Positions 1-64,000 of a stretch of 64,000 bases of DNA are shown here, piece after piece. The notes under the pieces are model-generated. The model made no database searches and was not told the origin of the DNA. It saw nothing but the letters and a program-made list of their open reading frames with translations. How positions within the stretch are numbered: the stretch's first letter is position 1; each line of letters opens with the position of its first letter. The stretch is from Candidatus Buchananbacteria bacterium (GTDB lineage Bacteria > Patescibacteriota > Patescibacteriia > Buchananbacterales > UBA6539), in contig JBAYLH010000006.1 of NCBI GenBank assembly GCA_041664165.1, positions 143-64,142 on the forward strand, in the 5' to 3' direction. The position numbers were made by a program, and so were the translations under genes.

Positions 1-12
1 GGCTGTTCGCCA

Positions 13-56
<44 letters not shown>

Positions 57-818
57 AGACTCGTGCTGTCTATAAATTCGGCTATATGCTGGAAAATCTG
101 GAAAGCCTCAAAGGAGTGAGGCTTGAGAATCTCACACTACTTAGCTATAATAATTATAGCTAAGTAAAAAAGTGTATGAGTGCAGACAATCAGCAGGAAA
201 GGCCAAATAATCTAAGTCCATGGTATATTACCGGTTTTACTGAAGGTGAAGGAACTTTTCACGTCGCAATTTACAAAGATTTAAAAATGAAATTTGGTTT
301 GAAATTCATTCCCGAGTTTCATATTAATCAAAGTTTTTTGCGGCAGGAAACCCTATTAGAGATCAAAAAGTATTTTGGTTGTGGCTATATAAAAAGTAAC
401 CACAGGCAAAATATTAGAGACGACACTTTGGTTTATGTTGTCAGAAATAGAATTGATCTTATTAGTAGGATAATTCCATTTTTTGAAAAGTATCCATTGC
501 TTTCAGACAAAAACAGTTCATTTGTTCTATTCAAACAAATAGTTAATCTGTTAAATAGTAAAGAACATTCGACCCTGGCCGGTAGTAAAAAGATACTTAA
601 TTTAGCCTATCAAATGAATCAGCAGGGTAAGTATCGAAAAATTGATCAAAAGTTATTGTTAGATTATTTGGAATCCTCAGAGACTATACGCCGAAATCCC
701 GCATAATCGGGATAAGATATAGTCCGAACTGCATGGCGACATGCAGATTCTGATAGAAATGTCAGAGCGCCACAGAGCATTAGAAGTTAAGGATGTGGTT
801 TTGCAAAGTAACAAATTG
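57..818 (+). mobile_element. Group I intron inserted in 23S rRNA at the I-CreI-type homing site (GAGACAGT|TCGG)
   Basis: The exon junction restores GACAGT+TCGGTC. The 5' exon ends in T and the intron ends in G at 818. It contains a LAGLIDADG ORF and a perfect hairpin at 141-164. Confidence 0.8.
176..706 (+). CDS. LAGLIDADG homing endonuclease (single-motif, I-CreI-like), intron-encoded
   Basis: N-terminal WYITGFTEGEGTF matches the LAGLIDADG motif. The protein is 176 aa and lies inside the rRNA intron. Confidence 0.85.
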   Translation: MSADNQQERPNNLSPWYITGFTEGEGTFHVAIYKDLKMKFGLKFIPEFHINQSFLRQETLLEIKKYFGCGYIKSNHRQNIRDDTLVYVVRNRIDLISRIIPFFEKYPLLSDKNSSFVLFKQIVNLLNSKEHSTLAGSKKILNLAYQMNQQGKYRKIDQKLLLDYLESSETIRRNPA

Positions 819-1186
819 TCGGTCTCCTATCCACTGTGGGCGTAGAAATTTGAGGGGGCCCATCTCTAGTACGAGAGGACCGAGATGGACGAATCTCTAG
901 TGTGCCAGCTGTCCTACCAGGGGCAGAGCTGGGTAGCTACATTCGGTTTGGATAAGCGCTGAAAGCATCTAAGTGCGAAGCCGTCCCCAAGATTAGATTT
1001 CGATATTAGGTTCCCGGAAGATTACCGGGTTGATAGGTGGCAGGTGTAAGAGCAGTAATGCTTTGAGCCGAGCCATACTAATTACCGATCTATTTAACCA
1101 CAAGAATTGGGATAAAGCGTAGAAACGCTACTTGCAATTATAATAAAAATTTTCAGAAGAAGCTTTGCCCAAAGTTTGGGCGAAGT

Positions 1187-1297
1187 GCTTCTGGTGGTTT
1201 TAGCGACAGGGAAACACCTGTTCCCATCCCGAACACAGAAGTTAAGCCTGCCAGCGCCGATGATACTCTTTCAAGGGGAAAGTAGGTCACTGCCAGT
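1187..1297 (+). rRNA. rrf: 5S rRNA
   Basis: CTTCTGGTGGTT...CCCATCCCGAACACAGAAGTTAAGC...GGGAAAGTAGGTCACTGCCAG are conserved 5S blocks. Confidence 0.9.
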
Positions 1298-1305
1298 TTA
1301 ACATT

Positions 1306-1335
1306 AAGCTCCACTTTACTAAGTGGAGCTTTTTG
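1306..1335 (+). terminator. Rho-independent terminator after the rRNA operon
   Basis: agctccac-tttactaa-gtggagct hairpin followed by TTTTT. Confidence 0.7.
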
Positions 1336-1359
1336 ATTTATGGTATAATATTAAAAAAT

Positions 1360-2094
1360 ATGAAGATTATTGTCACCAAAGATTATAATGACCTTTCCGC
1401 TCAAGTGGCTGATTTGGTTATTAAGCAAATTAAGTTAAAGCCCGATTCAGTTTTGGGTCTGCCGACCGGTGGTACGCCGTTAGGGCTATATCATAATTTG
1501 ATCAAAGCTTATCAACAGGGGATTATTAGTTTCAGCCGGGTGACGACTTTTAATCTTGATGAATATTTAGGTCTGGGTTGCGGTGACAAACAAAGTTATT
1601 GCTATTTTATGTGGCATAATTTGTTTAAGGAAATTGATATTAAAAAAGAAAACGTTTTTATTCCTAACGGCTTAGTCGCCAAAGTTAAGGCCGGTAATTA
1701 CTGCCGGCAATATGAAGAGGAAATCATCAATCGAGGCGGGCTTGATTTACAAATTTTAGGCATCGGCCAAAACGGCCACTTAGGTTTTAATGAGCCGGGT
1801 TCGGCAATTGAATCCGAAATGAGAATTGTTAATTTAAGCGATAATACCATTGAGGCTAACTCTCGATTTTTTAGTAACCCTAAAATAGTTCCGACCAAAG
1901 CCATTACTTTAGGATTAGAAGCCATAATGGCAGCCAAAAAAATCATCGTTTTAGCCGCCGGCCAGCCAAAGGCCGAAGCTATCGCCAAAGCAATTTCCGG
2001 TCCGGTCAGCCAGGAATTACCGGCGTCGGTTTTACAGCAGCATAATAATGTGACTTTTGTTTTAGATCGGCCAGCGGCCAGCCAGCTTAACTAA
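1360..2094 (+). CDS. nagB: Glucosamine-6-phosphate deaminase (NagB family)
   Basis: LPTGGTPLGLY, GIGQNGHLGFNEPGS and DEYLGL motifs. Start chosen at MKIIVTK; the ORF-track start at 1333 is in frame. Confidence 0.8.
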   Translation: MKIIVTKDYNDLSAQVADLVIKQIKLKPDSVLGLPTGGTPLGLYHNLIKAYQQGIISFSRVTTFNLDEYLGLGCGDKQSYCYFMWHNLFKEIDIKKENVFIPNGLVAKVKAGNYCRQYEEEIINRGGLDLQILGIGQNGHLGFNEPGSAIESEMRIVNLSDNTIEANSRFFSNPKIVPTKAITLGLEAIMAAKKIIVLAAGQPKAEAIAKAISGPVSQELPASVLQQHNNVTFVLDRPAASQLN

Positions 2095-2154
2095 AATTTT
2101 AGACTTAGCCAAGCCTTTGTCAGAAGGTTTTTTATTTATCCACAGATTATTAGT

Positions 2155-2200
2155 CTTGACCTAGTATTTTGTATGATATAGTATGATACTATAGTAAGTA
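2155..2200 (+). promoter_or_regulatory. Putative sigma70 promoter (cttgac-N17-tagtat) overlapping the palindrome tatagtaTGAtactata (2177-2193), a candidate operator
   Basis: The -35/-10 hexamers are spaced 17 nt apart. A direct repeat gtatgata x2 and 7-bp inverted arms sit about 50 nt upstream of a gene whose N-terminus is a ribbon-helix-helix. Confidence 0.4.
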
Positions 2201-2249
2201 GCTTGCAGCTGGCAGGAAATAGGAACTTTACAAGCTATAAACCAACTCT

Positions 2250-3083
2250 ATGGACAGATCAAGACTGACAATTACGCTAAAAAAAGAGATTTTAAAGCAA
2301 CTTGATGAATATATTGATGGCGCCCGGATTCGAAACCGGTCTCACGCCATTGAGTATGTTTTAGTTAAGCAGTTTGCGCCGAAAATAAAAAAGGCCGTGA
2401 TTTTAGCCGGCGGCATCGGTTTGAAGATGCGGCCGTTTACTTATGAAATGCCGAAAGCCATGATTTTAGTTGCCGGTCGGCCGGTTTTGGAATATATCAT
2501 TGAAAATTTGCGCCGGTATGATGTGCGCGATTTGATTATTTCCATCGGTCATCAGGGAGCGAAAATTAAACAGCATTTCGGCGACGGTTCAAAATTCGGC
2601 GTCAAAATTACTTATGTCGAGCAAGGCAAATCCCAAGTCGGCACGGTGGCACCGCTTTTGCAGATTAAGAAAACGATCGGCGATAATCCTTTTATTGTTT
2701 ATTACGGTGATGTTTTGGCTAATATTGATTTTGACGACATGATTGATTTTCATTTCGGCAGTAGCGGGTTAGTGACGATGGCCTTAACTTCGGTCAATAA
2801 ATCATCGGATTGGGGAGTGGTGCGGGTTCAAGGCAGCCGGGTTTATTCATTTTTAGAAAAGCCCGATGCCAGAAAGGATTTATCCAATGTGATTAATGCC
2901 GGGATTTATATTTTTGAACCAAAGATTTTTGATTACCTTAATCCCGACTGCAAGAGATTGGAAAAAGATGTTTTTCCTAAGCTAGTTGAAGAACGGAAAA
3001 TTTTTGGCTATCTTTTTGCCGGCCAGTGGTTTGACGTGGGCAACCCCGAAATTTATAAATTAGCAGTCAAAGAATGGCGCTAA
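2250..3083 (+). CDS. Ribbon-helix-helix (CopG/NikR-like) domain fused to a sugar-phosphate nucleotidyltransferase (RmlA/ManC-like)
   Basis: N-terminal TITLKKEILKQLDEYIDGARIRNRSHAIEYVL has the RHH pattern. It is followed by AVILAGGIGLKMRPFT (the G-rich NTP-transferase loop) and a typical nucleotidyltransferase body. Confidence 0.7.
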   Translation: MDRSRLTITLKKEILKQLDEYIDGARIRNRSHAIEYVLVKQFAPKIKKAVILAGGIGLKMRPFTYEMPKAMILVAGRPVLEYIIENLRRYDVRDLIISIGHQGAKIKQHFGDGSKFGVKITYVEQGKSQVGTVAPLLQIKKTIGDNPFIVYYGDVLANIDFDDMIDFHFGSSGLVTMALTSVNKSSDWGVVRVQGSRVYSFLEKPDARKDLSNVINAGIYIFEPKIFDYLNPDCKRLEKDVFPKLVEERKIFGYLFAGQWFDVGNPEIYKLAVKEWR

Positions 3084-3154
3084 TCGCTAGCAATAAAAGA
3101 GTGAGAGTCTTTTTTTATTACTTACATTAATCAGATTTAAACTAACTCAATATT

Positions 3155-4162
3155 ATGCCAATAAAAATTGCCATTAATGGTTTTGGCCGCATGGGTCGGC
3201 TCATTTTTCGAAAGATGTTTGACGACCCGGCCGTTCAAATTGTCGCAATTAATAGTCCTTCCAGTGTTGCCTTTTATGCCCATTTGCTTAAATATGATTC
3301 CTGCTACGGGATTTGGGATAAGGACGTCAGCGCTGAAGAGACAAAATTATTAGTTGATGGAAAATCAATTCCTTTGTATTGCCACCTGACGCCGCTGAAT
3401 TGCCCCTGGCGAGAGCTGGAAGTTGACATTGTCATTGAATCAACCGGCGTTTTTCGAAGCCGAGCCGATTCGGAATTGCACCTTAAAGCCGGCGCCAAGC
3501 GCATTATCATTACAGCGCCGGCCAAAGACGAGGATATCACACTGGTGCCGGGCGTCAATTTGGACGCTTTTGATCCGGCCAGTCATGTTATAATTTCTTC
3601 CGCTTCCTGCACTTCAAATTGCCTGGCGCCGATAATCAAAACCATCCAGCCGGCCTTGAAAATCAAGCACGGCTATATGGTTACGGTGCACGCCTATACT
3701 AATGATCAGCATCTAGTCGATGCGCCGCACAAAAAAGAAGATTTTCGGCGGGCGCGGGCGGCGACCGAATCCATTATTCCAACCGACACCGGCGCGACCA
3801 AAACGATCGGCAAGCTGATTCCGGAATTAGCCGGCCGGCTTTCTGGCATCGCCATGCGCGTACCGGTAGTTTTGCCTTCGGTGATCAATTTGGCTTTGGA
3901 AGTAGAAAAATCGACCACCGCCGAAGCGGTCAATAAAATCTTAAAAGACGCGGCCATGGGCGAACTTAAAGGCATTATGGATTTTTCCACGCTGCCGCTA
4001 GTATCGGTTGACTATCGCGGCAATCCCTGCGCTTCCATCATTGACGGCCTGCTGACGGAAGTGGTGGACGAAACCATGGTCAATATTGTTTCCTGGTATG
4101 ACAATGAATGGGGTTACATCAATCAGCTATCGCGGGTGATTAAGCATGTTGGTAAAAATTAA
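3155..4162 (+). CDS. gap: Glyceraldehyde-3-phosphate dehydrogenase, type I
   Basis: INGFGRMGR Rossmann motif, the SCTSNCLAP catalytic cysteine motif, and WYDNEWGY at the C-terminus. Confidence 0.9.
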   Translation: MPIKIAINGFGRMGRLIFRKMFDDPAVQIVAINSPSSVAFYAHLLKYDSCYGIWDKDVSAEETKLLVDGKSIPLYCHLTPLNCPWRELEVDIVIESTGVFRSRADSELHLKAGAKRIIITAPAKDEDITLVPGVNLDAFDPASHVIISSASCTSNCLAPIIKTIQPALKIKHGYMVTVHAYTNDQHLVDAPHKKEDFRRARAATESIIPTDTGATKTIGKLIPELAGRLSGIAMRVPVVLPSVINLALEVEKSTTAEAVNKILKDAAMGELKGIMDFSTLPLVSVDYRGNPCASIIDGLLTEVVDETMVNIVSWYDNEWGYINQLSRVIKHVGKN

Positions 4163-4303
4163 CCGGGTGGGCTATTTTTTAGGATAATTGGTAATTTTTT
4201 GAGCGGAACAATAATTCAAGTGATTAAATTGGGTATTTGACCAGTTCCAAATAAATAATTTTGTCACTTAGAATTGTTCGTCCTAACTTGGGAGGTTACC
4301 ATC

Positions 4304-5080
4304 ATGAATAGTGTGTTGTTCATTGATATTGGTTCTGATGTTCGCGATAAAACTAACAAAATAGTTGCCGGACTGCGCGCCCGCGGTATTTCGGTTTGCC
4401 ACCCTGAAAATAGCAAAGCCCTAGCTCCATCAGTAGCCCTCGGTCAGCAGTCTTTGGGCCAGCAGTTTGATGCTGTGGTTCATTTTGATCTTGGCATACC
4501 GCACCGCTTTACTTCGGTTCTGGAAGCTTACGAATTGACCGGTGTGCGGGTAATGAACCGGTACAATATTGCAAGTATGTTGTATAATCGGATTGGTTTG
4601 TGTATATTCTTACAGCAATACGCGATCAGGCAGCCGCGTTGGTATTACGGTTATCCTGGTGGTATTCCGGCCGATTTTGGACAGCAGGTTGTCCATAAAT
4701 CAGTTGATGGTCATCTTGTCCATCTGGTTGAACGCGGTCGAATCCATTCTTCAGATGAATTGGGTTTTTACCAGGAGCTGATACCAAACCATTCTGGTAT
4801 TACTCATACCGTCTATTGGATTTTCGGGCACTGTTTTACGGCGACCAAGTCGTGTGTTTTTACTTGCCCGGCAGAAGAGCGACGGCCCAAAGTCATGATC
4901 GACACAACTTTGGCATCGGAAATGGAAGTAGTTGATCAGATTTGGCGACAAAGTCAGCTCGACTTTTTCTGCGTTGAGTTTGTTGGTGACCATGTTATTG
5001 ATGTCAACCCTTATCCTAATCCGTTTTGTCATCCGGAAGCTGTCGGCTGGTTTGTCGATGGCATTAGCCAAGTTCTTTGA
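4304..5080 (+). CDS. ATP-grasp family protein (RimK/GshB-like fold), function unknown
   Basis: C-terminal FFCVEFVGDHVIDVNPYP resembles the ATP-grasp Mg-binding E..N motif. SD gggagg lies 9 nt upstream of the ATG at 4304. Confidence 0.5.
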   Translation: MNSVLFIDIGSDVRDKTNKIVAGLRARGISVCHPENSKALAPSVALGQQSLGQQFDAVVHFDLGIPHRFTSVLEAYELTGVRVMNRYNIASMLYNRIGLCIFLQQYAIRQPRWYYGYPGGIPADFGQQVVHKSVDGHLVHLVERGRIHSSDELGFYQELIPNHSGITHTVYWIFGHCFTATKSCVFTCPAEERRPKVMIDTTLASEMEVVDQIWRQSQLDFFCVEFVGDHVIDVNPYPNPFCHPEAVGWFVDGISQVL

Positions 5081-5145
5081 TGTGTCGGGATCAATTAGTT
5101 TTGGTCCCCCTTTTTTTAAAAAAATTACTGTGATAAAATTAAATT

Positions 5146-5739
5146 ATGATTGATGAAGCTATTAAAATCAAGCCAAGCACCAAAAAAGTTATTATTGGAT
5201 TGATAAGTCATTCAGATATTAGTGTTGACCGACTGCGCCATGAGATAAATCATATTTTTTGTGCTTTAACTTGGCTTTATAAATTAAACTCTAAGCCATC
5301 ATTAGCCTTAGAATTAGCAACGGCTCTTCATGATTGTGATCGGTTGTTTGATAAACGTCGTGCCCATCGTAAAAATTTTAAAAACTATATTGATTATAAA
5401 AAAAGCCATAGCAAGATTAGTGCTAAAATTGCGGGAGAAATTTTGATAGCCGTCGGCCAAAAATATCTTGTTAATCAGGTTAAAGATTTAATCATTGCTC
5501 ATGAATTTGGTGGTACCGTTTTGGCCAATAAGCTGAAAGTATGTGACAGCTTTGCTTTTTTTGATCAGAATTTATTAGATTATTATCGAGACGAAGGGAA
5601 TAGGGTGACTTTAGAAAAAATGGAATTTATGTACCAACGCTTAGATATTAAATCAAAAAAATTACTTTCGGCAAGTGCTTTAGATTTTAGATTAGTGCCT
5701 ACGTTAAATAATTATTTTTTGAAGATAAAAAATCAGTAG
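5146..5739 (+). CDS. Hypothetical protein, possible HD-domain hydrolase
   Basis: His/Asp pattern H..H...LHDCDR...H. The assignment is weak. Confidence 0.35.
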   Translation: MIDEAIKIKPSTKKVIIGLISHSDISVDRLRHEINHIFCALTWLYKLNSKPSLALELATALHDCDRLFDKRRAHRKNFKNYIDYKKSHSKISAKIAGEILIAVGQKYLVNQVKDLIIAHEFGGTVLANKLKVCDSFAFFDQNLLDYYRDEGNRVTLEKMEFMYQRLDIKSKKLLSASALDFRLVPTLNNYFLKIKNQ

Positions 5740-5978
5740 TAGTTGACAAAATATTACTAAAAAAATAGCTTTAATTAGCTATTTTTTTATTTTATCCACA
5801 ATTTTGTCGGAAAAAAATTGACAAGTTTTAAAATCCATTATAAGATAGCTATTATTAATATCCCGGTAGTGATCCCACACTTAATAGAGGAGATTACTGC
5901 CGGATAAAGGTTAAAACATAGTTGATAAAATATTCGTCTTTCACTTTTAATAAAACAAGTGGGGGACTACTACCGGGT

Positions 5979-6719
5979 ATGATTGAAAAAATCCTCCAAA
6001 ATTTAGGCCTAACTGACAAGGAAATCAAGGTTTATTTGTCATCTCTGAAACTGGGGCCAACACCGGTACGAAAAATTGCCCTGGAAGCCGGGATTAACCG
6101 CGGCACGACTTATGATATTTTAAAGGCTTTAATCGAGCTGGGCTTGGTCAGTTATTACCATCAGGATAAAAAGCAATATTTTATTGCCGAAGATCCGGCT
6201 AAGCTAAAGGATGTTTTAGAAAAAAAACAACAAGACTTAGAAAAGATTAAGGGCGATGTTGATCAGATTATTCCTCAACTAAAATCAATTTATGACAATG
6301 CGGAAAATAAACCGGTGGTTAAATTTTATGAAGGGGACGCCGGCGTTAAAATAATTTTACAGGACGTCATTGCCTCCTGCCTTGCGGCGGAAAAGAAAGA
6401 ATATTATGTTTATTCGTCTTCAACCATTAAAAAATATATTTATGAATTGTTTCCAGATTTTACCGATCAGCGGATTAAGGCCAACGTCAATGTCAAAGTA
6501 ATTTCGGTCGGACCGGGCGGTGAAATCCGGGGTTTAGACGAAAGAAAATGGCTGACGACCAAAGAAAGCGCCCCGACTTATACTTTGATTTATGCCGGCA
6601 AAGTGGCGATGATTTCCGTTGACAGTAATGACCGGCCGATTGGCATCATTATTGAAGATAACAATCTTTATAAAACGCAATGGATACTCTTTAATTTTGC
6701 TTGGCAGAAACTAGAATAA
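5979..6719 (+). CDS. TrmB-family transcriptional regulator (sugar-responsive type)
   Basis: MIEKILQNLGLTDKEIKVYLSSLKLGPTPVRKIALEAGINRGTTYDILKAL is the canonical TrmB N-terminal wHTH. The ORF-track start at 5922 is a TTG; the ATG at 5979 is preferred. Confidence 0.7.
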   Translation: MIEKILQNLGLTDKEIKVYLSSLKLGPTPVRKIALEAGINRGTTYDILKALIELGLVSYYHQDKKQYFIAEDPAKLKDVLEKKQQDLEKIKGDVDQIIPQLKSIYDNAENKPVVKFYEGDAGVKIILQDVIASCLAAEKKEYYVYSSSTIKKYIYELFPDFTDQRIKANVNVKVISVGPGGEIRGLDERKWLTTKESAPTYTLIYAGKVAMISVDSNDRPIGIIIEDNNLYKTQWILFNFAWQKLE

Positions 6720-6721
6720 AT

Positions 6722-6762
6722 TATAATTAAATTCTAAATCCGAAATTCTAAATCCGAAATAA
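6722..6762. repeat. AT-rich tandem repeat (aattctaaatccgaa x2) upstream of glmS
   Basis: Direct 15-nt repeat. Related ctaaatccgaaat/ctaaattctaa strings occur near 14805 and 27738. Confidence 0.5.
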
Positions 6763-6866
6763 ATTCAAAATCACAATTTCCAAAACTTAAAACTTTTTTG
6801 AAAATTTGAATTTAGTTATTAAATATTGTTTAGAATTTCGAAATTAGAGCTTAGAAATTAAAATAT

Positions 6867-8702
6867 ATGTGTGGGATAGTCGGTTACATCGGTTTAAAAC
6901 AAGCAAGCCCGATTTTAATTGACGGCTTGAAGCGGCTTGAATATCGCGGCTATGATTCGGCCGGCTTAGCGATTTGGGACGGTCAAAAAATCGGGCAAGT
7001 GAAATTAAAAGGCAAGATTTCGCAGTTAGCGGATTTAATCAAAGACCGGCAGCTTTCCGGCAGTATTGGCATTGCTCATACCCGCTGGGCGACTCACGGC
7101 ATTCCGTCGGAAGTTAACGCTCATCCGCATTTTGACTGCACTGGAAAAATTGCCATTGTTCATAATGGGATTATTGAAAATTTTTTGGCTTTGAGAAAAG
7201 TTTTGCAATCCGAAGGCCATAAATTTGTTTCGCAGACTGATTCGGAAGTCTTGGCTCATTTGATTGAGAAATATAAACCGGGCAAAACTTTGGAGCAAGC
7301 CGTGATTTTAGCTTTGAAACAGGTGGAAGGAACTTATGGTCTGGTGGTTTTTTGCGCCGATGAGCCGGATAAAATCGTGGCGGCGAAAAAAGGCAGTCCG
7401 CTGGTCGTTGGCGTTGGCCAGGGCGAATATCTAGTCGCTTCCGACGCTTCGGCGATAATTTCTTACACCAAACACGTGATTTACCTTGACGACAATGAAG
7501 TAATTACGATTACCGCTGGCAGCCATCAAGTTAATAACTTAATTAATAGTAATGGCATTGAAAAAAAGGTTGAAGAAATCAGTTGGAATCTAGAACAAAT
7601 TGAAAAAGGCGGTTTTGATACTTTCATGCTCAAAGAAATTTTTGAGCAGCCGGACAGTATTACTAATGCCTTGCGCGGCCGGGTTTTATTAGATGACGGA
7701 CAAGTTAAGATTAGGGGATTAGATGAAATTGAAAAAAGGCTGACATCAGTTTCGCGGGTCATTATTGTCGCTTGCGGCACTTCCTGGCACGCCGGCTTAG
7801 TCGGGGAATTTTTAATCGAAGACTTGGCTAAAATTCCGGTTGAAGTCGAATATGCCTCGGAATTTCGTTACCGCCATCCGGTCATTGGGCCGGACTGTCT
7901 CGTCATTGTTATTTCCCAATCGGGTGAAACCGCGGACACTTTGGCCGCTTTGGAATTAGCCAAGGAAAAGGGCGCAATTACTTTTGGTATCTGCAACGTC
8001 GTCGGTTCAACAATTGCCAGAAAAGTCGATGCGGGCTGTTTTTTGCATGCCGGGCCGGAAATCGGCGTGGCTTCAACCAAAGCTTTTACTTCACAGCTAA
8101 CCATTTTGAACTTACTGGCAGTTTATCTGGGTCGGCTCAGAAAAAATTTGTCAGCCGATAAAGCCAAAGAAATTTTAAAGGAACTTTTAGCCGTGCCGGC
8201 TCTGGTTAAAGAGTTGTTAGAGAAAAACGAGGAAATTAAAAGTTTAGCGAGTGAATTCAAACAAGCCACTAATTTTTTGTATTTAGGCCGCGGCTTAAAT
8301 TTCCCGGTGGCTTTGGAAGGCGCTTTGAAGCTGAAAGAAATTTCTTATATTCATGCCGAAGGCTATCCGGCCGCGGAAATGAAACACGGCCCGATTGCCT
8401 TGATTGATCAGCAGTTACCCGTATTATTTTTGGCTAATAAAGATTACACTTACGATAAAATTGTTTCTAATATTTTAGAAGTTAAGGCCCGGGGCGGCAG
8501 AGTAATTGCCATTGCTTCGGTTGGGGATGATGAGATTGCTAAAATCGTCGAACATGTGATCTACGTGCCAAAGGCTTTAGACTTTTTAACCCCGATTTTA
8601 AACACGATTCCGCTTCAGCTTTTGGCTTATCATATTGCGACTTTGAAAGGCTGCGACGTTGATAAGCCGAGAAATTTGGCTAAGAGTGTAACGGTTGAGT
8701 AA
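6867..8702 (+). CDS. glmS: Glutamine--fructose-6-phosphate aminotransferase
   Basis: MCGIVGY N-terminal nucleophile, two SIS domains, 611 aa. Confidence 0.95.
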   Translation: MCGIVGYIGLKQASPILIDGLKRLEYRGYDSAGLAIWDGQKIGQVKLKGKISQLADLIKDRQLSGSIGIAHTRWATHGIPSEVNAHPHFDCTGKIAIVHNGIIENFLALRKVLQSEGHKFVSQTDSEVLAHLIEKYKPGKTLEQAVILALKQVEGTYGLVVFCADEPDKIVAAKKGSPLVVGVGQGEYLVASDASAIISYTKHVIYLDDNEVITITAGSHQVNNLINSNGIEKKVEEISWNLEQIEKGGFDTFMLKEIFEQPDSITNALRGRVLLDDGQVKIRGLDEIEKRLTSVSRVIIVACGTSWHAGLVGEFLIEDLAKIPVEVEYASEFRYRHPVIGPDCLVIVISQSGETADTLAALELAKEKGAITFGICNVVGSTIARKVDAGCFLHAGPEIGVASTKAFTSQLTILNLLAVYLGRLRKNLSADKAKEILKELLAVPALVKELLEKNEEIKSLASEFKQATNFLYLGRGLNFPVALEGALKLKEISYIHAEGYPAAEMKHGPIALIDQQLPVLFLANKDYTYDKIVSNILEVKARGGRVIAIASVGDDEIAKIVEHVIYVPKALDFLTPILNTIPLQLLAYHIATLKGCDVDKPRNLAKSVTVE

Positions 8703-8750
8703 TTATTTTTTGTGTTATTCTGAAGGAGCTCCGATTTTATGTTGGGACGA

Positions 8751-8795
8751 CTGAAGAATCCCTGCCTGCCGGCAGGCAGGTCAGAGATTCTTCAG
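8751..8795. repeat. Palindromic hairpin element ctgaagaatc-cctgcctgcc|ggcaggcagg-gattcttcag (REP-like, possible glmS terminator)
   Basis: A perfect 20-bp inner palindrome with 10-bp outer arms. Related cctRcc..ggYagg palindromes occur at 13215-13236 and 48075-48096. Confidence 0.6.
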
Positions 8796-8826
8796 CCTTC
8801 GGCCTCAGAATGACAAATGAAAACAT

Positions 8827-10044
8827 GTGAAAATAATTTTATACGAAGACAATCAAGCCAGTAACTTATACCCGATTACCTTAACCCGGCCGAGTTTTGA
8901 TATTTTTTGCGGGGCGGCTAATTTAGTCCAAGTCATTAAAACAATTTTTTCCCAAGCCGGTGTTGGCTATCTGGTTCGCGATCATTTGAAAGAAATTGTT
9001 GCAAAAAAGTATCCGGCCAAAGAGGCGGATACTGGTTACGTTTTATATCTTAACGGCAGTTTAATCCCGAGTTTCACCTTAGCCAAAAAGTTGGCCGAGA
9101 CGATCAGATTTGACCAAGAATTAATTTTGAAAAATGGGGAAAAAATTATCGGGGCAATTGTCGCCGCTAATCAGCCAATTACTAATTATAACGAATTGGA
9201 AGCGTACTCAAAAAAGCTGGATTTAAAAATGATTCAAGTCCAATGGCCAAGTTTTAATTATTCCTGGGAAGTCATCGTTTATAATCAGCAAATTATTAAT
9301 GATAATTTGGATTATTTGAAAATTAATTTTAAAGAAATTAAGCCAAACGTCTTCGTCGGTGGCGGGGTCAAACTGGCCGATAACATTTCGTTTAACACCG
9401 ACAATGGCATAATTATCATCGATGAAAAGACCAAAATTTCGCCGTTTGTTTATTTAGCCGGTCCGCTTTATATCGGCTCTAACTGTCTAATTAAGGAATT
9501 CGCCGCGGTTAAAGACAAATGTTGCATTGGCCCGGTTTGCAAAATTGGCGGGGAAATAGAAGCGACGATTATTCAAGGCTATTCCAATAAGCAGCATTAT
9601 GGATTTTTAGGCCATAGTTATTTGGGCGAGTGGGTTAATATTGCCGCCGGGACTTCCAATTCCGACTTGAAAAATACCTATAGCTTGATTAAAATCGGGG
9701 GTGTTGAAACCGGCCAGCAGTTTTTGGGCACGGTCATCGGCGATTACAGCAAAACCGCCATTAATACCTCGATTTTTACCGGCCGGATCATTGGCGCCTG
9801 TAGCTTTGTTTATGGCACTATCACCCGCGATATTATTTCTTTTACCAACTATGCCGCTAATTTAGGCTGCGTTATTGAATTGGACTTCGACGTTGCCATT
9901 AAATCCCAAAAGGCAATGTTTGGCCGGCGCCAGATGGAACAAACGGCAGTAGAAATAAATTTATTAAAAAATATTTATGAGCTGACCGCCGCTGACCGGC
10001 TTGCTGCCAACGTTAAACCCGGCCGGTTGGAATTTAAAATTTAA
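8827..10044 (+). CDS. GlmU-like protein with left-handed beta-helix (hexapeptide-repeat acyltransferase) C-terminus and a degenerate nucleotidyltransferase-like N-terminus
   Basis: Hexapeptide repeats IGSNCLIKEFAAVKDKCCIGPVCKIGGEIEATII. The N-terminus is nucleotidyltransferase-like but lacks the G-rich loop. Confidence 0.55.
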   Translation: MKIILYEDNQASNLYPITLTRPSFDIFCGAANLVQVIKTIFSQAGVGYLVRDHLKEIVAKKYPAKEADTGYVLYLNGSLIPSFTLAKKLAETIRFDQELILKNGEKIIGAIVAANQPITNYNELEAYSKKLDLKMIQVQWPSFNYSWEVIVYNQQIINDNLDYLKINFKEIKPNVFVGGGVKLADNISFNTDNGIIIIDEKTKISPFVYLAGPLYIGSNCLIKEFAAVKDKCCIGPVCKIGGEIEATIIQGYSNKQHYGFLGHSYLGEWVNIAAGTSNSDLKNTYSLIKIGGVETGQQFLGTVIGDYSKTAINTSIFTGRIIGACSFVYGTITRDIISFTNYAANLGCVIELDFDVAIKSQKAMFGRRQMEQTAVEINLLKNIYELTAADRLAANVKPGRLEFKI

Positions 10045-10047
10045 ATT

Positions 10048-10791
10048 ATGGGTAAAATCCAAATTATTATTTTGGCGGCCGGCCACGGCAAAAGAATGAA
10101 TAACGCGGAATTGCCGAAGGTTTTAGTTCCGTTCAAGGGCAAGCCTTTGATTAGCCGTTTGCTGCAAGCAATTAAAGCCTCCGGCGTTTGCGCCAAACCG
10201 GCAATTGTTGTCGGACAAAAAGCCGACATGATTAAAGCGGCTTTGGGTTCGGACTATACTTATATTTTTCAGGCCGAACAACTGGGTACCGGCCATGCGG
10301 TAATGTGCAGTAAAGATGAGCTAGCCGGCAAAGCGGAAAATATTATGGTTTTATACGGTGATCATCCGCTGGTTTCCGCCGAAACAATAAAAAAAATTGC
10401 CGCTGCTCATTTGGAAACGGGAGCAATATTGACGATGGCCACGGTAACAATTCCGGATTTTTCCGACTGGCGAGCTAATTTTTATGATTTCGGCCGGATT
10501 ATCCGCACCGACTCAGGCCGAGTTTGCGCGATTGTTGAAAAAAAAGATGCCGCTGAAAGCCAGAAAGAAATTAAAGAAGTTAATCCGAGCTATCTTTGTT
10601 TTCAAGCCGAATGGCTCTGGGAGAATTTAGCTAAGCTGAAAAATGACAATGCCCAAAAAGAATATTATTTAACCGATTTAATCGGCAGCGCTTGTCGGCA
10701 GAGCCAAGAAATTACGACCGTTGAAATCAGGCCGGAAGAAGCATTGGGCGTTAATACGGCCGAACAGCTTGAATTGATAAATAAAATTTAA
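10048..10791 (+). CDS. Sugar nucleotidyltransferase (GlmU N-terminal-like, UDP-GlcNAc pyrophosphorylase-type)
   Basis: ILAAGHGKRM G-rich loop and the GT-A nucleotidyltransferase fold pattern. Its start is 4 nt after the stop of the acyltransferase-like gene. Confidence 0.65.
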   Translation: MGKIQIIILAAGHGKRMNNAELPKVLVPFKGKPLISRLLQAIKASGVCAKPAIVVGQKADMIKAALGSDYTYIFQAEQLGTGHAVMCSKDELAGKAENIMVLYGDHPLVSAETIKKIAAAHLETGAILTMATVTIPDFSDWRANFYDFGRIIRTDSGRVCAIVEKKDAAESQKEIKEVNPSYLCFQAEWLWENLAKLKNDNAQKEYYLTDLIGSACRQSQEITTVEIRPEEALGVNTAEQLELINKI

Positions 10792-12045
10792 ATGAGGTTA
10801 ATCGCCGATTTGCACATCCATTCCAAGTATTCCCGGGCTTGCTCGAAGGATTTAGATTTGCCTCATATTAATCAATGGGCAAAAATTAAGGGGATTCAAA
10901 TTGTCGGGACTGGCGATTTTACTCATCCGGCCTGGCTAAAGCATCTTAAGGAAAACTTGGTTGAAAACCGACCTGGTTTTTTTAAATTTAAAGGCGATAC
11001 CGACTCCGTTTTATTCATGCTGACGACCGAGCTTAGCTGTATTTATTCTCAGGGTGATAAGTGTCGGCGGATTCATCTTTGTATTTTTGTTCCGGATTTT
11101 AAAACGATTGATAAAATTAATGAAGCCTTAACTAAGCGGGGAGTTAATTTAAAATCCGATGGCCGGCCGATTATGGGTCTTCACGCCGATGAATTGACCA
11201 AGATTATTTTAGACGCCAATCCTCAGTCATTAGTCATTCCGGCTCATGCCTGGACACCCTGGTTTTCGGTTTTTGGTTCTCATTCCGGCTTTGACACCTT
11301 GCAGGCTTGTTTCGGCGATCAAACTAAGTATATTTATTCAATTGAAACCGGTTTGTCATCTGACCCGCCGATGAACTGGCGAGTTTCGGCGTTGGATAAA
11401 ATTACTTTAATTTCCAATTCCGATGCTCATTCACCGGCGAATTTAGGCCGGGAAGCCAATGTTTTTGAAATCCCGGAAAATGAATTAAGCTATCAAGAAA
11501 TTTACCGCATCCTTAAAGAAAAAGACCAAAAACGATTTTTGTATACGATTGAATTTTTTCCCGAAGAAGGCAAATACCATTGGGATGGCCACCGCGATTG
11601 CCAAATCCAGTTTAAGCCCGGCCAAACTAAAAAAAATAAAGGCATTTGTCCGATTTGCAAAAAGCCGCTGACGATTGGCGTGGTTAATCGCGTCGAGCAG
11701 CTGGCCGACCGACCGGAAAATTTTAAACCTGACACGATCGGCTATAAAAGTTTAGTGCCGCTGCCGGAAATTATTGCCGATTTTTTGGGGCAGGGGAAAC
11801 TGACTAAAAAAGTTACGGCCATTTATCAGGATTTAATTGCCAAAGGGGGCAATGAATTTCGGATTTTACTTGATTTATCGATTCCGGAATTAGAAAAAAT
11901 TGCGCCGTTGGAAATTGCCTTAGGGATTAAAAATGTCCGGGAAGGCAAAATTGAAATTTCCGCCGGCTATGACGGAGTTTACGGCGTGGTAAAAGTTTTT
12001 AAAGGCGGAGAAATAAAAAAACTAGCCCAAAAAAGTTTATTTTAA
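10792..12045 (+). CDS. PHP-domain protein with C-terminal Cys-x2-Cys element (TIGR00375/EndoQ-like)
   Basis: N-terminal ADLHIHSKYSRA PHP metal-binding motif, HAWTPW, SDAHS, and ICPICKKPLT. Confidence 0.55.
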   Translation: MRLIADLHIHSKYSRACSKDLDLPHINQWAKIKGIQIVGTGDFTHPAWLKHLKENLVENRPGFFKFKGDTDSVLFMLTTELSCIYSQGDKCRRIHLCIFVPDFKTIDKINEALTKRGVNLKSDGRPIMGLHADELTKIILDANPQSLVIPAHAWTPWFSVFGSHSGFDTLQACFGDQTKYIYSIETGLSSDPPMNWRVSALDKITLISNSDAHSPANLGREANVFEIPENELSYQEIYRILKEKDQKRFLYTIEFFPEEGKYHWDGHRDCQIQFKPGQTKKNKGICPICKKPLTIGVVNRVEQLADRPENFKPDTIGYKSLVPLPEIIADFLGQGKLTKKVTAIYQDLIAKGGNEFRILLDLSIPELEKIAPLEIALGIKNVREGKIEISAGYDGVYGVVKVFKGGEIKKLAQKSLF

Positions 12046-12142
12046 TTTTGACGGTGTATATAGTGTAATCAAATTTTTCTACCATCGCCGAGCCAAACAA
12101 AAAATCCCGCAGTTATGCCGGATTTTTTGTTTGAAATCTATT

Positions 12143-12241
12143 TTAACGCCCGCGCTTTTTGGCCGCTTTTTTCTTGGCGACTTTGCGTTTTGGCGCTTTT
12201 TTGGCGACTTTTTTCTTGGCCGCTTTCTTTTTGGTTGCCAT
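12143..12241 (-). CDS. Small lysine/alanine-rich basic protein, 32 aa (MATKKKAAKKKVAKKAPKRKVAKKKAAKKRGR), absent from the ORF track
   Basis: SD aaaggaggtg lies 7 nt upstream of the ATG, with an extended -10 promoter upstream. Downstream there is only a weak, imperfect hairpin flanked by A and T runs. The ORF-track entry 12079..12306 is in a different frame of the same strand. Confidence 0.6.
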   Translation of the reverse strand: MATKKKAAKKKVAKKAPKRKVAKKKAAKKRGR

Positions 12242-12304
12242 GTTTGCTCACCTCCTTTCGTGAATTCGTTTGCAAAAATTTTTACTAAAAATATTGATAT
12301 TGTC

Positions 12305-12313
12305 ATTATAGCA
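12305..12313 (-). promoter_or_regulatory. Extended -10 promoter (TGcTATAAT) for the small basic-protein gene
   Basis: The reverse complement of 12305-12313 is tgcTATAAT, about 60 nt upstream of the SD. Confidence 0.5.
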
Positions 12314-12593
12314 CTTTTTTATTTTTTACACAATGATTTTTGGGGTAATTGTTGGTAACTCATTTAAAATTTTGAATATTTTGAATCTGATGCAGAAATT
12401 AAAACATAAAATAAAAAACAGCCCATCAGGTTGGGATGTTTTTTTGGTAGTAAATTTTATTTTAATCTCGCGCGGAGCCTTTTGGCGGTTTAGGAAGTTT
12501 AAAGATGAGTCTAAATATTTGAATTGGTTTTCGTATTGTCCCGAAAAATTGTGGTTCACCACGTTCGGGTTAGTTGGAACCAAGTTATTGACT

Positions 12594-13160
12594 TTACTCT
12601 AAAATTTCCAGAACCATATCACGCAACTTTTCAAACTTCACATAGCCAGCTTTTTTGTTAAAGTGTCCCGCATTCGGCACAAAGGAAAGCTCAACGCCGA
12701 GATTCTTTGCAAGCTCTTTGCCGTTTTCTAATCCAACATAGGGGTCATCATCAGACTGAAAAACTACAAAGTGTTTAGCTTTATTCTTAATTTTGTCCCA
12801 GTCAAAGGTAAAACCACTAAAACTGTTGTCTCGGTCATAGTTCGCGATAGGGCGAACTCCAACCGGAGTTCCTACGAAGAATGCAGCTTTAACTGGATGC
12901 GTTAATTTTTCCAATACACGCAAAGTGAAAATGCCACCCAAACTATGCCCGACTAAGAGAGTGTCTTCGTTGATATACTGCTCATAATTTTTAAGGACAT
13001 CAAACCACTCGGATATTTTTGCAGGAACTATGGGAGGCGAAGGAAACTGTGGGACAAATACTTTATGTCCTTTTTGTTCCAATTCCTGCTTCATCCAAGG
13101 AAACCAGTTTTCTTCTGGGTAGCCTTCTGTGCCGTGGAATATAAAAATGTTGTTTTTCAC
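12594..13160 (-). CDS. Alpha/beta hydrolase, RBBP9/YdeN-like serine hydrolase
   Basis: GHSLGG nucleophile elbow, about 190 aa, no signal peptide. Confidence 0.7.
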   Translation of the reverse strand: MKNNIFIFHGTEGYPEENWFPWMKQELEQKGHKVFVPQFPSPPIVPAKISEWFDVLKNYEQYINEDTLLVGHSLGGIFTLRVLEKLTHPVKAAFFVGTPVGVRPIANYDRDNSFSGFTFDWDKIKNKAKHFVVFQSDDDPYVGLENGKELAKNLGVELSFVPNAGHFNKKAGYVKFEKLRDMVLEILE

Positions 13161-13182
13161 AGATATACGTAGATACGAGTGG

Positions 13183-13208
13183 ATTTGGTGGACCCGAGCG
13201 GATTCCCC
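13183..13208 (-). repeat. Decayed copy of a tRNA 3'-end (tggtggacccgagcggattccccgcc)
   Basis: Similar to the 3' acceptor/T-arm of tRNA-Ala at 14426 (tggtggactcgaggagattcgaactcc). It cannot fold into a tRNA. Confidence 0.6.
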
Positions 13209-13584
13209 GCCAGAGCCTACCTATTGGCAGGTAGGGCGGGTCAGCCTTCGGCTGAGAACTCTCGACCCCGCACTAAAACCCGCGAAAGTTTTTTGCAAAG
13301 AGATTAACTTTAATTGGCGCAAAAGCCGCCTATGGCTGTTAAAAAATAATTATTTGTTTTAAATTATTGGTTTAGTGCGGGGCAAGCCTCCATATTGTCC
13401 CGATAATTTTGGTGGTGTTATTTTAGCATTTGCTCGAACTTTTTTCAACCAAGAATGAATCGTCCCGCCACCGCCTCACAAAGCCTCGGCAAAAAACTCT
13501 TTAATCATTTTTGCCTTTATTAATAACTTTTAATCGCTAATTAAAGCTTAATATAGCTTTTAATCCCCCTTTTTTAAAAATTTA

Positions 13585-13614
13585 TTGACTCTTTCTCATT
13601 GGTAGTGGTAAAAT
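13585..13614 (+). promoter_or_regulatory. Sigma70-like promoter (ttgact-N17/18-taaaat)
   Basis: Hexamers lie directly upstream of the ATG at 13622, which lacks a clear SD. Confidence 0.45.
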
Positions 13615-13621
13615 ATCAGAT

Positions 13622-14116
13622 ATGATAGAAAAAAGGTTTTTTTCTCCAATTCAAGGCAAAACTATTGAGCAATTAGTCAAGGCTGAAAGAGAAGCCAAAA
13701 TAAAAAAAGCTGTGGATCGACGGGATAAGATTCAACGCCGACGAACCAAATGGACCAATGAGGCCTTAGCCATTAAAGCAGGCACGTTTTATGGAGTTAA
13801 AAAAGAAGAACTTCAACCGCCTGAAAAATCAAAGGGAGGAAGCTTGGCTGAAAGAGAAGCAACCATCAGCGCAGAACTTAGTGAGGAGGTAGAAACACCA
13901 GCAGTAACTTCAACCGCCAAACCTGAGGGCACCTCATCTCAACCTTCAACCACAGGCAAGACGGACACCATTATTTCGTATAGACCAGATCTAATAAGAT
14001 CTTCAAATACAATAAGCAAACATCCTTTTGCCCATGATCCAGCAGATGATGAAAAAAGAGGTTTTTTTAGTCGTACTTGGAGAAAAATAAAAGAATCTGT
14101 CAAAAGAGGCTGGTAA
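13622..14116 (+). CDS. Hypothetical protein, K/R-rich N-terminus and S/T-rich low-complexity centre
   Basis: Long ORF with promoter and terminator. No recognizable domain. Confidence 0.5.
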   Translation: MIEKRFFSPIQGKTIEQLVKAEREAKIKKAVDRRDKIQRRRTKWTNEALAIKAGTFYGVKKEELQPPEKSKGGSLAEREATISAELSEEVETPAVTSTAKPEGTSSQPSTTGKTDTIISYRPDLIRSSNTISKHPFAHDPADDEKRGFFSRTWRKIKESVKRGW

Positions 14117-14130
14117 ATATAGTTTTTTGG

Positions 14131-14155
14131 TGGACCCGAGGAGACTCGCCCCGAT
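14131..14155 (-). repeat. Decayed tRNA 3'-end copy (tggtggacccgaggagactcgcccc)
   Basis: Matches the 3' 25 nt of tRNA-Ala with substitutions. The T-arm partner is absent. Confidence 0.6.
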
Positions 14156-14202
14156 GTCGACTGACCGCGGAATCGGGGTCATGATTTCTCCCAATGTTAA
14201 AT

Positions 14203-14236
14203 CGGGATGCCGACTAAACGTCGGCATTTATTTTTA
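14203..14236 (+). terminator. Rho-independent terminator (atgccgac-taaac-gtcggcat + T-run)
   Basis: 8-bp stem followed by ttatttttaaaa. It lies downstream of CDS 13622-14116. Confidence 0.6.
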
Positions 14237-14292
14237 AAATAATTTGTGCGTCGGGAAACCCTTGACCCCCACATTGTCCCGACAAACTTTTG

Positions 14293-14318
14293 GACCCGAG
14301 CGGATTCCCCGCCACCTC
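14293..14318 (-). repeat. Decayed tRNA 3'-end copy (ttttggacccgagcggattccccgcc), preceded by an attgtcccga motif
   Basis: Near-identical to the copy at 13183. The upstream attgtccc motif also occurs at 13395 and 14405. Confidence 0.6.
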
Positions 14319-14425
14319 TCAGTAAACTCGAGGTGGTCTTGAGTTTTACCGAAAGGCCAGAGGCGGGTGCGCCTCTGGCGCAGAACTATAGGTCTACGCA
14401 GCAGTCTATTGTCCCAAAAAATTAT

Positions 14426-14501
14426 GGTGGACTCGAGGAGATTCGAACTCCTGACCCCCTGCTTGCAAAGCAGGTGCTCTAGCCAGCTGAGCTACGAGCC
14501 C
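14426..14501 (-). tRNA. tRNA-Ala (anticodon UGC), CCA encoded
   Basis: RC reads GGGCTCGTAGCTCAGCTGGCTAGAGCACCTGCTTTGCAAGCAGGGGGTCAGGAGTTCGAATCTCCTCGAGTCCACCA, with a G3:U70 pair and a standard cloverleaf. Confidence 0.9.
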
Positions 14502-14538
14502 TAGATTTTTAATCGTTGTTTCACTCCGGGTTTATTTT

Positions 14539-14793
14539 TTAGCGTAAGGCTGGGAAAAAGAGTTTCATGATCCCTTTCAAAACAGATTCAATCAAATTAG
14601 TCATGATTAGAAAACCAATGATGCTGAGTAAAATCCCGATTAATTTGTAGGCTAGCCGGCTGCCGCCTTCGGTTCCCAAATATTTATCAGCTGAAGGAAT
14701 GGCTCCGAAATTTTCATAAAACCACGGAGCTTTAATGGTTACTAAAGCGCCAACAGCAGTAACGATTAAGCCGAGAATAATTCTGCCAATCAT
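14539..14793 (-). CDS. Small membrane protein, 2 TM helices, hypothetical
   Basis: 84 aa, hydrophobic segments, intergenic position between tRNAs. Confidence 0.4.
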   Translation of the reverse strand: MIGRIILGLIVTAVGALVTIKAPWFYENFGAIPSADKYLGTEGGSRLAYKLIGILLSIIGFLIMTNLIESVLKGIMKLFFPALR

Positions 14794-15114
14794 ATAGTAA
14801 AATAAATTCTAAATTCTAATATCTAAATTTAAAATGTTCCAAACGGTTTGAGATTGATGATTTGGAAAATTGAAGTTTGTTTCGGATTTAGAATTCCAGG
14901 CTTCGGCTTTAAGTTATTGGTGGACGATGTAGGAATCGAATCCCACACCAAAACCCGCGGTGTAGTTAGTTATTTTTTGAGCTTTTTTGGTCGCGGAACC
15001 GGCCGTGCCTTGTTTTTATATAATTTTAGTTTTGATTATTGGTTTGGTACGGGACAGGCCTATGATTTTTTTGGGCTTCGCCGGCCGGAGTCGGCTTTAT
15101 AGAAGTTAAATAAA

Positions 15115-15188
15115 TGGGTGGTGAGGGATTCGAACCCCCGACTTTCTGCATGTAAAGCAGACGCTCTAACCAACTGAGCTAACCACCC
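15115..15188 (-). tRNA. tRNA-Val (anticodon UAC)
   Basis: RC reads GGGTGGTTAGCTCAGTTGGTTAGAGCGTCTGCTTTACATGCAGAAAGTCGGGGGTTCGAATCCCTCACCACCCA. Confidence 0.9.
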
Positions 15189-15283
15189 TTACAACTTCGG
15201 CCGACGAAAGTCGGTGTAATGCTGCCTGCCGGCTAATCGTCCCTAGCATTGGCAGAGGAGATTGCATATCTAAATTTTATCAA

Positions 15284-15300
15284 ATGCGGACGAGAGGATT
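15284..15300 (-). repeat. 17-nt duplicate of the tRNA-Leu 3' end (tgcggacgagaggattt), followed by the hairpin repeat gcgcctctggcgcagaac
   Basis: Identical to 15351-15367. The hairpin gcgcctctggcgc also occurs at 14369-14390, and a related ttccgccaRaggcggat string at 47318. Confidence 0.6.
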
Positions 15301-15350
15301 TTCCGCCAAAGGCGGATGCGCCTCTGGCGCAGAACCTGCATCTACTAAAA

Positions 15351-15434
15351 TGCGGACGAGAGGATTTGAACCTCCAAGGCCTTGCGGCCACAGGCCCCTC
15401 AAGCCTGCGTGTATACCAGTTCCACCACGTCCGC
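15351..15434 (-). tRNA. tRNA-Leu (anticodon GAG), long variable arm
   Basis: RC reads GCGGACGTGGTGGAACTGGTATACACGCAGGCTTGAGGGGCCTGTGGCCGCAAGGCCTTGGAGGTTCAAATCCTCTCGTCCGCA. Confidence 0.85.
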
Positions 15435-15659
15435 CTAAGGGTGTGTATATTTACCCCGCTTCAAGCCGGAAGAAAGACTTAAATTTAGCGGCCAAAAGCC
15501 GTAGGCGACTCCCGAGGTATAAATTTTGTTATTGGCAAAACTTTTTTGGGCTTGAGGCGGGGCCAGTTCCACCCTGCCTACCGCCCGTCTAACGGCAGTT
15601 AGGGCAGACAGGCACGTCCGCCTAGTTAGGGAGCGGAGTTTATAAAATCAGCCAAAAAA

Positions 15660-16049
15660 TTATTTTTGTTCGATCTTTTTTTCGCTCAGCCGCTTTTTAT
15701 AATTTCTCAGGTAATAAAGCTTAGCTTTCCGGGTATTGGCTTGTTTGACCGGTTCGATTTTGATGACGTTTGGTGAATGGAGAGGAAAGATTTTTTCCAC
15801 GCCGATACCGTCAGAAACTTTTCTGACCGTGATAGTTGAACCGGTTTCTTTGCCGTGTTTATGAGCGATAATCATGCCTTCAAAGACCTGAATTCTTTGT
15901 TTTTCGCCTTTTGGGCCGATTTCGGTGATTCTTTGGTGAACTTTGACCGTCATGCCCGATTTCAAAACCGGCAACGGCTGTTTTTCGATTTTCTTTTGGG
16001 AGAGCTTATCTTCATGCTCAGCTTTTTTTGACTTTTTTTCCTTAGCCAT
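15660..16049 (-). CDS. rplS: 50S ribosomal protein L19 with a K-rich N-terminal extension
   Basis: LKSGMTVKVHQRI...GEKQRIQVFEGMIIA...RKAKLYYLR is the L19 signature. Confidence 0.85.
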   Translation of the reverse strand: MAKEKKSKKAEHEDKLSQKKIEKQPLPVLKSGMTVKVHQRITEIGPKGEKQRIQVFEGMIIAHKHGKETGSTITVRKVSDGIGVEKIFPLHSPNVIKIEPVKQANTRKAKLYYLRNYKKRLSEKKIEQK

Positions 16050-16120
16050 AGTTTTATCCGTTTAAATTTAAAAATTAATACTTATCAACTATAAACGAAA
16101 ATCATTAAAAAGTCAAGGCT

Positions 16121-16690
16121 TTAATTTTTAGCAATGATTTCAACGACTCGGTTGATTGTTTCTCTCAATTTACCTTCGTTATTATAGACGATGTAGTTGT
16201 ATTTTTTGGCCAAAGCCAATTCTTTTCTGGCGTTTTCTAGCCGCAAATTAATAATCGCCGCCGGCATTTTTCCTCGTTTTTTTAACCGCCGAGCCAAATC
16301 GGCGATCGTTTTGGTCCGTAAAAATATTAAAACGGTTTTTTCGGGAATTTTATTTTTAATTTGCAGCGCTCCTTGGACATCAATATTCATCAAAAGACTG
16401 TTTTTTTTCAATTTTTTTTCTACCACCTTTTTGTCAGTACCGTAAAGATTTTCATGAACCACAGCCCATTCTAAAAAATCGCCGTTAGTTATTTTTTTCC
16501 GAAATTCATTCTCCGAAATATGAATTACCATTTTATCCTCCTTTTTTCCCAGGCGCTGGGTTCGGGTGGTGTAAGTGACGGAGGTTTTCAAAAAAGTCAG
16601 CCGCTTCAAAACGCCTTTGGCAATGCTGGTTTTGCCAACTCCCGAAGGGCCGGAGATAATAAAAATTTTGTTACTTTTTTCTGCAGGCAT
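16121..16690 (-). CDS. gmk: Guanylate kinase
   Basis: P-loop IISGPSGVGKTS and YTTR motif. Confidence 0.85.
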   Translation of the reverse strand: MPAEKSNKIFIISGPSGVGKTSIAKGVLKRLTFLKTSVTYTTRTQRLGKKEDKMVIHISENEFRKKITNGDFLEWAVVHENLYGTDKKVVEKKLKKNSLLMNIDVQGALQIKNKIPEKTVLIFLRTKTIADLARRLKKRGKMPAAIINLRLENARKELALAKKYNYIVYNNEGKLRETINRVVEIIAKN

Positions 16691-17654
16691 TTAAAAATTC
16701 AGTTAGTTGTTTAGGCAAAGGCGAGGAAAATTCCTGCCATTGATTGGTTAAATCATTAAAACCGATTTTAGCCGAATGCAAAAAAATCCGGCCGGGATCG
16801 ATAACTTTTATTTTTCGGCGCAGGAAATGAAAGAATTTTTTTCTGGGCTTGTAGATTTTGTCGCCTAAAATCGGATGGCCAATCGCGAAAAAATGCGCCC
16901 GAATCTGGTGAGTCCGGCCGGTTAAAATATTTACTTTCAGCAGGGTATAGTCTTTGACATATTCGGTTACTTCGTATTTGGTTTTGGCGGTTTTGTCCCG
17001 AGCCTTAACAATTCGCGTGCCTTGGCGCGGATGAGCGACAAATTGGCCTTCCTGGTTGCGGCCGATCGGCAAATTAATTTCACCTTGAAAATCCTCAATT
17101 TTGCCATAGACTAGCGCTACGTATTCTTTTTTAACCAGTCGGCTTTTAAACTGGTCTTTTAAGTGCCGATAAGCTTCGTTGGTTTTGGCAATCATCATGA
17201 CGCCGGAAACGTCGCGATCCAGCCGATGAATGATGCCACCGCGATAATTTTCGTCGCCAATTTTTTTTATTTCCGGATAGCGCTTAGCGACCCAGTCGAC
17301 CAAAGTATCTTTTTCGCCTTTTTCGGTTGGATGAACTAGCAGCCCGACGGGTTTGTCAACGACTAAAAAATCGTTATTTTCAAAAATTATTTTGGGCGGT
17401 AGGGGGGTAGGGAAGTAGGGAAGTAGGGTGGTAGATTGGTAGGGCGGTAGAGGGGTAGGAGGATTTTTGATTTCGACGGAAACAATGTCGCCATTTTTTA
17501 AGAAATGATGGACTTTGGTTGGTTTATCATTAATCAAGACTAGGCCGCCTTCGATTATTTTTTTCAGTTGCGACCTGGTTTGGTCATTTAGTTTTTTTAC
17601 TAAAAAGTGGTCGAGTCTTTGGCCGGTTTCTTCCGGTTGGATGACAAATTTCAT
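16671..17654 (-). CDS. rluD: RluA-family 23S rRNA pseudouridine synthase (RluD-like) with a Pro/Thr-rich in-frame insertion
   Basis: HRLDRDVSGVMMIAKT catalytic motif and an S4 domain N-terminus. The insertion PPTPLPPYQSTTLLPYFPTPLPP is encoded by the G-rich repeat 17394-17463. Confidence 0.8.
   Translation of the reverse strand: MKFVIQPEETGQRLDHFLVKKLNDQTRSQLKKIIEGGLVLINDKPTKVHHFLKNGDIVSVEIKNPPTPLPPYQSTTLLPYFPTPLPPKIIFENNDFLVVDKPVGLLVHPTEKGEKDTLVDWVAKRYPEIKKIGDENYRGGIIHRLDRDVSGVMMIAKTNEAYRHLKDQFKSRLVKKEYVALVYGKIEDFQGEINLPIGRNQEGQFVAHPRQGTRIVKARDKTAKTKYEVTEYVKDYTLLKVNILTGRTHQIRAHFFAIGHPILGDKIYKPRKKFFHFLRRKIKVIDPGRIFLHSAKIGFNDLTNQWQEFSSPLPKQLTEFLNACRKK
17394..17463. repeat. G-rich tandem repeat on + strand (ggtagggg/gtagggaa/gtagggtg...) inside rluD coding sequence
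   Basis: Seven or more ggtag(g) units. They have G-quadruplex potential on the template strand and are in frame. Confidence 0.7.
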
Positions 17655-17658
17655 AGCT

Positions 17659-19179
17659 TTAAAGATACTTTTTGATGTAATTTAAGCCCTGGTCTTTAGT
17701 TTTGATTTTGCCGCGCAGCTGGGCTTCGCGCAAAATTGCCAGGTATTTGCCGATCTTCGGACTGGAGACAAGCTTAAATTTTTTTATTAAATCGTGGCCG
17801 TTGACCAAAGGTTTGGGCAACTCTTTTTTATTTAAGCTGGTTTTGCCCAGTTTTTTGATGTGCTTTTGTAATTTTTGGTAGCTAGAAAAATCCGGCCGGC
17901 CGGAAGGCGGAACCGTCGCCAAGATGTCGGCAAAAATCAGCATCAATAGCTCGCGGCCGGGAAAATCAGGGTTAAAAAAATATTTTTCAATGGTGGTATC
18001 TTTCATCTCGGCCGATTTGGTATGGGTCGGCAGCATGTGTTTACTGATAATTTTAGAAATTAAGTCAATGTCTAAACCGGCCGAAGCCAATTTCAGCCGG
18101 TCGGCGATTTGACAGAATTTTTGGGCGGAAACATTATCGTGATTATTAAACCTCAGCCGGTCGGCCCGGATAATGGTGTCAGGTTTGCCGATGTCGTGGA
18201 AAAGCAAACCCCATTTAATTTCCGCCGGAACTAAAACCTCGCCGAATTCTTTTTTGAACTTTTTAGCTTTTAAATTGTTTAAAGCTAAAACCGTGTGCCG
18301 CCAGCAGTCGCCTTCCGAATGGAAATTTTTCGGCTGGGGGCATTTTTTCATTTTCAGCAATTCCGGGATCAAAATTTTTATCGCGCCTGACTGATCTAAA
18401 AGTTTTAGACCTAAAACCGGATCGGCGCTGATGGTTTTGATTAATTCTTTGGCAATGACTTCGGCGGGCACGATTCTTTCGTTATCAACGATTTTATCAA
18501 TATTTTTTATGCCCTTGACGATGGCTTGCCAAGTTTTGGTTTCAATTTTAAAACCCAGCTGGGTGGCAAATCGGATGGCGCGCAGCATTCGAGAATAATC
18601 TTCCTGAAATCTTTTTTGGGGATCGCCAACGGCTCGGATAATTTTTTTATTAATGTCAGCTAGGCCGTTAAAGGGATCAATTAGTAGGCTGGTAGGCTGG
18701 TAGGCTGGTAGGTTGGTAGAGATTTTGTAGGCCATGGCGTTGATGGTAAAATCGCGGCGGGACAAATCCGCTTCAATATTCAACTTGGCATTACTGGCAA
18801 TTTTAAAATCGTGGTAAGCGCCGGACAGGCTGGCCGAATGTTCCGTTCGGGGCAGGGCAATATCAATTTCTTCTTTTTCCCAAAGCTTCGGCCGGAATTT
18901 AAAAACCCCAAACCGTTTGCCGACTAAACTGACTTTGCCTTGAGTAGCCAAAAATTTTTCCAAAGCTGCTTTGTTGACGAGCCGGACGACAAAGTCAAAA
19001 TCATTAGTCGGCCGATTTAAAATGGCATCCCGTACGGCGCCGCCAACTAAAAAAACCTCAGCTGGCGGAAATTTTTTAGCAAGCTGATTGATGAAGGGTT
19101 TAATTTGTTCGCCTACGCTTTTTGATAAGCTTAGGGCTTGGGTCGGTAAATTTTTTTGAAGATTTTGCTTATTTTCCAT
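17659..19179 (-). CDS. cca: CCA-adding tRNA nucleotidyltransferase (pol-beta head + HD domain, Bacillus-type)
   Basis: GGAVRDAILNRPTNDFDFVV head motif, RRDFTINAMA, HDIGKP in the HD domain, and a C-terminal tRNA-binding tail. Confidence 0.8.
   Translation of the reverse strand: MENKQNLQKNLPTQALSLSKSVGEQIKPFINQLAKKFPPAEVFLVGGAVRDAILNRPTNDFDFVVRLVNKAALEKFLATQGKVSLVGKRFGVFKFRPKLWEKEEIDIALPRTEHSASLSGAYHDFKIASNAKLNIEADLSRRDFTINAMAYKISTNLPAYQPTSLLIDPFNGLADINKKIIRAVGDPQKRFQEDYSRMLRAIRFATQLGFKIETKTWQAIVKGIKNIDKIVDNERIVPAEVIAKELIKTISADPVLGLKLLDQSGAIKILIPELLKMKKCPQPKNFHSEGDCWRHTVLALNNLKAKKFKKEFGEVLVPAEIKWGLLFHDIGKPDTIIRADRLRFNNHDNVSAQKFCQIADRLKLASAGLDIDLISKIISKHMLPTHTKSAEMKDTTIEKYFFNPDFPGRELLMLIFADILATVPPSGRPDFSSYQKLQKHIKKLGKTSLNKKELPKPLVNGHDLIKKFKLVSSPKIGKYLAILREAQLRGKIKTKDQGLNYIKKYL
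18683..18721. repeat. Octamer tandem repeat (taggctgg x3 + taggttgg) inside cca coding sequence
   Basis: Perfect tandem copies that encode NLPAYQPTSLL in frame. They share the ggtagg core with the rluD repeat. Confidence 0.75.
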
Positions 19180-19419
19180 AGTTTTATTGTAGCATTAAAG
19201 CCCGAAAACACAAAAATAATAAAGTCGCCCCTCACCCACCCCATCTCCCGAAGAACCTGCCTTGACGGTAGACAGGGAGAGGGGAATTAGCTCTAACCCC
19301 CTTCTATCCCTCACTTAAATTAAGGACAAGAAGGCTTTTTTTGGGCTTGGGTTGACTAAGCTATTCAAAGCTAGTAAGCTAAAGCCAATAAATAAGCTGT
19401 TTTGACAGGAGAAACAGCG

Positions 19420-19784
19420 TTTTACGCACGTCACAACTTATTAAGGGAAGGGGAAATCGTATGTCACACGGCAGTCACAAGACAACCAAACACGGAGAAA
19501 AAGGTGATGTCCGACGGAAGTTTCACCGCGGTGGGCCTCAATGCGTTTCCAGGCGGAAGCTCAGCAAAAAGAAAAAGAATGAACAACAGTAGAGAGAAAG
19601 GGAAGGTAGCTATGGCCAGCGCCTCAAAAAAAAGAAAAGGAATTGGAGGGTGGAAGCCGGAAAATTGCCCCGGCGGCGGTAGTGAAAAGATCAAATTCCG
19701 GACACACTTAAGGTCCGGACCGAGAAAAAAGCGGCCAAAAGGGCCACCACCAAAGAACAGATAAGAGAGGAGACAACGATAACG
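19420..19784 (+). other. Purine-rich (A+G-biased) leader of about 365 nt upstream of the purM-like gene, a candidate cis-regulatory RNA
   Basis: The + strand is strongly A/G-rich. The ORF-track ORF 19402-19764 and two short basic ORFs are more likely artefacts of this composition. Confidence 0.35.
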
Positions 19785-20966
19785 ATGAAAAAGTATACGG
19801 AAGACGGAGTTGATACCGTAGAAGGCGACAGCCTCAGTGCCTGTGCTGGTAAACTTTGTGCCAGTACTTACGGGAATTCACCTTTGATCGAGGTGTATGA
19901 TATGTCGCAGGGCAACTTTCGCGGGCCAAGGGGTTATCGTTTGGTCCAAGTACCTCCCGATTGCGTGATGACCTTGGCACCCGATGGAGTCGGTACTAAG
20001 GTCGTGGTCATCGATGCTTCGTTTGGTCATCGCAAGGCCGGGTTTGACCTAGCGGCGATGACCGGGATGGACATTACTCGCTGGGGTGGCAAACCATTGG
20101 TTTTCACTAACGTGCTGGATACTTTCACGATTGGCAAACAGGGTGACAGAACTAACGTCGCCAGTCGGGAGCTTCTTGCCGGTTTAGTTGATGCCGCCAA
20201 AGTGCTTCAAATGGTTGTGCTCAATGGCGAAACAGCGGAATTGTCCAGTTGTGTTGGTTCGGAAAACCCCGACGCGACCGTGATGTTCAATTGGGCTGGT
20301 GTGGCCTGGGGTATTTATCACCCGAAAAAGATGATTCTTGGTGACACTTTGGCACCGGGACAGAGCATCATGGCTCTGAAAGATTGGTTTCGATCCAACG
20401 GTCACAGCTCAGCGCGCAAGGCTTTGGCTATGCATTTTGGGCCAAAGTGGTGGGAGAATCCTGACGCTACGGAGACTATCGCCGCTGTGGCGACGCCATC
20501 GATGTTGTATGACCCGTTTCTTAATCACGTTCACGGCTGGGACAATCCGGATTTGTGTCCGATAATACCGATCCATCTGATCGTCCATAATTCCGGCGGA
20601 GCCATCGAGGACAAATTCGCCAAAGATTTGTTATTTCCGGCGGGACTTTCAGCGGAACTCGACGACTTGTTCGATCCACCGCAGGCAATGAAAGATATTG
20701 TTACCTGGCGGGGGATGACTGATTTGGACTGGTTAGGTACCTTCAATGGTGGCCAAGGTGCTTTAGTTGTGGTTGATCCGGAAAATGAAGGTCAGTTTAT
20801 TGATTTGGCCGAGAGCTACGGAGTCACTGCCAGGCGTTGTGGTCGGATTATAGAGACTGCTGCCAGCGAAATGCCGCAGGTGTGCGTCCTTTCTAAGTTC
20901 ACTGGTGAATGGGTTACACTGAAATCGAAACCTAAACAAGCGACTACTGACGGAGGGTTAAGGTGA
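19785..20966 (+). CDS. purM: Phosphoribosylformylglycinamidine cyclo-ligase (AIR synthetase, PurM family)
   Basis: EDGVDTVEGDSL, LAPDGVGTKV, NGETAELSS and TFNGGQGALVVV align with PurM conserved blocks. GC is about 55%. Confidence 0.75.
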   Translation: MKKYTEDGVDTVEGDSLSACAGKLCASTYGNSPLIEVYDMSQGNFRGPRGYRLVQVPPDCVMTLAPDGVGTKVVVIDASFGHRKAGFDLAAMTGMDITRWGGKPLVFTNVLDTFTIGKQGDRTNVASRELLAGLVDAAKVLQMVVLNGETAELSSCVGSENPDATVMFNWAGVAWGIYHPKKMILGDTLAPGQSIMALKDWFRSNGHSSARKALAMHFGPKWWENPDATETIAAVATPSMLYDPFLNHVHGWDNPDLCPIIPIHLIVHNSGGAIEDKFAKDLLFPAGLSAELDDLFDPPQAMKDIVTWRGMTDLDWLGTFNGGQGALVVVDPENEGQFIDLAESYGVTARRCGRIIETAASEMPQVCVLSKFTGEWVTLKSKPKQATTDGGLR

Positions 20967-21706
20967 TGAATGATACAATCCGCTTTGCCATAGTTGCTTC
21001 CGGCGGCGGCACTGGTGCCAATGCGGTGATGACCGCTTACCGTAAAAAACAGTTGCTGCCGGAGTGCGAGATTGTTGAATTACTAGTTACCAAGGCTGGT
21101 GCTGACTGTTTGAAAAAGGCAGAGGCACATTAAATTCACACGACGGTTATTGCCCGCCATGGAAATTTCTGGGATGAACATCTCAAAATCGACCGGCCAA
21201 TGATGCAGAATGATTTTGAAATAGCAGTCAGCTATTGGCTTGCGGTTAATGAAATCCGGCTCGTCTTTTTGCTGGGATGTATTCACCGGATGCCTGCCGA
21301 TTGTATCGGCAAGGATGGCCGGTCGATAGTAATGTATAACATCCACCCAGCCGATCCGCTTGCCCACGGCGGCCAAGGAATGTACGGTTTAGCGCCACAC
21401 AGGCACGTTTTGGCCGAAATTCTTGACCAAATTACCCGAGAGCAGAAAGGGATAGAAGAAGAGTTTTTCACCTGGCCAACTGTTCATGAAGTGACTGCGG
21501 AATATGACCAAGGGTCGCCGTTGTTGACTCACGCCGTGAGAATATCAACGGCTATCATTGAAAAGGCGCAGGAACTGCAGCGCGCCGGCCAACCTTTGGA
21601 CGAAGCAGCCAAGATGTTGCAAGCTTTGGTGCTGCCCTGCGAGCACTTGTTGCTCCCGGCAGCAGTCAATTTAGCCTGCCAACGGATTTTGGTTGCTAAG
21701 GGCTAA
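20966..21706 (+). pseudogene. purN: Phosphoribosylglycinamide formyltransferase (PurN-like) with a single in-frame TAA at 21131-21133
   Basis: FAIVASGGGTGANAV N-terminal block, then ...KKAEAH*IHTTVIARHG..., then NIHPADPLAHGGQGMYGL (the NIHPSLLP block). Both halves are in the same frame (20966 and 21200 are both frame 2). The ATG overlaps the purM stop. Confidence 0.7.
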
Positions 21707-21788
21707 GTGAGTTGTACCTTGTAGTTATTACCGCGTTTTCTTGGTTTCGTACCGAGGATTCGCGGTCTCCCGACGTTTGCTTCGCGAA

Positions 21789-21838
21789 AATCGGGATCCC
21801 GACTCGCTGCTTCGCGGTGACGTCGGGATTTTTTTTAT
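21789..21838 (+). terminator. Terminator built on the palindromic unit atcgggatcccgac...gtcgggat + T8
   Basis: atcccgac/gtcgggat 8-bp stem with a 17-nt loop, followed by tttttttt. A second atcgggatcccgac unit lies at 21882-21933. Confidence 0.55.
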
Positions 21839-21990
21839 TATAAAATACTAATCTACGAATATCCCGATGTTTAGCTTCGCTAAAATCGGGATCCCGACTT
21901 CTTTATTATTAATAATATAATGTACGTCGGGACATCCGAATGCTGGTATCCGCGCCAGCCGGACATTACTTTTTCAAATTGAATATTCGC

Positions 21991-22035
21991 GAGTTTTGGT
22001 GAGGGGTTAAACTTGGCAAGAATAATATTACGCCC
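21991..22035 (+). repeat. Partial copy of the REP-like element tail (gagttttggtgaggggttaaacttggcaagaataatattacgccc)
   Basis: About 90% identical to 26093-26136. Confidence 0.7.
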
Positions 22036-22388
22036 AGCCGAATGCCGGTATCGGTAGTTTGACTAAACTATTAAAAATCATTAAGATTAAGCAAGTTTAG
22101 AAGCGTTGTTCTACTAAATAGTCTGCCTTTGTCCCAATAAATTGGGACTACGGCGAGACAAGTCCGCCTTCAGTCGCCTTTGGCGACTTTCGGCGAGACA
22201 AGGAGGGACAGCGTTTTTGGTACGTTTACAATCCGTGTTTCCATTCGCCCAAAGTGAGGGCGGATGTTGAGAATAGATGAAGAAGGATGGGAAACTGTCT
22301 TGAGGAAAGGTTGGGTAGAGTATGGTAGTAAAGGAAATATCTTTTTGGGATGGGCTAGGTGTATTTGGTGCGGAAAGGAGAGTGTCAC

Positions 22389-25271
22389 ATGGTTTCATCG
22401 GTCTATAAGACTAGGACCGGACTTGATCCGGCTGCCGCGCAGTTGTTTAGGCGACTGCATCAGAATGGTTATACCAAGGTAACCGCAGTTAGACTTGAAC
22501 GAGTACTCCGGGTCGAAGGTGTTGATCCTGAACAAGTCGATAAGTTAATGCCACTTTTTTTCCATCCAGTTTTGGAGGAGATAAGTGGTGCTTCTCTGCT
22601 TGATGAAGCAATGGGGCCGATAGTTGAAGTCTGCTATCAGCGCGGTGTTACCGATCCGGAACTCAAGTCAACCAGGCATGCCGCCCAAGCTTTGGGCGTC
22701 GACAATCTGGAATGGGCGCGTTTGGCAACCCGCTATCAATTCTTTGGCGTGGATGGTCAAACTGCCCGTGAGATTGGTAAACGTTTTCTCTATAACGATC
22801 AAGTGGAAACCGTTATCGAACCCGGAGAAATTTGGGAAACACTTAAGCCGCAGGGAAAATCTGTCGGCGTAGAGTATCTCGATATAGCCAATATGGACAT
22901 CGAGGCGATGAGAACTTTGTCGTCCAAGCGCCGTTTGTTTATGGATGATGCCCAACTTCTCGCCGTTCGACTCTTCTTTGCTGAAACCGAACCACACTTG
23001 ATGCGCGATGGCGAACTGGAAATGACGGCAGCGGCCTGGGGTGATCACTGCAACCACACGGCGATGAAATCACTTGGTTTGCTACAAAGGATTCAGCAAG
23101 CCACGGCGCGGATTAACCATCCGCTGCTAATTTCGGCTTTTGTTGACAACTCTGGCGTGATGGAATTCTTCCTCGGCCAAGCCATCAATTTCAAGGGTGA
23201 AACCCACATCTCGCCTTCGTCACTAGCTACCTATGGTGGAATCATGACCAAGCACGGTGGAGTAATTCGTGATATCCAGTTTACCGGTCAAGGTGCTTGG
23301 CCGATTGCTGGGACAACGATTATGGGCATTTGTGATCCCAGGATTGCCTGGGTCGATGTTCCTAAAGGTGCACTTCATCCGCTGGTGATTTTGTTGGAAT
23401 CTATTCGGGGTACCAAGGACTACTGTAATCCGATGGGGATTCCAATGGCTTGGTCGCAATACCTAGTTCATCCCGGGAACGTTAAGTGTCTTGCCCTTGG
23501 TCATTCAATTGGAATTATGCCGGCAGATCGGGCGCAAAAGGGTGAACCACAACCCGATGATCTCGTCGTTTTGATCGGCGGGGATACTGGTAATGACGGG
23601 ATGCACGGAGCCACGGTTAGCAGTGCCGGATTGACTCATGAAAGCGCGGCAGTTGACGGCACCCACGTTCAGATCGGTATGCCAATTGAAGAGCGGGTGT
23701 TTATGGAAGCCATTCCGGTTCTTCGTGATGCCAACTGTATTCGCGCTTGTACTGATTGCGGTGCGGCTGGTTTGTCTTCGGCCGTGGGTGAGATGGGCAG
23801 CAAGACCGGGGTGTTTGTAAACCTGGCTTTTGTGCCACTCAAAACCCGAGGGTTGAAGCGTTGGGAAATCTGGCTTTCGGAAAGCCAGGAACGCGGCGTG
23901 CTGGCTATTCCGCCAGATAAACTTGAGTTAGCGTTGCAGATTTTGCGCGACTACGGTGTTCCAGTAACTGTCATCGGCGTGTTTACCGACACTAAACGTT
24001 GTCAGGTTATCTATGACGAAAGTCAAAACTACGGTACTTGGTTAACCAATCGGACTACTAGCTTGGCCGGCGAAGTCGTTGTTGATTTGCCCTACGGTTT
24101 TCTGTCGCAGGAATGCCCGTTACCCAAAATTGAAGTGAGAGAACCCAAAGAGAAGCCGGAGGCATTTCGGCCGTCGGTGCCAGCTAATGAGCCAGCCTGG
24201 GTCGGTTTGGTTCAAAAACACTTAGGCCAGTTCAATATTTCGGATCAGTCAGGCGCCGCGCATCAATTTGATCAGACGGTTCAGGGTGCAACTCGGTTGG
24301 CGTATATGGGAGGATATGATGAACGGATGCCTGACGAGCTCATGGCTACTACGCCGATTTTGGGTGAATCTTATACAGTTGGTCTGGCTAATGCCTGTAA
24401 TCAATTCTATGGTGATGTTGACCCGGCCGGTCAAGGTCGGTTGGTGATGGCTCAGGCGATGACGAGGCTGGTGGCAGCCGGTTTTTCGTCTGACGACATT
24501 GTCTGTAACGTCAACCTTTACACCTCACGAGTCGTTGGTTTTCCCGAGAATGCCTGGCGGTTGAAGCAATTGGTCGAGTATGGCTACGCTCCGGCGTCGG
24601 AAGAACTCGGCATGCCAGTGGGTTCTGGTAAGGACAGTTGTAGCGGCACTTTTGCCACTGCCGATGGTCGCCACATTCACGCGCCATTGACTCTAGATGT
24701 CTTGGCCGTGGGTCGGATGCCGGACTACAGACGACTGATTCCTAAGGCCTTCTCGCAGCCTGGTGACAAGCTGGTGCTGTTTCATCAAGGTCTGAAGGAA
24801 ATCAATCTCGGTGGATCAGTGTTTCTAGATTTGTTTGACCATCGTCGTGGCGACAAGTTACCGGTCTTGGATCTCAAAGACCTGCGTCGTGGACTCATTA
24901 ACTACCATCAGATGCTAATGAGTCTTAATTGGTCGGCGGGTGTTCACTCGCGATCGGTTGTGGCCGAAGGCGGATTGATTCGGCGGTTGTTTGAGATGTG
25001 TTACGGCGGCGATTTAGGCTGCAAAATCGACCTGCCCGAAAGTTGTGATGGCGTTTTGGAGTGGCTGTTTGGTGAACCCAATAGTGCGATTCTTTTGGCC
25101 GTTCCAGAAGTTGATCCGTTGCTGAATTCGCTAAGCGAATGCACCGTTCTTGGAGAAGTCACGGCCGAACCGACAATGGCCGTTTCTTATCACAGAGAGC
25201 CGCTTTTCTCCGAAACGATAGCGACTTTGGCAACTAACTGGGCGAAGACCTTTACGGAGGTGGTCATATGA
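22389..25271 (+). CDS. purL: Phosphoribosylformylglycinamidine synthase subunit PurL with N-terminal PurS-like extension (PurS-PurL fusion)
   Basis: DHCNHTAMKS, GGVIRDIQFTGQGAWPIAG, GDTGNDGMHGATVSSA, VQIGMPIEE and WLSESQERGVLAI match PurL blocks. SD aaggagag lies upstream of the ATG at 22389. Confidence 0.8.
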   Translation: MVSSVYKTRTGLDPAAAQLFRRLHQNGYTKVTAVRLERVLRVEGVDPEQVDKLMPLFFHPVLEEISGASLLDEAMGPIVEVCYQRGVTDPELKSTRHAAQALGVDNLEWARLATRYQFFGVDGQTAREIGKRFLYNDQVETVIEPGEIWETLKPQGKSVGVEYLDIANMDIEAMRTLSSKRRLFMDDAQLLAVRLFFAETEPHLMRDGELEMTAAAWGDHCNHTAMKSLGLLQRIQQATARINHPLLISAFVDNSGVMEFFLGQAINFKGETHISPSSLATYGGIMTKHGGVIRDIQFTGQGAWPIAGTTIMGICDPRIAWVDVPKGALHPLVILLESIRGTKDYCNPMGIPMAWSQYLVHPGNVKCLALGHSIGIMPADRAQKGEPQPDDLVVLIGGDTGNDGMHGATVSSAGLTHESAAVDGTHVQIGMPIEERVFMEAIPVLRDANCIRACTDCGAAGLSSAVGEMGSKTGVFVNLAFVPLKTRGLKRWEIWLSESQERGVLAIPPDKLELALQILRDYGVPVTVIGVFTDTKRCQVIYDESQNYGTWLTNRTTSLAGEVVVDLPYGFLSQECPLPKIEVREPKEKPEAFRPSVPANEPAWVGLVQKHLGQFNISDQSGAAHQFDQTVQGATRLAYMGGYDERMPDELMATTPILGESYTVGLANACNQFYGDVDPAGQGRLVMAQAMTRLVAAGFSSDDIVCNVNLYTSRVVGFPENAWRLKQLVEYGYAPASEELGMPVGSGKDSCSGTFATADGRHIHAPLTLDVLAVGRMPDYRRLIPKAFSQPGDKLVLFHQGLKEINLGGSVFLDLFDHRRGDKLPVLDLKDLRRGLINYHQMLMSLNWSAGVHSRSVVAEGGLIRRLFEMCYGGDLGCKIDLPESCDGVLEWLFGEPNSAILLAVPEVDPLLNSLSECTVLGEVTAEPTMAVSYHREPLFSETIATLATNWAKTFTEVVI

Positions 25272-25990
25272 GTGAAAGAGTGAGAGTTTTAATACCGTAT
25301 TTTCCGGGTGTTAATTGCCACCGAGAAACAATGTACGCTTTCAGGAGCGTTGGAGCTGAACCGAGACTAGGATTACTTTCGGCCTTAATGGATGGAACCT
25401 GTCGTCTCGATGACTGCGATATCCTCGCTTTAGCCGGCGGCTTTGCTTTCGGTGATGATCACGCCGCCGGTCGGGTGATGGCTATTGACTTGACACGACG
25501 CTTCGGTGATCAATTGAGGCGAGTTGTCGAAAAACATATTCCGGTTATCGGGATCTGCAATGGCTTTCAAGCCCAAATGGAAACAGGGCTATTGCCTGGC
25601 GATGGCGAAATTGGTCAACCGACTGCGGTTTTGGATCATAACGTCACGGCTAGGTTTGAGCACTGGCGGTTTACGCCAGTTGTTTTGCACGATCCGGTTG
25701 ACGTTGGCTGCGTTTGGACCAAAGGCCTAGATGGAGCCAAGATTCGTCTGCCGTCCGCACATGGACAAGGATTTCCGGTGCTACCTAATGGCCCGGACTC
25801 GTATCACGTCATGGCGACATACGGTGCCTATGAAGGCGATAGTACCTACATCGGCGTTGGTGGCTCTAGCCCCAATGGCAGTAAAATTGCCGGACTTTGT
25901 ACCAAGTACTGCGCCGGTTTGATGCCTCATCCCGAACGGTCTGAGGATGGTCTAGTCATCTTCGAGGCAGGGGTTAATTCTGTTCGTTGA
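25268..25990 (+). CDS. purQ: Phosphoribosylformylglycinamidine synthase glutamine amidotransferase subunit PurQ
   Basis: GICNGFQ nucleophile motif and HPER. Its start overlaps the purL stop (ATGA). Confidence 0.8.
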   Translation: MSERVRVLIPYFPGVNCHRETMYAFRSVGAEPRLGLLSALMDGTCRLDDCDILALAGGFAFGDDHAAGRVMAIDLTRRFGDQLRRVVEKHIPVIGICNGFQAQMETGLLPGDGEIGQPTAVLDHNVTARFEHWRFTPVVLHDPVDVGCVWTKGLDGAKIRLPSAHGQGFPVLPNGPDSYHVMATYGAYEGDSTYIGVGGSSPNGSKIAGLCTKYCAGLMPHPERSEDGLVIFEAGVNSVR

Positions 25991-26032
25991 TTTGTCCTAC
26001 CGCGTGGCTTTCCTTTGGGAGAGCCCGCGGTC

Positions 26033-26136
26033 TTTTTTTAGTATTTGTCTGCGAGGGCAAGCCGATAGGTGCTGCCCGAGCAGTTACAAATACTAAGTTT
26101 TGGTGCGGGGTTAAACTTGGTAAGAATAATATTACC
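26033..26136 (+). repeat. Structured REP-like element: long imperfect hairpin (ttagtatttgtctgc...gcagttacaaatactaa) plus tail ttttggtgcggggttaaacttggtaagaataatattac
   Basis: 10+4 bp stem. An inverted copy lies at 34590-34660 and a partial tail copy at 21991-22035. It sits just after the purQ terminator hairpin. Confidence 0.75.
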
Positions 26137-26261
26137 CATACATCCAAAACTACCAATAATAGGTAAACAAAAAATCACTCCGGTTTTTCGGAGAGATTCT
26201 AAATCTTGTCAAAATAAGTTAATAAATATATAATAGGAAAGTTTAAAAGAGTTGTTGGCCA

Positions 26262-26338
26262 GCCCATGTAGCTCAGTTGGTTAGAGCGCCACCCTTATAA
26301 GGTGGATGTCCCTGGTTCAAGTCCAGGCATGGGCACCA
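26262..26338 (+). tRNA. tRNA-Ile with genomically encoded anticodon UAU, CCA encoded
   Basis: GCCCATGTAGCTCAGTTGGTTAGAGCGCCACCCTTATAAGGTGGATGTCCCTGGTTCAAGTCCAGGCATGGGCACCA, anticodon loop CTTATAA. Confidence 0.8.
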
Positions 26339-26403
26339 TATAAAATTGAATAGTTGACAATTGGCGGATTATCGCTTATTCTAAAAAAGTTAACATTTAT
26401 TAA

Positions 26404-26480
26404 GGGCGTATAGCTCAGTTGGTTAGAGCGTTACGTTGACATCGTAAAGGTCCGTGGTTCGAGTCCACGTACGCCCACCA
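26404..26480 (+). tRNA. tRNA-Val (anticodon GAC), CCA encoded
   Basis: GGGCGTATAGCTCAGTTGGTTAGAGCGTTACGTTGACATCGTAAAGGTCCGTGGTTCGAGTCCACGTACGCCCACCA. Confidence 0.9.
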
Positions 26481-26481
26481 A

Positions 26482-26512
26482 AAAATCTCTGTGAAAATTC
26501 AGGGATTTTTTG
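26482..26512 (+). terminator. Rho-independent terminator after the tRNA pair
   Basis: atctctg-tgaaaatt-cagggat followed by tttttg. Confidence 0.6.
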
Positions 26513-26591
26513 TTTTAAAAAATCTGAACGCGGGGTTCAGCATCTTCATCTTTGTTGGGATTTTTAGCCATGCTAGAAATTGGCCGGGTTT

Positions 26592-27728
26592 TTATTTTTG
26601 CCCAAGTCTTTCTTTAATTTTGCCGATTACTTCTTTTTCCGCATCCAAAAGAGTTGTTTCGGGCAAGCAAAACTGGGATTGGGTTTTTGAGCCGGTCGGA
26701 TTAAAGGCGCTGGCTAAGTATAAGGCGTTATGGTCTTTGAAGGTATTGACTAAAACGCAGGTTCGGCCGGAGATTTGGTAAATTAAAACCACAATTTCTA
26801 TGCCGGGGATAAAAGATATCAATTCTTCAATTACATCGGGCAGATCTTTGGCGTCGGCTTTGGCTTCCAAAAAATCATGGTCAGTCAAAAGCGACCAGAC
26901 CAGTTTATTGCCCGACTCGCTTTTTAATCTCGCCAAAACCCGGCCCCATAAGTTTAAGGTCTGCAAAGTCCGGCTTCGGTATAAATTTTTGATAATCACG
27001 TCCCGTTCGGCGTCAGCGGCCAAGAGGCTGCCGGCAATTTCCAAAGTTTTCGGCGTTACGTTCGGGGTTTTAAAGCTTTTGGTTTTGGCCACCATGCCAG
27101 TCAGCAGACAAGTGGCGATATCTTTATCCAGCAAATTTTTGTCTAAAGAATTAATCAGGTTGAATAAAATTTCGGCGGTGGCCACGGCATTCATATTGGT
27201 TAAATTGATTTGGCCGAAGTGTTCGTTTTCGGCATGATGGTCGATATTGGCCAAGTCGGTGTTATAGAAAAATTCCGTGAAGTTGGCAAAGATTTTTCCC
27301 AGCGAAGCTAAATCGGGAGTATCCAAAGTAATGATCAAATCATATTTGTACTCGGAATTTTCGGCATTGACGTGTTCTTTGTTGAAAGATCCGGACTTAG
27401 GGACAATATAGATTTTTAATTTGTCGCCTTCCAAATTATAGCTGAATTCTTCAATTTTATCTTTATCGGCGTCAATACTGATGACAAATTTTTGCAGATT
27501 GGAAACCTGGGAATTAATTACGTCGGCCGAGGGCAAGAATTTCAAATTTTTTGGTAAAATAAAATCGTCGCAGACAATATCAACTAGCTTATCCTGCTTT
27601 TTCAAAACTAAATAGAGCGCTAAAGCCGAAGCCACAGCGTCTATGGAAAAGTCCTTGGGAAAAGTGATCAGAACGTGATGACTCTTTTTGATCACCTCCT
27701 GGAGTTGCTGAATTTCGTTTAAAGCCAT
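26592..27728 (-). CDS. nrnA: DHH/DHHA1 phosphoesterase (NrnA-like oligoribonuclease/pAp phosphatase)
   Basis: NIDHHAENEHFG DHH motif and a DHHA1-type C-terminus. Confidence 0.7.
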   Translation of the reverse strand: MALNEIQQLQEVIKKSHHVLITFPKDFSIDAVASALALYLVLKKQDKLVDIVCDDFILPKNLKFLPSADVINSQVSNLQKFVISIDADKDKIEEFSYNLEGDKLKIYIVPKSGSFNKEHVNAENSEYKYDLIITLDTPDLASLGKIFANFTEFFYNTDLANIDHHAENEHFGQINLTNMNAVATAEILFNLINSLDKNLLDKDIATCLLTGMVAKTKSFKTPNVTPKTLEIAGSLLAADAERDVIIKNLYRSRTLQTLNLWGRVLARLKSESGNKLVWSLLTDHDFLEAKADAKDLPDVIEELISFIPGIEIVVLIYQISGRTCVLVNTFKDHNALYLASAFNPTGSKTQSQFCLPETTLLDAEKEVIGKIKERLGQK

Positions 27729-28018
27729 AGAGTAATAAATCCGAAATCCGAAGCACTAAATCCAAAACAAATTATAATGTTTCAAATCATAAATACCAAA
27801 CTGTTTGGAATTTAAAAAATCGGGATTTGTTATTTGTTTAAGATTTAGGGTTTAGTGCTTAGGATTTTTTGAAACACAAAGTCTATTATTATACCCCCTT
27901 TTAGGGGATTTGTCATCTTAATGGTTTAGCCAGGTTGTGTCAATAGGCGTTAAACCTGACCTTGCCTAAAAGCGGGGAATTAGCTAAAATAACAGTATTA
28001 AATCTTAATAATTTTGCC

Positions 28019-29209
28019 ATGAATGACAAAGAAAAACAGATCGAAGCAGTGCTTACTCGGGGAGTGGAAAATATCTACCCCAGCAAGGAAGCCTTAAAAA
28101 AACTTTTAATGTCGGGTAAAAAAATTACTCTTTATTGCGGCTACGATCCGAATTCACCAACGCTGCATATAGGTCATGGAATTACGATTAGAAAATTAGC
28201 CCAGTTTCAGCAATTAGGCCATCAGGTAATTTTTTTATTTGGTGATTTTACCGGTCAAATTGGGGACCCGGATAAATTGAGCGTCCGGCAGCAAATCAGT
28301 CACCAAGAAGTTTTAGCTAATCTAACCGGTTGGAAAAAACAAATCAGAAATCTAATTAATACTGATAAAATTGGTTTTAAATTTAATTCAAAATGGCTGT
28401 CTAAGTTGCAATTTTCTGATTTAATTGAAATCGCCAAAAATTTTACGGTTCAGCAGTTAATGGATCGTGATATGTTTCAGGAAAGATTAAAAATTGACCG
28501 GCCGATTTATCTTCATGAATTTTTTTATCCCTTAATGCAGGCTTATGATAGTGTGGCGATGGATGTTGATTTGGAAATTGGCGGTAATGACCAGACTTTT
28601 AATATGTTAGCCGGCCGGACCTTGATGAAAGCGATGAAGGGCAAAGAAAAATTTGTTTTAACGATGAAGCTTTTGGCCGATCCAACTGGAAAAAAGATGG
28701 GGAAATCAGAAGGTAATATGATTACCTTAGCTGACACTCCTAATGACATTTATGGCAAAGTGATGAGCTGGACTGACGAAATGATTTTGCCGGCGTTTGA
28801 GATTTTGACTAGTGTGCCAATGCCGGAGATTGCCCAAATCAAAAAAGATTTGCAAAACGGCAAAAATCCTAAAATTTTAAAAATGCTTTTGGCCTACAAA
28901 GTCGTTGAAGTCTATCACGGCCAGCCAGCTGCCATTACGGCCGAAGAAAATTTCAAGCAGGTTTTCGAGGAAGGCTTGAACCCCGACCAAATGCCGGTTT
29001 TTAAAACCGACAAAAGAAATATTATCGAGGTTTTAATCGTTACCAAATTAGCCAGTTCTAAAATGGAAGCGAGGCGATTAATTGCCCAAGGGGGCGTTAA
29101 AGTTGATACCAAAACCATTGACAGTGAAGATTTTAAAATTGGAAAAATCGATGCTGACGGGGTGGTAATTCAGAAAGGCAAACGGCATTTTGCGAAAATA
29201 GTTGATTAG
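28019..29209 (+). CDS. tyrS: Tyrosine--tRNA ligase
   Basis: HIGHG and KMGKS class I signatures and a C-terminal S4-like domain. Start chosen at MNDKEKQ. Confidence 0.9.
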   Translation: MNDKEKQIEAVLTRGVENIYPSKEALKKLLMSGKKITLYCGYDPNSPTLHIGHGITIRKLAQFQQLGHQVIFLFGDFTGQIGDPDKLSVRQQISHQEVLANLTGWKKQIRNLINTDKIGFKFNSKWLSKLQFSDLIEIAKNFTVQQLMDRDMFQERLKIDRPIYLHEFFYPLMQAYDSVAMDVDLEIGGNDQTFNMLAGRTLMKAMKGKEKFVLTMKLLADPTGKKMGKSEGNMITLADTPNDIYGKVMSWTDEMILPAFEILTSVPMPEIAQIKKDLQNGKNPKILKMLLAYKVVEVYHGQPAAITAEENFKQVFEEGLNPDQMPVFKTDKRNIIEVLIVTKLASSKMEARRLIAQGGVKVDTKTIDSEDFKIGKIDADGVVIQKGKRHFAKIVD

Positions 29210-29354
29210 GTTTTAGGTCGTTAGGTTTTAGGTTTGGTTTTGGAGCAAGTTAAAAGTCAGGAAAATATTAAATATTCTTATTAGAAAATTAGAGATATAA
29301 ATTATCTGCCTAGTCCCTAACTAGCTAGAGCCTAGAGCCTAATTATCTAACTAT

Positions 29355-29717
29355 ATGGCAAAAAAAATTCTAATTATCGAAGACGAAAAAGCGTTAATTA
29401 GGAATTTGGAATTGGCTTTACGCGATGAGTATGAAGTTTTAAGCGCCGTTTCGGCCGAGGAAGGTCTGAGTAAAATTAAAAAAAACAAACCGGATCTGAT
29501 TTTGTTGGATGTGATTTTACCGGACAAAGACGGCATTGAAGTTTTGCAGAAATTAAAGAGCGGCAAAGATACTCGCGATATTCCGGTGATTGTTTTGACC
29601 AATTTGAGCGACAGTGTTACGGTCAGTAAAATTTTGGCGGCCGGCGGCAAAGAGTATTTAGTGAAATCGGACTGGGGAATCAGTGAAATCGTTAAAAAAA
29701 TTGAAACTATAATTTAG
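29355..29717 (+). CDS. Stand-alone response-regulator receiver (CheY-like) protein
   Basis: The REC fold with a DLILLDVILPDKDG phospho-acceptor region. 120 aa, no output domain. Confidence 0.8.
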   Translation: MAKKILIIEDEKALIRNLELALRDEYEVLSAVSAEEGLSKIKKNKPDLILLDVILPDKDGIEVLQKLKSGKDTRDIPVIVLTNLSDSVTVSKILAAGGKEYLVKSDWGISEIVKKIETII

Positions 29718-29734
29718 TTTTTAAAAAGTTTAAA

Positions 29735-29768
29735 AAAGGCCAGCGTTTTCGGCACTGGTTTTTTTGTT
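29735..29768 (+). terminator. Terminator hairpin + T7
   Basis: ggccagcgttttcggcactgg followed by tttttttg. Confidence 0.5.
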
Positions 29769-29875
29769 TGGGTTGACTTTTGGGTTTTTTAGTGGTACCT
29801 TAGAAAATACTTTTTAGCTAGGTGGCTACTAAGCAGGCAGAAACCAGAAGAAGTAAGCAAGAAGGAGGAGGTTAG

Positions 29876-30115
29876 ATGAGGCAGAACCGAAGAACAAAGC
29901 CGCCATTAACGGCGCCAAAATCAGAAGTGATTCAGGAAGTATTGTCGGCCTTGTGCTCTTTGGCCACCAGCAACAAAGTGGAAGATCCGGCTCGGGAAAT
30001 CGGAATCATCCGGTCGGAAGTCCGAAAACACAGGATCACGGAAAACGTTTTGCGCCATGCCATGGGCTGGCCCCCGGCTCCGCGAAAGCGTCATCCACAA
30101 AAGGCTGCGGCTTAG
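29876..30115 (+). CDS. Small protein (79 aa) with a helix-turn-helix resembling sigma-70 region 4.2
   Basis: Strong SD gaaggaggagg lies 6 nt upstream of the ATG. EIGIIRSEVRKHRITENVLRH resembles E(E/V)G..(F/G)(V/I)(S/T)RERIRQIE.KAL.KLRH. A strong terminator follows at 30142-30177. GC is about 52%. Confidence 0.5.
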   Translation: MRQNRRTKPPLTAPKSEVIQEVLSALCSLATSNKVEDPAREIGIIRSEVRKHRITENVLRHAMGWPPAPRKRHPQKAAA

Positions 30116-30141
30116 CGGGGTTACTTCTCAGTTCCTTGTTT

Positions 30142-30177
30142 CGGACCGACAAGTGGTTTTGTCGGTCCTCTTTTTTT
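30142..30177 (+). terminator. Rho-independent terminator (cggaccgacaa-gtggtt-ttgtcggtcc + T7)
   Basis: 11-bp stem, followed by ctttttttat. Confidence 0.75.
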
Positions 30178-30276
30178 ATGGATTGACAAGAGGATTGATT
30201 TTCAATAAGGTTAATTTGGCTTACAGCTATTGTTCATTTTCACAATCGACCGCGGGTTATTAGGAGGGAAATCCCA

Positions 30277-31368
30277 ATGGATCAAACTGAGCAAATAAAA
30301 AGGATGCTTTTTTTCTGCATCGAAACCGCCTTAGAACGAGGGGCTTCGGATATTCATCTTTCGCCCGGCGCTCCACCTCGGATCCGGTGGCATGGCAAGA
30401 TCGTTGATCTTGATTGGCCAGTTATCAATCCGTCTGATACCGAACAAGCCATGAGGCTGCTTTTAGCCAAGGATAACCAAGATGAGGTTATCGGACCGAA
30501 TGGTGATGCTGATTTCGCTAAAACCTTTGACCAGTTTCAAGCTCGGTTTCGCGGTAACATCTGCCGGACCCAGAATGGCCTAGTCATTGCGTTGCGGCAT
30601 TTGCCTAATGACATTCCGGCAATGGAGGAGATAGGTTTGCCCAGCCAAGTGATTCAGCGTTTACTCTCTTGCCAGCAAGGTGGCATTATTTTAGTCACCG
30701 GCCCGACTGGTTCTGGTAAGACGACGACTTTAGCTTCAATGATTAACTACTTGAATGTGACTCGGGCGTTACACATTATTACGGTTGAGGCGCCGGTAGA
30801 GTATGTTCACCCACACAAGAGATCAAGTGTTGATCAGCGGGAAATGCCGCTGGATACGCCGTCGTTTGCAGCGGCGGTTCGGTGTGCTTTACGTCAGGAT
30901 CCTGACGTGATTTTGGTCGGTGAAATGCGCGACTTAGAAACCATTGCGGCCGCGATCACAGCGGCGGAAACCGGCCATATGGTCTTAGCCACTCTGCATA
31001 CTAATTCGGCGGCGGATACGATTAACCGGATTATTGATGCGTTTCCGCTTAGCCAGCAGTCACAGATTAGGGTTCAATTGGCCACGTCTTTGCTGGCGGT
31101 GATTTCTCAGCGACTTTTGCCGCGGGCCGATGATTCCGGTCGGGTAGCGGCTTTCGAGTTGATGATCAATAACACGGCGATCAGGTCTCATATCCGCGAT
31201 AACAAAACGTTGCAGATTAACTCAACGATTGAAACCAGCAAGAAAGAGGGGATGGTTCGTTTTGATGATCATTTGGCCGGGCTAGTTAGTAAGAGGATTG
31301 TGGCTTTTGAAACCGCTTTGAAGTTTGCCTGCGAGCCGAAAGATTTTCCCGGCCGGGTAAATCGGTAA
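30277..31368 (+). CDS. pilT: Type IV pilus retraction ATPase PilT/PilU family
   Basis: Walker A GPTGSGKTTTL, Asp box, His box, PilT-type length (363 aa). Confidence 0.8.
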   Translation: MDQTEQIKRMLFFCIETALERGASDIHLSPGAPPRIRWHGKIVDLDWPVINPSDTEQAMRLLLAKDNQDEVIGPNGDADFAKTFDQFQARFRGNICRTQNGLVIALRHLPNDIPAMEEIGLPSQVIQRLLSCQQGGIILVTGPTGSGKTTTLASMINYLNVTRALHIITVEAPVEYVHPHKRSSVDQREMPLDTPSFAAAVRCALRQDPDVILVGEMRDLETIAAAITAAETGHMVLATLHTNSAADTINRIIDAFPLSQQSQIRVQLATSLLAVISQRLLPRADDSGRVAAFELMINNTAIRSHIRDNKTLQINSTIETSKKEGMVRFDDHLAGLVSKRIVAFETALKFACEPKDFPGRVNR

Positions 31369-31385
31369 GTAGTAAACAAACATCT

Positions 31386-31417
31386 TGGACCAAAATACAA
31401 TTTTTGGTCCTTTTTTT
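31386..31417 (+). terminator. Rho-independent terminator (ggaccaaaa-tacaa-tttttggtcc + T7)
   Basis: A perfect 9-bp stem. Confidence 0.75.
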
Positions 31418-31668
31418 ATCAATCAATAAAGGCAGGGGGCATCCCAGCTTTTTTCCCAGATGATGGGGTTTGGCCGAGAGGATGGACCTGCCTTTAAAGT
31501 TGCTGTTCAATCATGGCAACTTGGACTTAATTGTGAGCTTCTTTTTTGGAGAGCGGATAACTGGTACTGCCGGCCTCTAGTAACACTTTAGTAGTGGTTT
31601 TTAGACCAGAATTTTGCCAGTTGCCCCCTGCCTGTTGCACTTATGTAGACGCTGGAATTTTAGTTTTG

Positions 31669-33225
31669 TTACAACTGGCTGGTTTTTCGGCTAATTAAAC
31701 TGGTGCCGGTCATTTCCTTGGGTTTTTTAACTTTTAACAAGTCTAAAATGGTCGGCGCGATATCGGCTAAAATACCATTGGGTTTTAATTTAACTCGGCC
31801 GACCCCGACTAAAAACAAGGGGACATCGGCGGCGGTGTGAGCGGTGTGCGGCTGGTTCGCCTGGCAGTCCCAGCAAAGTTCCGCATCGCCGTGGTCGGCC
31901 GTGATAATGGCAACGCCTTTTTGTTTTTTGATTTGATCCAAAACTAAGCCGACAGCCTCGTCAACGGTTTTAATGCCGGTGATAATGGCTTTTTTTACGC
32001 CGGTATGGCCCAAAATATCCGGATTGGCGAAATTAACAATAATCACGTCGTATTTATTTTCTTTCAATTTCTTGACCGCGGTCTGGGCGATTTCTTTGGC
32101 TTTCATCTCCGGTTTTAAATCATAAGTTTCAACTTTGTCAGACGGGATTAAAATTCGGTCTTCGCCGGGAAACGGCTTTTCTTTCATGGCGTTTAAAATG
32201 GTGGTGAGATAAACCCATTTTTCCGTCTCGGAAATTCTCAGCTGTTTTTTGCCGGCTTGGCTTAGAACTTCGCCCAGGCAGTTTTTGACTTCGGGTAAAA
32301 CAAAAGCCGCCGGCGCTTTTAAGTCTTTGTAATATTTGGTCGCCGCCACGTAATGAATTGCCGGTTTTCCCCCAGCCCGGCTAAAACCTTCAAATTCGGT
32401 TTCCGTTAAAGCCTGGGATATTTCAATTTCCCGGTCAAGTCGGTAATTAAAATTAATCACCACATCATTTTTTTTCATTCCCTGGTAGCTATTAATAATA
32501 GTCGGCTGGATAAACTCATCATTTTCTTGGCGCCGATAGGCCCTGTCAACCGCTTGGCTGACAGTTTTGGCTTGGTATTTGGCCTGGCCATAGACTAAGG
32601 CATTAAAAGTTTTTTCGACTCTTTCCCAGCGGTGGTCGCGGTCCATAGCCCAGATGCGGCCGATAATCGTTTTAATGACTGAGGTTTTTATTTTCAGTTC
32701 GTTTAACTTTTCGGTTAGCCGTTTTAAGTAATGCCGCGCCATTTTCGGCTCAGTATCTCGGCCGTCGGAAAAAACGTGGATATTAATTTTATTTGGATTG
32801 ATTTTATTTTTTATTGCCATTTCTAAAAGAGCGTGTAAAGTTATGTCGTAGCTATGAACCCCTTTGTCTGACAGCAGCCCGAGAAAATGAACATTAGATT
32901 TATTTTTTTTGGCTAGCCGGAAAGCCTTAAGGTAAACCGGGTTTTTGAAAATTTTCCCGGTGGCAATGGCGTGAGTAATTATGGTTTGCGGCAGTAAAAC
33001 ATTCCGGCCGGCGCCGATGATATAGTGGCCGATTTCCGAACTGCCCTGGTGACCCAAAGTTAAACCGATTTTGGTGCCGGCGGCGCCGATTACGGTATTT
33101 GGATAATTTTTAATCAAGCTATCAATCACCGGCGTCGGTGCCAGAAAAATCGGGTTATGTTCCCACTCGTCGCCAATGCCCCAGCCGTCTAAGATCATTA
33201 AAACTAAGGGTGAAATTTTTTTCAT
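31669..33225 (-). CDS. gpmI: 2,3-bisphosphoglycerate-independent phosphoglycerate mutase
   Basis: N-terminal VLMILDGWG, phosphotransferase and metalloenzyme domains, 518 aa. Confidence 0.9.
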   Translation of the reverse strand: MKKISPLVLMILDGWGIGDEWEHNPIFLAPTPVIDSLIKNYPNTVIGAAGTKIGLTLGHQGSSEIGHYIIGAGRNVLLPQTIITHAIATGKIFKNPVYLKAFRLAKKNKSNVHFLGLLSDKGVHSYDITLHALLEMAIKNKINPNKINIHVFSDGRDTEPKMARHYLKRLTEKLNELKIKTSVIKTIIGRIWAMDRDHRWERVEKTFNALVYGQAKYQAKTVSQAVDRAYRRQENDEFIQPTIINSYQGMKKNDVVINFNYRLDREIEISQALTETEFEGFSRAGGKPAIHYVAATKYYKDLKAPAAFVLPEVKNCLGEVLSQAGKKQLRISETEKWVYLTTILNAMKEKPFPGEDRILIPSDKVETYDLKPEMKAKEIAQTAVKKLKENKYDVIIVNFANPDILGHTGVKKAIITGIKTVDEAVGLVLDQIKKQKGVAIITADHGDAELCWDCQANQPHTAHTAADVPLFLVGVGRVKLKPNGILADIAPTILDLLKVKKPKEMTGTSLISRKTSQL

Positions 33226-34397
33226 AAAGTTAGTTTTAGTTTTTGATAAATTTCAAAAAGCCGGTCAAAAGTCTTGTCCCAGCTTTGGCTTAAAGCTTTG
33301 ACCCTGGCTTTTTGGCCCATTAATTCTCTTTTAGCTTGGTTTTTAATTAGTAAATCAACCGCCTGGCCAAAAGCTTTAGGTGTCGGTTCGGAAATTAAGC
33401 CGTCAATATTATGGCTGACTAGTTCTTTCGGTCCGCCGCGATCAGTTACAATTGCCGGCAGGCCGGAAGCTTGGGCTTCCAAAATGACATTGCCAAAAGT
33501 GTCGGTTACCGAAGGGAAAACAAAAAAGTCGGCATTGGCGTAAACCCAGCCGAGCTTCGAACCGGAGAGATAGCCAAAAAATGTCGCCTTGGGCAATTGA
33601 GCTTTTAAGCCTTGGCCATACGGGCCTTCGCCAGCCAGCCAGAGCTTAACGTCGGTTCGGTTTTTAAAAACTGAAACCAGTAAGTCTAAATTTTTTTCAG
33701 TTGACAGCCGGCCGACATACAAAGCCACCGGCAATTTTTCTTTTCTTTTTGGACTTTTGTATTTGGGGCTAAAAATTTCTGTCTTGACTCCACGGGGAAA
33801 GATTTCAATTGGCCGGCCTAGAATTTTTAAGTTATCTTTAATCGTTTGTGTCGGCGCCAAGACAAGATCGGTTTTGGCGTAAAACCATTTTAAAAACCGC
33901 CAGGTGGCCGCGTGGGACAAATCAGTCATTGAATCGCGGATGTAATCCGGCAGTTTTTTCAAACCGTTTTTGGTCCAGCAGCTGACGTATTCCGCCAGCA
34001 GAGTATGGAAAACCCCGATTTTGGGAGTTGGGTTTTTGGCTAATAAAATTCGGGCGGCAATGCCAAGCGAACCCGGAGTAGCCAGATGAAAAATATCATA
34101 TTTGCCACTGAGCAGTTTTTCTTTAAAGCCGGGCGAAATAATTTTAGCGTCAAACGGCGGCAAATCATGATAATAATTCACCGGCCAGACAGCGGTAAAC
34201 TGATAAATTCTGACTGAGCCCAGTTTTTTAGTTTTGGTCGTTTTGCCAATGGTAAAAATATCAACGGCCAGATTTTTATGCCGGCAGTATTTAACCAATT
34301 CCTGGTAAGTCCGGGAAACGCCGTTGATGGCATAAAATGAATCGGTGATGATGGCGATTTTTGCGCCAGAAGTGGCGGGCATACTCCATTTTTTCAT
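33222..34397 (-). CDS. Glycosyltransferase family 4 (GT-B, retaining)
   Basis: C-terminal FVFPSVTDTFGNVILEAQASGLPAIVTDRGG EX7E-type motif. Its stop overlaps the gpmI start. Confidence 0.75.
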   Translation of the reverse strand: MKKWSMPATSGAKIAIITDSFYAINGVSRTYQELVKYCRHKNLAVDIFTIGKTTKTKKLGSVRIYQFTAVWPVNYYHDLPPFDAKIISPGFKEKLLSGKYDIFHLATPGSLGIAARILLAKNPTPKIGVFHTLLAEYVSCWTKNGLKKLPDYIRDSMTDLSHAATWRFLKWFYAKTDLVLAPTQTIKDNLKILGRPIEIFPRGVKTEIFSPKYKSPKRKEKLPVALYVGRLSTEKNLDLLVSVFKNRTDVKLWLAGEGPYGQGLKAQLPKATFFGYLSGSKLGWVYANADFFVFPSVTDTFGNVILEAQASGLPAIVTDRGGPKELVSHNIDGLISEPTPKAFGQAVDLLIKNQAKRELMGQKARVKALSQSWDKTFDRLFEIYQKLKLTL

Positions 34398-34589
34398 ACC
34401 TTATTATTATAGCAATTATAATTTTAATCTACGAATTAATGAATAATATGAGTACTCATAGGCCTGTCTGGGTAATTATTCGACGCTATGTTAAACATTC
34501 GGTGTGTGTATTTGGCTGCCTCGTCGGCTCGCCTCGCTTCCGAGTCGGAGCGGGCTCGCCTCACTCGACGCGAGTCGGAGCGGGCGAGA

Positions 34590-34660
34590 CGGGTTTAACC
34601 CCGCACCAAAATTAGTATTTGTAGCTGCTCGGCTTCGCCTCGTAGACAAATACTAAAAAA
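34590..34660 (-). repeat. Inverted copy of the REP-like element (gtttaaccccgcaccaaaattagtatttgt...acaaatactaaaaaaaa)
   Basis: The reverse complement aligns with 26033-26115 over about 75 nt with a 13-nt internal deletion. A GC-rich repeat patch (cgagtcggagcgggc x2, gctcgcctcgc) lies immediately 5' at 34500-34590. Confidence 0.75.
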
Positions 34661-34708
34661 AAGACCCCGCACCTTTTTCCTGAAACAAGTTCAGGATTAG
34701 TGCGGGGT
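34661..34708 (-). terminator. Terminator of the GC-rich orphan gene (ccccgcac...gtgcgggg with nested hairpin, then T-run on minus strand)
   Basis: 8-bp outer stem enclosing cctgaa-acaag-ttcagg. The minus-strand reading is followed by cttttttttag. Confidence 0.65.
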
Positions 34709-34734
34709 TGAATTGAGCCGAGCGGCTGGTATGA

Positions 34735-35706
34735 TCAGGCGCGCGGCAGGGATTCGAGAAAGCGCTGTCGAGTGAAAAGGGAAAAATCGCAGCGATCCGG
34801 ATCGATGGCCTGATTGGCCAACGAGAACAATACCGGAAGGCAGGTCCTCTCGCCGGGAAGAAGCTGCACTTCAGAGCCGATGTCTTCCATCTCAACCATT
34901 GCTGGACCGGGGTTTCCCGTCTTTGACCACGGACCAACGTACATCGCGGCGTTGCACCCGGGGATGGGGTAGGACAAATTGCGATCGAAAGGCATCGCGG
35001 CCTTGAATAGCGTTTGGTCGCTGTCCGGCATAATCATGGCTTGCCCGCCAAAGGGGGAACACCAGGCGCGTTTAGCCTCAAAGCCAGTTGGCCGGAGAAG
35101 GTGCAGCCACTGCCCGTTCATGATAGTTCGACTGAATTGCGCATCGCCTTCGGCGCTGGTTTCGTGGCCACCACCCCAGCTTGGGAAGTGCACGATCGTG
35201 GATGAATCCCAAGCAGCATTGCCGGTGTTCAAGCGACTGGCGTAGAACGCGTTGGTACCCACCGGGTCGGTGCAGGTGATTGGCCAGATTCCGCCGGCAA
35301 TGAGCATATCTCCGGCATTCTCGACGAAGTTGACCACCTCGACCATGTTGTCCGCTAGGGGCCGGACAATGAACCCTTTGACAAGCTGCATTGCGTCCGG
35401 AGGTGCCGTGAAAACGAAGCTGTCGTCATCGAGCGATTTGATTTCGATTGGGCCAGTGTCGGGAGTGTAAGCCCCGTCGTGTTCGTCCGCGCCCTTCGAT
35501 GCCCACCAGATCCGGTGGCCACCGATCAACTTCCACAACCCGCGCCCGAACTTACCCTTCGAATCGAAATAGAGCAAGTTCCTTTCCATGCTTGAGCCGA
35601 GATGGACGATTCGCAGAGCCGTCGTGAGGATCACCAGTTCGATTCCGGGCAGACTTAGTTGAAATGCTGGTTGATCATGAAAATCAACGTACTTTCCCGT
35701 AAACAT
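34735..35706 (-). CDS. Hypothetical protein, 323 aa, GC-rich (about 58%), no recognizable domain
   Basis: A long ORF with SD aggagt upstream and a dedicated terminator. Its composition is unlike the flanking genes. Confidence 0.55.
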   Translation of the reverse strand: MFTGKYVDFHDQPAFQLSLPGIELVILTTALRIVHLGSSMERNLLYFDSKGKFGRGLWKLIGGHRIWWASKGADEHDGAYTPDTGPIEIKSLDDDSFVFTAPPDAMQLVKGFIVRPLADNMVEVVNFVENAGDMLIAGGIWPITCTDPVGTNAFYASRLNTGNAAWDSSTIVHFPSWGGGHETSAEGDAQFSRTIMNGQWLHLLRPTGFEAKRAWCSPFGGQAMIMPDSDQTLFKAAMPFDRNLSYPIPGCNAAMYVGPWSKTGNPGPAMVEMEDIGSEVQLLPGERTCLPVLFSLANQAIDPDRCDFSLFTRQRFLESLPRA

Positions 35707-35990
35707 AGTTTTCTTTTACTCCTGTATTGTTGCTGAACTTCGTTTCGGTTTTTTACTGTTTTCTCAGACTGAACCGACGGGGCGCAGTCTTTTATTGGCT
35801 TCCTTTATCCCTCTGCACCCTGCAGAAGTGCAGAGACACTGCTGTTGGATACTAAACCCGTTTCACCCTCCTTTCTTTGGGTCTGGTTTTTGGTTTTGAA
35901 AAAGAGCAGGCCTAAACCTCCTCCTTGCTAGCCTTACCCTAGCCGATTTTAACTCATTTGTCAACGGTAAATTCCTCCATTATTTTTTAG

Positions 35991-37367
35991 CTATTTTTTT
36001 CGCCGGCGAAAATAGCTGACAAAAGGCTCAGGGTCTAGCGGGTAAAAATTATTGATGATATTAAAATAAACCGATTTGATTTCCTTAAAATAAAGCAATG
36101 GATTTTTGTTGGCCGGGCGATAGTGATTTTTTACTTCTTGAATTTTCGGCAGCATTATGACGGCCGCTAAAAGCCGGGAGAGGCTGGAGATAATAAAGAT
36201 GAGAAAAAAGATATTGATAAAATCGACTTTGGCATATTGGGCGATCAAGCCGCCGAGCAAAGCGCCGATAAAAATCCCGATGCCGTTAAGCAAAGTATAA
36301 TAAGCGACGACTAAGCCCCGCCGCTGCTGGCCGATTGAATCATAAATAAAATTCGAGGTGGCTAAATTAAAAGCCGACCAGCCTAAGCCGGAAAATAATT
36401 GCGGCACCAAAATCAAATAAATCGGGCTTTGGCCGAAAAGCCAAAAGATCGGCAGCGGAATAACTAAAATCGCCGCCAGTCTTAAAGTTTCGCGGTTGCC
36501 GTAAGTGTCGGCGAATTTTCCCCAGAGCGGCAAAAACAAAAAAGAAAAAATTCCGGCGGCGACGTTGACGGCCGTGAATTCAATCGGATTGAAATGCAGC
36601 TCTTTCCACATGTAAACCGAAAAAAACGGCCCGGCGATGTTTGCCCCCAGGGTAATTAAGCTGGTAAATAAAGCAAAGCGGTTGAAATTAAGGCGAGGAA
36701 TTTCCTTGATGAACTGCCAAAAAGAAAAATAGTATTCTTTTTCCAAGGTAATTTCTTCAACGTAATGGCGGTTTAGCAGGAAAGCGGAGATATAGCGGGC
36801 GGCGGCGGCGGTTAAAAAAAGAATTAAAAAGCCGATGATAATATTAATCCGGCTGAAATAGTAGAGCAGGAAAGCCGAAATTATGGTGGTGGTAACCGAA
36901 GTAATGGTGGAAAATTTAGTCCGGCGGGAAAAATATTTGCCTCTGATTTTTTCCGGCACGACGTCGCCCATGAGCGAAAACCAGGCCGGTCCGGCAATGG
37001 CGCCTGACAGGGAATAAATGACAAAAGCCAAAATAACCAGCGGTGTCAGATAAAAACTCGGCCCCTGAGCCAAAAAAATCAAGCCTAAAATAATAAATAA
37101 AAACCAGGAGCTGGCCTGGGCAACGACGCCGGCCACCACGATTTTTTTGCGGTTGGTTTTTTCCATCAGCCGGCTGCCGAAGATTTGAGCCATTGGCCCG
37201 AATAAATTGGCCAAGCTGGAAATTAAACCAACCTGCAAATTAGTCGCCTTTAGTTCTAAAGCGTAGGGGATGATGTAAGAATCGCTGATGCCGACCATGA
37301 CCGAAGCAATCGCTCCTTCTTGGGTTGATAATTTTCTGGTTTTGGCTTTTTGGTTTTCAGTATCCAT
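35991..37367 (-). CDS. MFS transporter
   Basis: About 12 predicted TM segments and two 6-helix halves, 458 aa. Confidence 0.7.
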   Translation of the reverse strand: MDTENQKAKTRKLSTQEGAIASVMVGISDSYIIPYALELKATNLQVGLISSLANLFGPMAQIFGSRLMEKTNRKKIVVAGVVAQASSWFLFIILGLIFLAQGPSFYLTPLVILAFVIYSLSGAIAGPAWFSLMGDVVPEKIRGKYFSRRTKFSTITSVTTTIISAFLLYYFSRINIIIGFLILFLTAAAARYISAFLLNRHYVEEITLEKEYYFSFWQFIKEIPRLNFNRFALFTSLITLGANIAGPFFSVYMWKELHFNPIEFTAVNVAAGIFSFLFLPLWGKFADTYGNRETLRLAAILVIPLPIFWLFGQSPIYLILVPQLFSGLGWSAFNLATSNFIYDSIGQQRRGLVVAYYTLLNGIGIFIGALLGGLIAQYAKVDFINIFFLIFIISSLSRLLAAVIMLPKIQEVKNHYRPANKNPLLYFKEIKSVYFNIINNFYPLDPEPFVSYFRRRKK

Positions 37368-37550
37368 ATTTTTTGGTAATTAAATGATAGTTTTTTTATG
37401 CGGTAATGTCAAAAATAATTTTGCCCTTGCTTAGATTTTTTGATTATGGTAAGATGAAATTGGTACAAAGAGGTGCCAAAAAAATTCGACGAAGACGTCT
37501 ATAAATTTAGGCGCTTTTTTTGTTTTGTTTAATAATTAAAATTAAAAAAA

Positions 37551-38762
37551 ATGATTGCTTTTGATTCGGGCAATACCGCTTTTATGCTGGTAGCGACCAG
37601 CTTAGTAATGTTAATGACGCCAGGCTTAGCCTTTTTTTATGGGGGCTTAGTCGGCCGGAAGAATGTTTTAGCGATTATGATTCAAAGTTTCATCTCCATG
37701 GGCTGGACCACGGTGCTTTGGTATCTCTTTGGCTACTCGCTTTGCTTTAGCGGCGATTTTTTTGGCATCATCGGCAATTTCAACCATGCTTTTCTACGCG
37801 GTATTGAGGTTACGGCTATGCATCCCAATGGTTTTCCGCTAATGATTTTTGTCGCTTATCAGATGATGTTTGCCATTATCACCCCGGCCTTAATCACCGG
37901 CGCGTTTGCCAATCGGATTAATTTCAAAGCTTATTTTATTTTTTTGACGGTCTGGCTGATCTTGGTTTATTTTCCGATTTGCCACATGGCCTGGGGGCCA
38001 AACGGTTTATTTCAGCAGTGGGGAGTTTTGGATTTCGCTGGCGGTACGGTGGTTCACGCCACAGCCGGCTTCGCGGCTTTGGCAGCGGTTTTATTTGTCG
38101 GTAAAAGAAAAAACGGCACTGAGTCGCCGCATAATTTGCCGCTGGTGGCTTTGGGTACCGGTCTTTTATGGTTTGGCTGGTATGGTTTTAACGCCGGCAG
38201 CGAATTAGCCGCTGACAATATTACCGCCTTAGCTTTTTTAAATACTGATATTGCCGCTTCTTTTGCCGCTGTTACCTGGTTATTTTTAGCCTGGTTTTTT
38301 GAAAAAAAGCCAAAATTTTTGGGTTTACTGACTGGAGCTGTGGCTGGGTTAGTGGCAATTACGCCGGCTGCCGGCTATGTTACGCCGACCTCAGCGGTTT
38401 TGATTGGAATTATTTCGGCTATTGTTTGTTATTTAGCCGTGGCTTTGAAAAATAAATTGAAGTTTGATGACGCGCTTGATGTTTGGGGTGTGCATGGCGT
38501 GGGCGGTGTGGTCGGTTGTATTTCGCTTGGGATCTTTGCCACGCTCGCTGTCAATAAAAACGGAGCGGCCGGACTCCTTTTTGGCAACTCAATTTTTTTC
38601 TTGAAAGAAATTGCTGTTGTTTTAGGTGTTGCCCTATATGCTTTTGTTTTTTCCTATGCGATGCTTTGGTTAATTGATAAAATTACTCCAGTTCGAACTT
38701 CTCCTGACCACGAAGATGATGGCTTGGATTTTTCCCTGCACGGAGAAACCGCTTACGAATAA
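37551..38762 (+). CDS. amt: Ammonium transporter (Amt/MEP family)
   Basis: DFAGGTVVH and GWYGFNAGS conserved blocks, 11 TM. Confidence 0.85.
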   Translation: MIAFDSGNTAFMLVATSLVMLMTPGLAFFYGGLVGRKNVLAIMIQSFISMGWTTVLWYLFGYSLCFSGDFFGIIGNFNHAFLRGIEVTAMHPNGFPLMIFVAYQMMFAIITPALITGAFANRINFKAYFIFLTVWLILVYFPICHMAWGPNGLFQQWGVLDFAGGTVVHATAGFAALAAVLFVGKRKNGTESPHNLPLVALGTGLLWFGWYGFNAGSELAADNITALAFLNTDIAASFAAVTWLFLAWFFEKKPKFLGLLTGAVAGLVAITPAAGYVTPTSAVLIGIISAIVCYLAVALKNKLKFDDALDVWGVHGVGGVVGCISLGIFATLAVNKNGAAGLLFGNSIFFLKEIAVVLGVALYAFVFSYAMLWLIDKITPVRTSPDHEDDGLDFSLHGETAYE

Positions 38763-38810
38763 TAACCAATTTGTACTTGAGTTGATGGGTGATATCTTTT
38801 ACGATCGTTT

Positions 38811-38842
38811 TAAAAAAATCCCGCTAGTCCAGGGATTTTTTT
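38811..38842. terminator. Bidirectional terminator between convergent amt and mgtA
   Basis: aaaaaaatccc-gctagtccag-ggatttttttt. Both sides have A/T runs. Confidence 0.65.
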
Positions 38843-38860
38843 TATTCAAATTGGCAATCA

Positions 38861-41485
38861 CTAATCCCAACCATATCGTTGATTAAACCAAGTTTTGACT
38901 AATTGGGTAACTAAAAAATAGGTGGCCGTCATTACTGTCAAAAATAGAAAGTAAAGCGGGGGCAGGGGAACAAAACCCAACATCGGTGCGAGTGGTGAAA
39001 ATGGTAAAAATATGCCAATTGCAACTATACCGAGCGTGGTTAAGGTTAGCATTTTTGATGGTGAACTTTGTAAAAATGGAATTTTATGAGTGCGGATGAC
39101 ATAAATGATCAAAGTTTGGCTGACTAAAGATTCGACAAACCAGCCGGTATGAAAAAGCGCCGGATTAGCCCAGCAGTTAAAAACAAATAGCATGACAAAA
39201 TAGGTCAGATAGTCGTATAGCGAACTAATCGGCCCGATGACTAAGATAAAACGCCTCATGTAATCAATCCGCCATTTTCGGGGTTTAAGCAGATACTCGT
39301 CATCGATTTTGTCGGTTGGAATCGCGGTCTGGGAGAAATCATAAAGCAAATTGTTGGTCAGGACTTGGATTGGCAGCATCGGCAAGAAAGGCAAAAAAAT
39401 ACTGGCGCCAACCACCGAAAACATATTGCCGAAATTTGACGACGCGGCCATTTGGATGTATTTGACGATATTACCGAATACTTTCCGGCCTTCGATGACG
39501 CCGTCTTTTAAAACTAGCAAGTTTTTTTCCAGTAAAATTATATCCGAAGATTCTTTGGCGATATCGGCGGCGCTGTCAACGGAAATGCCGACATCGGCCG
39601 CCCGCAAGGCCGGCGCATCATTAATGCCATCACCTAAAAAGCCAACTGCATGATTATTGCCACGCAAGGCCCGAATAATTTTTTCTTTATGAAAAGGGGC
39701 CAGTTTGGCAAAAATTGAAGTTTTCTCAACTATTTCCGCTAATTTTTTGCCTTCCAGTTTTTCAATTTCACTACCTAAAATAATATTTTCGGCGGGAATG
39801 CCGACCTGCTGGCAGATTTGGCGGGTTACGATTTCGTTGTCGCCGGTTAAAACTTTGATTGAAACGCCGTATTTTTTCAGTTCAATGACCGCCTGAGCGG
39901 CTGATTCTTTCGGCGGATCCAAAAAGGCCAAAAAGCCCAGCAAGATTAAATCTTTTTCATCGCTGACGGAGTAACGGCGGTTACCGTCGGAAACTTTTTT
40001 GTAAGCGACCGTAACGACTCGGAAACCATCGCCATTTAATCTTTTTTCGATTTCGGTTTTATATTTTTTTTCGATTTTTTCAATGGGAATAATTTTTTTG
40101 CCGACTTGAACCCGGTTGCAAAGCGTCAGCATTTCTTCAACGGCGCCCTTGCAGATTAAAATATTTTGGCCGGTTGGCTCTTTAACGACCACGGAAAGCC
40201 GGCGGCGGATAAAATCAAAAGGAATTTCATCGATTTTTTTGTAATTTTTTTTGACTTGTAAATTTTTTTCCACTTCTTGGTGGCGCAAGACCGCGGCATC
40301 AATTAAGTTGGTCAAGCCGGTTTGGTAAAAACTGTTCAAATAGGCATAGTTTAAAACCGCTTTAGTCTCCTGTCCGTAGATATTTAAATATTTTTCTAAA
40401 ATCACCCGGCCTTCGGTTAAAGTTCCGGTTTTGTCCGTGCATAAAATATCCATGGCGCCAAAATTTTGAATGGCCGGCAAATGGCGGACAATCACTTTTT
40501 TCTTTGCCATATCCAAGGCGCCTTTGGAAAGATTGACCGAGACAATCATCGGCAGCATTTCCGGCGCCAGTCCGACGGTAACGGCGACAGCGAATATGAA
40601 AGCCTCAAACCAGTTGCCTTTGCTGATGCCGTTCAAGATAAAAACCGTCGGCGCCATGACGATGATAAAACCGATAATGAGCCAGGTAAAATTTTTAATT
40701 CCCAAGTCAAAACTGGAAACAGTTTCAAAAGTATCCAAAGCTTTGGCTAGCGACCCCAAGTAAGTGTCGTGGCTGGTGCAAATTACCATCGCTTTAGCCG
40801 TGCCGCTTTCGACGTTGCTGCCTAAAAAGCAAAGGTTAGACACTTCCAGCGGATTTTTGGTATTTTGCGGTTCAGCGTGTTTTTCGGCCGGGATTGATTC
40901 GCCCGTCAAAGCAGCCTGGTTAACAAAAAGATCTTTGGATTCAATTAGTCTGACGTCGGCTGGGATCATATCGCCGGCCGAGAGGAAAATAATATCGCCG
41001 GGTACTAAATATTTAATGTCAATTTCTTTTTTTTGGCCGTCGCGGATGACGTGGGCCGTGGTTTTGACCATCGCCTTAAGGTCATCGGCGGCTTTATCGG
41101 CCTTGGCTTCCTGAAAGAATCGCAAAATTACGCTTAAAACCACCATGATTAAAATCATCGCGGTAGTGCGAAAATCCCTGGTGATTAAAGAGACTAAAAC
41201 TAAGGTTAAAAGCAGAAGGCTTAACGGATCTAAAAAATTGCCCAGCAGCCGAGCCCACCATTTAACCGGCGGTTCGGCCGCGACTTCGTTCAAGCCGTGC
41301 TTTAATCGCTGAGTTAATATCTCGGGATGGCTTAAGCCTTTAAGCGAGGTATGAAAATCTCGGAAAAAATCTTCCTTTGACTGGCCGGCCACTCGGATTA
41401 ATTTCTCGGTTATTTTTGGCGAAATATTGGAATTAGCCGAGGGCTGGTTTTTGGAGTTAGCCAATATTTTTTTGATAATGCCCAT
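38861..41485 (-). CDS. mgtA: Magnesium-translocating P-type ATPase (MgtA/MgtB type)
   Basis: DKTGTLT phosphorylation site, GDGINDAPAL, TGES, 10 TM, 874 aa. Confidence 0.85.
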   Translation of the reverse strand: MGIIKKILANSKNQPSANSNISPKITEKLIRVAGQSKEDFFRDFHTSLKGLSHPEILTQRLKHGLNEVAAEPPVKWWARLLGNFLDPLSLLLLTLVLVSLITRDFRTTAMILIMVVLSVILRFFQEAKADKAADDLKAMVKTTAHVIRDGQKKEIDIKYLVPGDIIFLSAGDMIPADVRLIESKDLFVNQAALTGESIPAEKHAEPQNTKNPLEVSNLCFLGSNVESGTAKAMVICTSHDTYLGSLAKALDTFETVSSFDLGIKNFTWLIIGFIIVMAPTVFILNGISKGNWFEAFIFAVAVTVGLAPEMLPMIVSVNLSKGALDMAKKKVIVRHLPAIQNFGAMDILCTDKTGTLTEGRVILEKYLNIYGQETKAVLNYAYLNSFYQTGLTNLIDAAVLRHQEVEKNLQVKKNYKKIDEIPFDFIRRRLSVVVKEPTGQNILICKGAVEEMLTLCNRVQVGKKIIPIEKIEKKYKTEIEKRLNGDGFRVVTVAYKKVSDGNRRYSVSDEKDLILLGFLAFLDPPKESAAQAVIELKKYGVSIKVLTGDNEIVTRQICQQVGIPAENIILGSEIEKLEGKKLAEIVEKTSIFAKLAPFHKEKIIRALRGNNHAVGFLGDGINDAPALRAADVGISVDSAADIAKESSDIILLEKNLLVLKDGVIEGRKVFGNIVKYIQMAASSNFGNMFSVVGASIFLPFLPMLPIQVLTNNLLYDFSQTAIPTDKIDDEYLLKPRKWRIDYMRRFILVIGPISSLYDYLTYFVMLFVFNCWANPALFHTGWFVESLVSQTLIIYVIRTHKIPFLQSSPSKMLTLTTLGIVAIGIFLPFSPLAPMLGFVPLPPLYFLFLTVMTATYFLVTQLVKTWFNQRYGWD

Positions 41486-41588
41486 AAAATTTAGTCATTT
41501 AACTTCATTTATTATATCACTAATAATTTTTATTTTACAGTTTGTTTTTTGTGTTTTTTTATGATCTATGTTCTAATGAAGTAAATAT

Positions 41589-42089
41589 ATGAAAAAAATA
41601 TTAATTACCTCAATCAATATTATTATTTTAGTTTTACTGGCGATTCCGGTTTTTACCTTCATCAAAAATGTCAGCAGTCAGGCTGCTATTGCCAGTCCGG
41701 TTAATTCGGCTAATTCCGGTTTGGTCAATTTTAACGCCGCTAATCCTGGCCAGGCTGGCCAGTCAGTCAATTTAACCTTGGCGGAAGTGGCGAAACATAA
41801 CCAGTCCAATGATTGTTGGCTGATAATTAATAATCAGGTTTATGATTTAAGCAGCTATGCCCCTTATCATCCCGGCGGCAGCGCGATGCTGCCTTACTGC
41901 GGCCGGGAAGCCACGGCCGCTTATAATGACAAAGACGGCGGCGGTGCGCCTCATTCCCAAAACGCCGCTAATCTTTTAACTAATTATTTTATTGGCCAAC
42001 TCGGACAGCAGTCAAAAAATTTATCGGGTCAGCCGGTGGCGCCGCCAGCCGGCATCAATCAGCTCAACCGGGAAATAGAAGACGATTAA
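41589..42089 (+). CDS. Secreted or membrane-anchored cytochrome b5-like heme-binding domain protein
   Basis: N-terminal signal/anchor, then AKHNQSNDCWLIINNQVYDLSSYAPYHPGG (cyt b5 HPGG motif). Confidence 0.65.
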   Translation: MKKILITSINIIILVLLAIPVFTFIKNVSSQAAIASPVNSANSGLVNFNAANPGQAGQSVNLTLAEVAKHNQSNDCWLIINNQVYDLSSYAPYHPGGSAMLPYCGREATAAYNDKDGGGAPHSQNAANLLTNYFIGQLGQQSKNLSGQPVAPPAGINQLNREIEDD

Positions 42090-42090
42090 T

Positions 42091-42417
42091 ATGAATCAAT
42101 TTTTAGTAAAATTAAATTTTATTGCCCGAAAGCTCCACCGATTTTTGGTTTTATTTTCCGCCATTACTTTTCTCGTGATGGCCGCTACTGGTTTATTAAT
42201 CCGCTACCTCTGGTTTGCTACGGAAACTACCACCGGCTCGGTTTTTCAGTTCGGCTCGGTATTAATCAGAGAAACAGCCATTCGGCAGCTTCATTCTCAG
42301 TATAGTCTTTATTTTACGATGGTTATCGGTTTAATGATGATTACCGGTTTAACTATGTATTTTTTGCCGAAAATAATCGCCAAAAGAAACCAACTGCCCC
42401 AAAAATTTCAGAAGTAA
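42091..42417 (+). CDS. Small membrane protein (3 TM), hypothetical
   Basis: Starts 2 nt after the cyt b5-like gene. Hydrophobic. Confidence 0.45.
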   Translation: MNQFLVKLNFIARKLHRFLVLFSAITFLVMAATGLLIRYLWFATETTTGSVFQFGSVLIRETAIRQLHSQYSLYFTMVIGLMMITGLTMYFLPKIIAKRNQLPQKFQK

Positions 42418-42477
42418 ATTGAGCCATATAAAAAAATCAGCCTCAAAGCGGGGTTGATTTTTTTAGTTTGTAATATT

Positions 42478-43788
42478 TTAGTAGTTGAATTTTCGGCCAG
42501 CTTGCCGGTTTGGTTTCGGCCGGTATCTTCTTCTGTTGTATGAATTGTTTTTATTCCGGTTATCCGGCGGTTGCAGCCGGCCGATAGTGTCTGGCCGGCG
42601 GTTTTTTTGATACTGATAATTGAAACCGGGCGGCATTATCGGCTGCTCAATTTTGGGTAAAGCCGGCGTTGGTGAAACCGGCAAAGTCGTTTTAATCAGC
42701 CGTTCAATGCCTTTGATATCGCCATGCTGATCCGGTGTGGCGAAAGAAATCGCGTGGCCGGTTCGGCCCGCCCGGGCGGTTCGGCCGATGCGGTGGATGT
42801 AATCCTCAGGATTTTCCGGCAGGTCATAATTGATGACGAGCTGAATGCCGGTTACATCGATTCCTCTGGCGGCGATGTCAGTCGCGACTAAAATCCGGTA
42901 GCGGCCGATTTTAAATCCCTCCAAGGCTTCCAGTCTTTGGTTGAGGCTTCGGTTGGAATGAATTTCATTGGCAGTATAGCCAAGCGCTCTGATTTTATGC
43001 GTAATTTTTTTGGCGCCGAATTTGGTTCGGGAAAAAATTAAAATGCTGCCGGTATATTGTTTTAACAAATTGGCCAAAAGCGATATTTTATCTTTGCCGT
43101 CAACAAAAAATAATTCCTGAGTAACTGATTTTACCGTGGTGCCCGAAGGCGCCACTTCAACGCGCAACGGTAATGACATGTAGGATTTGGCAATCGCTAC
43201 AATAGCCTGCGGCATGGTGGCCGAAAACAGCATCGTCTGGCGTTCTCTGGGGACGGCTTGAAGAATTTTTTTGATCTGCGGGGCAAAACCCATATCCAGC
43301 ATCCGGTCGGCTTCGTCTAAAACTAAAATGCCGACTTTGGCCAAATTCAGCCGGGAGTTTTGGATATGATCGATTATCCGGCCGGGCGTGGCAATGATGA
43401 TTTGTGGCCTGAGGCTTAAAGCTTTGTGCTGCTTGGCCGGGTTTTCGCCGCCGATTAAAATCGCCGTTTTCAGGCCGATTGACTCGCCGATTTTTTTTAA
43501 TGTCTGATCGACTTGCACGGCCAGCTCCCGGGTCGGCAAAATAACCAGGCCGATGATGCGGCCTTGGTTTTGGGCGATTCTTTGAATCATCGGAATGCCA
43601 AAGGCCAGAGTTTTGCCGGTGCCGGTTTGGGCAATGCCCATTAAATCTTTGCCGGCAATGGCCGGCGGGATTGATTGCTCCTGAATCGGAGTCGGATGAA
43701 AAAATTTATGCCGGGCTAGAATTTCCAAAAGTTTGGGGGCAATACCGAGTTCGTCAAAATTTTTATTGGAATTAGTCGAAGTAGTCAT
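42478..43788 (-). CDS. DEAD-box ATP-dependent RNA helicase with R/N-rich C-terminal tail
   Basis: Q-motif, AQTGTGKT, DEAD, SAT and HRIGRTAR motifs. Confidence 0.9.
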   Translation of the reverse strand: MTTSTNSNKNFDELGIAPKLLEILARHKFFHPTPIQEQSIPPAIAGKDLMGIAQTGTGKTLAFGIPMIQRIAQNQGRIIGLVILPTRELAVQVDQTLKKIGESIGLKTAILIGGENPAKQHKALSLRPQIIIATPGRIIDHIQNSRLNLAKVGILVLDEADRMLDMGFAPQIKKILQAVPRERQTMLFSATMPQAIVAIAKSYMSLPLRVEVAPSGTTVKSVTQELFFVDGKDKISLLANLLKQYTGSILIFSRTKFGAKKITHKIRALGYTANEIHSNRSLNQRLEALEGFKIGRYRILVATDIAARGIDVTGIQLVINYDLPENPEDYIHRIGRTARAGRTGHAISFATPDQHGDIKGIERLIKTTLPVSPTPALPKIEQPIMPPGFNYQYQKNRRPDTIGRLQPPDNRNKNNSYNRRRYRPKPNRQAGRKFNY

Positions 43789-44037
43789 AAGTCGTTATTA
43801 ATTGGTTAAAGCGCAAACACCCTGAGTATAGCAGAAAATGCTTTGTTTTAACAGGGAAGAGCAAAAAATTTCGGCTTGTCATTTCTCACTGGTTTATTAA
43901 CAGACTGACCTAATGCGGAATCCGGGAATCTTGTCATTAATGAATTTCGTATTTTTTTGTTTTAATGAAATTAGTTTTTAGAAAAATTCCGCCAAACAAA
44001 AATTGAATTGGCCGATGTTTCAGTATATAATCAAATC

Positions 44038-45282
44038 ATGAACAAGATTTTTCAAAAATTCGATGTCGCTGTCATCGGCGGGGGACCGGCGGGAATGATG
44101 GCGGCCGGCTGGGCGGCCAAAAGGGGCGCTAAAGTGGTATTACTGGAAAAAAATAAAACTTTAGGCAAAAAGCTTTTAATCACCGGCAAAGGCCGCTGTA
44201 ATCTCACCAACGCTCAAAAAGATAACCGGGAGTTTATCAAAAAACTTGGCTTAAACGGCCCGTTTCTTTTTTCCGCCCTGAATGCCTTTGGGCCGAAAGA
44301 CGCGGTTGATTTTTTTGAAAATCTTGGGGTAAAGACCAAAGTGGAGCGTGGAGGCCGGGTTTTCCCGGTTTCTGATTCTGCCGCGGATGTTTTGAACGCC
44401 CTGGTTCGGTTTTTAAACGCCGGCCGGGTTACGGTTATCAAAGAAGCCAAAATCAGAGAATTGGTTGTTGAAAAAAATTTGGTCAAAAAAATTAAATTGA
44501 CTGATTCCGAAATTGAAATCAAAAAAATAATTTTAGCCACCGGCGGTTTGGCCTATCCCGGCACGGGCTGTACCGGCGACGGCTATGTTTGGGCAAAAAA
44601 ATTCGGCCACGAAATAATCAAGCCGACCCCGGCTTTAGTGCCGATTTTGGTGAAAGAAAAATGGGTCAAAGCGCTTGAAGGCTTGAGCTTGAAAAATGTT
44701 TCAATCGCGGTTTACCAAAATAACAAAAAAGCGGCTGAGGAATTCGGCGAAGCGCTGTTTACCGACCGCGGCCTGTCCGGGCCGATTATTTTGGATTTGA
44801 GCCAGACCGTTGGCCGAAATTTAGCCAAAGGCGCGGTTGAATTAAAAATTAATTTTAAACCCGCTCTCGACTGGCCGGCTCTGGGCTTGCGCCTGCAAAA
44901 AGACTTCGGCCAAAATCCAAACAAGGCGTTTAAAAACAGCTTGGATCAGCTTTTGCCGAAAAAATTAATTTCAATTTTCGTTGAGCTTTCAAAAATAGCT
45001 GAAAATAAAAAAGCCGGCCAGCTGACTCGCGAAGAAAAAAATCGGCTGCTTAAATTGTTTTTTGGTTTTACCCTGACCGTTGACCGGCTAGATGGCTTTG
45101 AGAAAGCGATTGTTACGGCCGGCGGCGTCAGCGTAAAAGAAATCAATCCGAAAACCATGGGTTCAAAAATTATAAAAAATTTGTTTTTTGCCGGCGAAAT
45201 AATTGATCTCAACGGGCCAACCGGCGGCTATAATTTGCAAATCGCTTTTGCCACTGGCTACTTGGCCGGAACCAGCAATTGA
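44038..45282 (+). CDS. HI0933/YhiN-family FAD-dependent flavoprotein (BaiN-like)
   Basis: FDVAVIGGGPAGMMAA dinucleotide-binding motif and GKGRCNLTN, 414 aa. Confidence 0.75.
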   Translation: MNKIFQKFDVAVIGGGPAGMMAAGWAAKRGAKVVLLEKNKTLGKKLLITGKGRCNLTNAQKDNREFIKKLGLNGPFLFSALNAFGPKDAVDFFENLGVKTKVERGGRVFPVSDSAADVLNALVRFLNAGRVTVIKEAKIRELVVEKNLVKKIKLTDSEIEIKKIILATGGLAYPGTGCTGDGYVWAKKFGHEIIKPTPALVPILVKEKWVKALEGLSLKNVSIAVYQNNKKAAEEFGEALFTDRGLSGPIILDLSQTVGRNLAKGAVELKINFKPALDWPALGLRLQKDFGQNPNKAFKNSLDQLLPKKLISIFVELSKIAENKKAGQLTREEKNRLLKLFFGFTLTVDRLDGFEKAIVTAGGVSVKEINPKTMGSKIIKNLFFAGEIIDLNGPTGGYNLQIAFATGYLAGTSN

Positions 45283-45421
45283 TTTTTGTCAGTCATTTCA
45301 AAAAAGTCTTCCATTTGAGGAAGACTTTTTGGTAAGGGTCGGGAAAGGGGATAATGTTAGATCTGGATTATCTAAGATTAATAAAGACTTAATGTTGGCT
45401 TTCAATAATCCGAAAGTTTGG

Positions 45422-46615
45422 TTATGCCAGCTTTTTAATTACGCCTTCCGTGGCATTGACCTCAATTAAATCGCCATCCTTAAAAATATTGGTTGCTATT
45501 TTTGTTCCGATGACACACGGCACCTTGAATTCTCGACTGACAATTGCCGCATGGCACGTGACTCCGCCTTCGTCAGTAACAATCGCCGCGCATTTTTTAA
45601 TAAGTGGCACAAAGTCCGGAGTCGTCATTTTTGTTACCAATACCCGGCCGTTTCTTATATGCTTATCGTCATTTGGCATAATAATTTTGACTTTGCCGGA
45701 GGCAATGCCTGGAAAAGCGGTTTGCCCCCTGACTTCATCGGTGTCTTTTATATTTAAAATTTTTTCTTTAAGAAAATTAAAATTTTTACCGTAGTCAACT
45801 TTAATGTCGCCATCGGTATAGACTAAGCATTGTGTCGGAAAATGGGCATAGGGAATTGGTTTGGAAAGTCGCGCTTTTATTTCGTCCGCACCTGCCCATT
45901 GAACATATTCTTTCAGATTGGTAGCAGCGCCTAGCTTTTGAAAAAAATTATTAGAATATTCATACCAACATTTTTCGTAAGCTTCCTTGCGAAAATCTCG
46001 GAATAAAAATAATTCTTTTAACAAGTTTATTAAAGGTTTATCTGCATTACGAAAAAAATTTGAGTTGATCTCATCAGAGGTTTTAATGCCAAACAATTTG
46101 CTTTCTGAACCCGCACTGATAAGTTGTATCAGTTCTGCCTGAGCTTCATTTTGATTGCTATAATGCGATAAAACAATTATTTCTAAAGTTTTTTCCAATA
46201 AAATCGGAACGGTATATGCCGCAGCAAACTCCGCCCAGACCTTGCAGAATCTTTGGAATTTTATACTCACATTGTCTTGGTTATTCAATGTCCGACTAAT
46301 TTTTAATAATTTTTCAGTATTTTTTCTAAAAGATTTAATATCATTAACGATGGCATTCGGGTTATTTTGTATTTCCTTAATAAATATATTTATAATGATT
46401 TTACGCTCATCAATGTTCATAAAATTATCAGCTGAAATGCCATTTTTTGCAAAGTAGCAGAAAGTAATGAATGGATTTTTAAGATCTAGGCCAAATCGTT
46501 TTTGAAACCATTGGATAAATCCTTGAATAGTTAAAAAAGTCCGTAAAGGTGGCGCCTTTCGGCCGACAATTTGTTCCCACTGTTGATTCAAAATAAAGTT
46601 ATAGTTTTTTATCAT
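45422..46615 (-). CDS. Protein with C-terminal PEP-utilizing-enzyme mobile (phosphohistidine swivel) domain and an unrecognized 300-aa N-terminal region
   Basis: C-terminal VLVTKMTTPDFVPLIKKCAAIVTDEGGVTCHAAIVSREFKVPCVIG matches the PEP-utilizer His-swivel domain. Confidence 0.6.
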   Translation of the reverse strand: MIKNYNFILNQQWEQIVGRKAPPLRTFLTIQGFIQWFQKRFGLDLKNPFITFCYFAKNGISADNFMNIDERKIIINIFIKEIQNNPNAIVNDIKSFRKNTEKLLKISRTLNNQDNVSIKFQRFCKVWAEFAAAYTVPILLEKTLEIIVLSHYSNQNEAQAELIQLISAGSESKLFGIKTSDEINSNFFRNADKPLINLLKELFLFRDFRKEAYEKCWYEYSNNFFQKLGAATNLKEYVQWAGADEIKARLSKPIPYAHFPTQCLVYTDGDIKVDYGKNFNFLKEKILNIKDTDEVRGQTAFPGIASGKVKIIMPNDDKHIRNGRVLVTKMTTPDFVPLIKKCAAIVTDEGGVTCHAAIVSREFKVPCVIGTKIATNIFKDGDLIEVNATEGVIKKLA

Positions 46616-46674
46616 ATCATATTTATTTTAACAAATTTTTGCCAAAAAGACACCGCTCTTCTTTTTTTTACAAA

Positions 46675-46702
46675 AAATTCCTCCCCTAGGGAGGAGTTTT
46701 TG
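46675..46702. terminator. Symmetric hairpin terminator (tcctccc-cta-gggagga) flanked by T/A runs
   Basis: 7-bp stem. It serves the minus-strand gene 46792-47172. Confidence 0.6.
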
Positions 46703-46791
46703 AGTAAGGCGTAAAGGGGTCGGGGAGGGGACGACGTTAGAACCAGGTTATCCACGCTTTTTCAGGAATTGAAGTTATATTTTTATGAAAA

Positions 46792-47172
46792 TTATTCCCA
46801 AAATAAAAATAATTTTTTGAATAGCCGTCTGTCAATAAAAGCTGCTAAAATTACCCCGACTCCATACATTACATAATCAATCGGGTCAAATACGCTCGCG
46901 AGTGCATATATTCTAAAATATTGCAGCGTTTCCGAGAGGGCACATAGTAAAAAAACTAGTATTGCTTTAACAAACCATGGTTTCAATTTTGGAAATTCCC
47001 TTTCAATTAGTTTTAGTAAAAAATAATAACTAAATGGAATTACAATATCAGCAAAGTATCTATCATGAAATGTACTTATAATCTGGTTACTGATTTTAGA
47101 ACCGAGAATAAATATAGTAGCTATTACTATTTCTAGTATTATAATAGCTATTTTCATTTTTTTGTTCCTCAT
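46792..47172 (-). CDS. Small integral membrane protein (4 TM), hypothetical
   Basis: 126 aa, hydrophobic. Confidence 0.45.
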   Translation of the reverse strand: MRNKKMKIAIIILEIVIATIFILGSKISNQIISTFHDRYFADIVIPFSYYFLLKLIEREFPKLKPWFVKAILVFLLCALSETLQYFRIYALASVFDPIDYVMYGVGVILAAFIDRRLFKKLFLFWE

Positions 47173-47473
47173 ATATTTTTAGTATAACAAAAAACACCTC
47201 CCCCTGTTTACCGGCCCGCTATGCCGAAGCGTCAGCGAGGCGAGCAGGCAGGCGAAATAGGGGAGATGCCTTCTCCTGAAACTACGAACACTTTAGCAGG
47301 TTCAGGCGACCTACAGGAATTTCCGCCAGAGGCGGATCTGCTTTTTGTATTTAATAAGGTGGCGGGAAACCCGTAGCGAGAGTGCCACCCGCCCGCCTGA
47401 GCGGCAAATATAAAAGCACATAGGGGTGGCTAGAGGGAATCGTCCCGATTTTAGAATAATCAATCAACTCAAG

Positions 47474-47547
47474 GGTGGCCTACGGGAATCGAACCCGTAA
47501 CGAGAGTGCCACAAACTCTAGTGATAACCATTTCACCAAGGCCACCA
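47474..47547 (-). tRNA. tRNA-His (anticodon GUG) with encoded G-1
   Basis: RC reads G-GTGGCCTTGGTGAAATGGTTATCACTAGAGTTTGTGGCACTCTCGTTACGGGTTCGATTCCCGTAGGCCACC. Confidence 0.85.
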
Positions 47548-47617
47548 TAAAGCCACCTTTGAGTTGATATTGTCAATCGGGATCCCGACTTCATTAATAA
47601 TATAATAATTTTTTGGG

Positions 47618-47690
47618 TCGGGAAACCCTCAACGAGAGTGCCACAAACTCTAGTGATAACCATTTCACCAAGGCCACCATGGACTAATTT
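47618..47690 (-). pseudogene. Pseudo-tRNA-His: intact 5' two-thirds, deleted T-loop and lost 3' acceptor strand
   Basis: 47640-47690 is identical to 47497-47547. The T-arm is reduced to gggtttcccgac and the acceptor 3' strand is replaced by an A-run. Confidence 0.7.
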
Positions 47691-47704
47691 TTACCCTTAT
47701 CACT

Positions 47705-47776
47705 CGCCCCCGCGTGGAATCGGACCACGATCTAAGGCTTAGAAGGCCCTCGTTCTATCCATTGAACTACAGGGGC
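47705..47776 (-). tRNA. tRNA-Arg (anticodon UCU)
   Basis: RC reads GCCCCTGTAGTTCAATGGATAGAACGAGGGCCTTCTAAGCCTTAGATCGTGGTCCGATTCCACGCGGGGGCG. Confidence 0.8.
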
Positions 47777-48358
47777 TCAAGATAGGTTATGATATCAGAC
47801 TGAGACAGGGCGAGTGACAAGAGCAAAACCTTTTTCGTCCATATAAATTCATGAGAGTCAGGCGAGTCGGGCGGGGAAGGCTGTTGCTCTATCTAGTTGC
47901 TCGCCTCGCATCGCCAGCTAGATGGGCTACGGCGAAGCGGGAGCTACGGGATCTTATATTATTAGGCTCTCGCTTACCTCGCCTAAAATTTTTATTTTAA
48001 ACTATTTTTTTGAAAATGTAAGTCGACCTGCCCGCCAGCGGCTGCACCTTAGATTAGGGGTAAAATGTGACACCTGCCTATCGGCAGGCAGGAATGAGGC
48101 AGTCTTTACGGTAGCCTTTTTTTATTTGACTAACAAGAATAAATGTAGTCTATTATAAAATACGGGAAAAGTCAATTCAAATATTTATAAAAAATTTCCG
48201 CCGACTGCCTGAAAAGCCGGTTGGTTTTGGTGAAAAAGCAGTCGAAACTGGAAAGATAGGAACAATTGAAAAGAATGATTGGCAAAAACTATGAGTGGGA
48301 GTATACTTAAAATAGTCCTGTTTTTCGCTGGGTTAAAACATAATCAACAAGATAGGGT

Positions 48359-48757
48359 ATGCTAAAAAAATTATTTAGCAGAAAGAAATCAGCTCGCCGG
48401 GTTTTAATAGTCGAGGATGACGCGCTATTATCCAGAGCTATGGCCGAGAGTCTAAAAGCGGAAAAAGTCGAAGTTTTGGTGGTTGGTAACGGCTCAAACG
48501 TTTTGGCTGAGGCGATCCGATTTTCACCCAAGGTTATTTTATTGGATTTAATTCTGCCCGGTATTGATGGCTTTATGGTGTTAAAACAGCTTAAAGAAGA
48601 AATTAAAACTAAAAATATACCGGTGGCCGTTGTTTCTAACTTGGATCAAATCAGTGACGTTAAGTCGGCTAAGACCTTGGGTGCGGATCAATATTTTCTC
48701 AAAGCCAATACTAAAATAAATATTATTATTCAATATGTCAAAGATAAATTAAAATAA
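48359..48757 (+). CDS. Stand-alone response-regulator receiver protein
   Basis: REC domain with VILLDLILPGIDG, 132 aa. Confidence 0.8.
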   Translation: MLKKLFSRKKSARRVLIVEDDALLSRAMAESLKAEKVEVLVVGNGSNVLAEAIRFSPKVILLDLILPGIDGFMVLKQLKEEIKTKNIPVAVVSNLDQISDVKSAKTLGADQYFLKANTKINIIIQYVKDKLK

Positions 48758-48761
48758 TAAT

Positions 48762-49145
48762 ATGGCCGAAAACAAAAAAACAATTATTTTGATTATTGAA
48801 GATGACGAAGTATTGCTTCGAGCTTTATATTTGACTTTTCACAAAAGTGATTATACTATCGCCACGGCCACGGACGGCGACACGGGTCTTAAAATGGCCG
48901 AAAGAGTGAAGCCGGATATTATTTTTTTGGATTTATTGCTGCCGAAAATGAACGGTTTTGATTTTTTGAAAAATATTAAAGCCGACCCGGTTCTTAAAGA
49001 CATTCCCATTATCGTTTTATCTAATTTGGGCGATCAAGAAAATATTGATAAGGCTAAAGAATTAGGGGCTCTTGATTATTTTGTAAAATCCAATACCAAT
49101 CTAGTGAAATTAAGGGAAAAAATCGACCAAATGCTAAAAATGTAG
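48762..49145 (+). CDS. Stand-alone response-regulator receiver protein
   Basis: REC domain with IIFLDLLLPKMNG, 127 aa, directly after the previous REC gene. Confidence 0.8.
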   Translation: MAENKKTIILIIEDDEVLLRALYLTFHKSDYTIATATDGDTGLKMAERVKPDIIFLDLLLPKMNGFDFLKNIKADPVLKDIPIIVLSNLGDQENIDKAKELGALDYFVKSNTNLVKLREKIDQMLKM

Positions 49146-49197
49146 CTTAAAATCCTTGATTCGTTGATTTTGTAAATTTTTTAATTTTAAAAATCAA

Positions 49198-50019
49198 ATG
49201 AAAGACAAATGGCTAAACTTGGTTTTGCTTTTGACTAACCGCGTTTATCGCCGAAAGCAGCTCGTAATCGGCCAAATCGGGCTGGCGGCAATAATGAATG
49301 TTGTCGTTTTGGTTATTTTGGAAATGATCTTGGGTTTTATTTCCCTGCCTCTCTATTTGACTTTAAAACCGGAAAAAGTCGTTGCCTATTTCGCCGAAAA
49401 AGGCAGCTACGAAAAAGTTAACACCGATTACAATTTACGCCGAATTTTAACCGTTACCGGCGTGGGTCTGATTGCTTTGATTTGGGCGGTTAAGCTGCTG
49501 TTGATTTTAGTTTTTCCGATATTTTACGGGCCATTGCAGCTTTATTCCGTTTCCGGTTTACAGCCCGTGGATATTTTAAGCCAGGATTTAATAACTACCG
49601 AAACTGGCATTCAAACCGCGCGCCTCGTCGATTCAATGCCTAAGCCTCAAATCTTGCAAGTGCGAAAAGTCAGCGGGGGAGATTACGCTTTTTTCGGCAA
49701 AGGACAACCTGATACCCAGGTTGTTTTATTGTTATCTGATATTTCCACGGCCATTTATACCGCGCCCGTTGATAAAAACGGCAATTGGCGAATTGATCAG
49801 CAGCAAAAAAAATTCAAATTGAGCGAAGGCAATCACTCAGTTATAACTTTTAGCTATGATTCTAAACTGGGTATTAGAAGCCAGCCATCACCGCCGCAAT
49901 TTTTTAAAGTTACTTCTTCCTGGGCTGATTACCTGGTGAAAAATATCGATTCGTTTGCTAATTGGTCGGTGATAATTATTATTATATTTGGCATATTTTT
50001 AATCTTTTTAGTCGTCTAA
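49198..50019 (+). CDS. Membrane protein with N- and C-terminal TM segments; N-terminus is paralogous to the following giant protein
   Basis: MKDKWLNLVLL...KQLVIGQ...LPLYLTLKPEKV parallels MQARWLNLFF...KQKIIGA...LPIYILVPPTKV at 50024. Confidence 0.6.
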   Translation: MKDKWLNLVLLLTNRVYRRKQLVIGQIGLAAIMNVVVLVILEMILGFISLPLYLTLKPEKVVAYFAEKGSYEKVNTDYNLRRILTVTGVGLIALIWAVKLLLILVFPIFYGPLQLYSVSGLQPVDILSQDLITTETGIQTARLVDSMPKPQILQVRKVSGGDYAFFGKGQPDTQVVLLLSDISTAIYTAPVDKNGNWRIDQQQKKFKLSEGNHSVITFSYDSKLGIRSQPSPPQFFKVTSSWADYLVKNIDSFANWSVIIIIIFGIFLIFLVV

Positions 50020-50023
50020 CTGT

Positions 50024-53000
50024 ATGCAAGCTCGCTGGCTAAATTTGTTTTTTCGTTATTCCGGCTACACCTTTAAGTTAAAGCAAAAAATAATCGGCGC
50101 CGACAATTGGCTGGTCGCCGGGTCTTATGCCGTCTTGTTGATTGTTTCCGAATTGGGTTTTACGGTTGTGTCTTTGCCGATTTACATTTTAGTACCGCCG
50201 ACAAAAGTCCAGGAAGAGGGGTTTGTTTTTCCCAAAGCAATTAAAGATAAGCCGCAATTTCAAACTTATGCGGTCAGAAGGAAAATTAGCTTAGCTACTT
50301 TTTTTGGGGCGGGGGGGATTTTTTTATTAAAGCTTATTTTTATCGGTTTGGTTTCATCTTATCTTTTAGGGGCTCAAGCGCTTTTAGCCGCCAGCCAGGA
50401 TTGGAATTTCAGCACGGCAGGCGATTACACTTATCCGGCTGGTAAAATTGTAGTTACGGGTGGAGTAGCTCAACTAGTAGATCAAGGCACGGGCGGAAAC
50501 TGTTTGGGTACGGCAAATGCCTGCAATACTTTTGTTACCTCGCCAACTTGCATTGCCCAAGCCGGCTGTGCGTGGGGTGGAGCGGCTTCGGGTGCTACCA
50601 CTAATCCGGACTTTACCTCTAACTCCACTGGCTGGACCGGCGCCGACTGGCTCTGGACGGCGACGACGGAAACTCGGGTAACGTCGGGGGGTAATCCAAC
50701 CGCTTTTATTCAGGTTAATATTCCTAAGGCTAAAAATATCATCGGCGGGGGCTATTGGTATCAGGCATTCACGACGACGGCTGCTAATCCGACGGCGACG
50801 GTAAGCTTTGATTGGAAAAGTATTGCTTACGCCGCTGGCACCTCCGTAACGGCCTATGTTTTTGTTGATACCGGTTTTGGTGTGCCGACTATCGGTTCGC
50901 AGGTTTGGTCACAGACAATTACCGCTACAACGGCCTGGGCGTCGGTAACTAATATTAATGTGTCTTCAAAAGTTGCGGCGGCCGGAACTTATTATTTGAA
51001 AGTTGCTTACTATGTTACCGGCGGCAGTGGAAGTGTTGGCCCATTTACGGTTGGTTTCGATAACGTGCAGCTTAATTGGTCTAAGGCCGCCAGTTGCACC
51101 GGTACGCCAACGGCCTGCAATGCTTTTGTCACCTCGCCAACTTGCACCGCGCAGGGCGGTTGCGCTTGGAATACTGTGTCTGTTTATCCGACGGATTCTC
51201 CTGCCATTTATCCCAATACTTCACTGGCTCCCGCCGGGGTTACCAACTGGAATTTATTTACTGAAACCGCCACGAAAAACGGCGGTGCCATTAATTATCA
51301 GCTTTCCGATGATGAAGGTGTTACTTGGCAATATTGGAACGGCTCGGCTTGGGCCGCGGCATCTACCGCCGCTAATTCCAATTCCGCTTCGGTGATTAAT
51401 ACCAATATTGCTTCGTTTTCCGCCGCCGCCGGCAAAATAAAATGGCAAGCATTTTTAGTCAGCAACGGTTCGCAGCAGATTATCTTAGATAATGTTTCTA
51501 TCGGTTATACGCAAAATGCGGCGCCCAGTGTTCAAAGCTTAACGGCGGCGCAAGACACTTCTTCCGGTTTTGTCCGCATCAATTATAATTTGCAGGATGG
51601 TAATAGCGATTCAATCAATTTGGTAAATTATGAATATTCTTTAACCGGCGCTTTTACTGGCGAAGAATTACCCATGACTGCCGCTAGCGATCCGGCGCAT
51701 AGCGGAATAACCGCCTTGACCAGCTCGCCGACCGGCGTGGCTCACGCCTTTGTCTGGAATGCCGGAAACGATTTAGGGTCGGTGTTTGCCAATACTATTT
51801 ATATCCGGTTGCGCGCCTATGATGGCATCACAAATAGTGGCTATGAAGTCTCGGCGGCAGTGAGTGCGGACTACGTTTTACCGGTTGTTTCGGCGGTAGC
51901 CGCGGTGCAAATGCCGGCCAGCGCCGATATTCAAATTGGTTATAATTTGTTTGATCATACGGCGGATAATATTTTAGTTGAATTGCAAGTTTCTTCGGAT
52001 GGGGGATTGAACTGGACCGTGCCCGTTACATCAGTCAGCGGCGATATCGGTTCGACGGTTTCTAGCGGTAACGGCAAGTCAATCATTTGGCAGGCGGGTA
52101 CGGATTTTGCCAACCAGGAACAGAATAACATGATGGTTAGAGTCCGCGCCAAAGACAAATATCAAAATCAGGGTAATTATATTGACTCAGCAAGTTTTGT
52201 TTTGGATAATCGCGCGCCCATAATTGCCGCGCCGGTAAATTTATTAGCCCAGCCTTTGGCCGGCGCGACGACGGTTTTAGTTGGTGGGAGTTTTAGCGAA
52301 GGCAATCCCAATACTAATAATTTTTACGTAGCGCTTAATGGCAACGCTTACGGCTCAGCCGAAGCCGGCGATACCAATACGGCGACGCCTTCGGATAAAA
52401 GCGTTTCGGCGGCGGCAACTTTGGACGGCAATGATTATATTTCGGCGGTAAAAATAGAGCACGCTGATGATTTTGGCCATTTGACGGTTAATGAAAATAC
52501 TTCGCCCAACTCCGCCTATAAATATGTAAAGCCGTATACTCCGCCAGCGCCGACGGTCGGTGCTTTAGCGGAAAATTCCGTTGAGGTAACAATTAACAAG
52601 CATTCTGCCGAGACAGATGGCTTAAAATATGCGATTTTTGAAAACACGCAAAGTTTATACGTGCAAAGCGACGGCTCTTTGAATTCCAATCCGGATTGGC
52701 AAGCCGCGGGCACCGTTACGGTTACTGGCTTGTCGCAGCCGATTTCGCAATATATTTTTCAAGTCAAATCGCGAAATACCAGCGATACCGGCTTGGCAGC
52801 CACCAGCGAAAGCGATTATTCCAGTGGGGCTTCTTCCAGCTACCAATCCCCGCAGGTGGTTATTAATTCCGTCGCTCAGACAACGAATGACACTAAGTAT
52901 GTGGTGATAAATTACACCGGCACTGATCATCAAAATCAAGCGAACAATTTAACCAAATACGAATATTCCCTTAATGGTACGGATTGGCAAGTAATGACAG

Positions 53001-55654
53001 AAAAATCCGGAGTTGGCAGCGCCGGCGTAGCCAGTTTGGCGTTTACCGCCGCCGGCGCGAATTTGGTTTTTGCTTGGGATGTCGGAGTTGACCTGCCGAA
53101 TGTTGAAGATTCTACGGTTTATGTCCGGCTCGAGTCAAATGATTTAATTACCAATAGTAATCTGGCGGTTTCATCTGCCTTTGTTGTGGATACGGCCGGA
53201 CCGGTTGTTTCAAACATCCAGGCAATTCAAACGCCCGGCACTGACAACGTGTCAATTTCGTACGACTTAGCCGATGGTGCCGGCGCTAACAATGCCGTTA
53301 CTTTGTCTGTCTCCGATGATAGCGGCACTACTTATGCGGTGTCGGCGCCAAATAAAACCGGCGCTGTCGGCAGCGGCGTTACCGCCGGTTTGGCGCGCAG
53401 TATTGTTTGGGTGGCCGGCGTTGATTTTAATAATCAAGAAAACGGCACGATGAGAATAAAGATTATAGCGACCGACAGCTATGGCAATCAAGGCAGTTCC
53501 CTTGAATCAGCCGATTTTTCCGTGGACACAAAAGCGCCGGTCATTAGCGATGTGGTAGCGGCGCAGGATTCGGGCTCGGCTTTGGTGGCTGTTACTTATA
53601 CTTTGGCCGACTTAAGCTTAGCCGATGTTGAGTTTAGCGTTTCGGCTAATAGCGGCGGTAGTTGGATTGTCGCCACCACTACTTATATGGGTAATATTGG
53701 TTTAGGGCAGTCAGCCGGGGTTAAAAATTTTAATTGGAACGCGGGGACTGATTTTCCCGATCAAGAATTAGCAACTATGAAAGTTCGCGTCCGCGCCGCT
53801 GATGCTTTCGGCCATCAAAGCGCGGATGAAGAGTCATCGGATTTTAGCGTGAATACCAAAGTGTTGTCTATTGCCAATATTACCGCCGCGCAAGACCCGG
53901 GATTAAAAACCGTAACCATCCATTACGACTTGAATAAAACAGCCTCAATTTATCTGGATATTTCTGCTGACAGCGGAATGAGCTGGAATGTGGCCACCAC
54001 GACTTTGTCCGGACAGATCGGCGATTCTATCACCGCGGGAAATAATAAAACGGTAAGTTGGAACGCCGGCGTGGATTTTAATAACGACGAAAAAGCCAGT
54101 CTGCGCGTCCGGCTGAGCGGTATTGATAGCACCGGCGTGGCCAGCCCAGAGTATGAATCCGCGGATTTTTCCGTGGATACGGCGCCGCCGCTGGGCTTAT
54201 TATCTTTAAATAAATTCGCCAGTACCGATAATTCGGTTACTTTGGCTTGGGAAGCTAATACCGATGCCAATTTTAGCCATTATGAACTATGGCATGGCAC
54301 CAACCAAAATAATGTTGATAGCCGCAGCGGTGTTGCCAGTAAATGGAGCATAGCTAATGACGCTGCTTTAAATAATCCTTTGACTATTTCAACGATTATT
54401 ACCGGCCTAACTTTAACGACTGATTATTTCGTTAAAATTTGGGCCGTCGATGATTTTGGCAATGAAAAAACCGTGCCGGCAATTAATGTTTTTGAGGCTC
54501 CGATTCAAGCCCCGGCTCTGACGCCGATTTCTGAGCCGGAAGCGCCGCCGGCCGGTGGCGTGGTGCTTATTATTGATAGTGTGCCGCCGGCCAAACCGAT
54601 TTTAAACCCGCTTGTTACTCCGACCAAAGAAACTTTAGCGGTAATTTCCGGCTTAGCGGAAACTATGGCTAAAATTGATTTATATGATAATGGCGTTTTA
54701 ATCGGCCGGTTAGATAATCTGGCTGGCAGTGATGGTATTTTTAGCCAGGATTTTAATTTGAATTCAGGCGATCATTCTTTAACGGTTAAAGCGATTGATA
54801 GCGCCGGTAATGTCAGCCCGTTTTCGGATCCGGTAATTTTAAATATCACTACCTTGCCGCCAAGTGTTCCGATAATTTTAGCACCAAAAAATAACCTCAG
54901 CATTACGGCGGCGACGTTACAAATTGTCGGCGTGGCAGATGCCGATAATAAAATTCTCATCGCCGTTGATAACAATCAATTTACGGCTGCAAGCGACAGC
55001 AACGGAGCTTGGAGTTTTATTTTGCCCAGCACTTTCGCTTTAAGCGACGGCCAGCATCTAATTTCGGCTATGGCCTTGGACGCGGCGGGTAATCAAAGCG
55101 CGGCGGCGACTTTAACCATAACTAAAACAACGGTTAAAGCACCAGTCGTCCCGCAGGCTGGCAGCCAAGCCGCTGTTTTGCCAGTCGTCCCGCCGGTTTC
55201 CATAATCAGCGAGACGACTAAAGCCGTGGAATTGCCGGGTATTCCCGTACCAACTGTCACCACGGCCGGAGCGGCCGTCTCAGCGGCCGGCGATATTTTA
55301 AGTTTTTCCGGCACGGCTTTGCCTAATTCCGACGTGGTGGTTTACATCCATAGCGATCAGGCCTTGATTTATCAGACTCGCGCTGATGCCCAAGGCGCTT
55401 GGCGCGTTGACCATTCGCAAAGTATCGCGGAATTGGCGCCGGGAAATCATACGGTTTATGCCGTCTTAGTTGATCCGGCCGCTAAAATAAAAAGCCAGCC
55501 CAGCGCGGTGGCCACCTTTACGGTTAGCCGCAATTTTTGGGTGATGGTGTATCAGTATTTAAATTGGCAGACGACAGCAGTAACTTTGATAGTTTTATTA
55601 CTGGCAATTTTTTGGCTCTATCGCCTGCGAAAAACGCCTAATATTATAAAGTAA
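50024..55654 (+). CDS. Giant surface protein (1876 aa) with N-terminal membrane anchor, many about 100-aa Ig/fibronectin-like repeats and a C-terminal TM + basic tail
   Basis: Repeated modules (Y.L.D....N...YEYSL.G..W and V...A.D.Y.N.G), Thr/Ser/Ala-rich composition, and a C-terminal hydrophobic segment followed by YRLRK. Confidence 0.75.
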   Translation: MQARWLNLFFRYSGYTFKLKQKIIGADNWLVAGSYAVLLIVSELGFTVVSLPIYILVPPTKVQEEGFVFPKAIKDKPQFQTYAVRRKISLATFFGAGGIFLLKLIFIGLVSSYLLGAQALLAASQDWNFSTAGDYTYPAGKIVVTGGVAQLVDQGTGGNCLGTANACNTFVTSPTCIAQAGCAWGGAASGATTNPDFTSNSTGWTGADWLWTATTETRVTSGGNPTAFIQVNIPKAKNIIGGGYWYQAFTTTAANPTATVSFDWKSIAYAAGTSVTAYVFVDTGFGVPTIGSQVWSQTITATTAWASVTNINVSSKVAAAGTYYLKVAYYVTGGSGSVGPFTVGFDNVQLNWSKAASCTGTPTACNAFVTSPTCTAQGGCAWNTVSVYPTDSPAIYPNTSLAPAGVTNWNLFTETATKNGGAINYQLSDDEGVTWQYWNGSAWAAASTAANSNSASVINTNIASFSAAAGKIKWQAFLVSNGSQQIILDNVSIGYTQNAAPSVQSLTAAQDTSSGFVRINYNLQDGNSDSINLVNYEYSLTGAFTGEELPMTAASDPAHSGITALTSSPTGVAHAFVWNAGNDLGSVFANTIYIRLRAYDGITNSGYEVSAAVSADYVLPVVSAVAAVQMPASADIQIGYNLFDHTADNILVELQVSSDGGLNWTVPVTSVSGDIGSTVSSGNGKSIIWQAGTDFANQEQNNMMVRVRAKDKYQNQGNYIDSASFVLDNRAPIIAAPVNLLAQPLAGATTVLVGGSFSEGNPNTNNFYVALNGNAYGSAEAGDTNTATPSDKSVSAAATLDGNDYISAVKIEHADDFGHLTVNENTSPNSAYKYVKPYTPPAPTVGALAENSVEVTINKHSAETDGLKYAIFENTQSLYVQSDGSLNSNPDWQAAGTVTVTGLSQPISQYIFQVKSRNTSDTGLAATSESDYSSGASSSYQSPQVVINSVAQTTNDTKYVVINYTGTDHQNQANNLTKYEYSLNGTDWQVMTEKSGVGSAGVASLAFTAAGANLVFAWDVGVDLPNVEDSTVYVRLESNDLITNSNLAVSSAFVVDTAGPVVSNIQAIQTPGTDNVSISYDLADGAGANNAVTLSVSDDSGTTYAVSAPNKTGAVGSGVTAGLARSIVWVAGVDFNNQENGTMRIKIIATDSYGNQGSSLESADFSVDTKAPVISDVVAAQDSGSALVAVTYTLADLSLADVEFSVSANSGGSWIVATTTYMGNIGLGQSAGVKNFNWNAGTDFPDQELATMKVRVRAADAFGHQSADEESSDFSVNTKVLSIANITAAQDPGLKTVTIHYDLNKTASIYLDISADSGMSWNVATTTLSGQIGDSITAGNNKTVSWNAGVDFNNDEKASLRVRLSGIDSTGVASPEYESADFSVDTAPPLGLLSLNKFASTDNSVTLAWEANTDANFSHYELWHGTNQNNVDSRSGVASKWSIANDAALNNPLTISTIITGLTLTTDYFVKIWAVDDFGNEKTVPAINVFEAPIQAPALTPISEPEAPPAGGVVLIIDSVPPAKPILNPLVTPTKETLAVISGLAETMAKIDLYDNGVLIGRLDNLAGSDGIFSQDFNLNSGDHSLTVKAIDSAGNVSPFSDPVILNITTLPPSVPIILAPKNNLSITAATLQIVGVADADNKILIAVDNNQFTAASDSNGAWSFILPSTFALSDGQHLISAMALDAAGNQSAAATLTITKTTVKAPVVPQAGSQAAVLPVVPPVSIISETTKAVELPGIPVPTVTTAGAAVSAAGDILSFSGTALPNSDVVVYIHSDQALIYQTRADAQGAWRVDHSQSIAELAPGNHTVYAVLVDPAAKIKSQPSAVATFTVSRNFWVMVYQYLNWQTTAVTLIVLLLAIFWLYRLRKTPNIIK

Positions 55655-55661
55655 TAATTTT

Positions 55662-58643
55662 ATGCCTAGGAAAAATCAAATTAACGCCATTTGTCTTTCG
55701 TCGGTTCAGGGCGATGAACAATATCGGCTTTTATTTAATCATATTCCCGACGCGGTTGTCATTGCCGATTATCACGGCTGGATTTTAAATGTTAACGAGG
55801 CGGCTTGCCAGTTATTCGGCTACCCCAAAAAAGAATTATTGTCCATGAGTATTAAAGCCTTGCATCCCAAAGCTTCGCGCCGATCAACTTTTGCTTTATT
55901 CAAGCAAATTGTCAAAAGAAGATCTCGAAGCTTGTTTGACATTGATATTATCACCAAAGGCGGCCAAGTCAGGCATACCAACTTAAATGTCAATTTGATC
56001 GAGTCGGCCGGTCAAACCAGATTGATGGGAATTTTTCGGGATGTTACCGAAAAAAAAGAAACGGAGCGGCGCTATGAAACTTTAGCCAAAATGGCCAATG
56101 ACAGTATTTATTTGTTGAATAAAGACGGCGTGGTTATTTATGTCAATGAATTCGGCGCCAAACAGCTTAACGCCAAGCCGGCTGAAATTATCGGTCAAAA
56201 GATAAAGGCTTTGTTCCCGCCGGCAATTTATAGACGGCAGAAAAATAATCTGGATCAAGTTTTCAAAACCGGCCGGCCAAGCTACTATGAAAATTTGTCA
56301 TCTTTTTCTTTCAGACCGGTTTGGCTTTCAACCAAATTAACGCCGATAAAAGATCAGCGAGGCGGAGTTGAAAGCGTGATGGGTCTGTCGCGCAATATTT
56401 CGGAAAGCTACGCTATTCAAACAAATCTAAAACAAGAAACTTCATTGTTGAATTCCATCACTCAGACATCGCTGGAAGGCATTTTGGTAATTAGTAAGGC
56501 CGGCAAGGTCGTCTTCTGCAACCAGCAGTTTCTTAATTTATGGAAAATTCCGAATAGATTGGCAAGTTTGAAAGATGACAAAAAATTATTGGCTTATGTC
56601 GTCAGTCAATTGGCCAAGCCGAAGGAATTTTTAGCTAAAGTTAATTATCTTTACCGCCACCCTTCATTAACTTCGTCTGATCAGATAAATTTTAAAGATG
56701 GCCGGGTGTTTGACCGGCAATCGATTCCGCAAAGTATCGACGGGAAAATCGTCGGCCGAGTTTGGCGCTTTAATGATATTACCGAAAACCAAGAACGTCA
56801 AAACCAGCTGGTTTTATCCGAGCAAAAGTATCGCCGCTTATTTGAGGCGGCAAAGGATGGCATCCTTATCCTTGATGCCGAAACCGGAGAAATCAGGGAA
56901 GTTAACCCGTATTTAATTCAGATGCTGGGCTATAGCCATAAGGAATTTTTGAAACGGAAGCTCTGGGAAATTGGTTTATTTAAAGACATCGTTGCTTCCA
57001 AAGAATCATTTGAGCAATTGAAACGCAAAAAATACATCCATTACGAAAATCTGCCTTTGCGGACGAAATCGGGCATGACTTTTCACGTGGAGTTTGTCAG
57101 TAATGTGTACCTGATTGACCATACGAAAGTTGTCCAGTGCAACATTCGCGATATTACCGCGCGGTATGAAGCGGAAGAGAATTTAGCCAATAACGAAGCC
57201 CGTTTCCGGGCGATTTATGAAAATAGTCCGGTGCCGATTTTTTTAATCGGGTTGGACGGCCGTTTTTTAAATGTGAATTTAGCCGCCGTTAAAATGCTTC
57301 AGTATTCGCAAAAGGAATTGCAAAAATTAACTTTCGGCGATATTACCCATCCGGAGGAAGTTAAAAGGGATGTGGCAAAAGTCAAAGAATTGATAAGCGG
57401 TAAAATTTCCAACTATGACATGGAAAAGCGCTACCTACGAAAAGACAAAAAAATTATTTATGTCCATATTAGCGCCACTCTGGTTAGAGACGTCAAAAAC
57501 AAACCGGCATATTTTTTGACGATTGTCGAAGACGTTACGGATCATCATGAGTATTTGGAAAGAATCCGGCAATCGGAAATAAAGTACAGCACTCTGGTGG
57601 AAAACAGCAATGATGCGGTTTTAGTCATTCAAGATGGACTATACAAATTTGCCAATAAAAGTTCGGAAAATATTACCGGCTATAAAGCTAAAGAGGTGCT
57701 GGGCAAGCCGCTGATAGATTTCGTATCGCCTAAAGATAAAAAAAGGGTGATGGATATATATGTTAAGAGAATGAGGGGCGAACAAGTGCCTAGCCGGTAT
57801 GAATTTGAGGTTGTAAAAAGAGATGGCAGTTTGCTGCCGATCGAAGTCAGCAGCTCGGTCGTGGAATTCGACGGCCAGCCGGCGGTAATGGCGATTATTC
57901 GCGATATCACTAAAGCCAGGGAAATTGACCGGGTAAAATCGGAATTCATTTCGGTTGCTTCGCATCAATTGCGCGGGCCGCTGACCGGCATTAAATGGTT
58001 TAGCCAGCTATTGATAGACGAAAAGGCGGGCAAACTAACACCCAAGCAATTTGATTTTCTAAGGCAGGTTTACAACAGCAATGAACGGATGATCAGCTTG
58101 GTTAATGATCTGCTTGATGTTTCCCGCATTGAAACCGGGCAAAAATTCGTACTTGAAAAAAAACCAGGCGATATCGTTATTTTGATAAATAATGTAATTA
58201 AAGATCAAAGGATTAATTTGCCGGTAGAAAATATAAGCATAAAGTTTGACAGATCTTTTCCCGATAAACTGGTTTTTAATTTCGACCAAGGTAAAATTTA
58301 TCAAGCTTTTTCCAACTTAATCAGCAATTCGATCAAGTATTCCGGCAAGGATAAAAAAATAATTATCGGCCTAAAGCGTTTGGGCGACAAGGTTGAGTTT
58401 TTTGTTAAAGATTTCGGTTTCGGCATCCCTCAAAATCAGCAAAGCCGGGTCTTTCAGAAATTTTTTAGAGCCGACAATACCGCCAACATATCGACCGAAG
58501 GCACGGGCTTGGGTCTTTATATCGTCAAAGGCATCGTGGAGGCTCACGGCGGCAAAGTCTGGTTTGAATCGGCGGAGAATAAAGGAACAACTTTTTATAT
58601 CGTTTTGCCGCTGAAAAATCAAAAAAATCCCGATATTAAATAA
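55662..58643 (+). CDS. Cytoplasmic multi-PAS sensor histidine kinase
   Basis: At least 5 PAS/PAC repeats, HisKA (SHQLRGPLT) and HATPase_c (GTGLGLYIVKGIVEAHGGKVW). No TM segments. Confidence 0.85.
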   Translation: MPRKNQINAICLSSVQGDEQYRLLFNHIPDAVVIADYHGWILNVNEAACQLFGYPKKELLSMSIKALHPKASRRSTFALFKQIVKRRSRSLFDIDIITKGGQVRHTNLNVNLIESAGQTRLMGIFRDVTEKKETERRYETLAKMANDSIYLLNKDGVVIYVNEFGAKQLNAKPAEIIGQKIKALFPPAIYRRQKNNLDQVFKTGRPSYYENLSSFSFRPVWLSTKLTPIKDQRGGVESVMGLSRNISESYAIQTNLKQETSLLNSITQTSLEGILVISKAGKVVFCNQQFLNLWKIPNRLASLKDDKKLLAYVVSQLAKPKEFLAKVNYLYRHPSLTSSDQINFKDGRVFDRQSIPQSIDGKIVGRVWRFNDITENQERQNQLVLSEQKYRRLFEAAKDGILILDAETGEIREVNPYLIQMLGYSHKEFLKRKLWEIGLFKDIVASKESFEQLKRKKYIHYENLPLRTKSGMTFHVEFVSNVYLIDHTKVVQCNIRDITARYEAEENLANNEARFRAIYENSPVPIFLIGLDGRFLNVNLAAVKMLQYSQKELQKLTFGDITHPEEVKRDVAKVKELISGKISNYDMEKRYLRKDKKIIYVHISATLVRDVKNKPAYFLTIVEDVTDHHEYLERIRQSEIKYSTLVENSNDAVLVIQDGLYKFANKSSENITGYKAKEVLGKPLIDFVSPKDKKRVMDIYVKRMRGEQVPSRYEFEVVKRDGSLLPIEVSSSVVEFDGQPAVMAIIRDITKAREIDRVKSEFISVASHQLRGPLTGIKWFSQLLIDEKAGKLTPKQFDFLRQVYNSNERMISLVNDLLDVSRIETGQKFVLEKKPGDIVILINNVIKDQRINLPVENISIKFDRSFPDKLVFNFDQGKIYQAFSNLISNSIKYSGKDKKIIIGLKRLGDKVEFFVKDFGFGIPQNQQSRVFQKFFRADNTANISTEGTGLGLYIVKGIVEAHGGKVWFESAENKGTTFYIVLPLKNQKNPDIK

Positions 58644-58667
58644 TAATTTAATAAGATTGCAAAAACT

Positions 58668-59039
58668 ATGAAAAAAATTCTGTTAATCATTGATGATGAG
58701 CCGACCGTTCTTGAAGCCCTATCATCACAGTTTGATCAAGAAAAGGTCAGCGTTTTAACGGCTAAAGACGGCCAAGAAGGCTTAAAAATTGCTTTGGAAA
58801 ATCATCCGGATTTGATTTTGCTTGATTTGATAATGCCTAAAATGGACGGGATGACGATGCTAACCAAATTAAGAGATGACGAATGGGGCAAAACCGCCGA
58901 GGTAATAATTTTAACTAACTTAAGCGATGCCCAAAAAGTCGCCGAAGCGGTCGATCGCGGCACTTATGAATATTTAGTCAAAGTAAATTGGAATGTCAGC
59001 GACGTGGTTAATAAAGTTAAGAATAAATTGGGCTTGTAA
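58668..59039 (+). CDS. Stand-alone response-regulator receiver protein
   Basis: REC domain with LILLDLIMPKMDG, 123 aa, 25 nt after the kinase gene. Confidence 0.8.
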   Translation: MKKILLIIDDEPTVLEALSSQFDQEKVSVLTAKDGQEGLKIALENHPDLILLDLIMPKMDGMTMLTKLRDDEWGKTAEVIILTNLSDAQKVAEAVDRGTYEYLVKVNWNVSDVVNKVKNKLGL

Positions 59040-59240
59040 TTTGTTTTTCGGTTTTTCTTGTCTTGGCAAAGGGGATACCCCCAGAGAAGGAAGCTGACGC
59101 TGGGAAAACAGTTGAAATAATTAGAATTTCAAATATTGCAAAATATCGCTAAAATTTGCGAAGATTATAAGGGAGAGGGTATAATATAAATAAGGTAAGA
59201 TTAGTTTAAATATACAAAATTACTCTTAAAAATCAAATTT

Positions 59241-60440
59241 ATGAAAAAATTTGTTAAAGGTTCAGCCTCAGCATTAGCTGTTTTTTTTGTGTTTGTTCTG
59301 ATTGGAACAAACACCGTGCTTGCGGCTACGTCGCCATCTCTTGGATTGGCGGCCACCTATGGTGTTCTCGGTAGCACCTATACCAACACAACGGCAGGAA
59401 CGACGATCACCGGAGATATCGGATTTACCACCGGACCAGCGGTTGCTCCCTTGGGCGTTCACACAAACTACGGATCTGGCGCTCCGTATGCTACGGCCGG
59501 CACAGATCAGGGCAGTGCCTTATCTAGTTTGGCTTCTCAGCCGTGTACATTTACTTTTGCGCCCGGAGCGATTAATCTCTCTACTGATACGACCCACGGT
59601 GCTATCGGTGTGTATGCTCCCGGAGTATATTGCAGTACGGGGGCGATGAATGTAGGCGGTCCGCTTACTCTTAGTGGCAGTGGAACGTACATTTTCAGAC
59701 CCGATGGCGCGCTTAATTCGACGGCCGGCGCGGTTGTTACTTTGGCTGGTGCCTCAGCTTGCGATGTTTTTTGGACACCAACAGCGGCGACAACACTTGC
59801 CGCCAATACGACGTTTGTGGGAACAGTAATTGATAATTCTGGTATTACCGTGGGTGCTAATACTACGTGGACAGGAAGAGCCTTGACGTATGGCGGAACG
59901 GTTACGACCGATACGGACACCATTACCGTACCGACTTGCGCGGTCTCCCCAGCCACTCTCCATATCATCAAAACAGTTATTAACGACAATGGCGGCACCA
60001 CAGCTGCTTCCAGTTTTAATCTACATGTAAAACTTTCCGGGACTGACGTTTCAGGAAGTCCGGCAAGTGGAACGGCTTCGCCCGGAACTTCTTATTCACT
60101 GGCTGCCGGTACGTATGTAGTGAGTGAAGATTCAAATGCCTCTTATACGCAAAGTTTCAGCGGGGATTGTAATTCAAGTGGCAGTGTGACGCTGGCTGCC
60201 GGCGACAACAAGACTTGTACGATTACCAATAATGACATCGCGGCTGTGGTCGTTCCACCGACCCCAACGCCCACGCCAACACCTACACCTACACCTACGC
60301 CTACACCTACGCCCAGTCTTCCAAATACGGGAATCGATCCTAGCAGCAGTAGCAGTGTTTCCTGGAATGTTATTATTCCGATTGGTATTTTTGTTGTTCT
60401 ATTTTCGCTCTACCTGGCGCGAAAGAAATTGGCAATTTAA
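59241..60440 (+). CDS. Secreted DUF3494 (ice-binding-like beta-helix) protein with (PT)n linker and LPNTG sortase signal
   Basis: Signal peptide, LGLAATYGVLGSTYTNT...GDIG N-terminal DUF3494 signature, PTPTPTPTPTPTPTPTP, and LPNTG + TM + RKK. Confidence 0.7.
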   Translation: MKKFVKGSASALAVFFVFVLIGTNTVLAATSPSLGLAATYGVLGSTYTNTTAGTTITGDIGFTTGPAVAPLGVHTNYGSGAPYATAGTDQGSALSSLASQPCTFTFAPGAINLSTDTTHGAIGVYAPGVYCSTGAMNVGGPLTLSGSGTYIFRPDGALNSTAGAVVTLAGASACDVFWTPTAATTLAANTTFVGTVIDNSGITVGANTTWTGRALTYGGTVTTDTDTITVPTCAVSPATLHIIKTVINDNGGTTAASSFNLHVKLSGTDVSGSPASGTASPGTSYSLAAGTYVVSEDSNASYTQSFSGDCNSSGSVTLAAGDNKTCTITNNDIAAVVVPPTPTPTPTPTPTPTPTPTPSLPNTGIDPSSSSSVSWNVIIPIGIFVVLFSLYLARKKLAI

Positions 60441-60456
60441 CCTAAGTATTGCATGT

Positions 60457-62628
60457 ATGAAAATATTTAATAGAAATTCAATATTAACCATATTAGTCAT
60501 TTTCTTTATGCTTGTTGCGCTCGGCCTAGCTGGGCCGAACGTTGTTTTAGCGGCGGCTACTGCGCCCACTTTGGGTAACGCGGCAAGTTTTGCGGTTTTG
60601 GGCGCCTCGACCGTGACAAATACTGGATCTACGGTTCTCCATGGCGATCTCGGACTTAGCCCGGGTACTTCAATCACTGGTTTTTTTGGAACCGTTGCAA
60701 ATGACGGCCCGGGAGTTTTTACCGGACATGCGGTTCATCAAACCGATGCAACGGCTGGTTTGGCGCAGACGGCTGCTACTAGCGCCTACGGTGATCTCAA
60801 TCAGGGGTGCGACTTTGGCCCCTTTGGTCCGACCGATTTAGCCGGACAAACGCTTGTTCCGGGCGTTTATTGTTATTCATCGTCGGTTCAGATATCGTCG
60901 GGAGGAGTGCTCACTCTTAATGCCCAGGGCAACCCCAATGCCGTTTGGGTCTTTAAAATTGGCAGTACACTCACAACTATTTCGGGCGCCTCGGTTGTAT
61001 TTAGTAATCCAGGCGTAGGTACTCCGGGTTGCAACGTGTATTGGCAAGTTGGCAGTTCAGCGACTCTCGGTACAACCACGACGTTTGTTGGAACCATTAT
61101 TGCAGCTGACGATATTACGCTGAATACCGGCGCAACCGTAAGCGGCAGAGTCTTGGCGCGCGGCGTGGCCGCTGATGGTGCCGTAACTTTGGATACCAAC
61201 ACCATTACCGTGCCGACCTGCGCAGCCGTTCCGTCTTTAACTCTCAACAAAATTTTAGTCAAAGACAACGGCGGCACCGCTGTTGAATCAGATTGGACTT
61301 TAACGGCAACTGGCCCGATAACTTTGACTGGTTCTGGTGCCGCTGGCTCTACTGACGTAGTCAGCGACGGCACTTTTTCAGCCGGCACCTACACCTTATC
61401 TGAATCAGGACCAGCGGGTTACAGTACTTCCTTATGGACATGCACGAATGGTATTACTGTTGCTAGCGGCCAAATTACTCTGGCCAATGGACAGTCAACA
61501 GTCTGTACAATCACTAATGATGATATCGCGCCTCAACTCATTGTGAACAAGGTTATCGTTAATGATAGCGGCGGCACTAAGGCGATTTCTGATTTTCCGC
61601 TCTTTATCGACGGCAGTAGCGTGGTATCGGGAGTCGCAAGTACTACTGTGACAGGATTACACACAGTTTCCGAAACTTCTGATTCTGATTATGTGGCCAC
61701 CATTAGCGGCAATTGCGCTGCGGATGGTACGATTACTCTTGCATTGGGTGATGTGAAGACCTGTACCATCACTAACAACGACATCGCACCAGTTTCATCA
61801 GGTGGCGGCGGAGGTGGCGGCAATGCGCCTGTACCACCTCTTATTGATGTAGTAAAAGTACCCAGCCCTTTAGCCCTACCAGGTGGTTCAGGTTTGGTAA
61901 AATACACTTACACCCTTCGCAATATCGGAACGGTTCCGGTGAGCAATGTAACAATGGTCGGCGACACTTGCAGTCCTATAACATTAATTTCTGGTGATGC
62001 TAATGCCGACGCCAGGCTCGATTTGAATGAAACTTGGATCTACACCTGTTCCAAGACGCTTTCAGAAACTCACACGAACATTGTTACGGCGACTGGCTGG
62101 GCTAATGGCATAAGTGCAACCGATATCGCCAACGCGACGGTTGTTGTCGGCTTACCGGTCGTGCCACCCTTAATTCATGTAACCAAAGTTCCCAATCCGC
62201 TGACGTTGCCGGCCGGCGAAGGAATGGTTACCTACGCCAATAAAGTTACCAACCCGGGAACAGTCGCCTTAAGCAATATCAGTCTTTCTGATGATAAATG
62301 TAGCCCTGTGGGATATATTTCCGGCGACACAAACAGCGATTCAAAACTTGATATCACGGAGACGTGGACCTATACCTGTCGCATGAGACTTACTAAAACC
62401 ACGACAAACACCGTTACCGCCAAAGGTGAAGCCAATGGTCTGATGGCGAGAGATTTCGCGATTGCGACCGTGGTTGTGGCTCCTACCGTTGCAGCTACTG
62501 CCGTTCCGGCACTGCCGGATGCAGGGATTGCCCCTGACCAGAAAGGTATTTCATGGAATATCATTATACTCTTTAGCATCCTCATATTAGTTTTAACTTC
62601 GTTTATTATAATTCCCCGCCTGCGCTGA
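60457..62628 (+). CDS. Secreted DUF3494 (ice-binding-like) protein with tandem Ig-like domains, Gly7 linker and LPDAG-type sorting signal
   Basis: Start at MKIFNRNSILTILVIFF (signal peptide). LGNAASFAVLGASTVTNT...GDLG is paralogous to 59241. C-terminal LPDAG + TM + PRLR. The ORF-track N-extension from 60232 is an alternative frame of the (PT)n repeat. Confidence 0.7.
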   Translation: MKIFNRNSILTILVIFFMLVALGLAGPNVVLAAATAPTLGNAASFAVLGASTVTNTGSTVLHGDLGLSPGTSITGFFGTVANDGPGVFTGHAVHQTDATAGLAQTAATSAYGDLNQGCDFGPFGPTDLAGQTLVPGVYCYSSSVQISSGGVLTLNAQGNPNAVWVFKIGSTLTTISGASVVFSNPGVGTPGCNVYWQVGSSATLGTTTTFVGTIIAADDITLNTGATVSGRVLARGVAADGAVTLDTNTITVPTCAAVPSLTLNKILVKDNGGTAVESDWTLTATGPITLTGSGAAGSTDVVSDGTFSAGTYTLSESGPAGYSTSLWTCTNGITVASGQITLANGQSTVCTITNDDIAPQLIVNKVIVNDSGGTKAISDFPLFIDGSSVVSGVASTTVTGLHTVSETSDSDYVATISGNCAADGTITLALGDVKTCTITNNDIAPVSSGGGGGGGNAPVPPLIDVVKVPSPLALPGGSGLVKYTYTLRNIGTVPVSNVTMVGDTCSPITLISGDANADARLDLNETWIYTCSKTLSETHTNIVTATGWANGISATDIANATVVVGLPVVPPLIHVTKVPNPLTLPAGEGMVTYANKVTNPGTVALSNISLSDDKCSPVGYISGDTNSDSKLDITETWTYTCRMRLTKTTTNTVTAKGEANGLMARDFAIATVVVAPTVAATAVPALPDAGIAPDQKGISWNIIILFSILILVLTSFIIIPRLR

Positions 62629-62786
62629 AGCTTCCGCCTCCGCTGATGCTTCGGTGGACAAGTCGGCGGGCAGGTAATAAAATATATAATCTAGGCGGCA
62701 GGATTAACAAATGTGCTCAGTAATGGATTTCTTTTGGAGGTAAGAAAGGCTCCGCTTAGACGGAGCCTTTCTATTGTTGATTATTT

Positions 62787-63812
62787 ATGCCATCGAAAAT
62801 CTCATTAAAACAGCCATTGTTAATTGCCAGTATTGTGGGAATTGTATTTTATTCAGTAATTATTTTATTTCTGATTTTTGGTTCGCCTGTTCAGGGTTCT
62901 GATACAAAGCCCGCCTCACCGACCAATAGTCAGGCTTTGCAAAATTTAATTGACGGAAAGTCAGTCGAAGCTATCTGGGGTATCACTTTTCCAAAACAAC
63001 CGAGCCTGCCTGCCGGCCAGGCAGGTGCGGGGCTGCCAATTCGTCTAAAAATTCCAAAGATTAATATTAATATTGCTCTTGAGTCGGTAGGTCTTACGCC
63101 TCAGGGAGCGGTGGATGTACCAAAAGACCCCGCTAACGCTGCCTGGTTTAATCTCGGGTCGCGTCCCGGAGATAATGGTAGTGCCGTTATTACCGGCCAT
63201 TATGGCTGGTGGAAAGACGGTACGTCCGGGATATTTAATAATTTATCTAAATTAAAAAAGGGAGACAAAATATACGTCCAGGATGACAAAGGAACAATTA
63301 TTACCTTTGTGATTAGTGAATTTCAGACGTATGATCCGAATGCGGATGTTCCAGAAGTGTTTAACTCAAATGACGGAAAAGTACACCTTAATCTCATCAC
63401 CTGCGAAGGAGTTTGGAATAAAAGTGCCAAACAGTATTCCAAGCGGTTAGTGGTGTTTGCCGATAAAGAAGAAGTAAACAGCAGCAATCTGATCGCATTT
63501 GCTGGCGTGATGTCCGCAGCATCTGCCCCGGCTGTTGTGACGCCTGCCCCCGCGGCTCCCGCGGCCTGCACTACTGCCGCCACTTTTACCAAGTTTTTGT
63601 CTTTTGGGAGTACTCAAAAGCAGGTTCGCCAGCTTCAAAATCTCCTGCAGTGTCTGGGCTACTTTCCGGCCGATGTCGCGCCGACTGGCTATTTCGGTCA
63701 GGCGACCGAAGATTCAGTCAAAAAATTTCAATCGGCAAACGGCATTGAAGCTGCTGGTTATGTGGGACCAGCTACTCGCTCGGCTCTTAATCATTATGTC
63801 GTGATGAAATAA
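62787..63812 (+). CDS. Sortase (TLxTC cysteine transpeptidase) fused to a C-terminal peptidoglycan-binding domain (PG_binding_1-like)
   Basis: N-terminal TM anchor, LNLITCEG catalytic Cys motif, and C-terminal LQNLLQCLGYFPADVAPTGYFGQATEDSVKKFQSANGIEAAGYVGPATRSAL. Confidence 0.7.
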   Translation: MPSKISLKQPLLIASIVGIVFYSVIILFLIFGSPVQGSDTKPASPTNSQALQNLIDGKSVEAIWGITFPKQPSLPAGQAGAGLPIRLKIPKININIALESVGLTPQGAVDVPKDPANAAWFNLGSRPGDNGSAVITGHYGWWKDGTSGIFNNLSKLKKGDKIYVQDDKGTIITFVISEFQTYDPNADVPEVFNSNDGKVHLNLITCEGVWNKSAKQYSKRLVVFADKEEVNSSNLIAFAGVMSAASAPAVVTPAPAAPAACTTAATFTKFLSFGSTQKQVRQLQNLLQCLGYFPADVAPTGYFGQATEDSVKKFQSANGIEAAGYVGPATRSALNHYVVMK

Positions 63813-64000
63813 GAGATTAAGTTTTTTAAAAGGGTTTAATTAATTATTATACCATCGTGAGCTTGCTCCGAGGTTACTTTGCAAGGAAGAGTTTGAGAAA
63901 CCATCGGTTTTTCAATGAAAAAATATTCCTTACTATACCTCGTCAGCTTGCTGCGAGGTAGTTGATTTAAAACAAGCCTATTATTGATGTGTAATATAAT

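Follow-up and report, generated by a model that had tools for sequence, protein, structure and literature searches.

Origin of the tRNA pieces beside three intact tRNA genes

What process left serial pieces of tRNA around three intact tRNA genes in the genome of a Candidatus Buchananbacteria bacterium? In the window (the whole stretch of DNA analysed, 64,000 nucleotides), an initial annotation had recognized intact tRNA-Ala, tRNA-Val and tRNA-Leu genes interleaved with tRNA-like strings, all in a single orientation, and had read the strings as scars of site-specific integration and excision. All the strings that it named are present where it placed them. Using ARAGORN and Rfam, we confirmed that tRNA-Ala(tgc), tRNA-Val(tac) and tRNA-Leu(gag) are intact and lie on the minus strand, as do all of the pieces.

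Employing 110 Ala, Val and Leu tRNAs from the same and related genomes as queries, we searched the region 13100-15700 with the intact genes masked. Seven non-overlapping matches of at least 24 bits were obtained, five of them at 34-40 bits, whereas shuffled controls (n = 30) gave 0.7 matches on average and a best score of 30.2 bits. Clearly, the scattered partial tRNA copies around the Leu, Val and Ala genes are real and well above chance.

Three displaced 3' halves are stacked at tRNA-Ala

The intact tRNA-Ala(tgc) gene (14425..14501), the youngest, inner gene of the stack, carries almost the same allele as L004 (L numbers designate loci and assemblies used for comparison). Its leader and trailer show 6-bp complementarity, and a degenerate right arm, TAATTTTTTGGGA (14412-14424), follows it. 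Beyond this arm lie three displaced tRNA-Ala 3' halves on the minus strand, designated C, B and A, of which A is the outermost and oldest. Half C (14291..14411) consists of CAAT... (14383-14411), the hairpin TGCGCCAGAGGCGCA (14368-14382), a further inverted-repeat unit, CCCGCC...GGCGGG, whose interior is 50 nt long (14308-14367), and GAATCCGCTCGGGTCCA (14291-14307); the piece 14290-14307 is identical, at 18/18 positions, to the 3' end of tRNA-Ala in L008. A cassette right arm, AAAGTTTGTCGGGA (14277..14290), connects the end of C with the beginning of B. Half B (14128..14276) consists of CAATGTGGGGGTCAAGGGTT (14257-14276; 20/20 versus positions 38-57 of L012 tRNA-Ala), a T-loop insert of 109 nt that begins with TCCCGACGCAC (14148-14256) and GAGTCTCCTCGGGTCCACCA (14128-14147). 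The segment between B and A (13398..14127, no strand assigned) holds orf164 and the decayed 3' end of a tRNA-like sequence, ...CACCACCA, after which comes the arm AAATTATCGGGA (13398-13409). Half A (13186..13397) consists of CAATATGGAGG (13387-13397), a variable-loop inverted-repeat element GCCCCGCACTAAACC...GGGTTTTAGTGCGGGG (13266-13383), TCGAGAGTTC (13256-13265), a T-loop insert of two hairpins (13206-13255) and GAATCCGCTCGGGTCCACCA (13186-13205; 20/20 versus the tRNA-Ala 3' end of L003).

The Ala strings had been taken for 3' ends, each preceded by an attgtccc motif. The origin from tRNA-Ala is correct and so is the motif, which on the minus strand reads GGGA|CAAU, the end of a cassette joined to C36-A37-A38 of the anticodon loop; the units are therefore 3' halves, from position 36 to the end, rather than mere 3' ends. 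In A, B and C, the T-stem halves on the two sides of the T-loop insert fail to pair; each insert thus marks a junction of different copies, and in half B different alleles meet there. Linkers between successive Ala halves are just 13-14 nt long, and the 14-mer AAAGTTTGTCGGGA is also found between intact tRNA-Ala and a displaced 3' half in L009, L012, L145, L159, L162 and L163. Such a linker, common to other species, is therefore not decayed island DNA.

Two small open reading frames had been regarded as hypothetical intervening DNA. For orf164 (13622-14116, plus strand) the term hypothetical is apt: it is known from its own genome only (a single-member cluster), with no family match and no relative in the 80 loci. 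The other (14539..14793, minus strand), an 84-aa membrane-protein gene, is resident and conserved rather than cargo: 18 related loci have it between tRNA-Val and tRNA-Ala.

tRNA-Leu, tRNA-Val and tRNA-His genes are nested within older copies

The intact tRNA-Leu(gag) (15351..15434, minus strand; 52.3 bits) lies between two parts of an older tRNA-Leu on the same strand. Read directly against the intact gene, the outer 5' part (15443..15622) resolves into GCGGACGTG (15613-15621), a GC hairpin of 40 nt (15573-15612), GTGGAACTGG (15563-15572), a 109-nt element with inverted ends CCCCGCCTCAAGCC / GGCTTGAAGCGGGG (15454-15562) and TAAATATACAC, the remainder of the D arm (15443-15453). What had been described as a scrambled Leu pseudo-tRNA is thus an ordered tRNA-Leu 5' part (15443-15621; positions 1-9, 10-19 and ~20-26) with two interruptions. 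The outer 3' part (15285..15342) comprises the 5' strand of the T stem with GTTC (15332-15342), a double GC hairpin in the T loop, TGCGCCAGAGGCGCA-TCCGCCTTTGGCGGA (15302-15331), and AAATCCTCTCGTCCGCA (15285-15301), which matches the 3' end of the window's own tRNA-Leu at 17/17 positions, the perfect copy noted in the initial annotation.

Upstream of the intact tRNA-Val(tac) (15115..15188, minus strand), whose allele resembles that of L011, is a 5' remnant of an outer tRNA-Val (15211..15242, minus strand). It comprises GGACGATTAGC (15232-15242), in which the 5' strand of the acceptor and the first part of the D stem of a clade-typical allele are preserved, and ATTACACCGA, from the anticodon loop (15211-15220). 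GGACGATTAGC is identical to positions 1-11 of tRNA-Val in L003, L007 and L014, and is complementary to ATCGTCC, the acceptor 3' strand of the outer 3' part downstream (14918..15066, minus strand). The latter is made up of the 5' strand of the T stem, ATCATAGG (15059-15066), an inverted-repeat element of 118 nt, CCTGTCCCGTACCAAACC...GGGTTTTGGTGTGGGA (14941-15058), paralogous to the element in Ala half A, and TTCGATTCCTACATCGTCCACCA (14918-14940). The string at 14913-14945, previously called His-like and likened to tRNA-Ala, therefore contains the 3' end of a tRNA-Val (22/23 versus L013).

A second hotspot is located at 47305..47678 (minus strand), where an intact tRNA-His (47473-47545) is nested in the T loop of an older tRNA-His. 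Positions 1-47 of the outer gene plus GAGGGTT (47624-47678) are followed by an empty hairpin module TCCCGAC...GTCGGGA (47583-47623), a left arm (47547-47582), the inner gene, a right arm ending ...ATCGGGA (47443-47472), and the rest of the outer T loop with CCCTC and the acceptor 3' strand (47423-47442). Next comes a third 3' piece of tRNA-His (47305-47389), which carries an insert in its T loop. The outer T-stem halves, GAGGG and CCCTC, pair with each other, whereas the inner gene has ACGGG/CCCGT instead.

Fragments follow common rules across related loci

The fragments found in the window and in 25 of 81 related loci share the strand of an intact gene and lie at a distance of 14-300 nt from it, 5' fragments upstream and 3' fragments downstream; they break at positions 34-41, 56-59 and 20-25. 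Breaks in the window fall in the anticodon loop (G35|C36), the T loop and the D loop, and 5' parts are found upstream of Leu, Val, His and Arg. The break points adjoin short inverted repeats (TCCCGA...TCGGGA) or GC hairpin pairs. Leader/trailer pairing of at least 8 bp was seen in 12 of 223 tRNA contexts, all 12 of them tRNA-Ala and 11 ending in TCGGGA. Outer pieces are clade-typical alleles (L003/L008 for Ala halves A and C, L003/L007/L014 for the outer Val), and the inner genes are different alleles. L009 is a double nest and L163 a triple one.

A GIY-YIG nuclease gene occupies the same layout in relatives

The initial annotation had suggested checking whether a prophage or ICE occupies this site in related strains. 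Where relatives retain a gene inside the same layout, it encodes a small GIY-YIG nuclease rather than an integrase. In related Patescibacteria, ultra-small (CPR) bacteria, a complete GIY-YIG (Slx1/UPF0213-like) gene and an intact tRNA-Ala lie between G35 and C36 of a split tRNA-Ala. The complete cassette has two modules side by side, both with inverted repeats at their boundaries. Module 1 (TCCCGA ... TCGAGGA) contains the gene for a GIY-YIG nuclease of 80-90 aa, bacterial Slx1/UPF0213 in type, and module 2 (TCCTCGA-arm ... arm'-TCGGGA) contains an intact tRNA between complementary arms. The layout with the nuclease gene was found in 7 separate contexts, with nesting up to three deep; the ORF sits within module 1 in identical layout in L023, L172, L173, L192, L198, L204 and L210, with Pfam GIY-YIG E-values of 1e-13 to 5e-20. 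In L172, both outer halves still make a perfect tRNA-Ala. In L039 and L071, the GIY-YIG ORF begins 1-4 nt past the tRNA and runs up to a displaced 3' half with 100% identity. At L19-anchored loci, 10/10 GIY-YIG ORFs lie no more than 200 nt from a tRNA.

L210 shares the synteny of the window (L19-Leu-Val-orf84-Ala) and has GIY-YIG ORFs exactly at the places of the window's relics, one of them after a Leu 5' fragment at the place equivalent to the window's Leu 5' part. The 64-kb window contains no GIY-YIG ORF or detectable remnant of one, and the tRNA-His nest shows the complete two-module layout without an ORF; the link of the window to the nuclease therefore rests on shared anatomy and synteny. 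Among the loci compared, no species offered both a filled site and its empty counterpart, and we found no published description of a tRNA-within-tRNA layout with a nuclease cassette.

Probable relics of nuclease cassettes that carry a replacement tRNA

The pieces in the window are probably ORF-less relics of self-targeting nuclease cassettes that inserted serially, each carrying a replacement tRNA. Three things are observed directly: how the pieces are arranged, that this arrangement recurs across species, and that relatives have a nuclease gene within it. In the proposed mechanism, small mobile cassettes would insert into tRNA-gene loops, at G35/C36 of tRNA-Ala and in the T loop or D loop of other tRNAs, and would bring their own replacement tRNA. 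The resident gene would be split, its 5' part staying upstream and its 3' part downstream, while the cassette tRNA assumes the function. Because the cargo tRNA would restore the target site, the next insertion would fall inside it, and repetition would produce Russian-doll nests and stacks of displaced halves; the three stacked Ala 3' halves (C, B, A) and the nested Leu, Val and His genes may represent such products. The nuclease presumably cuts the tRNA gene, and the cassette may spread via break repair in a homing-like manner. Homing-endonuclease genes do not typically have short inverted repeats at their ends, and a transposase-like or structure-specific mechanism could operate instead. The Ala stack lacks 5' halves, so the proposal needs an extra deletion step: the Ala 5' halves and the nuclease gene may have been lost by recombination between duplicated 5' halves.

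Where loops of the dead copies contain paired GC hairpins or longer inverted-repeat units, we read these as emptied modules. The hairpin pairs and the 110-120-nt inverted-repeat elements could also be an unrelated family of small palindromic repeats, which enters a rival explanation: tandem tRNA duplication, after which spare copies were wrecked by REP- or MITE-like palindromes preferring loop-like targets (TTG|CAA, TTC|GAA), the nuclease genes of relatives being passengers. T-loop hairpin pairs with compensatory changes recur in several species, the long inverted-repeat elements of A, D and the Leu piece are paralogous, and one hairpin pair (L005 2940) lies far from any tRNA, all in favour of this rival. 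However, tandem duplication does not explain the order 5' part, intact gene, 3' part or the triple nests; outer and inner copies represent distinct alleles whose stems are matched, and the nuclease ORF has a fixed place within inverted repeats in 7 contexts. We consider this course of events unlikely.

Less probable still are classical att scars, left as serial attR copies by tyrosine or serine integrases of prophages, ICEs or islands that inserted at tRNA 3' ends and were later deleted. 3' fragments downstream in direct repeat are the familiar pattern of tRNA genes targeted by integrases, and the window has such fragments past the intact gene, some of which match other species' alleles. Against this, 5' fragments lie upstream of four tRNA genes, and an element with a tRNA 3' end alone leaves no 5' parts. 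An intact tRNA sits in the T loop of an older one, the short linkers between Ala halves are conserved across species, and breaks lie in anticodon, T and D loops beside short inverted repeats. As the initial annotation had noted, an integrase is missing (none was called within ~10 kb of the two hotspots); a search of 2.9 million viral contigs yielded no corresponding attP, and relatives carry the GIY-YIG nuclease in this layout. Of the original reading, repeated insertion into tRNA genes is supported, but the model of integrase attL/attR repeats is not.

We give little credence to functional RNAs, with unit A as a tmRNA-like molecule, the halves as split or intron-containing tRNAs joined as RNA, or the pieces as tRNA decoys. 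In favour of such RNAs, a possible G3:U70 accompanies the terminal ...GGGTCCACCA of the units, a long helix common to A and D includes two compensatory changes, the outer halves of L172 are intact, and the arms lengthen the acceptor helix of the inner tRNA. However, ARAGORN found no tmRNA, and no tmRNA, group I intron or other Rfam match was obtained up to E 10; neither A nor D contains a plausible frame for a tag. At the boundaries the helix is continuous and lacks the bulge-helix-bulge required for archaeal-type splicing, most outer halves have mismatched stems (e.g. the T stems of A, B and C), and unit content and number vary between close species. Metagenome mis-joins at repeated tRNA sequences are very unlikely: although short contigs often stop in these repeats (L084 ends within tRNA-His) and contigs with the nuclease are in many cases short, the same layout is present in independent assemblies of other samples (L002 with 100% identity across the Leu part of the hotspot, L083 reproducing the second hotspot gap-free at 99.65%), and the architecture occurs in dozens of unrelated assemblies, one on a contig of 698 kb.

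Comparison with known systems

SegB of phage T4 is a free-standing GIY-YIG homing endonuclease in a tRNA gene cluster; it cuts the tRNA region of genomes without SegB, drives copying of itself and its flanks, and has been reported to promote segmental amplification of tRNA loci (PMC2330249; PMC13096335). A GIY-YIG nuclease gene among tRNA genes is common to both systems. However, SegB is a longer, I-TevI-like phage protein with a DNA-binding domain, whereas the CPR proteins are minimal (80-90 aa, Slx1/UPF0213-like), and SegB shows no tRNA-gene splitting, inverted-repeat modules, replacement tRNA or nested halves. In integrase islands and prophages, too, mobile DNA supplies a partial tRNA, the gene stays functional, the resident part is displaced and serial events produce direct repeats; here, in contrast, whole tRNAs are carried, 5' parts are displaced as well, and inserts of just 50-450 nt have short inverted-repeat boundaries and a nuclease rather than a recombinase. 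Paquin, Laforest and Lang reportedly described in 1994 a mobile GIY-YIG ORF in the mitochondrial atp6 of Allomyces that brings a replacement 3' end of the host gene. There, an endonuclease gene with a copy of the displaced target part likewise yields a hybrid functional gene and a remnant, but the target is an organellar protein-coding gene with the ORF fused in frame, and there are no nests or inverted-repeat modules.

Archaeal integrated elements leave tRNA fragments (PMC3293823). Group I introns with homing endonucleases, often GIY-YIG, reside in anticodon loops of bacterial tRNAs and have been reported as frequent among metagenomic assemblies of unnamed phyla (PMC3984707; bioRxiv 10.1101/2020.01.27.920355). 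They resemble the cassettes in insertion site and in the GIY-YIG gene inside, but the cassettes have no ribozyme core (~70 nt is neither ORF nor tRNA) and no Intron_gpI match, and are rescued via a second tRNA copy, not by splicing. Disrupted tRNAs of archaea include multiple-intron, split and tri-split forms and mobile introns (PMC4033280, PMC10714607). They share interruptions in D, anticodon, variable and T loops and complementary sequences beside the breaks, whereas here the lineage is bacterial, bulge-helix-bulge motifs are absent and the halves are decaying and redundant with an intact gene. In fractured genes, a free-standing endonuclease gene splits a host gene bearing split inteins (PMC2677866); a nuclease gene again lies between two halves of a host gene, but function is restored there by protein trans-splicing and here by the carried replacement gene.

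Two ORF-bearing elements (L182, L207) lie in ordinary intergenic spacers without a tRNA, which counts against the cassette proposal; the occurrence of one nuclease protein, P0058, in two genomic contexts with different cargo tRNAs supports it.

Displaced tRNA fragments at the first hotspot

The ribosomal protein L19 gene (15660-16049, minus strand), whose closest counterparts (83% and 80% identity) are in Buchananbacteria MAGs (Patescibacteria, or CPR), has all features of the first hotspot (about 13.1-15.7 kb) downstream of it. ARAGORN and Rfam identified three intact genes there on the minus strand, tRNA-Leu(gag) (15351-15434), tRNA-Val(tac) (15115-15188) and tRNA-Ala(tgc) (14425-14501). The order L19-Leu-Val-84-aa membrane-protein gene-Ala is kept in about 12 related species, so the ORF at 14539-14793 is a resident gene rather than cargo. 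The initial annotation had taken this ORF and that at 13622-14116 for small hypothetical proteins in intervening DNA; the latter does encode a hypothetical protein, but the former belongs to the conserved gene order.

We compared 110 Ala, Val and Leu tRNAs from this and related genomes with the region 13100-15700 after masking the real genes. Seven separate tRNA-fragment matches of at least 24 bits were found, five of them at 34-40 bits, whereas shuffled controls (n=30) gave a mean of 0.7 matches and a maximum of 30.2 bits. The repeated strings were located where they had been annotated, and their likeness to tRNAs held beyond the shuffled controls. Several fragments are identical to parts of tRNA alleles from other species, as seen in the displaced tRNA-Ala 3' halves designated units A, B and C (L-numbers denote related loci or contigs): the last 20 nt of unit A are the 3' end of L003 tRNA-Ala, the first 20 nt of unit B are positions 38-57 of L012 tRNA-Ala, and the 3' end of unit C is that of L008 tRNA-Ala. 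The piece at 14918-14940, described earlier as His-like, matches the tRNA-Val 3' end of L013 at 22 of 23 positions and is therefore a Val piece.

Anatomy of the displaced pieces

The anticodon arm of tRNA-Ala reads CCACA-UUUGCAA-UGUGG, and the Ala units open with ...GUCGGGA/CAA-UGUGG, so that they start at C36. In L009 and L012, 5' halves ending ...CCACAUUUG/UCCCGA... lie upstream of the intact tRNA-Ala. Because of these halves, 'attgtccc', initially reported as a motif preceding the Ala 3' ends, is read instead as the junction of the end of an inserted element (...TCGGGA) with the second half of the anticodon loop. Boundaries of the type TCCCGA...TCGGGA adjoin tRNA-loop breaks in the window, including the His nest at 47423-47678: GTCGGGA/CAAT was found at 14277-14290/14276 and ATCGGGA/CAAT at 13398-13404/13397, and the insert in unit B begins with TCCCGAC.

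All displaced pieces are on the minus strand. The 5' part of an outer (older, split) tRNA-Leu (15443-15622) is interrupted by a 40-nt hairpin after position 9 and, after position 19, by a 109-nt element whose inverted ends span 14 bp; its T arm, whose T loop contains a double GC hairpin, and its exact 17-nt 3' end occupy 15285-15342. The outer tRNA-Val left a 5' remnant, GGACGATTAGC (15232-15242), and a 3' part (14918-15066) in which a 118-nt inverted-repeat element separates G53 from U54 and the acceptor strand ATCGTCC pairs with the upstream GGACGAT. A 14-nt linker, AAAGTTTGTCGGGA, connects Ala 3' half C (14291-14411) with half B (14128-14276), and a 730-nt segment containing orf164 and a decayed tRNA end leads from B to half A (13186-13397). 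A T-loop insert is present in each of A, B and C; since the T-stem strands flanking it do not pair (GAGAG/CCGCU, AAGGG/CUCCU and UAUAG/CCGCU, respectively), each insert is a junction between different tRNA copies.

orf164 (13622-14116, plus strand) encodes a 164-aa hypothetical protein between halves B and A, on a segment bearing CCACCAAAA on both flanks, and may be the cargo of one insertion. It matched neither Pfam nor PHROG, had no relative in 80 related loci and formed a single-member cluster; a cargo of known role was therefore rejected.

The long inverted repeats of unit A (13266-13383) and of the Val 3' part (element D, 14941-15058) differ at four paired positions; at two of these, both bases have changed in a compensatory way (C-G to U-A in one case, U-A to C-G in the other). 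Complementarity of the ends is therefore being maintained or regenerated.

A tRNA gene nested within a tRNA gene

At the second hotspot, an outer split tRNA-His with a nest occupies 47423-47678 (minus strand). The first 47 nt are identical to positions 1-47 of tRNA-His; the T-stem strand GAGGG and UU come next, and then a 41-nt hairpin (TCCCGAC...GTCGGGA). TCCCGAT and an arm ending ATCAACTCAA then precede the intact tRNA-His, which is followed by the complementary arm TTGAGTTGAT terminating in ATCGGGA and by CGAUU-CCCUC-UAGCCACC, which completes the outer T loop and supplies the partner T-stem strand together with the acceptor 3' strand. The order of these pieces indicates that an older tRNA-His was split after U55 by an insert of ~180 nt holding a working tRNA-His. 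The inner gene is nested in the T loop of the older one, with inverted repeats TCCCGA...TCGGGA on either side, and lies between complementary arms. At the tRNA-Ala of the window, arm complementarity is reduced to a 6-bp remnant, compared to 9-12 bp in relatives.

A further His 3' piece, the third, has a T-loop insert and occupies 47305-47389 (minus strand), and a tRNA-Arg(tct)-like 5' half (GATCCCGTAGCTC, insert, AACTAGATAGAGCAACAGCCTTC; about 47876-47955, minus strand) lies upstream of the intact tRNA-Arg at 47705-47776. For the same tRNA-Arg, L044 possesses the full set of 5' half, intact gene and 3' half. Such relics accompany 5 of the 7 tRNA genes of the window; none was found at the Ile/Val tRNA pair at 26262-26480.

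Recurrence and allele exchange in related species

Fragments were found in 25 of 81 L19-anchored loci, and one position rule held in them: 5' fragments lie upstream and 3' fragments downstream of the intact gene, on the same strand and 14-300 nt away. They are often 100% identical to the intact gene, and their break points cluster at positions 34-41, 56-59 and 20-25. Fragment content and number vary even among the closest species (L003 is nearly clean, L004 has another set), so they are recurrent events rather than an inherited array. The outer copies are clade-typical alleles, and the inner copies are other alleles. Scanning metagenomes with the linker of the window, we found six more contigs in which the linker connects an intact tRNA-Ala to a displaced 3' half. 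Among these, L163 is a triple nest, in which the anticodon loop of one tRNA (T0) is split by a unit holding a second (T1), whose T loop is in turn split by a unit holding an intact third (T2).

At the syntenic tRNA-Val(tac) locus of L003-L028, acceptor stems differ widely between sister species (GGACGAU, GGGCAAC, GGGCAGC, GGGUUCG, GGGUGGU and others). Judged from these sequences, the variety looks like allele replacement rather than slow divergence.

A GIY-YIG nuclease gene in the same anatomy

In L039 and L071, a protein of 86-87 aa is encoded between an intact tRNA-Ile and its displaced 3' half, which is 100% identical; the reading frame opens 1-4 nt past the tRNA and ends at a small palindrome adjoining the displaced half. 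Pfam identified these proteins as GIY-YIG (E-values 1e-13 to 5e-20). The L19-anchored loci contain 10 GIY-YIG ORFs, each of them less than 200 nt from a tRNA.

L023 showed the full design, hereafter the cassette. On the left, the outer tRNA-Ala 5' half (...CTGCTTTG) abuts TCCCGAT, followed by the GIY-YIG ORF and ATCGAGGA; on the right, TCCTCGGAAAAATG, the intact cargo tRNA-Ala and CATTTTTTCGGGA are followed by the outer 3' half (CAAGCAGG...). The L023 protein has 336 relatives at E-values up to 1e-8, and the named ones are nearly all from Patescibacteria, annotated merely as 'GIY-YIG nuclease family protein'. Its closest solved structures are the UPF0213 proteins BH0048 and EF2693; UPF0213 proteins are the minimal bacterial Slx1-like branch of the GIY-YIG superfamily (PMC1564403).

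We looked up the genomic context of seven relatives of this protein. The nuclease design is present in seven separate contexts (L023, L172, L173, L192, L198, L204 and L210), and the two-module design splits tRNA-Ala(UGC) or tRNA-Ala(CGC) between G35 and C36. In L172, the outer halves together would still make a perfect tRNA-Ala. One identical protein, P0058, was found in two genomic contexts, each with its own cargo tRNA and arms. L210, a 698-kb contig with synteny as in the window, carries two GIY-YIG ORFs, the first flanked by a Leu 5' fragment and tRNA-Leu and the second within a split tRNA-Ala, exactly the places of the ORF-less relics in the window. L182 and L207 have a GIY-YIG module and an empty hairpin module in ordinary intergenic spacers, after yqeY and after a DNA ligase gene; since no tRNA is involved in these copies, the element is not strictly tied to tRNA genes.

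Among 223 distinct tRNA contexts, pairing between leader and trailer was mostly at most 4 bp. Perfect pairing of at least 8 bp was found in 12 contexts, all of them tRNA-Ala, 11 ending in TCGGGA. Complementary arms around the tRNA are specific to the cassette design. The junction of the modules in L023, L172, L192, L207 and others is a perfect palindrome, TCGAGGATCCTCGA, and the outer ends, if joined, would read GTCCCGA/TCGGGAC. The element thus carries the same 6-7-nt motif four times, in alternating orientation, which suggests putative protein-binding sites.

With nine GIY-YIG proteins as queries, tblastn detected no GIY-YIG ORF or recognisable remnant in the 64-kb window (best E-value 0.17, all chance matches); a candidate nuclease pseudogene beside unit A proved to be the N-terminus of a hydrolase gene. 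Because the ORF is absent from the window and present in the same anatomy in relatives, the window holds relics rather than a complete cassette. They are inactive relics of a family whose active members occur in relatives.

Alternative origins of the fragments

A classical integrase model, in which the fragments are att-site scars, ranks lower than the cassette. Integrative elements at tRNA genes are known to carry a copy of the gene part that they displace, and the integration-scar reading of the initial annotation was right in spirit but wrong as to the kind of element and the identity of the repeats. The absence of an integrase, noted in the same annotation, was borne out: gene calls up to ~10 kb from either hotspot include no recombinase family, and relatives carry GIY-YIG genes. 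Scars of att sites would be 3' segments downstream only, which is contradicted by the Leu, Val, His and Arg 5' parts upstream. Nor do the gaps resemble island DNA between att sites: successive Ala halves are just 13-14 nt apart, the linker is conserved across species, and the B-to-A gap alone contains a gene (orf164). In 2.9 million viral contigs scanned for an attP with GTCGGGACAATRTGG, the 59 hits were all chance matches in coding DNA; the double hairpin had zero hits in the same contigs.

A model of palindromic repeats only also ranks lower. As in MITE/REP-like elements, terminal inverted repeats and several dispersed copies were found. The GC hairpin pairs read TGCGCC..GGCGCA and then CCCGCC..GGCGGG, with compensatory variants in other species. 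By fuzzy pattern search (a strict automatic search missed known copies), the double hairpin was located in 8 sources at ~11 sites, of which 10 are no further than 81 nt from a tRNA; the sole non-tRNA copy (L005) is flanked by a 12-nt direct repeat. The window has three long (110-120-nt) inverted-repeat units. We found no target-site duplication at the T-loop hairpin sites and identified no cognate transposase. Both the hairpin pairs and the 110-120-nt units are arranged as two inverted-repeat pairs, like the modules of the cassette. The weakest link in the cassette reading is that they would be modules, either emptied or non-autonomous, that inserted into the loops of dead copies. Away from tRNA genes, GC-rich palindromes of the CCTGCC..GGCAGG type occur at 8761-8780, 48073-48088 and 63009-63025, and resemble the hairpins inside tRNA fragments at 15573-15612 and 13215-13235.

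The units could instead be functional RNAs, a model that ranks lower still. Units A-D were initially read as tmRNA-like RNAs starting GGGACAAU and ending CUCGGGUCCACCA, with a long P2-like helix; relatives showed that GGGA/CAAU is the element end joined to the anticodon loop, which rejects tmRNA or another known RNA. Neither ARAGORN nor Rfam (E-values up to 10) gave any match to these units. For unit A (13186-13397), ARAGORN detected no tmRNA, no Rfam model of the tmRNA clan matched at E-values up to 10, and no plausible tag frame could be read. A group I intron was likewise rejected, its ribozyme core (P3-P9) not being detectable by covariance model: Intron_gpI had no match in the window region at E-values up to 10 or in ORF-bearing inserts of relatives at E-values up to 1, in a run that detected the 23S introns of L163. 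Bulge-helix-bulge splicing does not fit either, because the boundaries (...CACAUUUG/UCCCGA...UCGGGA/CAAUGUG...) read as a continuous helix with no 3-nt bulges.

An assembly artefact ranks lowest, since assemblies made independently from other samples show the same layout: L002 has 100% identity over the Leu part, and L083 has 99.65% identity with zero gaps over the second hotspot.

Proposed mechanism and significance

The anatomy comprises two modules bounded by inverted repeats, one with the nuclease gene or a short AT-rich remnant and the other with an intact tRNA, inserted in tRNA loops, with displaced halves on both sides and nesting. In the likeliest mechanism, the GIY-YIG nuclease would cut the tRNA gene, or a hairpin formed by it, and the break would be repaired through copying of the cassette, whose cargo tRNA would keep the cell alive. 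As the cargo recreates the target, it could be hit again, giving nests and stacked halves. The nuclease module and the outer 5' half would be lost when duplicated 5' halves recombine, leaving tRNA, right arm and displaced 3' half, the state of the Ala array of the window and of L145.

We tentatively propose, with slightly less than even confidence, that these cassettes represent an undescribed class of mobile elements in Patescibacteria, in which the gene of a minimal GIY-YIG nuclease of the Slx1-like type is paired with a cargo tRNA duplicating the element's own target. Because the cargo is such a copy, the element could invade single-copy essential tRNA genes without splicing; because the target is recreated, it would keep invading itself, producing tRNA-in-tRNA nests and rapid allele replacement between species. 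In a bolder form of the proposal, the long helices of the inverted repeats may give the split outer halves or the relic hairpins a function as RNA, such as a part in processing or a decoy role against tRNA-cutting nucleases. Counting against the mechanism, neither a nuclease gene nor a recognisable remnant of one is present in the window, homing-endonuclease genes do not usually have terminal inverted repeats, and no pair of filled and empty sites was found within one species.

CPR genomes are ~1 Mb in size and their tRNA genes mostly single-copy, so insertion into a tRNA gene should be lethal. The cassettes appear to escape this by bringing a spare copy of the broken gene, without an intron ribozyme or integrase. 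A mitochondrial GIY-YIG element in atp6 reportedly also carries a copy of the gene part that it displaces. The GIY-YIG nuclease SegB of phage T4 acts on tRNA gene clusters (PMC2330249, PMC13096335). In the literature searched, which left most subscription journals outside, we found no description of a minimal Slx1-like nuclease with a replacement tRNA in a split bacterial tRNA gene. Nor did that literature describe a whole replacement tRNA flanked by complementary arms, a bacterial tRNA gene interrupted in its anticodon or T loop by an insert that lacks an intron ribozyme, or the nested tRNA genes that result.

The window alone gives a more modest result, a hotspot of inactive relics. If the cassettes do escape lethality in this way, this would account for large tRNA-allele differences between sister species at one syntenic locus and for assembly breaks at tRNA loci in CPR genomes. 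The widespread, uncharacterised small 'GIY-YIG nuclease family proteins' would gain a testable role and a predicted target (tRNA-Ala, between G35 and C36), and annotators would be alerted to hairpins and pseudo-tRNA halves beside tRNAs as relics of elements. The cassettes would also be a bacterial, DNA-level counterpart to the disrupted tRNA genes of archaea.

The 23S rRNA gene of the window

The 23S rRNA match at 844-1298, which the 5S rRNA follows, covers model positions 2656-2912 only, and the upstream part of 23S had no match within the window. By this analysis, the gene may be interrupted. 23S genes in this group are often intron-bearing, and the 23S gene of L163 gave group I intron matches.

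Follow-up and report, generated by a model that had tools for sequence, protein, structure and literature searches.

A probably long-resident purine biosynthesis cluster with exchanged genes and an interrupted purN in Candidatus Buchananbacteria

From our analysis of a 64,000-nt stretch of Candidatus Buchananbacteria DNA (GCA_041664165.1 JBAYLH010000006.1:143-64142; hereafter the window), the pur genes it carries quite probably form a de novo purine cluster that is typical of its CPR lineage and has long been resident, with individual genes swapped and its early part eroded. The observations behind this reading are the gene identities, the synteny, the mosaic of gene types, a stop codon in purN, and the conservation and covariation of the leaders. 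As the first-pass annotation had described, the ORFs of purM, an interrupted purN, a PurS-PurL fusion and purQ were all found between cca, which lies upstream on the minus strand, and tRNA-Ile(tat)/tRNA-Val(gac) [Table 1], and a check of every ORF of 120 aa or longer across the 64 kb gave no further pur gene. The cluster would encode three consecutive steps of the pathway, 3 to 5. Judging from the sequences, PurN would convert GAR to FGAR using 10-formyl-tetrahydrofolate, PurSL with PurQ would convert FGAR to FGAM using ATP and glutamine, and PurM would convert FGAM to AIR using ATP. We propose two transcription units, purM-purN and purSL-purQ, each with its own sigma-70-like promoter. The early part of the pathway appears to have been eroded in this genome, with purD absent and purN carrying a nonsense codon, and PurM, PurSL and PurQ would be intact. 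The earlier suggestion of a partial pathway holds for this contig, which has steps 3 to 5 only, with step 3 broken.

Table 1. Positions of the features of the pur locus, counted from the first letter of the window.
Feature	Position	Strand	Remarks
cca, CCA-adding enzyme / PolyA_pol family	17659..19179	-	PF01743; conserved left flank of the locus
Promoter-like TTGACT-17-TAAGCT, purM-purN unit	19352..19380	+	
pur-leader hairpin, copy 1	19381..19433	+	stem GCUGUUU/AAACAGC, loop ending GGAG, then UUUU
Purine-rich 5' leader	19434..19784	+	67.5% A+G
purM, CPR-type "PurM-A", AIR synthetase (putative), step 5	19785..20966	+	AIRS and AIRS_C domains, DGVGTK motif
purN, CPR-type "PurN-A", GAR formyltransferase (putative), step 3	20966..21706	+	interrupted; in-frame TAA 21131-21133
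purN terminator stem ACCGCG...CGCGGT	21730..21836	+	-57.9 kcal/mol, z -6.1
40-nt direct repeat, copy 1	21992..22031	+	brackets purSL-purQ with copy 2
Promoter-like TTGACT-17-TAAGAT, purSL-purQ unit	22059..22087	+	
pur-leader hairpin, copy 2	22088..22227	+	apical part extended by two tandem sub-hairpins
Second conserved hairpin (P2) of purL-type leader	22242..22266	+	CAUUCGCCC-AAAGUGA-GGGCGGAUG
purSL, PurS-like N-terminal domain and PurL synthetase subunit of FGAM synthase (putative), step 4	22389..25271	+	
purQ, glutaminase subunit of FGAM synthase (putative)	25268..25990	+	GATase_5, E 2.7e-34
Intrinsic terminator of purSL-purQ	25999..26039	+	-25.9 kcal/mol, z -5.7, then U7
REP-like long hairpin, 59 nt	26038..26096	+	-32.7 kcal/mol, z -6.7
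40-nt direct repeat, copy 2	26096..26135	+	95% identical to copy 1
tRNA-Ile(UAU) and tRNA-Val(GAC)	26262..26480	+	conserved right flank of the pur block

In no fewer than three related Patescibacteria lineages, a GC-rich pur cluster is found at this position (cca, pur, tRNA-Val/Ile, DHH); with flanking proteins that show 64-77% identity, this indicates that the cluster is old at this site. In lineages L009, L014 and L158, the pur cluster or its leader comes after L19-gmk-rluD-cca, with cca on the minus strand, and the cca genes there are 65-69% identical to that of the window. The right side continues in L009 and L014 with tRNA-Val(gac)/tRNA-Ile(tat) and DHH, and this flank is inverted in the window. 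Nor is such a cluster exotic, and the supposition that it would be unusual for an episymbiont is not supported, since complete de novo purine synthesis to IMP is reported for 32% of 399 CPR genomes, which is about a third (PMC11608272).

The first-pass annotation had read the block as a compositionally distinct, GC-rich island, a description that was borne out in kind but not in degree. The pur block is the top tetranucleotide outlier of the window (distance 31.7-35.1 vs 11.6-27.3 elsewhere) and its codon use is atypical, its four genes ranking 5th, 6th, 8th and 11th of 45. Nevertheless, the coding GC of 55-58% was overstated; the computed values are 0.49-0.52 for the pur genes against 0.433 for cca, 0.439 for glmS and 0.381 for tyrS, and the block has 51% GC against 44% for the window (mean 0.439). 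The contrast in GC3 is modest (0.47-0.56 in the pur genes vs mostly 0.39-0.50 elsewhere), the first and second codon positions account for much of the GC excess, Lys and Ile being scarce, and equally or more GC-rich genes exist in the window (34735-35706 at 0.568; 30277-31368 at 0.499). In L009 and L014, the pur genes have a GC of 0.51-0.55 and a GC3 of 0.55-0.63, and the flanks have 0.34-0.42 and 0.29-0.42, respectively. The impression of a foreign island arises from a compositional signature, both raised GC and odd oligonucleotide usage, that is common to related genomes. In a cluster that is ancient at its site, the persistence of high GC3 would need repeated replacement or selection, a view drawn from the mosaic of gene types described below; repeated gene replacement would keep the block compositionally distinct.

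It is highly improbable that the block is a recent genomic island, that is, a single cassette from a GC-richer non-CPR donor integrated by the tRNA genes. Its deviant tetranucleotide composition and codon use, the tRNA genes at its right border and the short direct repeat are features that it has in common with tRNA-linked genomic islands. However, the 40-nt repeat pair, of which 0 are expected by chance, encloses the purSL-purQ module only, no integrase, transposase or phage gene was found in or beside the pur block, no phage homologue exceeds 27% identity, each gene has CPR proteins as its nearest homologues, and GC3 differs little within the window. The recent-island reading is largely refuted by synteny, as L009, L014 and L158 all have a pur cluster at this locus, the first two together with the same tRNA pair. 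The idea of a horizontally acquired cassette survives in so far as genes were swapped among CPR relatives, but does not fit the occupation of the same locus in at least three lineages or the lack of a mobility gene there.

The long-resident cluster is a mosaic. Gene types are shuffled among the relatives (two PurM, two PurN, and a fused large PurL vs PurSL with PurQ), which indicates gene-by-gene replacement within CPR. Between the window and L009, PurM is 75%, PurN 41% and PurL 23% identical; between the window and L014, PurSL is 62.5% and PurQ 66% identical, and no PurM or PurN match is detectable. The closest relatives, L164 (PurM 82%) and L163 (PurSL 77%), have the other PurN type, and no tree can accommodate both the PurN and the PurL character split. 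Single genes appear to have given way to non-orthologous versions passed between CPR lineages, the direction and timing of which we infer. Named homologues come from Patescibacteria, Falkowbacteria, Doudnabacteria, Uhrbacteria and Parcubacteria, with the exception of one MAG labelled Xanthomonadaceae. The PurN-PurL-PurM trio is a recurrent CPR gene module, found in compact form as purN-lgPurL-purM in L165, and pur genes are scattered in other CPR genomes. The locus provides a clear example of an operon that is conserved in position while its genes are replaced one by one with non-orthologous versions, and it illustrates that such a block can stay compositionally "foreign" for long.

A bona fide purD adjoins purM in three relatives. 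In the syntenic relatives, PurD passes the NCBIfam equivalog cut-off (394 vs 288) and sits by the same PurM and PurN types, and the large PurL, beside the same types, passes as well (802 vs 783). In the window, tblastn with the relatives' PurD found nothing, not even a remnant. We tentatively infer that purD was lost from this genome rather than never present; no remnant of it was found, and the three lineages, being about equidistant, form a near-trichotomy.

All four proteins of the window fall far below their NCBIfam equivalog cut-offs (PurM 85.2 bits vs 236 for TIGR00878, PurN 36 vs 150, PurL 308 vs 648, PurQ 105 vs 178), so their canonical activities are best taken as putative. PurM passes both Pfam domains (PF00586, 31.4 bits with a cut-off of 24; PF02769, 27.3 with a cut-off of 23.1), its PDB matches are AIR synthetases in 18 of 18 cases, and its gene adjoins purD, purN and purL in relatives. 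It belongs to a divergent CPR subfamily of more than 290 members at about 50% identity, departs at 1 of 74 family-conserved columns and gives mixed relative-rate tests (chi-square 0.02-6.4) with no consistent acceleration; it looks intact in the window. PurSL and PurQ look intact as well. PurSL has the PurL core with its two AIRS_C-containing halves (PF02769, 125 bits) and a PurS-like N-terminus (PF02700, 26.8 bits), its residues 254-955 match FGAM synthases, and its homologues of about 955 aa, named "subunit PurSL" by JGI, cover 99% of the window protein. Four of five relative-rate tests on PurSL gave a chi-square below 1.2. Counting against the proposed reading, its departures from the family-conserved columns number 8 of 176 (control median 2), one of them a Thr-to-Ala change in the invariant WGDHCNHT motif. 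A Shine-Dalgarno sequence (AAGGAGAG) lies 8 nt ahead of its ATG, and the start of purQ overlaps the end of purSL by 4 nt. PurQ (GATase_5, 119 bits) shows the motifs GICNGFQ and MPHPER (HPE), which we take to be the glutaminase Cys-His-Glu triad. This two-subunit FGAM synthase is an intermediate form, with PurS/PurL/PurQ on one side and the single-chain large PurL on the other. With the known PurSL and PurQ systems, which have thousands of homologues, it shares the length (about 955-970 aa), the PurS-like N-terminus and a separate, translationally coupled purQ; no notable difference in architecture exists, and the window copy differs by its substitutions at the 8 conserved sites.

In purN, the in-frame TAA is codon 56 and the sole lesion, the frame being open elsewhere. 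More than 60 PurN homologues of 220-246 aa are uninterrupted, and the stop aligns to a variable column at which they have N, Q, D or G. All invariant residues are retained, among them the catalytic Asn-His-Asp (N125, H127 and D181, invariant in the family), and the rejoined protein passes Pfam Formyl_trans_N (29.9 vs a cut-off of 26.1). Because a single TAA falls at a variable column of an otherwise open frame with its invariant residues kept, the lesion is read as recent, and purN would be a pseudogene through a recent nonsense mutation. Remnants of purN adjoin intact purL genes in two other CPR lineages also, a purN-A with a 76-aa in-frame deletion beside intact lgPurL and PurM in L001, and a C-terminal purN-A remnant beside intact PurSL and PurQ in L016.

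Alternatively, the cluster could be fully functional, with a TAA that arose in sequencing or assembly or belongs to a minority allele, and with purD located elsewhere in the genome. Such a cluster would account for there being one lesion only in an otherwise perfectly conserved frame, with the stop probably one transition away from the Gln codon used there by homologues, and pur genes do lie scattered in other CPR genomes. We nevertheless consider it improbable, as two assemblies carry the TAA and the gene calls of each show it (the assemblies are 100% identical over 7970 nt and may stem from the same reads), and as purN itself terminates with TAA, which makes TAA a stop codon in this organism. 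Equally doubtful is a role of PurSL/PurQ and PurM without an adjoining PurN or PurD, by which they would turn a scavenged intermediate into an aminoimidazole; the substrate might be FGAR or its riboside from a host, or a related formylglycinamide compound. A role independent of PurN and PurD would explain why PurSL/PurQ and PurM persist as purN decays. The inactivation of purN-A occurred independently three times beside intact FGAM synthase genes (the window, L001 and L016), and purN is only 12-16% of the target size each time, so that its being the sole casualty thrice has an estimated chance probability of ~0.003. Moreover, the PurM and PurSL of the window are without consistent rate acceleration, and in the window and the whole PurSL family KGETH(N/I)SP stands where canonical PurL has ETHNHP. 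However, the same pattern would arise if a further formyltransferase, either PurT or the other PurN type, were encoded elsewhere in these genomes along with a purD. In relatives, bona fide PurD and PurN accompany these enzyme types, and no transporter or other gene suggestive of import is linked to the cluster. The non-canonical substrate proposed earlier has nothing positive in its support, although purL and purM do stay intact where purN has decayed. Mid-pathway salvage by PurL and PurM after the loss of purN and purD is less likely than the new RNA element considered below.

The partly eroded, long-resident cluster resembles bacterial de novo purine operons (purD, purN, purL/purSQ, purM) in its enzyme families, consecutive steps and clustering, and in the purD of its relatives. 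It differs from them in that its proteins are divergent CPR-specific subtypes under the equivalog cut-offs and in that it is split into separately promoted units, with a pseudogene for purN and no purD. The interpretation offered by the first-pass annotation was partly supported and changes little; what emerges is a normal, if divergent, CPR purine cluster. In reduced genomes, purN decayed repeatedly and independently while the adjoining purL and purM stayed intact, a pattern relevant to the sequence of pathway erosion in symbionts and to the scoring of pathway completeness when CPR metabolism is reconstructed.

A promoter and hairpin leader confined to purD, purM and purL of one clade is a new item. 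The TTGACT-N17-TAAGAT module precedes purD, purM and purL in relatives, and a hairpin with a U-run would follow within about 15-25 nt after the promoter of each unit. Both copies in the window match the covariance model (copy 1, 49 bits, E 5e-9, fold -10.9 kcal/mol; copy 2, 50 bits, E 3e-9, fold -60.5 kcal/mol, z -6.1); matches of 39-58 bits occur on the sense strand only and upstream of purD, purM and purL only, and include L163, which was left out of training. In helix P1 (12 pairs), 94.4% of cells are paired vs 48-59% with partners slid, and 4 pairs are changed on both sides; in P2 (9 pairs), 3 have compensatory changes across 6 leaders. The leader is 84-86% identical ahead of non-orthologous purL genes. 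The hairpin is probably a regulatory RNA of each pur transcription unit. That the GGAGG hairpin with its U-run and the two-hairpin purL leader form a new purine-pathway-responsive RNA element of one CPR clade is a tentative suggestion, on the unlikely side; it could act as a riboswitch, or as a protein- or NTP-controlled attenuator. Conceivably, a leader module of ~90-200 nt before every pur gene might provide portable homology for swapping single genes between lineages. Little is known of regulatory RNAs in CPR, and the candidate cis-regulatory RNA found here, specific to pur genes, lends itself to direct testing.

Rfam gave no cis-regulatory RNA match to the leader at the gathering threshold over the whole window, and nothing but a chance mir-9 match at E up to 1 over 19150-22420. 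The known purine, ZTP and PRPP riboswitches and the purD and Fibro-purF motifs were rejected, having no covariance-model match. Promoter-proximal terminator or attenuator leaders without an aptamer exist, for example that of B. subtilis pyrG. The window leader shares with it a promoter, a short leader and a hairpin with a U-run ahead of a nucleotide-biosynthesis gene, but its initially transcribed sequence is not conserved and is without a homopolymer run able to support reiterative transcription, and in the predicted fold its U-run can pair with an upstream A-run. Likewise narrow-range structured 5' leaders are the purD RNA motif of epsilon-proteobacteria (PMC1950547) and the Fibro-purF motif (PMC7668255), which occur only upstream of early purine-pathway genes and show covariation and modular stems, their ligand being unproven. 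They match the window leader in neither sequence nor structure; the latter, located directly 3' of the promoter, consists of one hairpin whose loop contains GGAGG, plus a U-run, and within one cluster it is repeated ahead of three different pur genes.

Besides genes and layout, the leader and repeats reported by the first-pass annotation were recovered, the size of the GC contrast being the part of its observation that failed. No other 350-nt stretch of the window is as rich in purines as its long leader (rank 1/1273), in which there are an imperfect direct repeat of 21 nt and, at 19402-19764, a chance ORF; positions 19519-19537 are common to this leader and the purM leader of the 82% relative L164. 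The block does end in a structured REP-like element, the terminator of purSL-purQ being followed by the 59-nt hairpin. Small palindromic repeats are indeed common to the pur spacers and other spacers of the window, with TCGGGATCCCGA at 21791, 21886 and 47577, and one mismatch off at 14202. The T-run of the purN terminator is displaced by a ~65-nt palindromic insert (TCCCGACG...CGTCGGGA), and the same stem in relatives runs straight into T7-8.

Divergent but typical of its lineage, the pur block is a purine cluster that occupies a conserved locus and not a recent foreign cassette; it has been remodelled by gene replacement within the CPR and is partly eroded in this genome. The window belongs to a Patescibacteria (CPR) contig whose PurM is identical to the NCBI entry 'Patescibacteria group bacterium', and its four plus-strand pur genes lie between cca and a tRNA-Ile/tRNA-Val pair (see the list of features). 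All four proteins were assigned to the expected families by Pfam and NCBIfam, yet they score well under the NCBIfam equivalog cut-offs. The ORFs and family assignments agree with the genes and layout described in the first-pass annotation, and when all remaining ORFs of 120 aa or more in the 64 kb were scanned with Pfam, no further purine gene turned up, as it had also stated. That PurSL is an N-terminally truncated, frameshifted large PurL was ruled out because its homologues, of ~955 aa, cover 99% of its length and the PurSL family normally has purQ as a separate gene.

Features of the pur block and of its surroundings in the window
Feature	Position	Strand	Remarks
cca	17659-19179	minus
PurM-like gene	19785-20966	plus
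PurN-like frame	20966-21706	plus	one in-frame TAA at 21131-21133
Palindromic insert, ~65 nt	21763-21828		TCCCGACG...CGTCGGGA, with TCGGGATCCCGA inside
Direct repeat, 40 nt	21992-22031 and 26096-26135		95% identical
PurS-PurL fusion (purSL)	start most likely ATG at 22389	plus	AAGGAGAG precedes the ATG
purQ	25268-25990	plus	4-nt overlap with purSL
Inverted repeats, 30 nt	26165-26194 and 26486-26515		73% complementary
tRNA-Ile(tat)/tRNA-Val(gac)	26262-26480
Most GC-rich ORF of the window	34735-35706	minus	GC 0.568, GC3 0.673

The partial pathway described earlier stands for this contig. The reading of it as a horizontally acquired cassette holds only in the diluted sense of genes exchanged among relatives, and the cluster is not unusual for CPR. 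PurM-type homologues are plentiful in Patescibacteria (>290 matches, mostly at ~50% identity), and the whole de novo purine pathway has been reported to be encoded in a third of CPR genomes (PMC11608272). In three contigs of related lineages (L009, L014, and L158), L19-gmk-rluD-cca on the minus strand is followed by the pur cluster or its leader, and in L009 and L014 the cluster is followed by tRNA-Val(gac)/tRNA-Ile(tat) and then a DHH gene. The flanking proteins of these relatives are 64-77% identical to those of the window, the three lineages being about equidistant. In L009, L011, and L014, purD is directly upstream of purM, and the equivalog cut-off is passed by the PurD of L014 and by the large PurL of L009. 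The compositional contrast is even stronger in the relatives (GC3 of 0.55-0.63 in pur genes vs 0.29-0.42 in the flanks); the same neighbourhood and the same contrast make the 'island' an old trait of the locus that these lineages share. The pur homologues with a named source are from CPR, except one MAG labelled Xanthomonadaceae, and a phage vector was rejected as the best phage homologues are just 23-27% identical. Literature searches turned up nothing specific on a CPR purL/purM oddity.

The coding GC of about 55-58% given in the first-pass annotation was an overestimate: the four pur genes measure 0.49-0.52, whereas the window as a whole has 0.439 and tyrS, glmS, and cca have 0.38-0.44. Their GC3 is raised only modestly, and much of the excess comes from the first and second codon positions, owing to a low content of Lys and Ile. 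Nevertheless, the block is the top tetranucleotide outlier within the window, and the different codon style noticed before is real, the pur genes being within the eleven most atypical of 45 genes for synonymous codon choice. Likewise confirmed were the long purine-rich leader (no other 350 nt in the window has as many purines as 19434-19784), the REP-like hairpin at the end of the block, together with a terminator, and the small palindromic repeats that the spacers share with other sites in the window. The minus-strand ORF at 34735-35706, which is without a Pfam match and second in the window for atypical codon use, would be a better candidate for recent acquisition than the pur block, given its GC, codon use, and lack of a Pfam match.

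Types of pur genes in the window and in three related lineages (type A, CPR-type subfamilies found in the window; type B, the other type; PurL column, FGAM synthase)
Locus	purD	PurM	PurN	PurL
Window	absent	type A	type A (interrupted)	PurSL + PurQ
L009	present	type A	type A	fused large PurL
L011	present	type A	type B	large PurL
L014	present	type B (near-canonical)	type B	PurSL + PurQ

Between the window and L009, PurM is 75% and PurN 41% identical, and the window's PurSL shares only 23% with the large PurL. The same PurSL is 62.5% identical to that of L014, the PurM of which has no detectable match in the window. The nearest relatives found are L164 (PurM, 82%) and L163 (PurSL, 77%), in both of which a type B PurN adjoins; the closest homologue of the window's PurN-A is at 61%, with none nearer. 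Since the PurN split and the PurL split cannot both fit one tree, the pattern points to in situ replacement of pur genes through exchange among lineages. In L165, purN-A, large purL, and purM-A form a compact module, from which the trio would seem to be a standard CPR arrangement. A 40-nt direct repeat, absent from every relative's locus compared, flanks exactly the leader-purSL-purQ-terminator-REP segment and may be the footprint of a replacement event or a mere duplicated spacer element.

More than 60 PurN homologues (220-246 aa) are uninterrupted, and the in-frame TAA of purN, which is probably one transition away from a Gln codon, falls at an alignment column that varies among homologues (N, Q, D, or G). 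The window's PurN keeps every invariant residue, the Asn-His-Asp set included, and a restart at the following in-frame ATG would cost the protein a core strand; with this and a lone TAA, the gene reads as a recent null allele. Recoding or readthrough was ruled out, the gene's own stop being TAA as well and the in-frame TAA being at a variable column. The TAA is found in two assemblies, which are 100% identical and may not be independent. In a 903-kb CPR contig (L001, 5931-6161), intact large purL and purM are immediately preceded by a 76-aa ORF that is PurN-A minus ~165 internal codons, deleted in frame, and in L016 (9894-9974) a C-terminal remnant of PurN-A is directly 5' of intact purSL-purQ. 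Thus purN-A was inactivated independently three times with its far larger neighbours whole, for which we estimate a probability of ~0.003 by target size alone. Two explanations may account for this: redundancy of purN-A with another formyltransferase, or a reason for keeping purL and purM that does not depend on it. This repeated decay and the pur-specific leader hairpin described below are the items worth following up.

The 605-nt cca-purM spacer holds no detectable purD remnant. The purine-rich leader was considered as a degraded purD and rejected, since neither tblastn nor blastn showed any similarity with the E threshold raised to 100; a short stretch of it matches the purM leader of L164. 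Loss of purD from the window is a parsimonious but unproven reading. PurM has a single deviation among 74 family-conserved columns, where controls have 0-3, and PurSL has 8 among 176 (control median 2), one of them a T-to-A change within the invariant WGDHCNHT motif. Compared with the nearest relatives in relative-rate tests, the two genes showed no consistent acceleration, contrary to relaxed selection on them; either selection on them persists or erosion set in very recently.

Comparison of intergenic spacers revealed a leader module that recurs 5' of purD, purM, and purL/purSL in the window and in L009, L011, L014, L143/L084, L152, L158, L160, and L163. It consists of a promoter-like site (TTGACT-N17-TAAGAT), a hairpin 15-25 nt on (5'-ACGUUGUC...GACAGCGU-3') with (A)GGAGG at the end of its loop or internal loop, and a run of U4-6. 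The apical part varies in length from 7 nt to ~110 nt; extra stems make up the longer ones, and some of these stems have UUCG loops and their own covariation, as is typical of functional RNA hairpins. Across 12 copies, the 12-pair helix is 94.4% paired (48-59% with the partners slid), four pairs show substitutions in both partners, and G-U pairing survives many of the changes. A covariance model matches only pur leader sites (39-58 bits, sense strand only, including one copy outside the training set), and within the 64-kb window only the two pur leaders. The purL-type leaders have a further 100-150 conserved nt in common, with a second hairpin backed by three compensatory pairs, and are 84-86% identical ahead of non-orthologous purL genes. 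In L009, the called start of the 1353-aa large PurL (8842) is inside this conserved leader, at the ATG ending hairpin P2. Translation probably begins further downstream, which would make the N-terminal 25-45 residues of the called protein likely leader sequence.

The position and U-run of the element suggest a transcription attenuator. Since an A-run upstream can also pair with the U-run, the element may equally well be a stabilising hairpin at the 5' end or a site for protein binding. A DNA operator is disfavoured by the G-U-preserving changes, the range of loop lengths, and the strand-specific model scores. Leader peptides were rejected because candidate ORFs shift frame or length among orthologous leaders; a 120-aa ORF at 19402-19764 is expected by chance in T-poor sequence. 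The element had no match in Rfam, the closest precedents being the purD motif of epsilon-proteobacteria (PMC1950547) and the Fibro-purF motif (PMC7668255). A 17-nt motif scan of genome contigs was too unspecific, with chance matches, and among the matches listed only L084 and L092 were new. A promoter-pattern scan of metagenomes gave 26 stretches, in which all true motif copies were inside pur clusters and no new regulon member was found. The pattern also matched pyrG (CTP synthase) leaders of unrelated bacteria (L142, L145, and L155), each with a promoter-proximal hairpin and U-run; these matches are due to chance, though the layout is similar.

The tRNA pair is inverted relative to L009 and L014, and the 30-nt inverted repeats that bracket it (26165-26515 overall) could have mediated the inversion. 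tRNA-Ile with anticodon UAU, in place of the usual CAU modified to lysidine, is conserved at this locus in three lineages (window 26262-26338, L009 14839-14914, and L014 13896-13970). The ~65-nt palindromic insert parts the purN terminator stem from its T-run, and related copies occur near tRNA genes at ~14202-14262 and 47575-47628. The stretch 47624-47680, a 96% copy of 47492-47548 (almost wholly in tRNA-His, 47473-47545, minus), is a partially duplicated tRNA or a pseudo-tRNA, and 47363-47680 contains further, shorter repeats of this kind. At the start of the window, 1-1298 holds just the 3' end of 23S rRNA (844-1088, model positions 2656-2912) and 5S rRNA, with a LAGLIDADG homing-endonuclease ORF (176-706) ahead. 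The ORF most likely marks an intron within the 23S gene, and such introns are common in CPR. Finally, the genes at 50024-62628, which have atypical codon use and are followed by a sortase (62787-63812), encode probable surface or adhesion proteins, one of 1876 aa with Ig-like and fn3 domains and two of the ice-binding-like/SpaA-fold kind.

Follow-up and report, generated by a model that had tools for sequence, protein, structure and literature searches.

Short non-coding repeats that recur behind unrelated genes raise the question of whether they are mobile elements, regulatory signals, scars of recombination or copied spacer DNA. At the locus considered here, three copies (A, B and C) of such a repeat with partly overlapping content span 12.7 kb, two of them behind the GC-rich purQ gene and a GC-rich orphan gene. 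An earlier note had read them as one structured unit of 104 nt that accompanies compositionally foreign genes, either as a mobile REP/MITE-like element or as a 3′-UTR module inherited from a common donor genome.

The contig and its relatives

The window, that is, the whole stretch of 64,000 nt that was analysed, is nearly all of one 66,454-nt metagenomic contig from an uncultured member of the Patescibacteria (CPR) near Candidatus Buchananbacteria, and copy counts for this organism refer to these 66 kb of one contig. The same sequence is present in ENA ERZ27249449 k141_1347139, in the NCBI MAG GCA_041662345.1, in JGI 3300037810 and in two Logan assemblies. As copies A, B and C are identical in these independent assemblies (ENA, NCBI MAG, JGI and Logan) at all positions covered, the repeat is not an assembly artefact. 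The end of a Logan contig at the edge of copy B was not counted as evidence for the repeat; the longest shared exact word is about 19 nt, and the k-mer size usual in Logan-type assemblies is assumed to be larger than this.

Most of the window has a GC content of about 37-45%, and several stretches come close to 50%. The RNA genes of the contig comprise a 3′ fragment of the 23S rRNA, the 5S rRNA and seven tRNAs. An ORF for a LAGLIDADG homing endonuclease (176-706) lies immediately 5′ of the final ~250 nt of the 23S rRNA (844-1088), a position that implies an intron in the 23S gene; introns in 23S rRNA genes are common in CPR bacteria.

The window was compared with loci of sister Patescibacteria (L053, L055, L057, L064, L066 and L068), whose gene order is that of the window: purSL-purQ, tRNA-Val/Ile, DHH, (ValRS), TyrRS, response regulator, (PilT), GT4 and the orphan gene. 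Orthologs of the orphan protein in other Patescibacteria have 60-71% identity and those of purQ 66-71%, with the purSL and purQ of L066 being true orthologs (62.5% and 66%). The GC content in the sister genomes is 52-60% for the pur genes, PilT and the orphan gene, against 35-42% in the genes next to them. Since these genes are syntenic and equally GC-rich in the sister species (60-71% protein identity), their composition is a stable property of the clade and does not mark recent imports, and the description of purSL-purQ, PilT and the orphan gene as compositionally foreign has to be given up. The GC-rich stretches lie at 19785-25990, 30277-31368 and 34735-35706 in the window, at 4200-6600 and 15600-16200 in L055 and at 3183-10717 in L066; they hold pur genes, PilT and the orphan gene at 50-60% GC in genomes of 35-42% GC.

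Modular composition of the repeat

The three copies are mosaics and do not form a single 104-nt unit (Table 1). Copy A has the composition X-O-Y, copy B is X-O-Z, in which Z is unrelated and GC-rich, and copy C is W-O-Y, in which W is unrelated; solely the 19-nt core O is common to all three.

Table 1. Positions of the repeat copies, their modules, the wider motif and the adjoining terminators in the window
Feature	Position	Strand	Length	Content
Copy A	26033-26136	+		T-tract, hairpin X, core O and tail Y
Copy B	34593-34663	- (inverted)		T-tract, X and O; no Y tail
Copy C	21992-22031	+		Core O (C to A, GGTGAGGGG) and tail Y; no hairpin
Module X, copy A	26038-26096	+	59 nt	Hairpin
Module O, copy A	26097-26116	+		Core GTTTTGGTGCGGGGTTAAAC
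Module Y, copy A	26117-26135	+	~20 nt	Tail TTGGTAAGAATAATATTAC
Module O, copy B	34593-34611	-		Core TTTTGGTGCGGGGTTAAAC, then unrelated GC-rich Z
Module X, copy B	34612-34656	-	45 nt	Hairpin, outer stem as in A, shorter tip
Inverted doublet of the 14-nt motif	13266-13382		117 nt end to end	CCCCGCACTAAAAC ... GGTTTAGTGCGGGG; ends predicted to pair
Second inverted doublet	34599-34707		109 nt	Orphan terminator, X and core of B; ends pair
Degenerate motif copy	15041-15054	+		GGTTTGGTACGGGA; left flank ATTATTGG
purSL-purQ intrinsic terminator	26000-26039	+		Stem CCGCG..CGCGG, then TCTTTTTTT; from fold and orthologs
Orphan-gene intrinsic terminator	34657-34712	-		Arms CAACCCCGCAC and GGTGCGGGG, then TCT8

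Each module occurs far more often than expected, which upholds a real repeat family over chance similarity of terminators. The core TTTTGGTGCGGGGTTAAAC is found three times with at most one mismatch (at 21994, 26098 and, on the minus strand, 34593) where 0.06 matches are expected, the hairpin pattern TTAGTATTTGT..ACAAATACTAA twice (0 expected) and the tail CTTGGYAAGAATAATATTAC twice (0.02 expected). Copy A is identical to copy B in 65 of 71 aligned columns (26031-26116 against 34593-34663), apart from a 14-nt indel at the hairpin tip (pairwise BLAST, E=3.5e-13), and to copy C in 38 of 40 bases (95% over 40 nt; BLAST, E about 1e-9). The clustering of the three copies is weak evidence alone, as three random points in 64 kb would lie this close with p ~0.10.

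The hairpin of copy A is built from an 11-bp AT-rich outer stem (TTAGTATTTGT/ACAAATACTAA), followed by CTGC/GCAG and a GC-rich tip. Its predicted folding energy is -32.7 kcal/mol (z=-8.0 against shuffles), and that of the hairpin in B is -14.9 kcal/mol (z=-3.3). The hairpin is thus real, and its proposed length of about 60 nt holds for A, not for B; the core O is predicted to be unpaired in A. Covariation, which had been suggested as a check, did not appear: there are no compensatory pairs between A and B (0), and one A-B substitution disrupts pairing on one strand and yields a G-U pair on the other. The tip is reshaped by the 14-nt indel yet stays self-complementary, and this hints at selection for hairpins or at a mechanism generating them.

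A 90-nt patch of about 70% GC at 34505-34592 adjoins copy B and has internal repeats (CGAGTCGGAGCGGGC twice and GGCTCGCCTC twice); its motif CGAGGCGA(A)GCCGA is also found as the interior of hairpin X. A small ORF that runs through the core was rejected as a gene, its FGAGLN peptides being merely the core in translation.

Terminators and hypervariable spacers

Each copy sits in a spacer between an intrinsic terminator and the next promoter. Copies A and B do lie behind the GC-rich purQ and orphan genes, as the earlier note had stated, but not directly downstream, because a terminator intervenes at both sites. A GC-rich stem with a T-tract, directly after the gene and conserved in orthologs, is found 5′ of both copies; these terminators adjoin the repeat and are separate from it. 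The purQ terminator is ancestral and outside the repeat proper, and its tail GGTCTTTTTTT is also present in copy B. The similarity of A and B starts within this tail, which occurs in the window solely at the purQ and orphan terminators; the same holds for GGTCTTTTTT, which is ancestral at both. The arms of the orphan terminator are two inverted copies of the GTGCGGGG motif.

Behind purQ, both boundaries of the spacer are conserved: L055, L064, L066 and L068 have the pur terminator (ACCCGCGG...CCCGCGGTCTTTTTTT) as well as the convergent tRNA-Val terminator on the opposite strand (AAACAAAAAA and a hairpin). Between the two terminators, the relatives have 4, 14, ~48 and ~58 nt of mutually unrelated sequence. 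The same spacer measures 125 nt in the window (26040-26164) and is mostly X-O-Y, which was not found in the orthologous spacers after purQ of L055, L064, L066 and L068. Next to this spacer, the tRNA-Ile(UAU)/tRNA-Val(GAC) pair (26262-26480) has the opposite orientation to that in L055 and L066. A remnant of the tRNA-Val terminator is left at 26165-26194, with an inverted copy 3′ of the tRNA genes (26486-26515), which points to an inversion via the palindromic terminator.

Behind the orphan gene, the terminator (CCCCGCAC...GGTGCGGGGTCTTTTTTT) is conserved in L053, and a weak hairpin comes after it there, with arms that can be aligned to those of X at the same spacing (A.TTTGT.TA.GA ... TACAAATAC); a second core is absent after these two elements in L053. 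L055 and L057 have long hairpins directly after the orphan terminator with sequences unrelated to X.

Copy C lies ~285 nt past a split PurN-like ORF and ~360 nt upstream of purSL, within ~255 nt of lineage-specific filler that extends from a conserved complex terminator to the conserved purSL promoter and leader. This copy had been described as a lone tail after purN; the tail is confirmed, together with the core, but the ORF is PurN-like by eye only and has no Pfam match. The filler holds further local duplications (21768-21804/21862-21899, and CCGAATGCYGGTATC twice), and a PurBox-like reading of CCGAATGCYGGTATC was rejected, as it is not conserved in L066.

The sister species thus keep the GC-rich genes, their synteny and the orthologous terminators, with unrelated filler in place of the element. 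This refutes a 3′-UTR module from a common donor and argues against a conserved cis-element.

The wider 14-nt motif

The core is part of a wider motif of 14 nt, GGTTTRGTGCGGGG, with eight copies on the 66-kb contig against about one expected. Seven matches with at most two mismatches lie in the window (0.92 expected), and the eighth copy, which is exact, lies in the 2.1 kb of contig past the window. The 8-mer GTGCGGGG is the most over-represented of the contig (8 observed against 0.36 expected from an order-3 Markov model). In the window it is observed 7 times against 1.55 in dinucleotide shuffles, with sites at 13266/13375 and in both arms of the orphan terminator, where the earlier note had already seen it recur. 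The sites are intergenic in 7 of 8 cases and use both orientations equally.

Two pairs of motif copies form the inverted doublets of Table 1, whose interiors are unrelated, while at least four copies are singlets (n=2 doublets in 66 kb). The left flank ATTATTGG is common to the motif copies at 13369, at 15041 and at the contig end, and the left flank of copy C resembles that of the motif copy at 13273 (TTCGCGRGTTTT). Flanks around further motif copies are also shared mosaically, and the extents of the shared flanks are ragged (~85, 40 and ~12 nt). Five of the eight copies stand 100-400 nt upstream of the next gene and are co-oriented with it, at distances that vary. The motif was not found in ~53 kb of sister loci, with the exception of the conserved orphan terminator of L053.

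Searches for mobility and for known elements

No transposase, integrase, recombinase or reverse transcriptase was found among the window ORFs scanned, the sole mobility-type protein in the window being the LAGLIDADG endonuclease of the rRNA intron. Terminal inverted repeats are absent from the ends of the 104-nt unit (TTTTTTTAGTATTTG; GTAATATTATTCTTA in reverse complement), and its sole inverted repeat is internal, namely the stem of X. The target-site duplication that might have been expected was not found: the insertion at 26040-26164, as defined against the sister loci, is flanked by TCTTTTTTT and AAACAAAAAA, and these do not form a direct repeat. In copy B, the T-tract and X lie between the two copies of a 10-nt direct repeat, GGTGCGGGGT, the first of which is the ancestral terminator arm. 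The suggested REP/MITE-like mobility is therefore doubtful for the 104-nt unit and retains some ground in the 14-nt motif, which is over-represented and extragenic.

Searches of Rfam 15 gave matches at the gathering score to rRNA and tRNA only, and around the three copies all matches with E up to 10 were at chance level. In the window, a covariance model of X-O matched only the orphan terminator, copies A and B and, of copy C, the core; it had no match in 83 kb of sister loci. Scans for the exact core gave 3 chance matches in 185,579 species genomes and 42 matches in metagenome contigs, none of the latter with shared flanks; the organism's own contigs are apparently absent from both collections, so these scans say nothing on the copy number in its own genome. 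Among IMG/VR viral contigs, the core had 4 chance matches and the hairpin pattern had none. A full-text literature search for REP, MITE and DUS in Patescibacteria returned no relevant report. A promoter within O-Y was considered and rejected, as there is no acceptable -35/-10 pair and the real promoters lie further downstream.

Origin of the copies

The repeat is of a generally familiar kind, intergenic and specific to its lineage. Its copies stand in mosaic relationships to each other, lie in hypervariable spacers, are absent from the sister species and have no linked mobility genes. They are recent and specific to the lineage, and most likely without a dedicated function, a lack which we infer. 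The account that we prefer is a lineage-specific duplication of short patches of spacer DNA, anchored on short shared sequences and devoid of dedicated function, which is plausible if still short of probable.

Such a sequence of events would start from the terminator with X in the spacer between the orphan gene and GT4 (copy B) as the older locus. This direction is suggested by the alignment of the orphan terminator and of the arms of X with L053, which makes B old, and by the ~92% identity of A and B, which makes A recent; X is probably ancestral at site B. About 75-85 nt (X-O) would then have been copied behind the purQ terminator, with the left junction in the tail GGTCTTTTTTT that was already common to both sites, and the purQ/tRNA spacer would have exchanged a 40-nt O-Y patch with the one that precedes purSL. 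Judged by the sister loci, X-O after purQ and O-Y upstream of purSL appear to be recent and specific to the lineage, and relatives would do without any copy at their orthologous sites. Likely ways of copying would be ectopic recombination of short patches, gene conversion or template switching during replication, and short homologies may have served as anchors, namely the terminator tail GGTCTTTTTTT and the motif GKTTTRGTGCGGGG, present eight times on the contig. The duplication of spacer patches explains the ragged extents of homology, the hypervariable location, the absence from relatives and the clustering within 12.7 kb. Short patch duplications are also frequent elsewhere on the contig (tRNA fragments and a 57-nt piece of tRNA-His) and in sister loci.

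Against patch duplication stands the REPIN-like look of the motif, which contains the contig's top 8-mer, is extragenic in 7 of 8 sites and forms doublets of 109 and 117 nt. As the core lies within both duplications, it could be a recognised site and not just a microhomology. In addition, some long hairpin lies directly behind the orphan terminator in each sister species, with unrelated sequences.

A miniature mobile family of the REPIN/MITE type, in which GKTTTRGTGCGGGG would be the end or recognition sequence and the transposase would be encoded elsewhere in the genome, is rather unlikely. The doublets at 13266-13382 and 34599-34707 would be its replicative units, and A, C and the singlets decayed or partial insertions. 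RAYT genes are usually flanked by REPs, and REPINs reach tens to hundreds of copies genome-wide. In REPINs, REP sequences pair up as hairpin-forming doublets, and RAYT transposases move them (Bertels & Rainey 2011, PMC3116915). The over-representation and extragenic location seen here match the criteria by which REPINs are defined (PMC3116915). The two inverted doublets may fit as well, in numbers too small for a comparison with REPINs, whose predominant and better-conserved unit is the doublet. The motif also resembles REPs in being a short oligonucleotide used in both orientations and often found just 3′ of genes, in the pairing ends of its two doublets and in the restriction of the family to one species. 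It differs in that neither a RAYT (Y1/IS200-like protein) nor any other transposase is encoded among the window ORFs, no more than eight copies were counted in 66 kb, the motif is non-palindromic and the doublet interiors are unrelated. Furthermore, the extended homologies (X-O and O-Y) have ragged ends, unlike those cut by a transposase, and at B the doublet has for its left end a terminator arm that is ancestral and conserved in L053. With MITEs such as Correia/NEMIS, RUP and ERIC, the repeat shares a length of ~100 nt, an intergenic position next to terminators and promoters and the ability to form hairpins, but the 104-nt unit has neither TIR nor TSD, there is no parent IS, and the copies share different sub-segments with no full-length consensus. 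The exact core met with chance matches alone in the species genomes and metagenomes, which apparently lack the organism's own contigs. It is unlikely that GKTTTRGTGCGGGG is the end or recognition sequence of an undescribed REPIN-like family in Patescibacteria, which would seed terminator-like inverted doublets and drag variable flanks (X, Y) along to give mosaic copies, or, less likely still, that it is a signal of the DNA-uptake type. Like the DUS of Neisseria and the USS of Pasteurellaceae, the motif is short, over-represented and free of strand bias, with inverted pairs that form terminators, and the AGTGCGG of the USS core AAGTGCGGT also occurs in some motif copies. Unlike those signals, it has a density of ~1 per 8 kb as opposed to ~1 per kb, is nearly absent from coding sequence and is missing from ~53 kb of sister loci except for one terminator.

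It is improbable that the repeat is a functional cis-element, with O (with or without X) as the site of a regulator or nucleoid protein, or X as a back-up terminator or RNA-stabilising 3′ stem-loop. X folds well in both copies and is followed by UUUU, long hairpins of some kind follow the orphan terminator in L055 and L057 too, and the co-orientation of five of the eight motif copies with a gene 100-400 nt downstream would suit a regulatory site, but the distance to that gene is not constant, the orthologous spacers in L055, L064, L066 and L068 lack X-O-Y, no compensatory pair and no Rfam match support a conserved RNA, O is predicted to be unpaired in A, and O-Y has no promoter-like hexamers. 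If X has any role, the simplest would be that of an additional stem-loop with UUUU after it, downstream of the main terminator. As in tandem intrinsic terminators, a predicted stable stem-loop with (G)UUUU follows directly after the T-tract of a canonical terminator; as opposed to them, the stem of X is AT-rich at its base, has four U only and is not conserved at orthologous sites. Very improbable is a reading in which O is the att-like crossover core of a site-specific recombination system (derived from a tRNA 3′ end, or attC/dif-like) and X-O-Y, X-O-Z and W-O-Y are junctions left by the integration or cassette exchange of GC-rich gene blocks. Flanks are indeed exchanged around a common core, as expected of attP, attB, attL and attR, and the 40-nt direct repeats of C and A bracket purSL-purQ, but the window has no integrase or recombinase, B is inverted relative to A and C, and sister species that lack these sites have purSL-purQ and the orphan gene in syntenic positions. 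The reverse complement of O, CCCCGCACCA, resembles a tRNA acceptor end, and the contig does have repeated fragments of the tRNA-Ala 3′ end and a partial tRNA-His duplicate. This likeness is, on the other hand, no better than that of shuffles: the best local alignments to the seven tRNAs were equalled by 52-94 of 300 shuffles (17-31%), relaxed ARAGORN found no hidden tRNA, and a tRNA-derived att remnant was rejected. An attC is a single imperfect hairpin, R''-L''...L'-R', directly after a cassette ORF, and occurs in arrays of one orientation served by an IntI integrase. GTTAAAC fits the integron consensus R' (GTTRRRY), and in B ATTCAAC fits R'' (RYYYAAC), whereas A and C have no R'' partner, the R''/L'' partner that an attC fold requires is missing from A, and no integrase was found in the window. 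The cumulative GC skew climbs throughout the window and never reverses, which leaves neither a terminus nor a context for dif, and both the attC-like and dif-like readings (GTTAAAC; GGTGCG...GTTAAA) were rejected on architecture, orientation, the lack of a recombinase and the GC skew.

Further features of the pur region and of tRNA-like fragments

The PurN-like frame is split into ORFs of 56 and 168 aa (20963-21133 and 21200-21706) in every assembly, and neither has a Pfam match. The purD gene, present in L066, is missing from the window (19180-19785), where tblastn gave no match for the L066 proteins of the purM, purN and purD types. These observations indicate that the upstream half of the pur cluster was replaced or is decaying.

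A conserved promoter (TTGACTAA-N17-TAAGAT) with a leader of ~110 nt precedes purSL (window 22096-22290; also 19340-19400). L066 has the same promoter and leader also upstream of purD (6891-7000 and 3011-3120; 110 nt, 81% identical within L066). The predicted structure of the purSL leader is a long stem (AACGUUGUCU/GGGACAGCGUU) around a hairpin, in which 8 pairs are changed on both sides; it has no Rfam match, and the leader in the window carries a 40-nt internal duplication. Judging from this model, it could be an undescribed leader or riboswitch of purine operons.

The 5′ part of tRNA-His is duplicated (47624-47680 against 47492-47548; 57 nt, 96% identical) 132 nt from the gene, and a palindrome near the duplicate, TCGGGATCCCGA, occurs twice more in the spacer upstream of purSL. 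Intergenic patches of 55-61 nt are duplicated within a few kb in L061 (4582-4642/7016-7076), L066 (12261-12315/15561-15615) and L053 (11418-11475/11840-11897); these patches are locus-specific and some are palindromic. Low-copy local repeats in spacers seem to be a general habit of Patescibacteria genomes. Three fragments that resemble the 3′ end of the neighbouring tRNA-Ala lie on the minus strand at 13187-13212, 14128-14154 and 14288-14314 and end in ...CTCGGGTCCA(CCA). One pair is 100% identical over 24 nt, neither ARAGORN nor Rfam calls any of them, and they may, by their sequence, be att-like relics of integrations at tRNA-Ala.

Implications for patescibacterial genomes

If the duplication of spacer patches is the true explanation, the finding is an ordinary one and shows how spacers that flank terminators turn over in a reduced CPR genome. 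It also calls for caution, as composition together with a local repeat is poor ground for inferring a foreign origin or shared modules; the premise of a foreign GC-rich block is corrected by GC-rich genes that are stable and syntenic across the sister species. Patescibacteria genomes are thought to be nearly repeat-free. Were the motif instead to mark a REPIN-like family spread over the whole genome, this could be the first such family described in Patescibacteria and would serve well as a marker for mobile DNA within such genomes.
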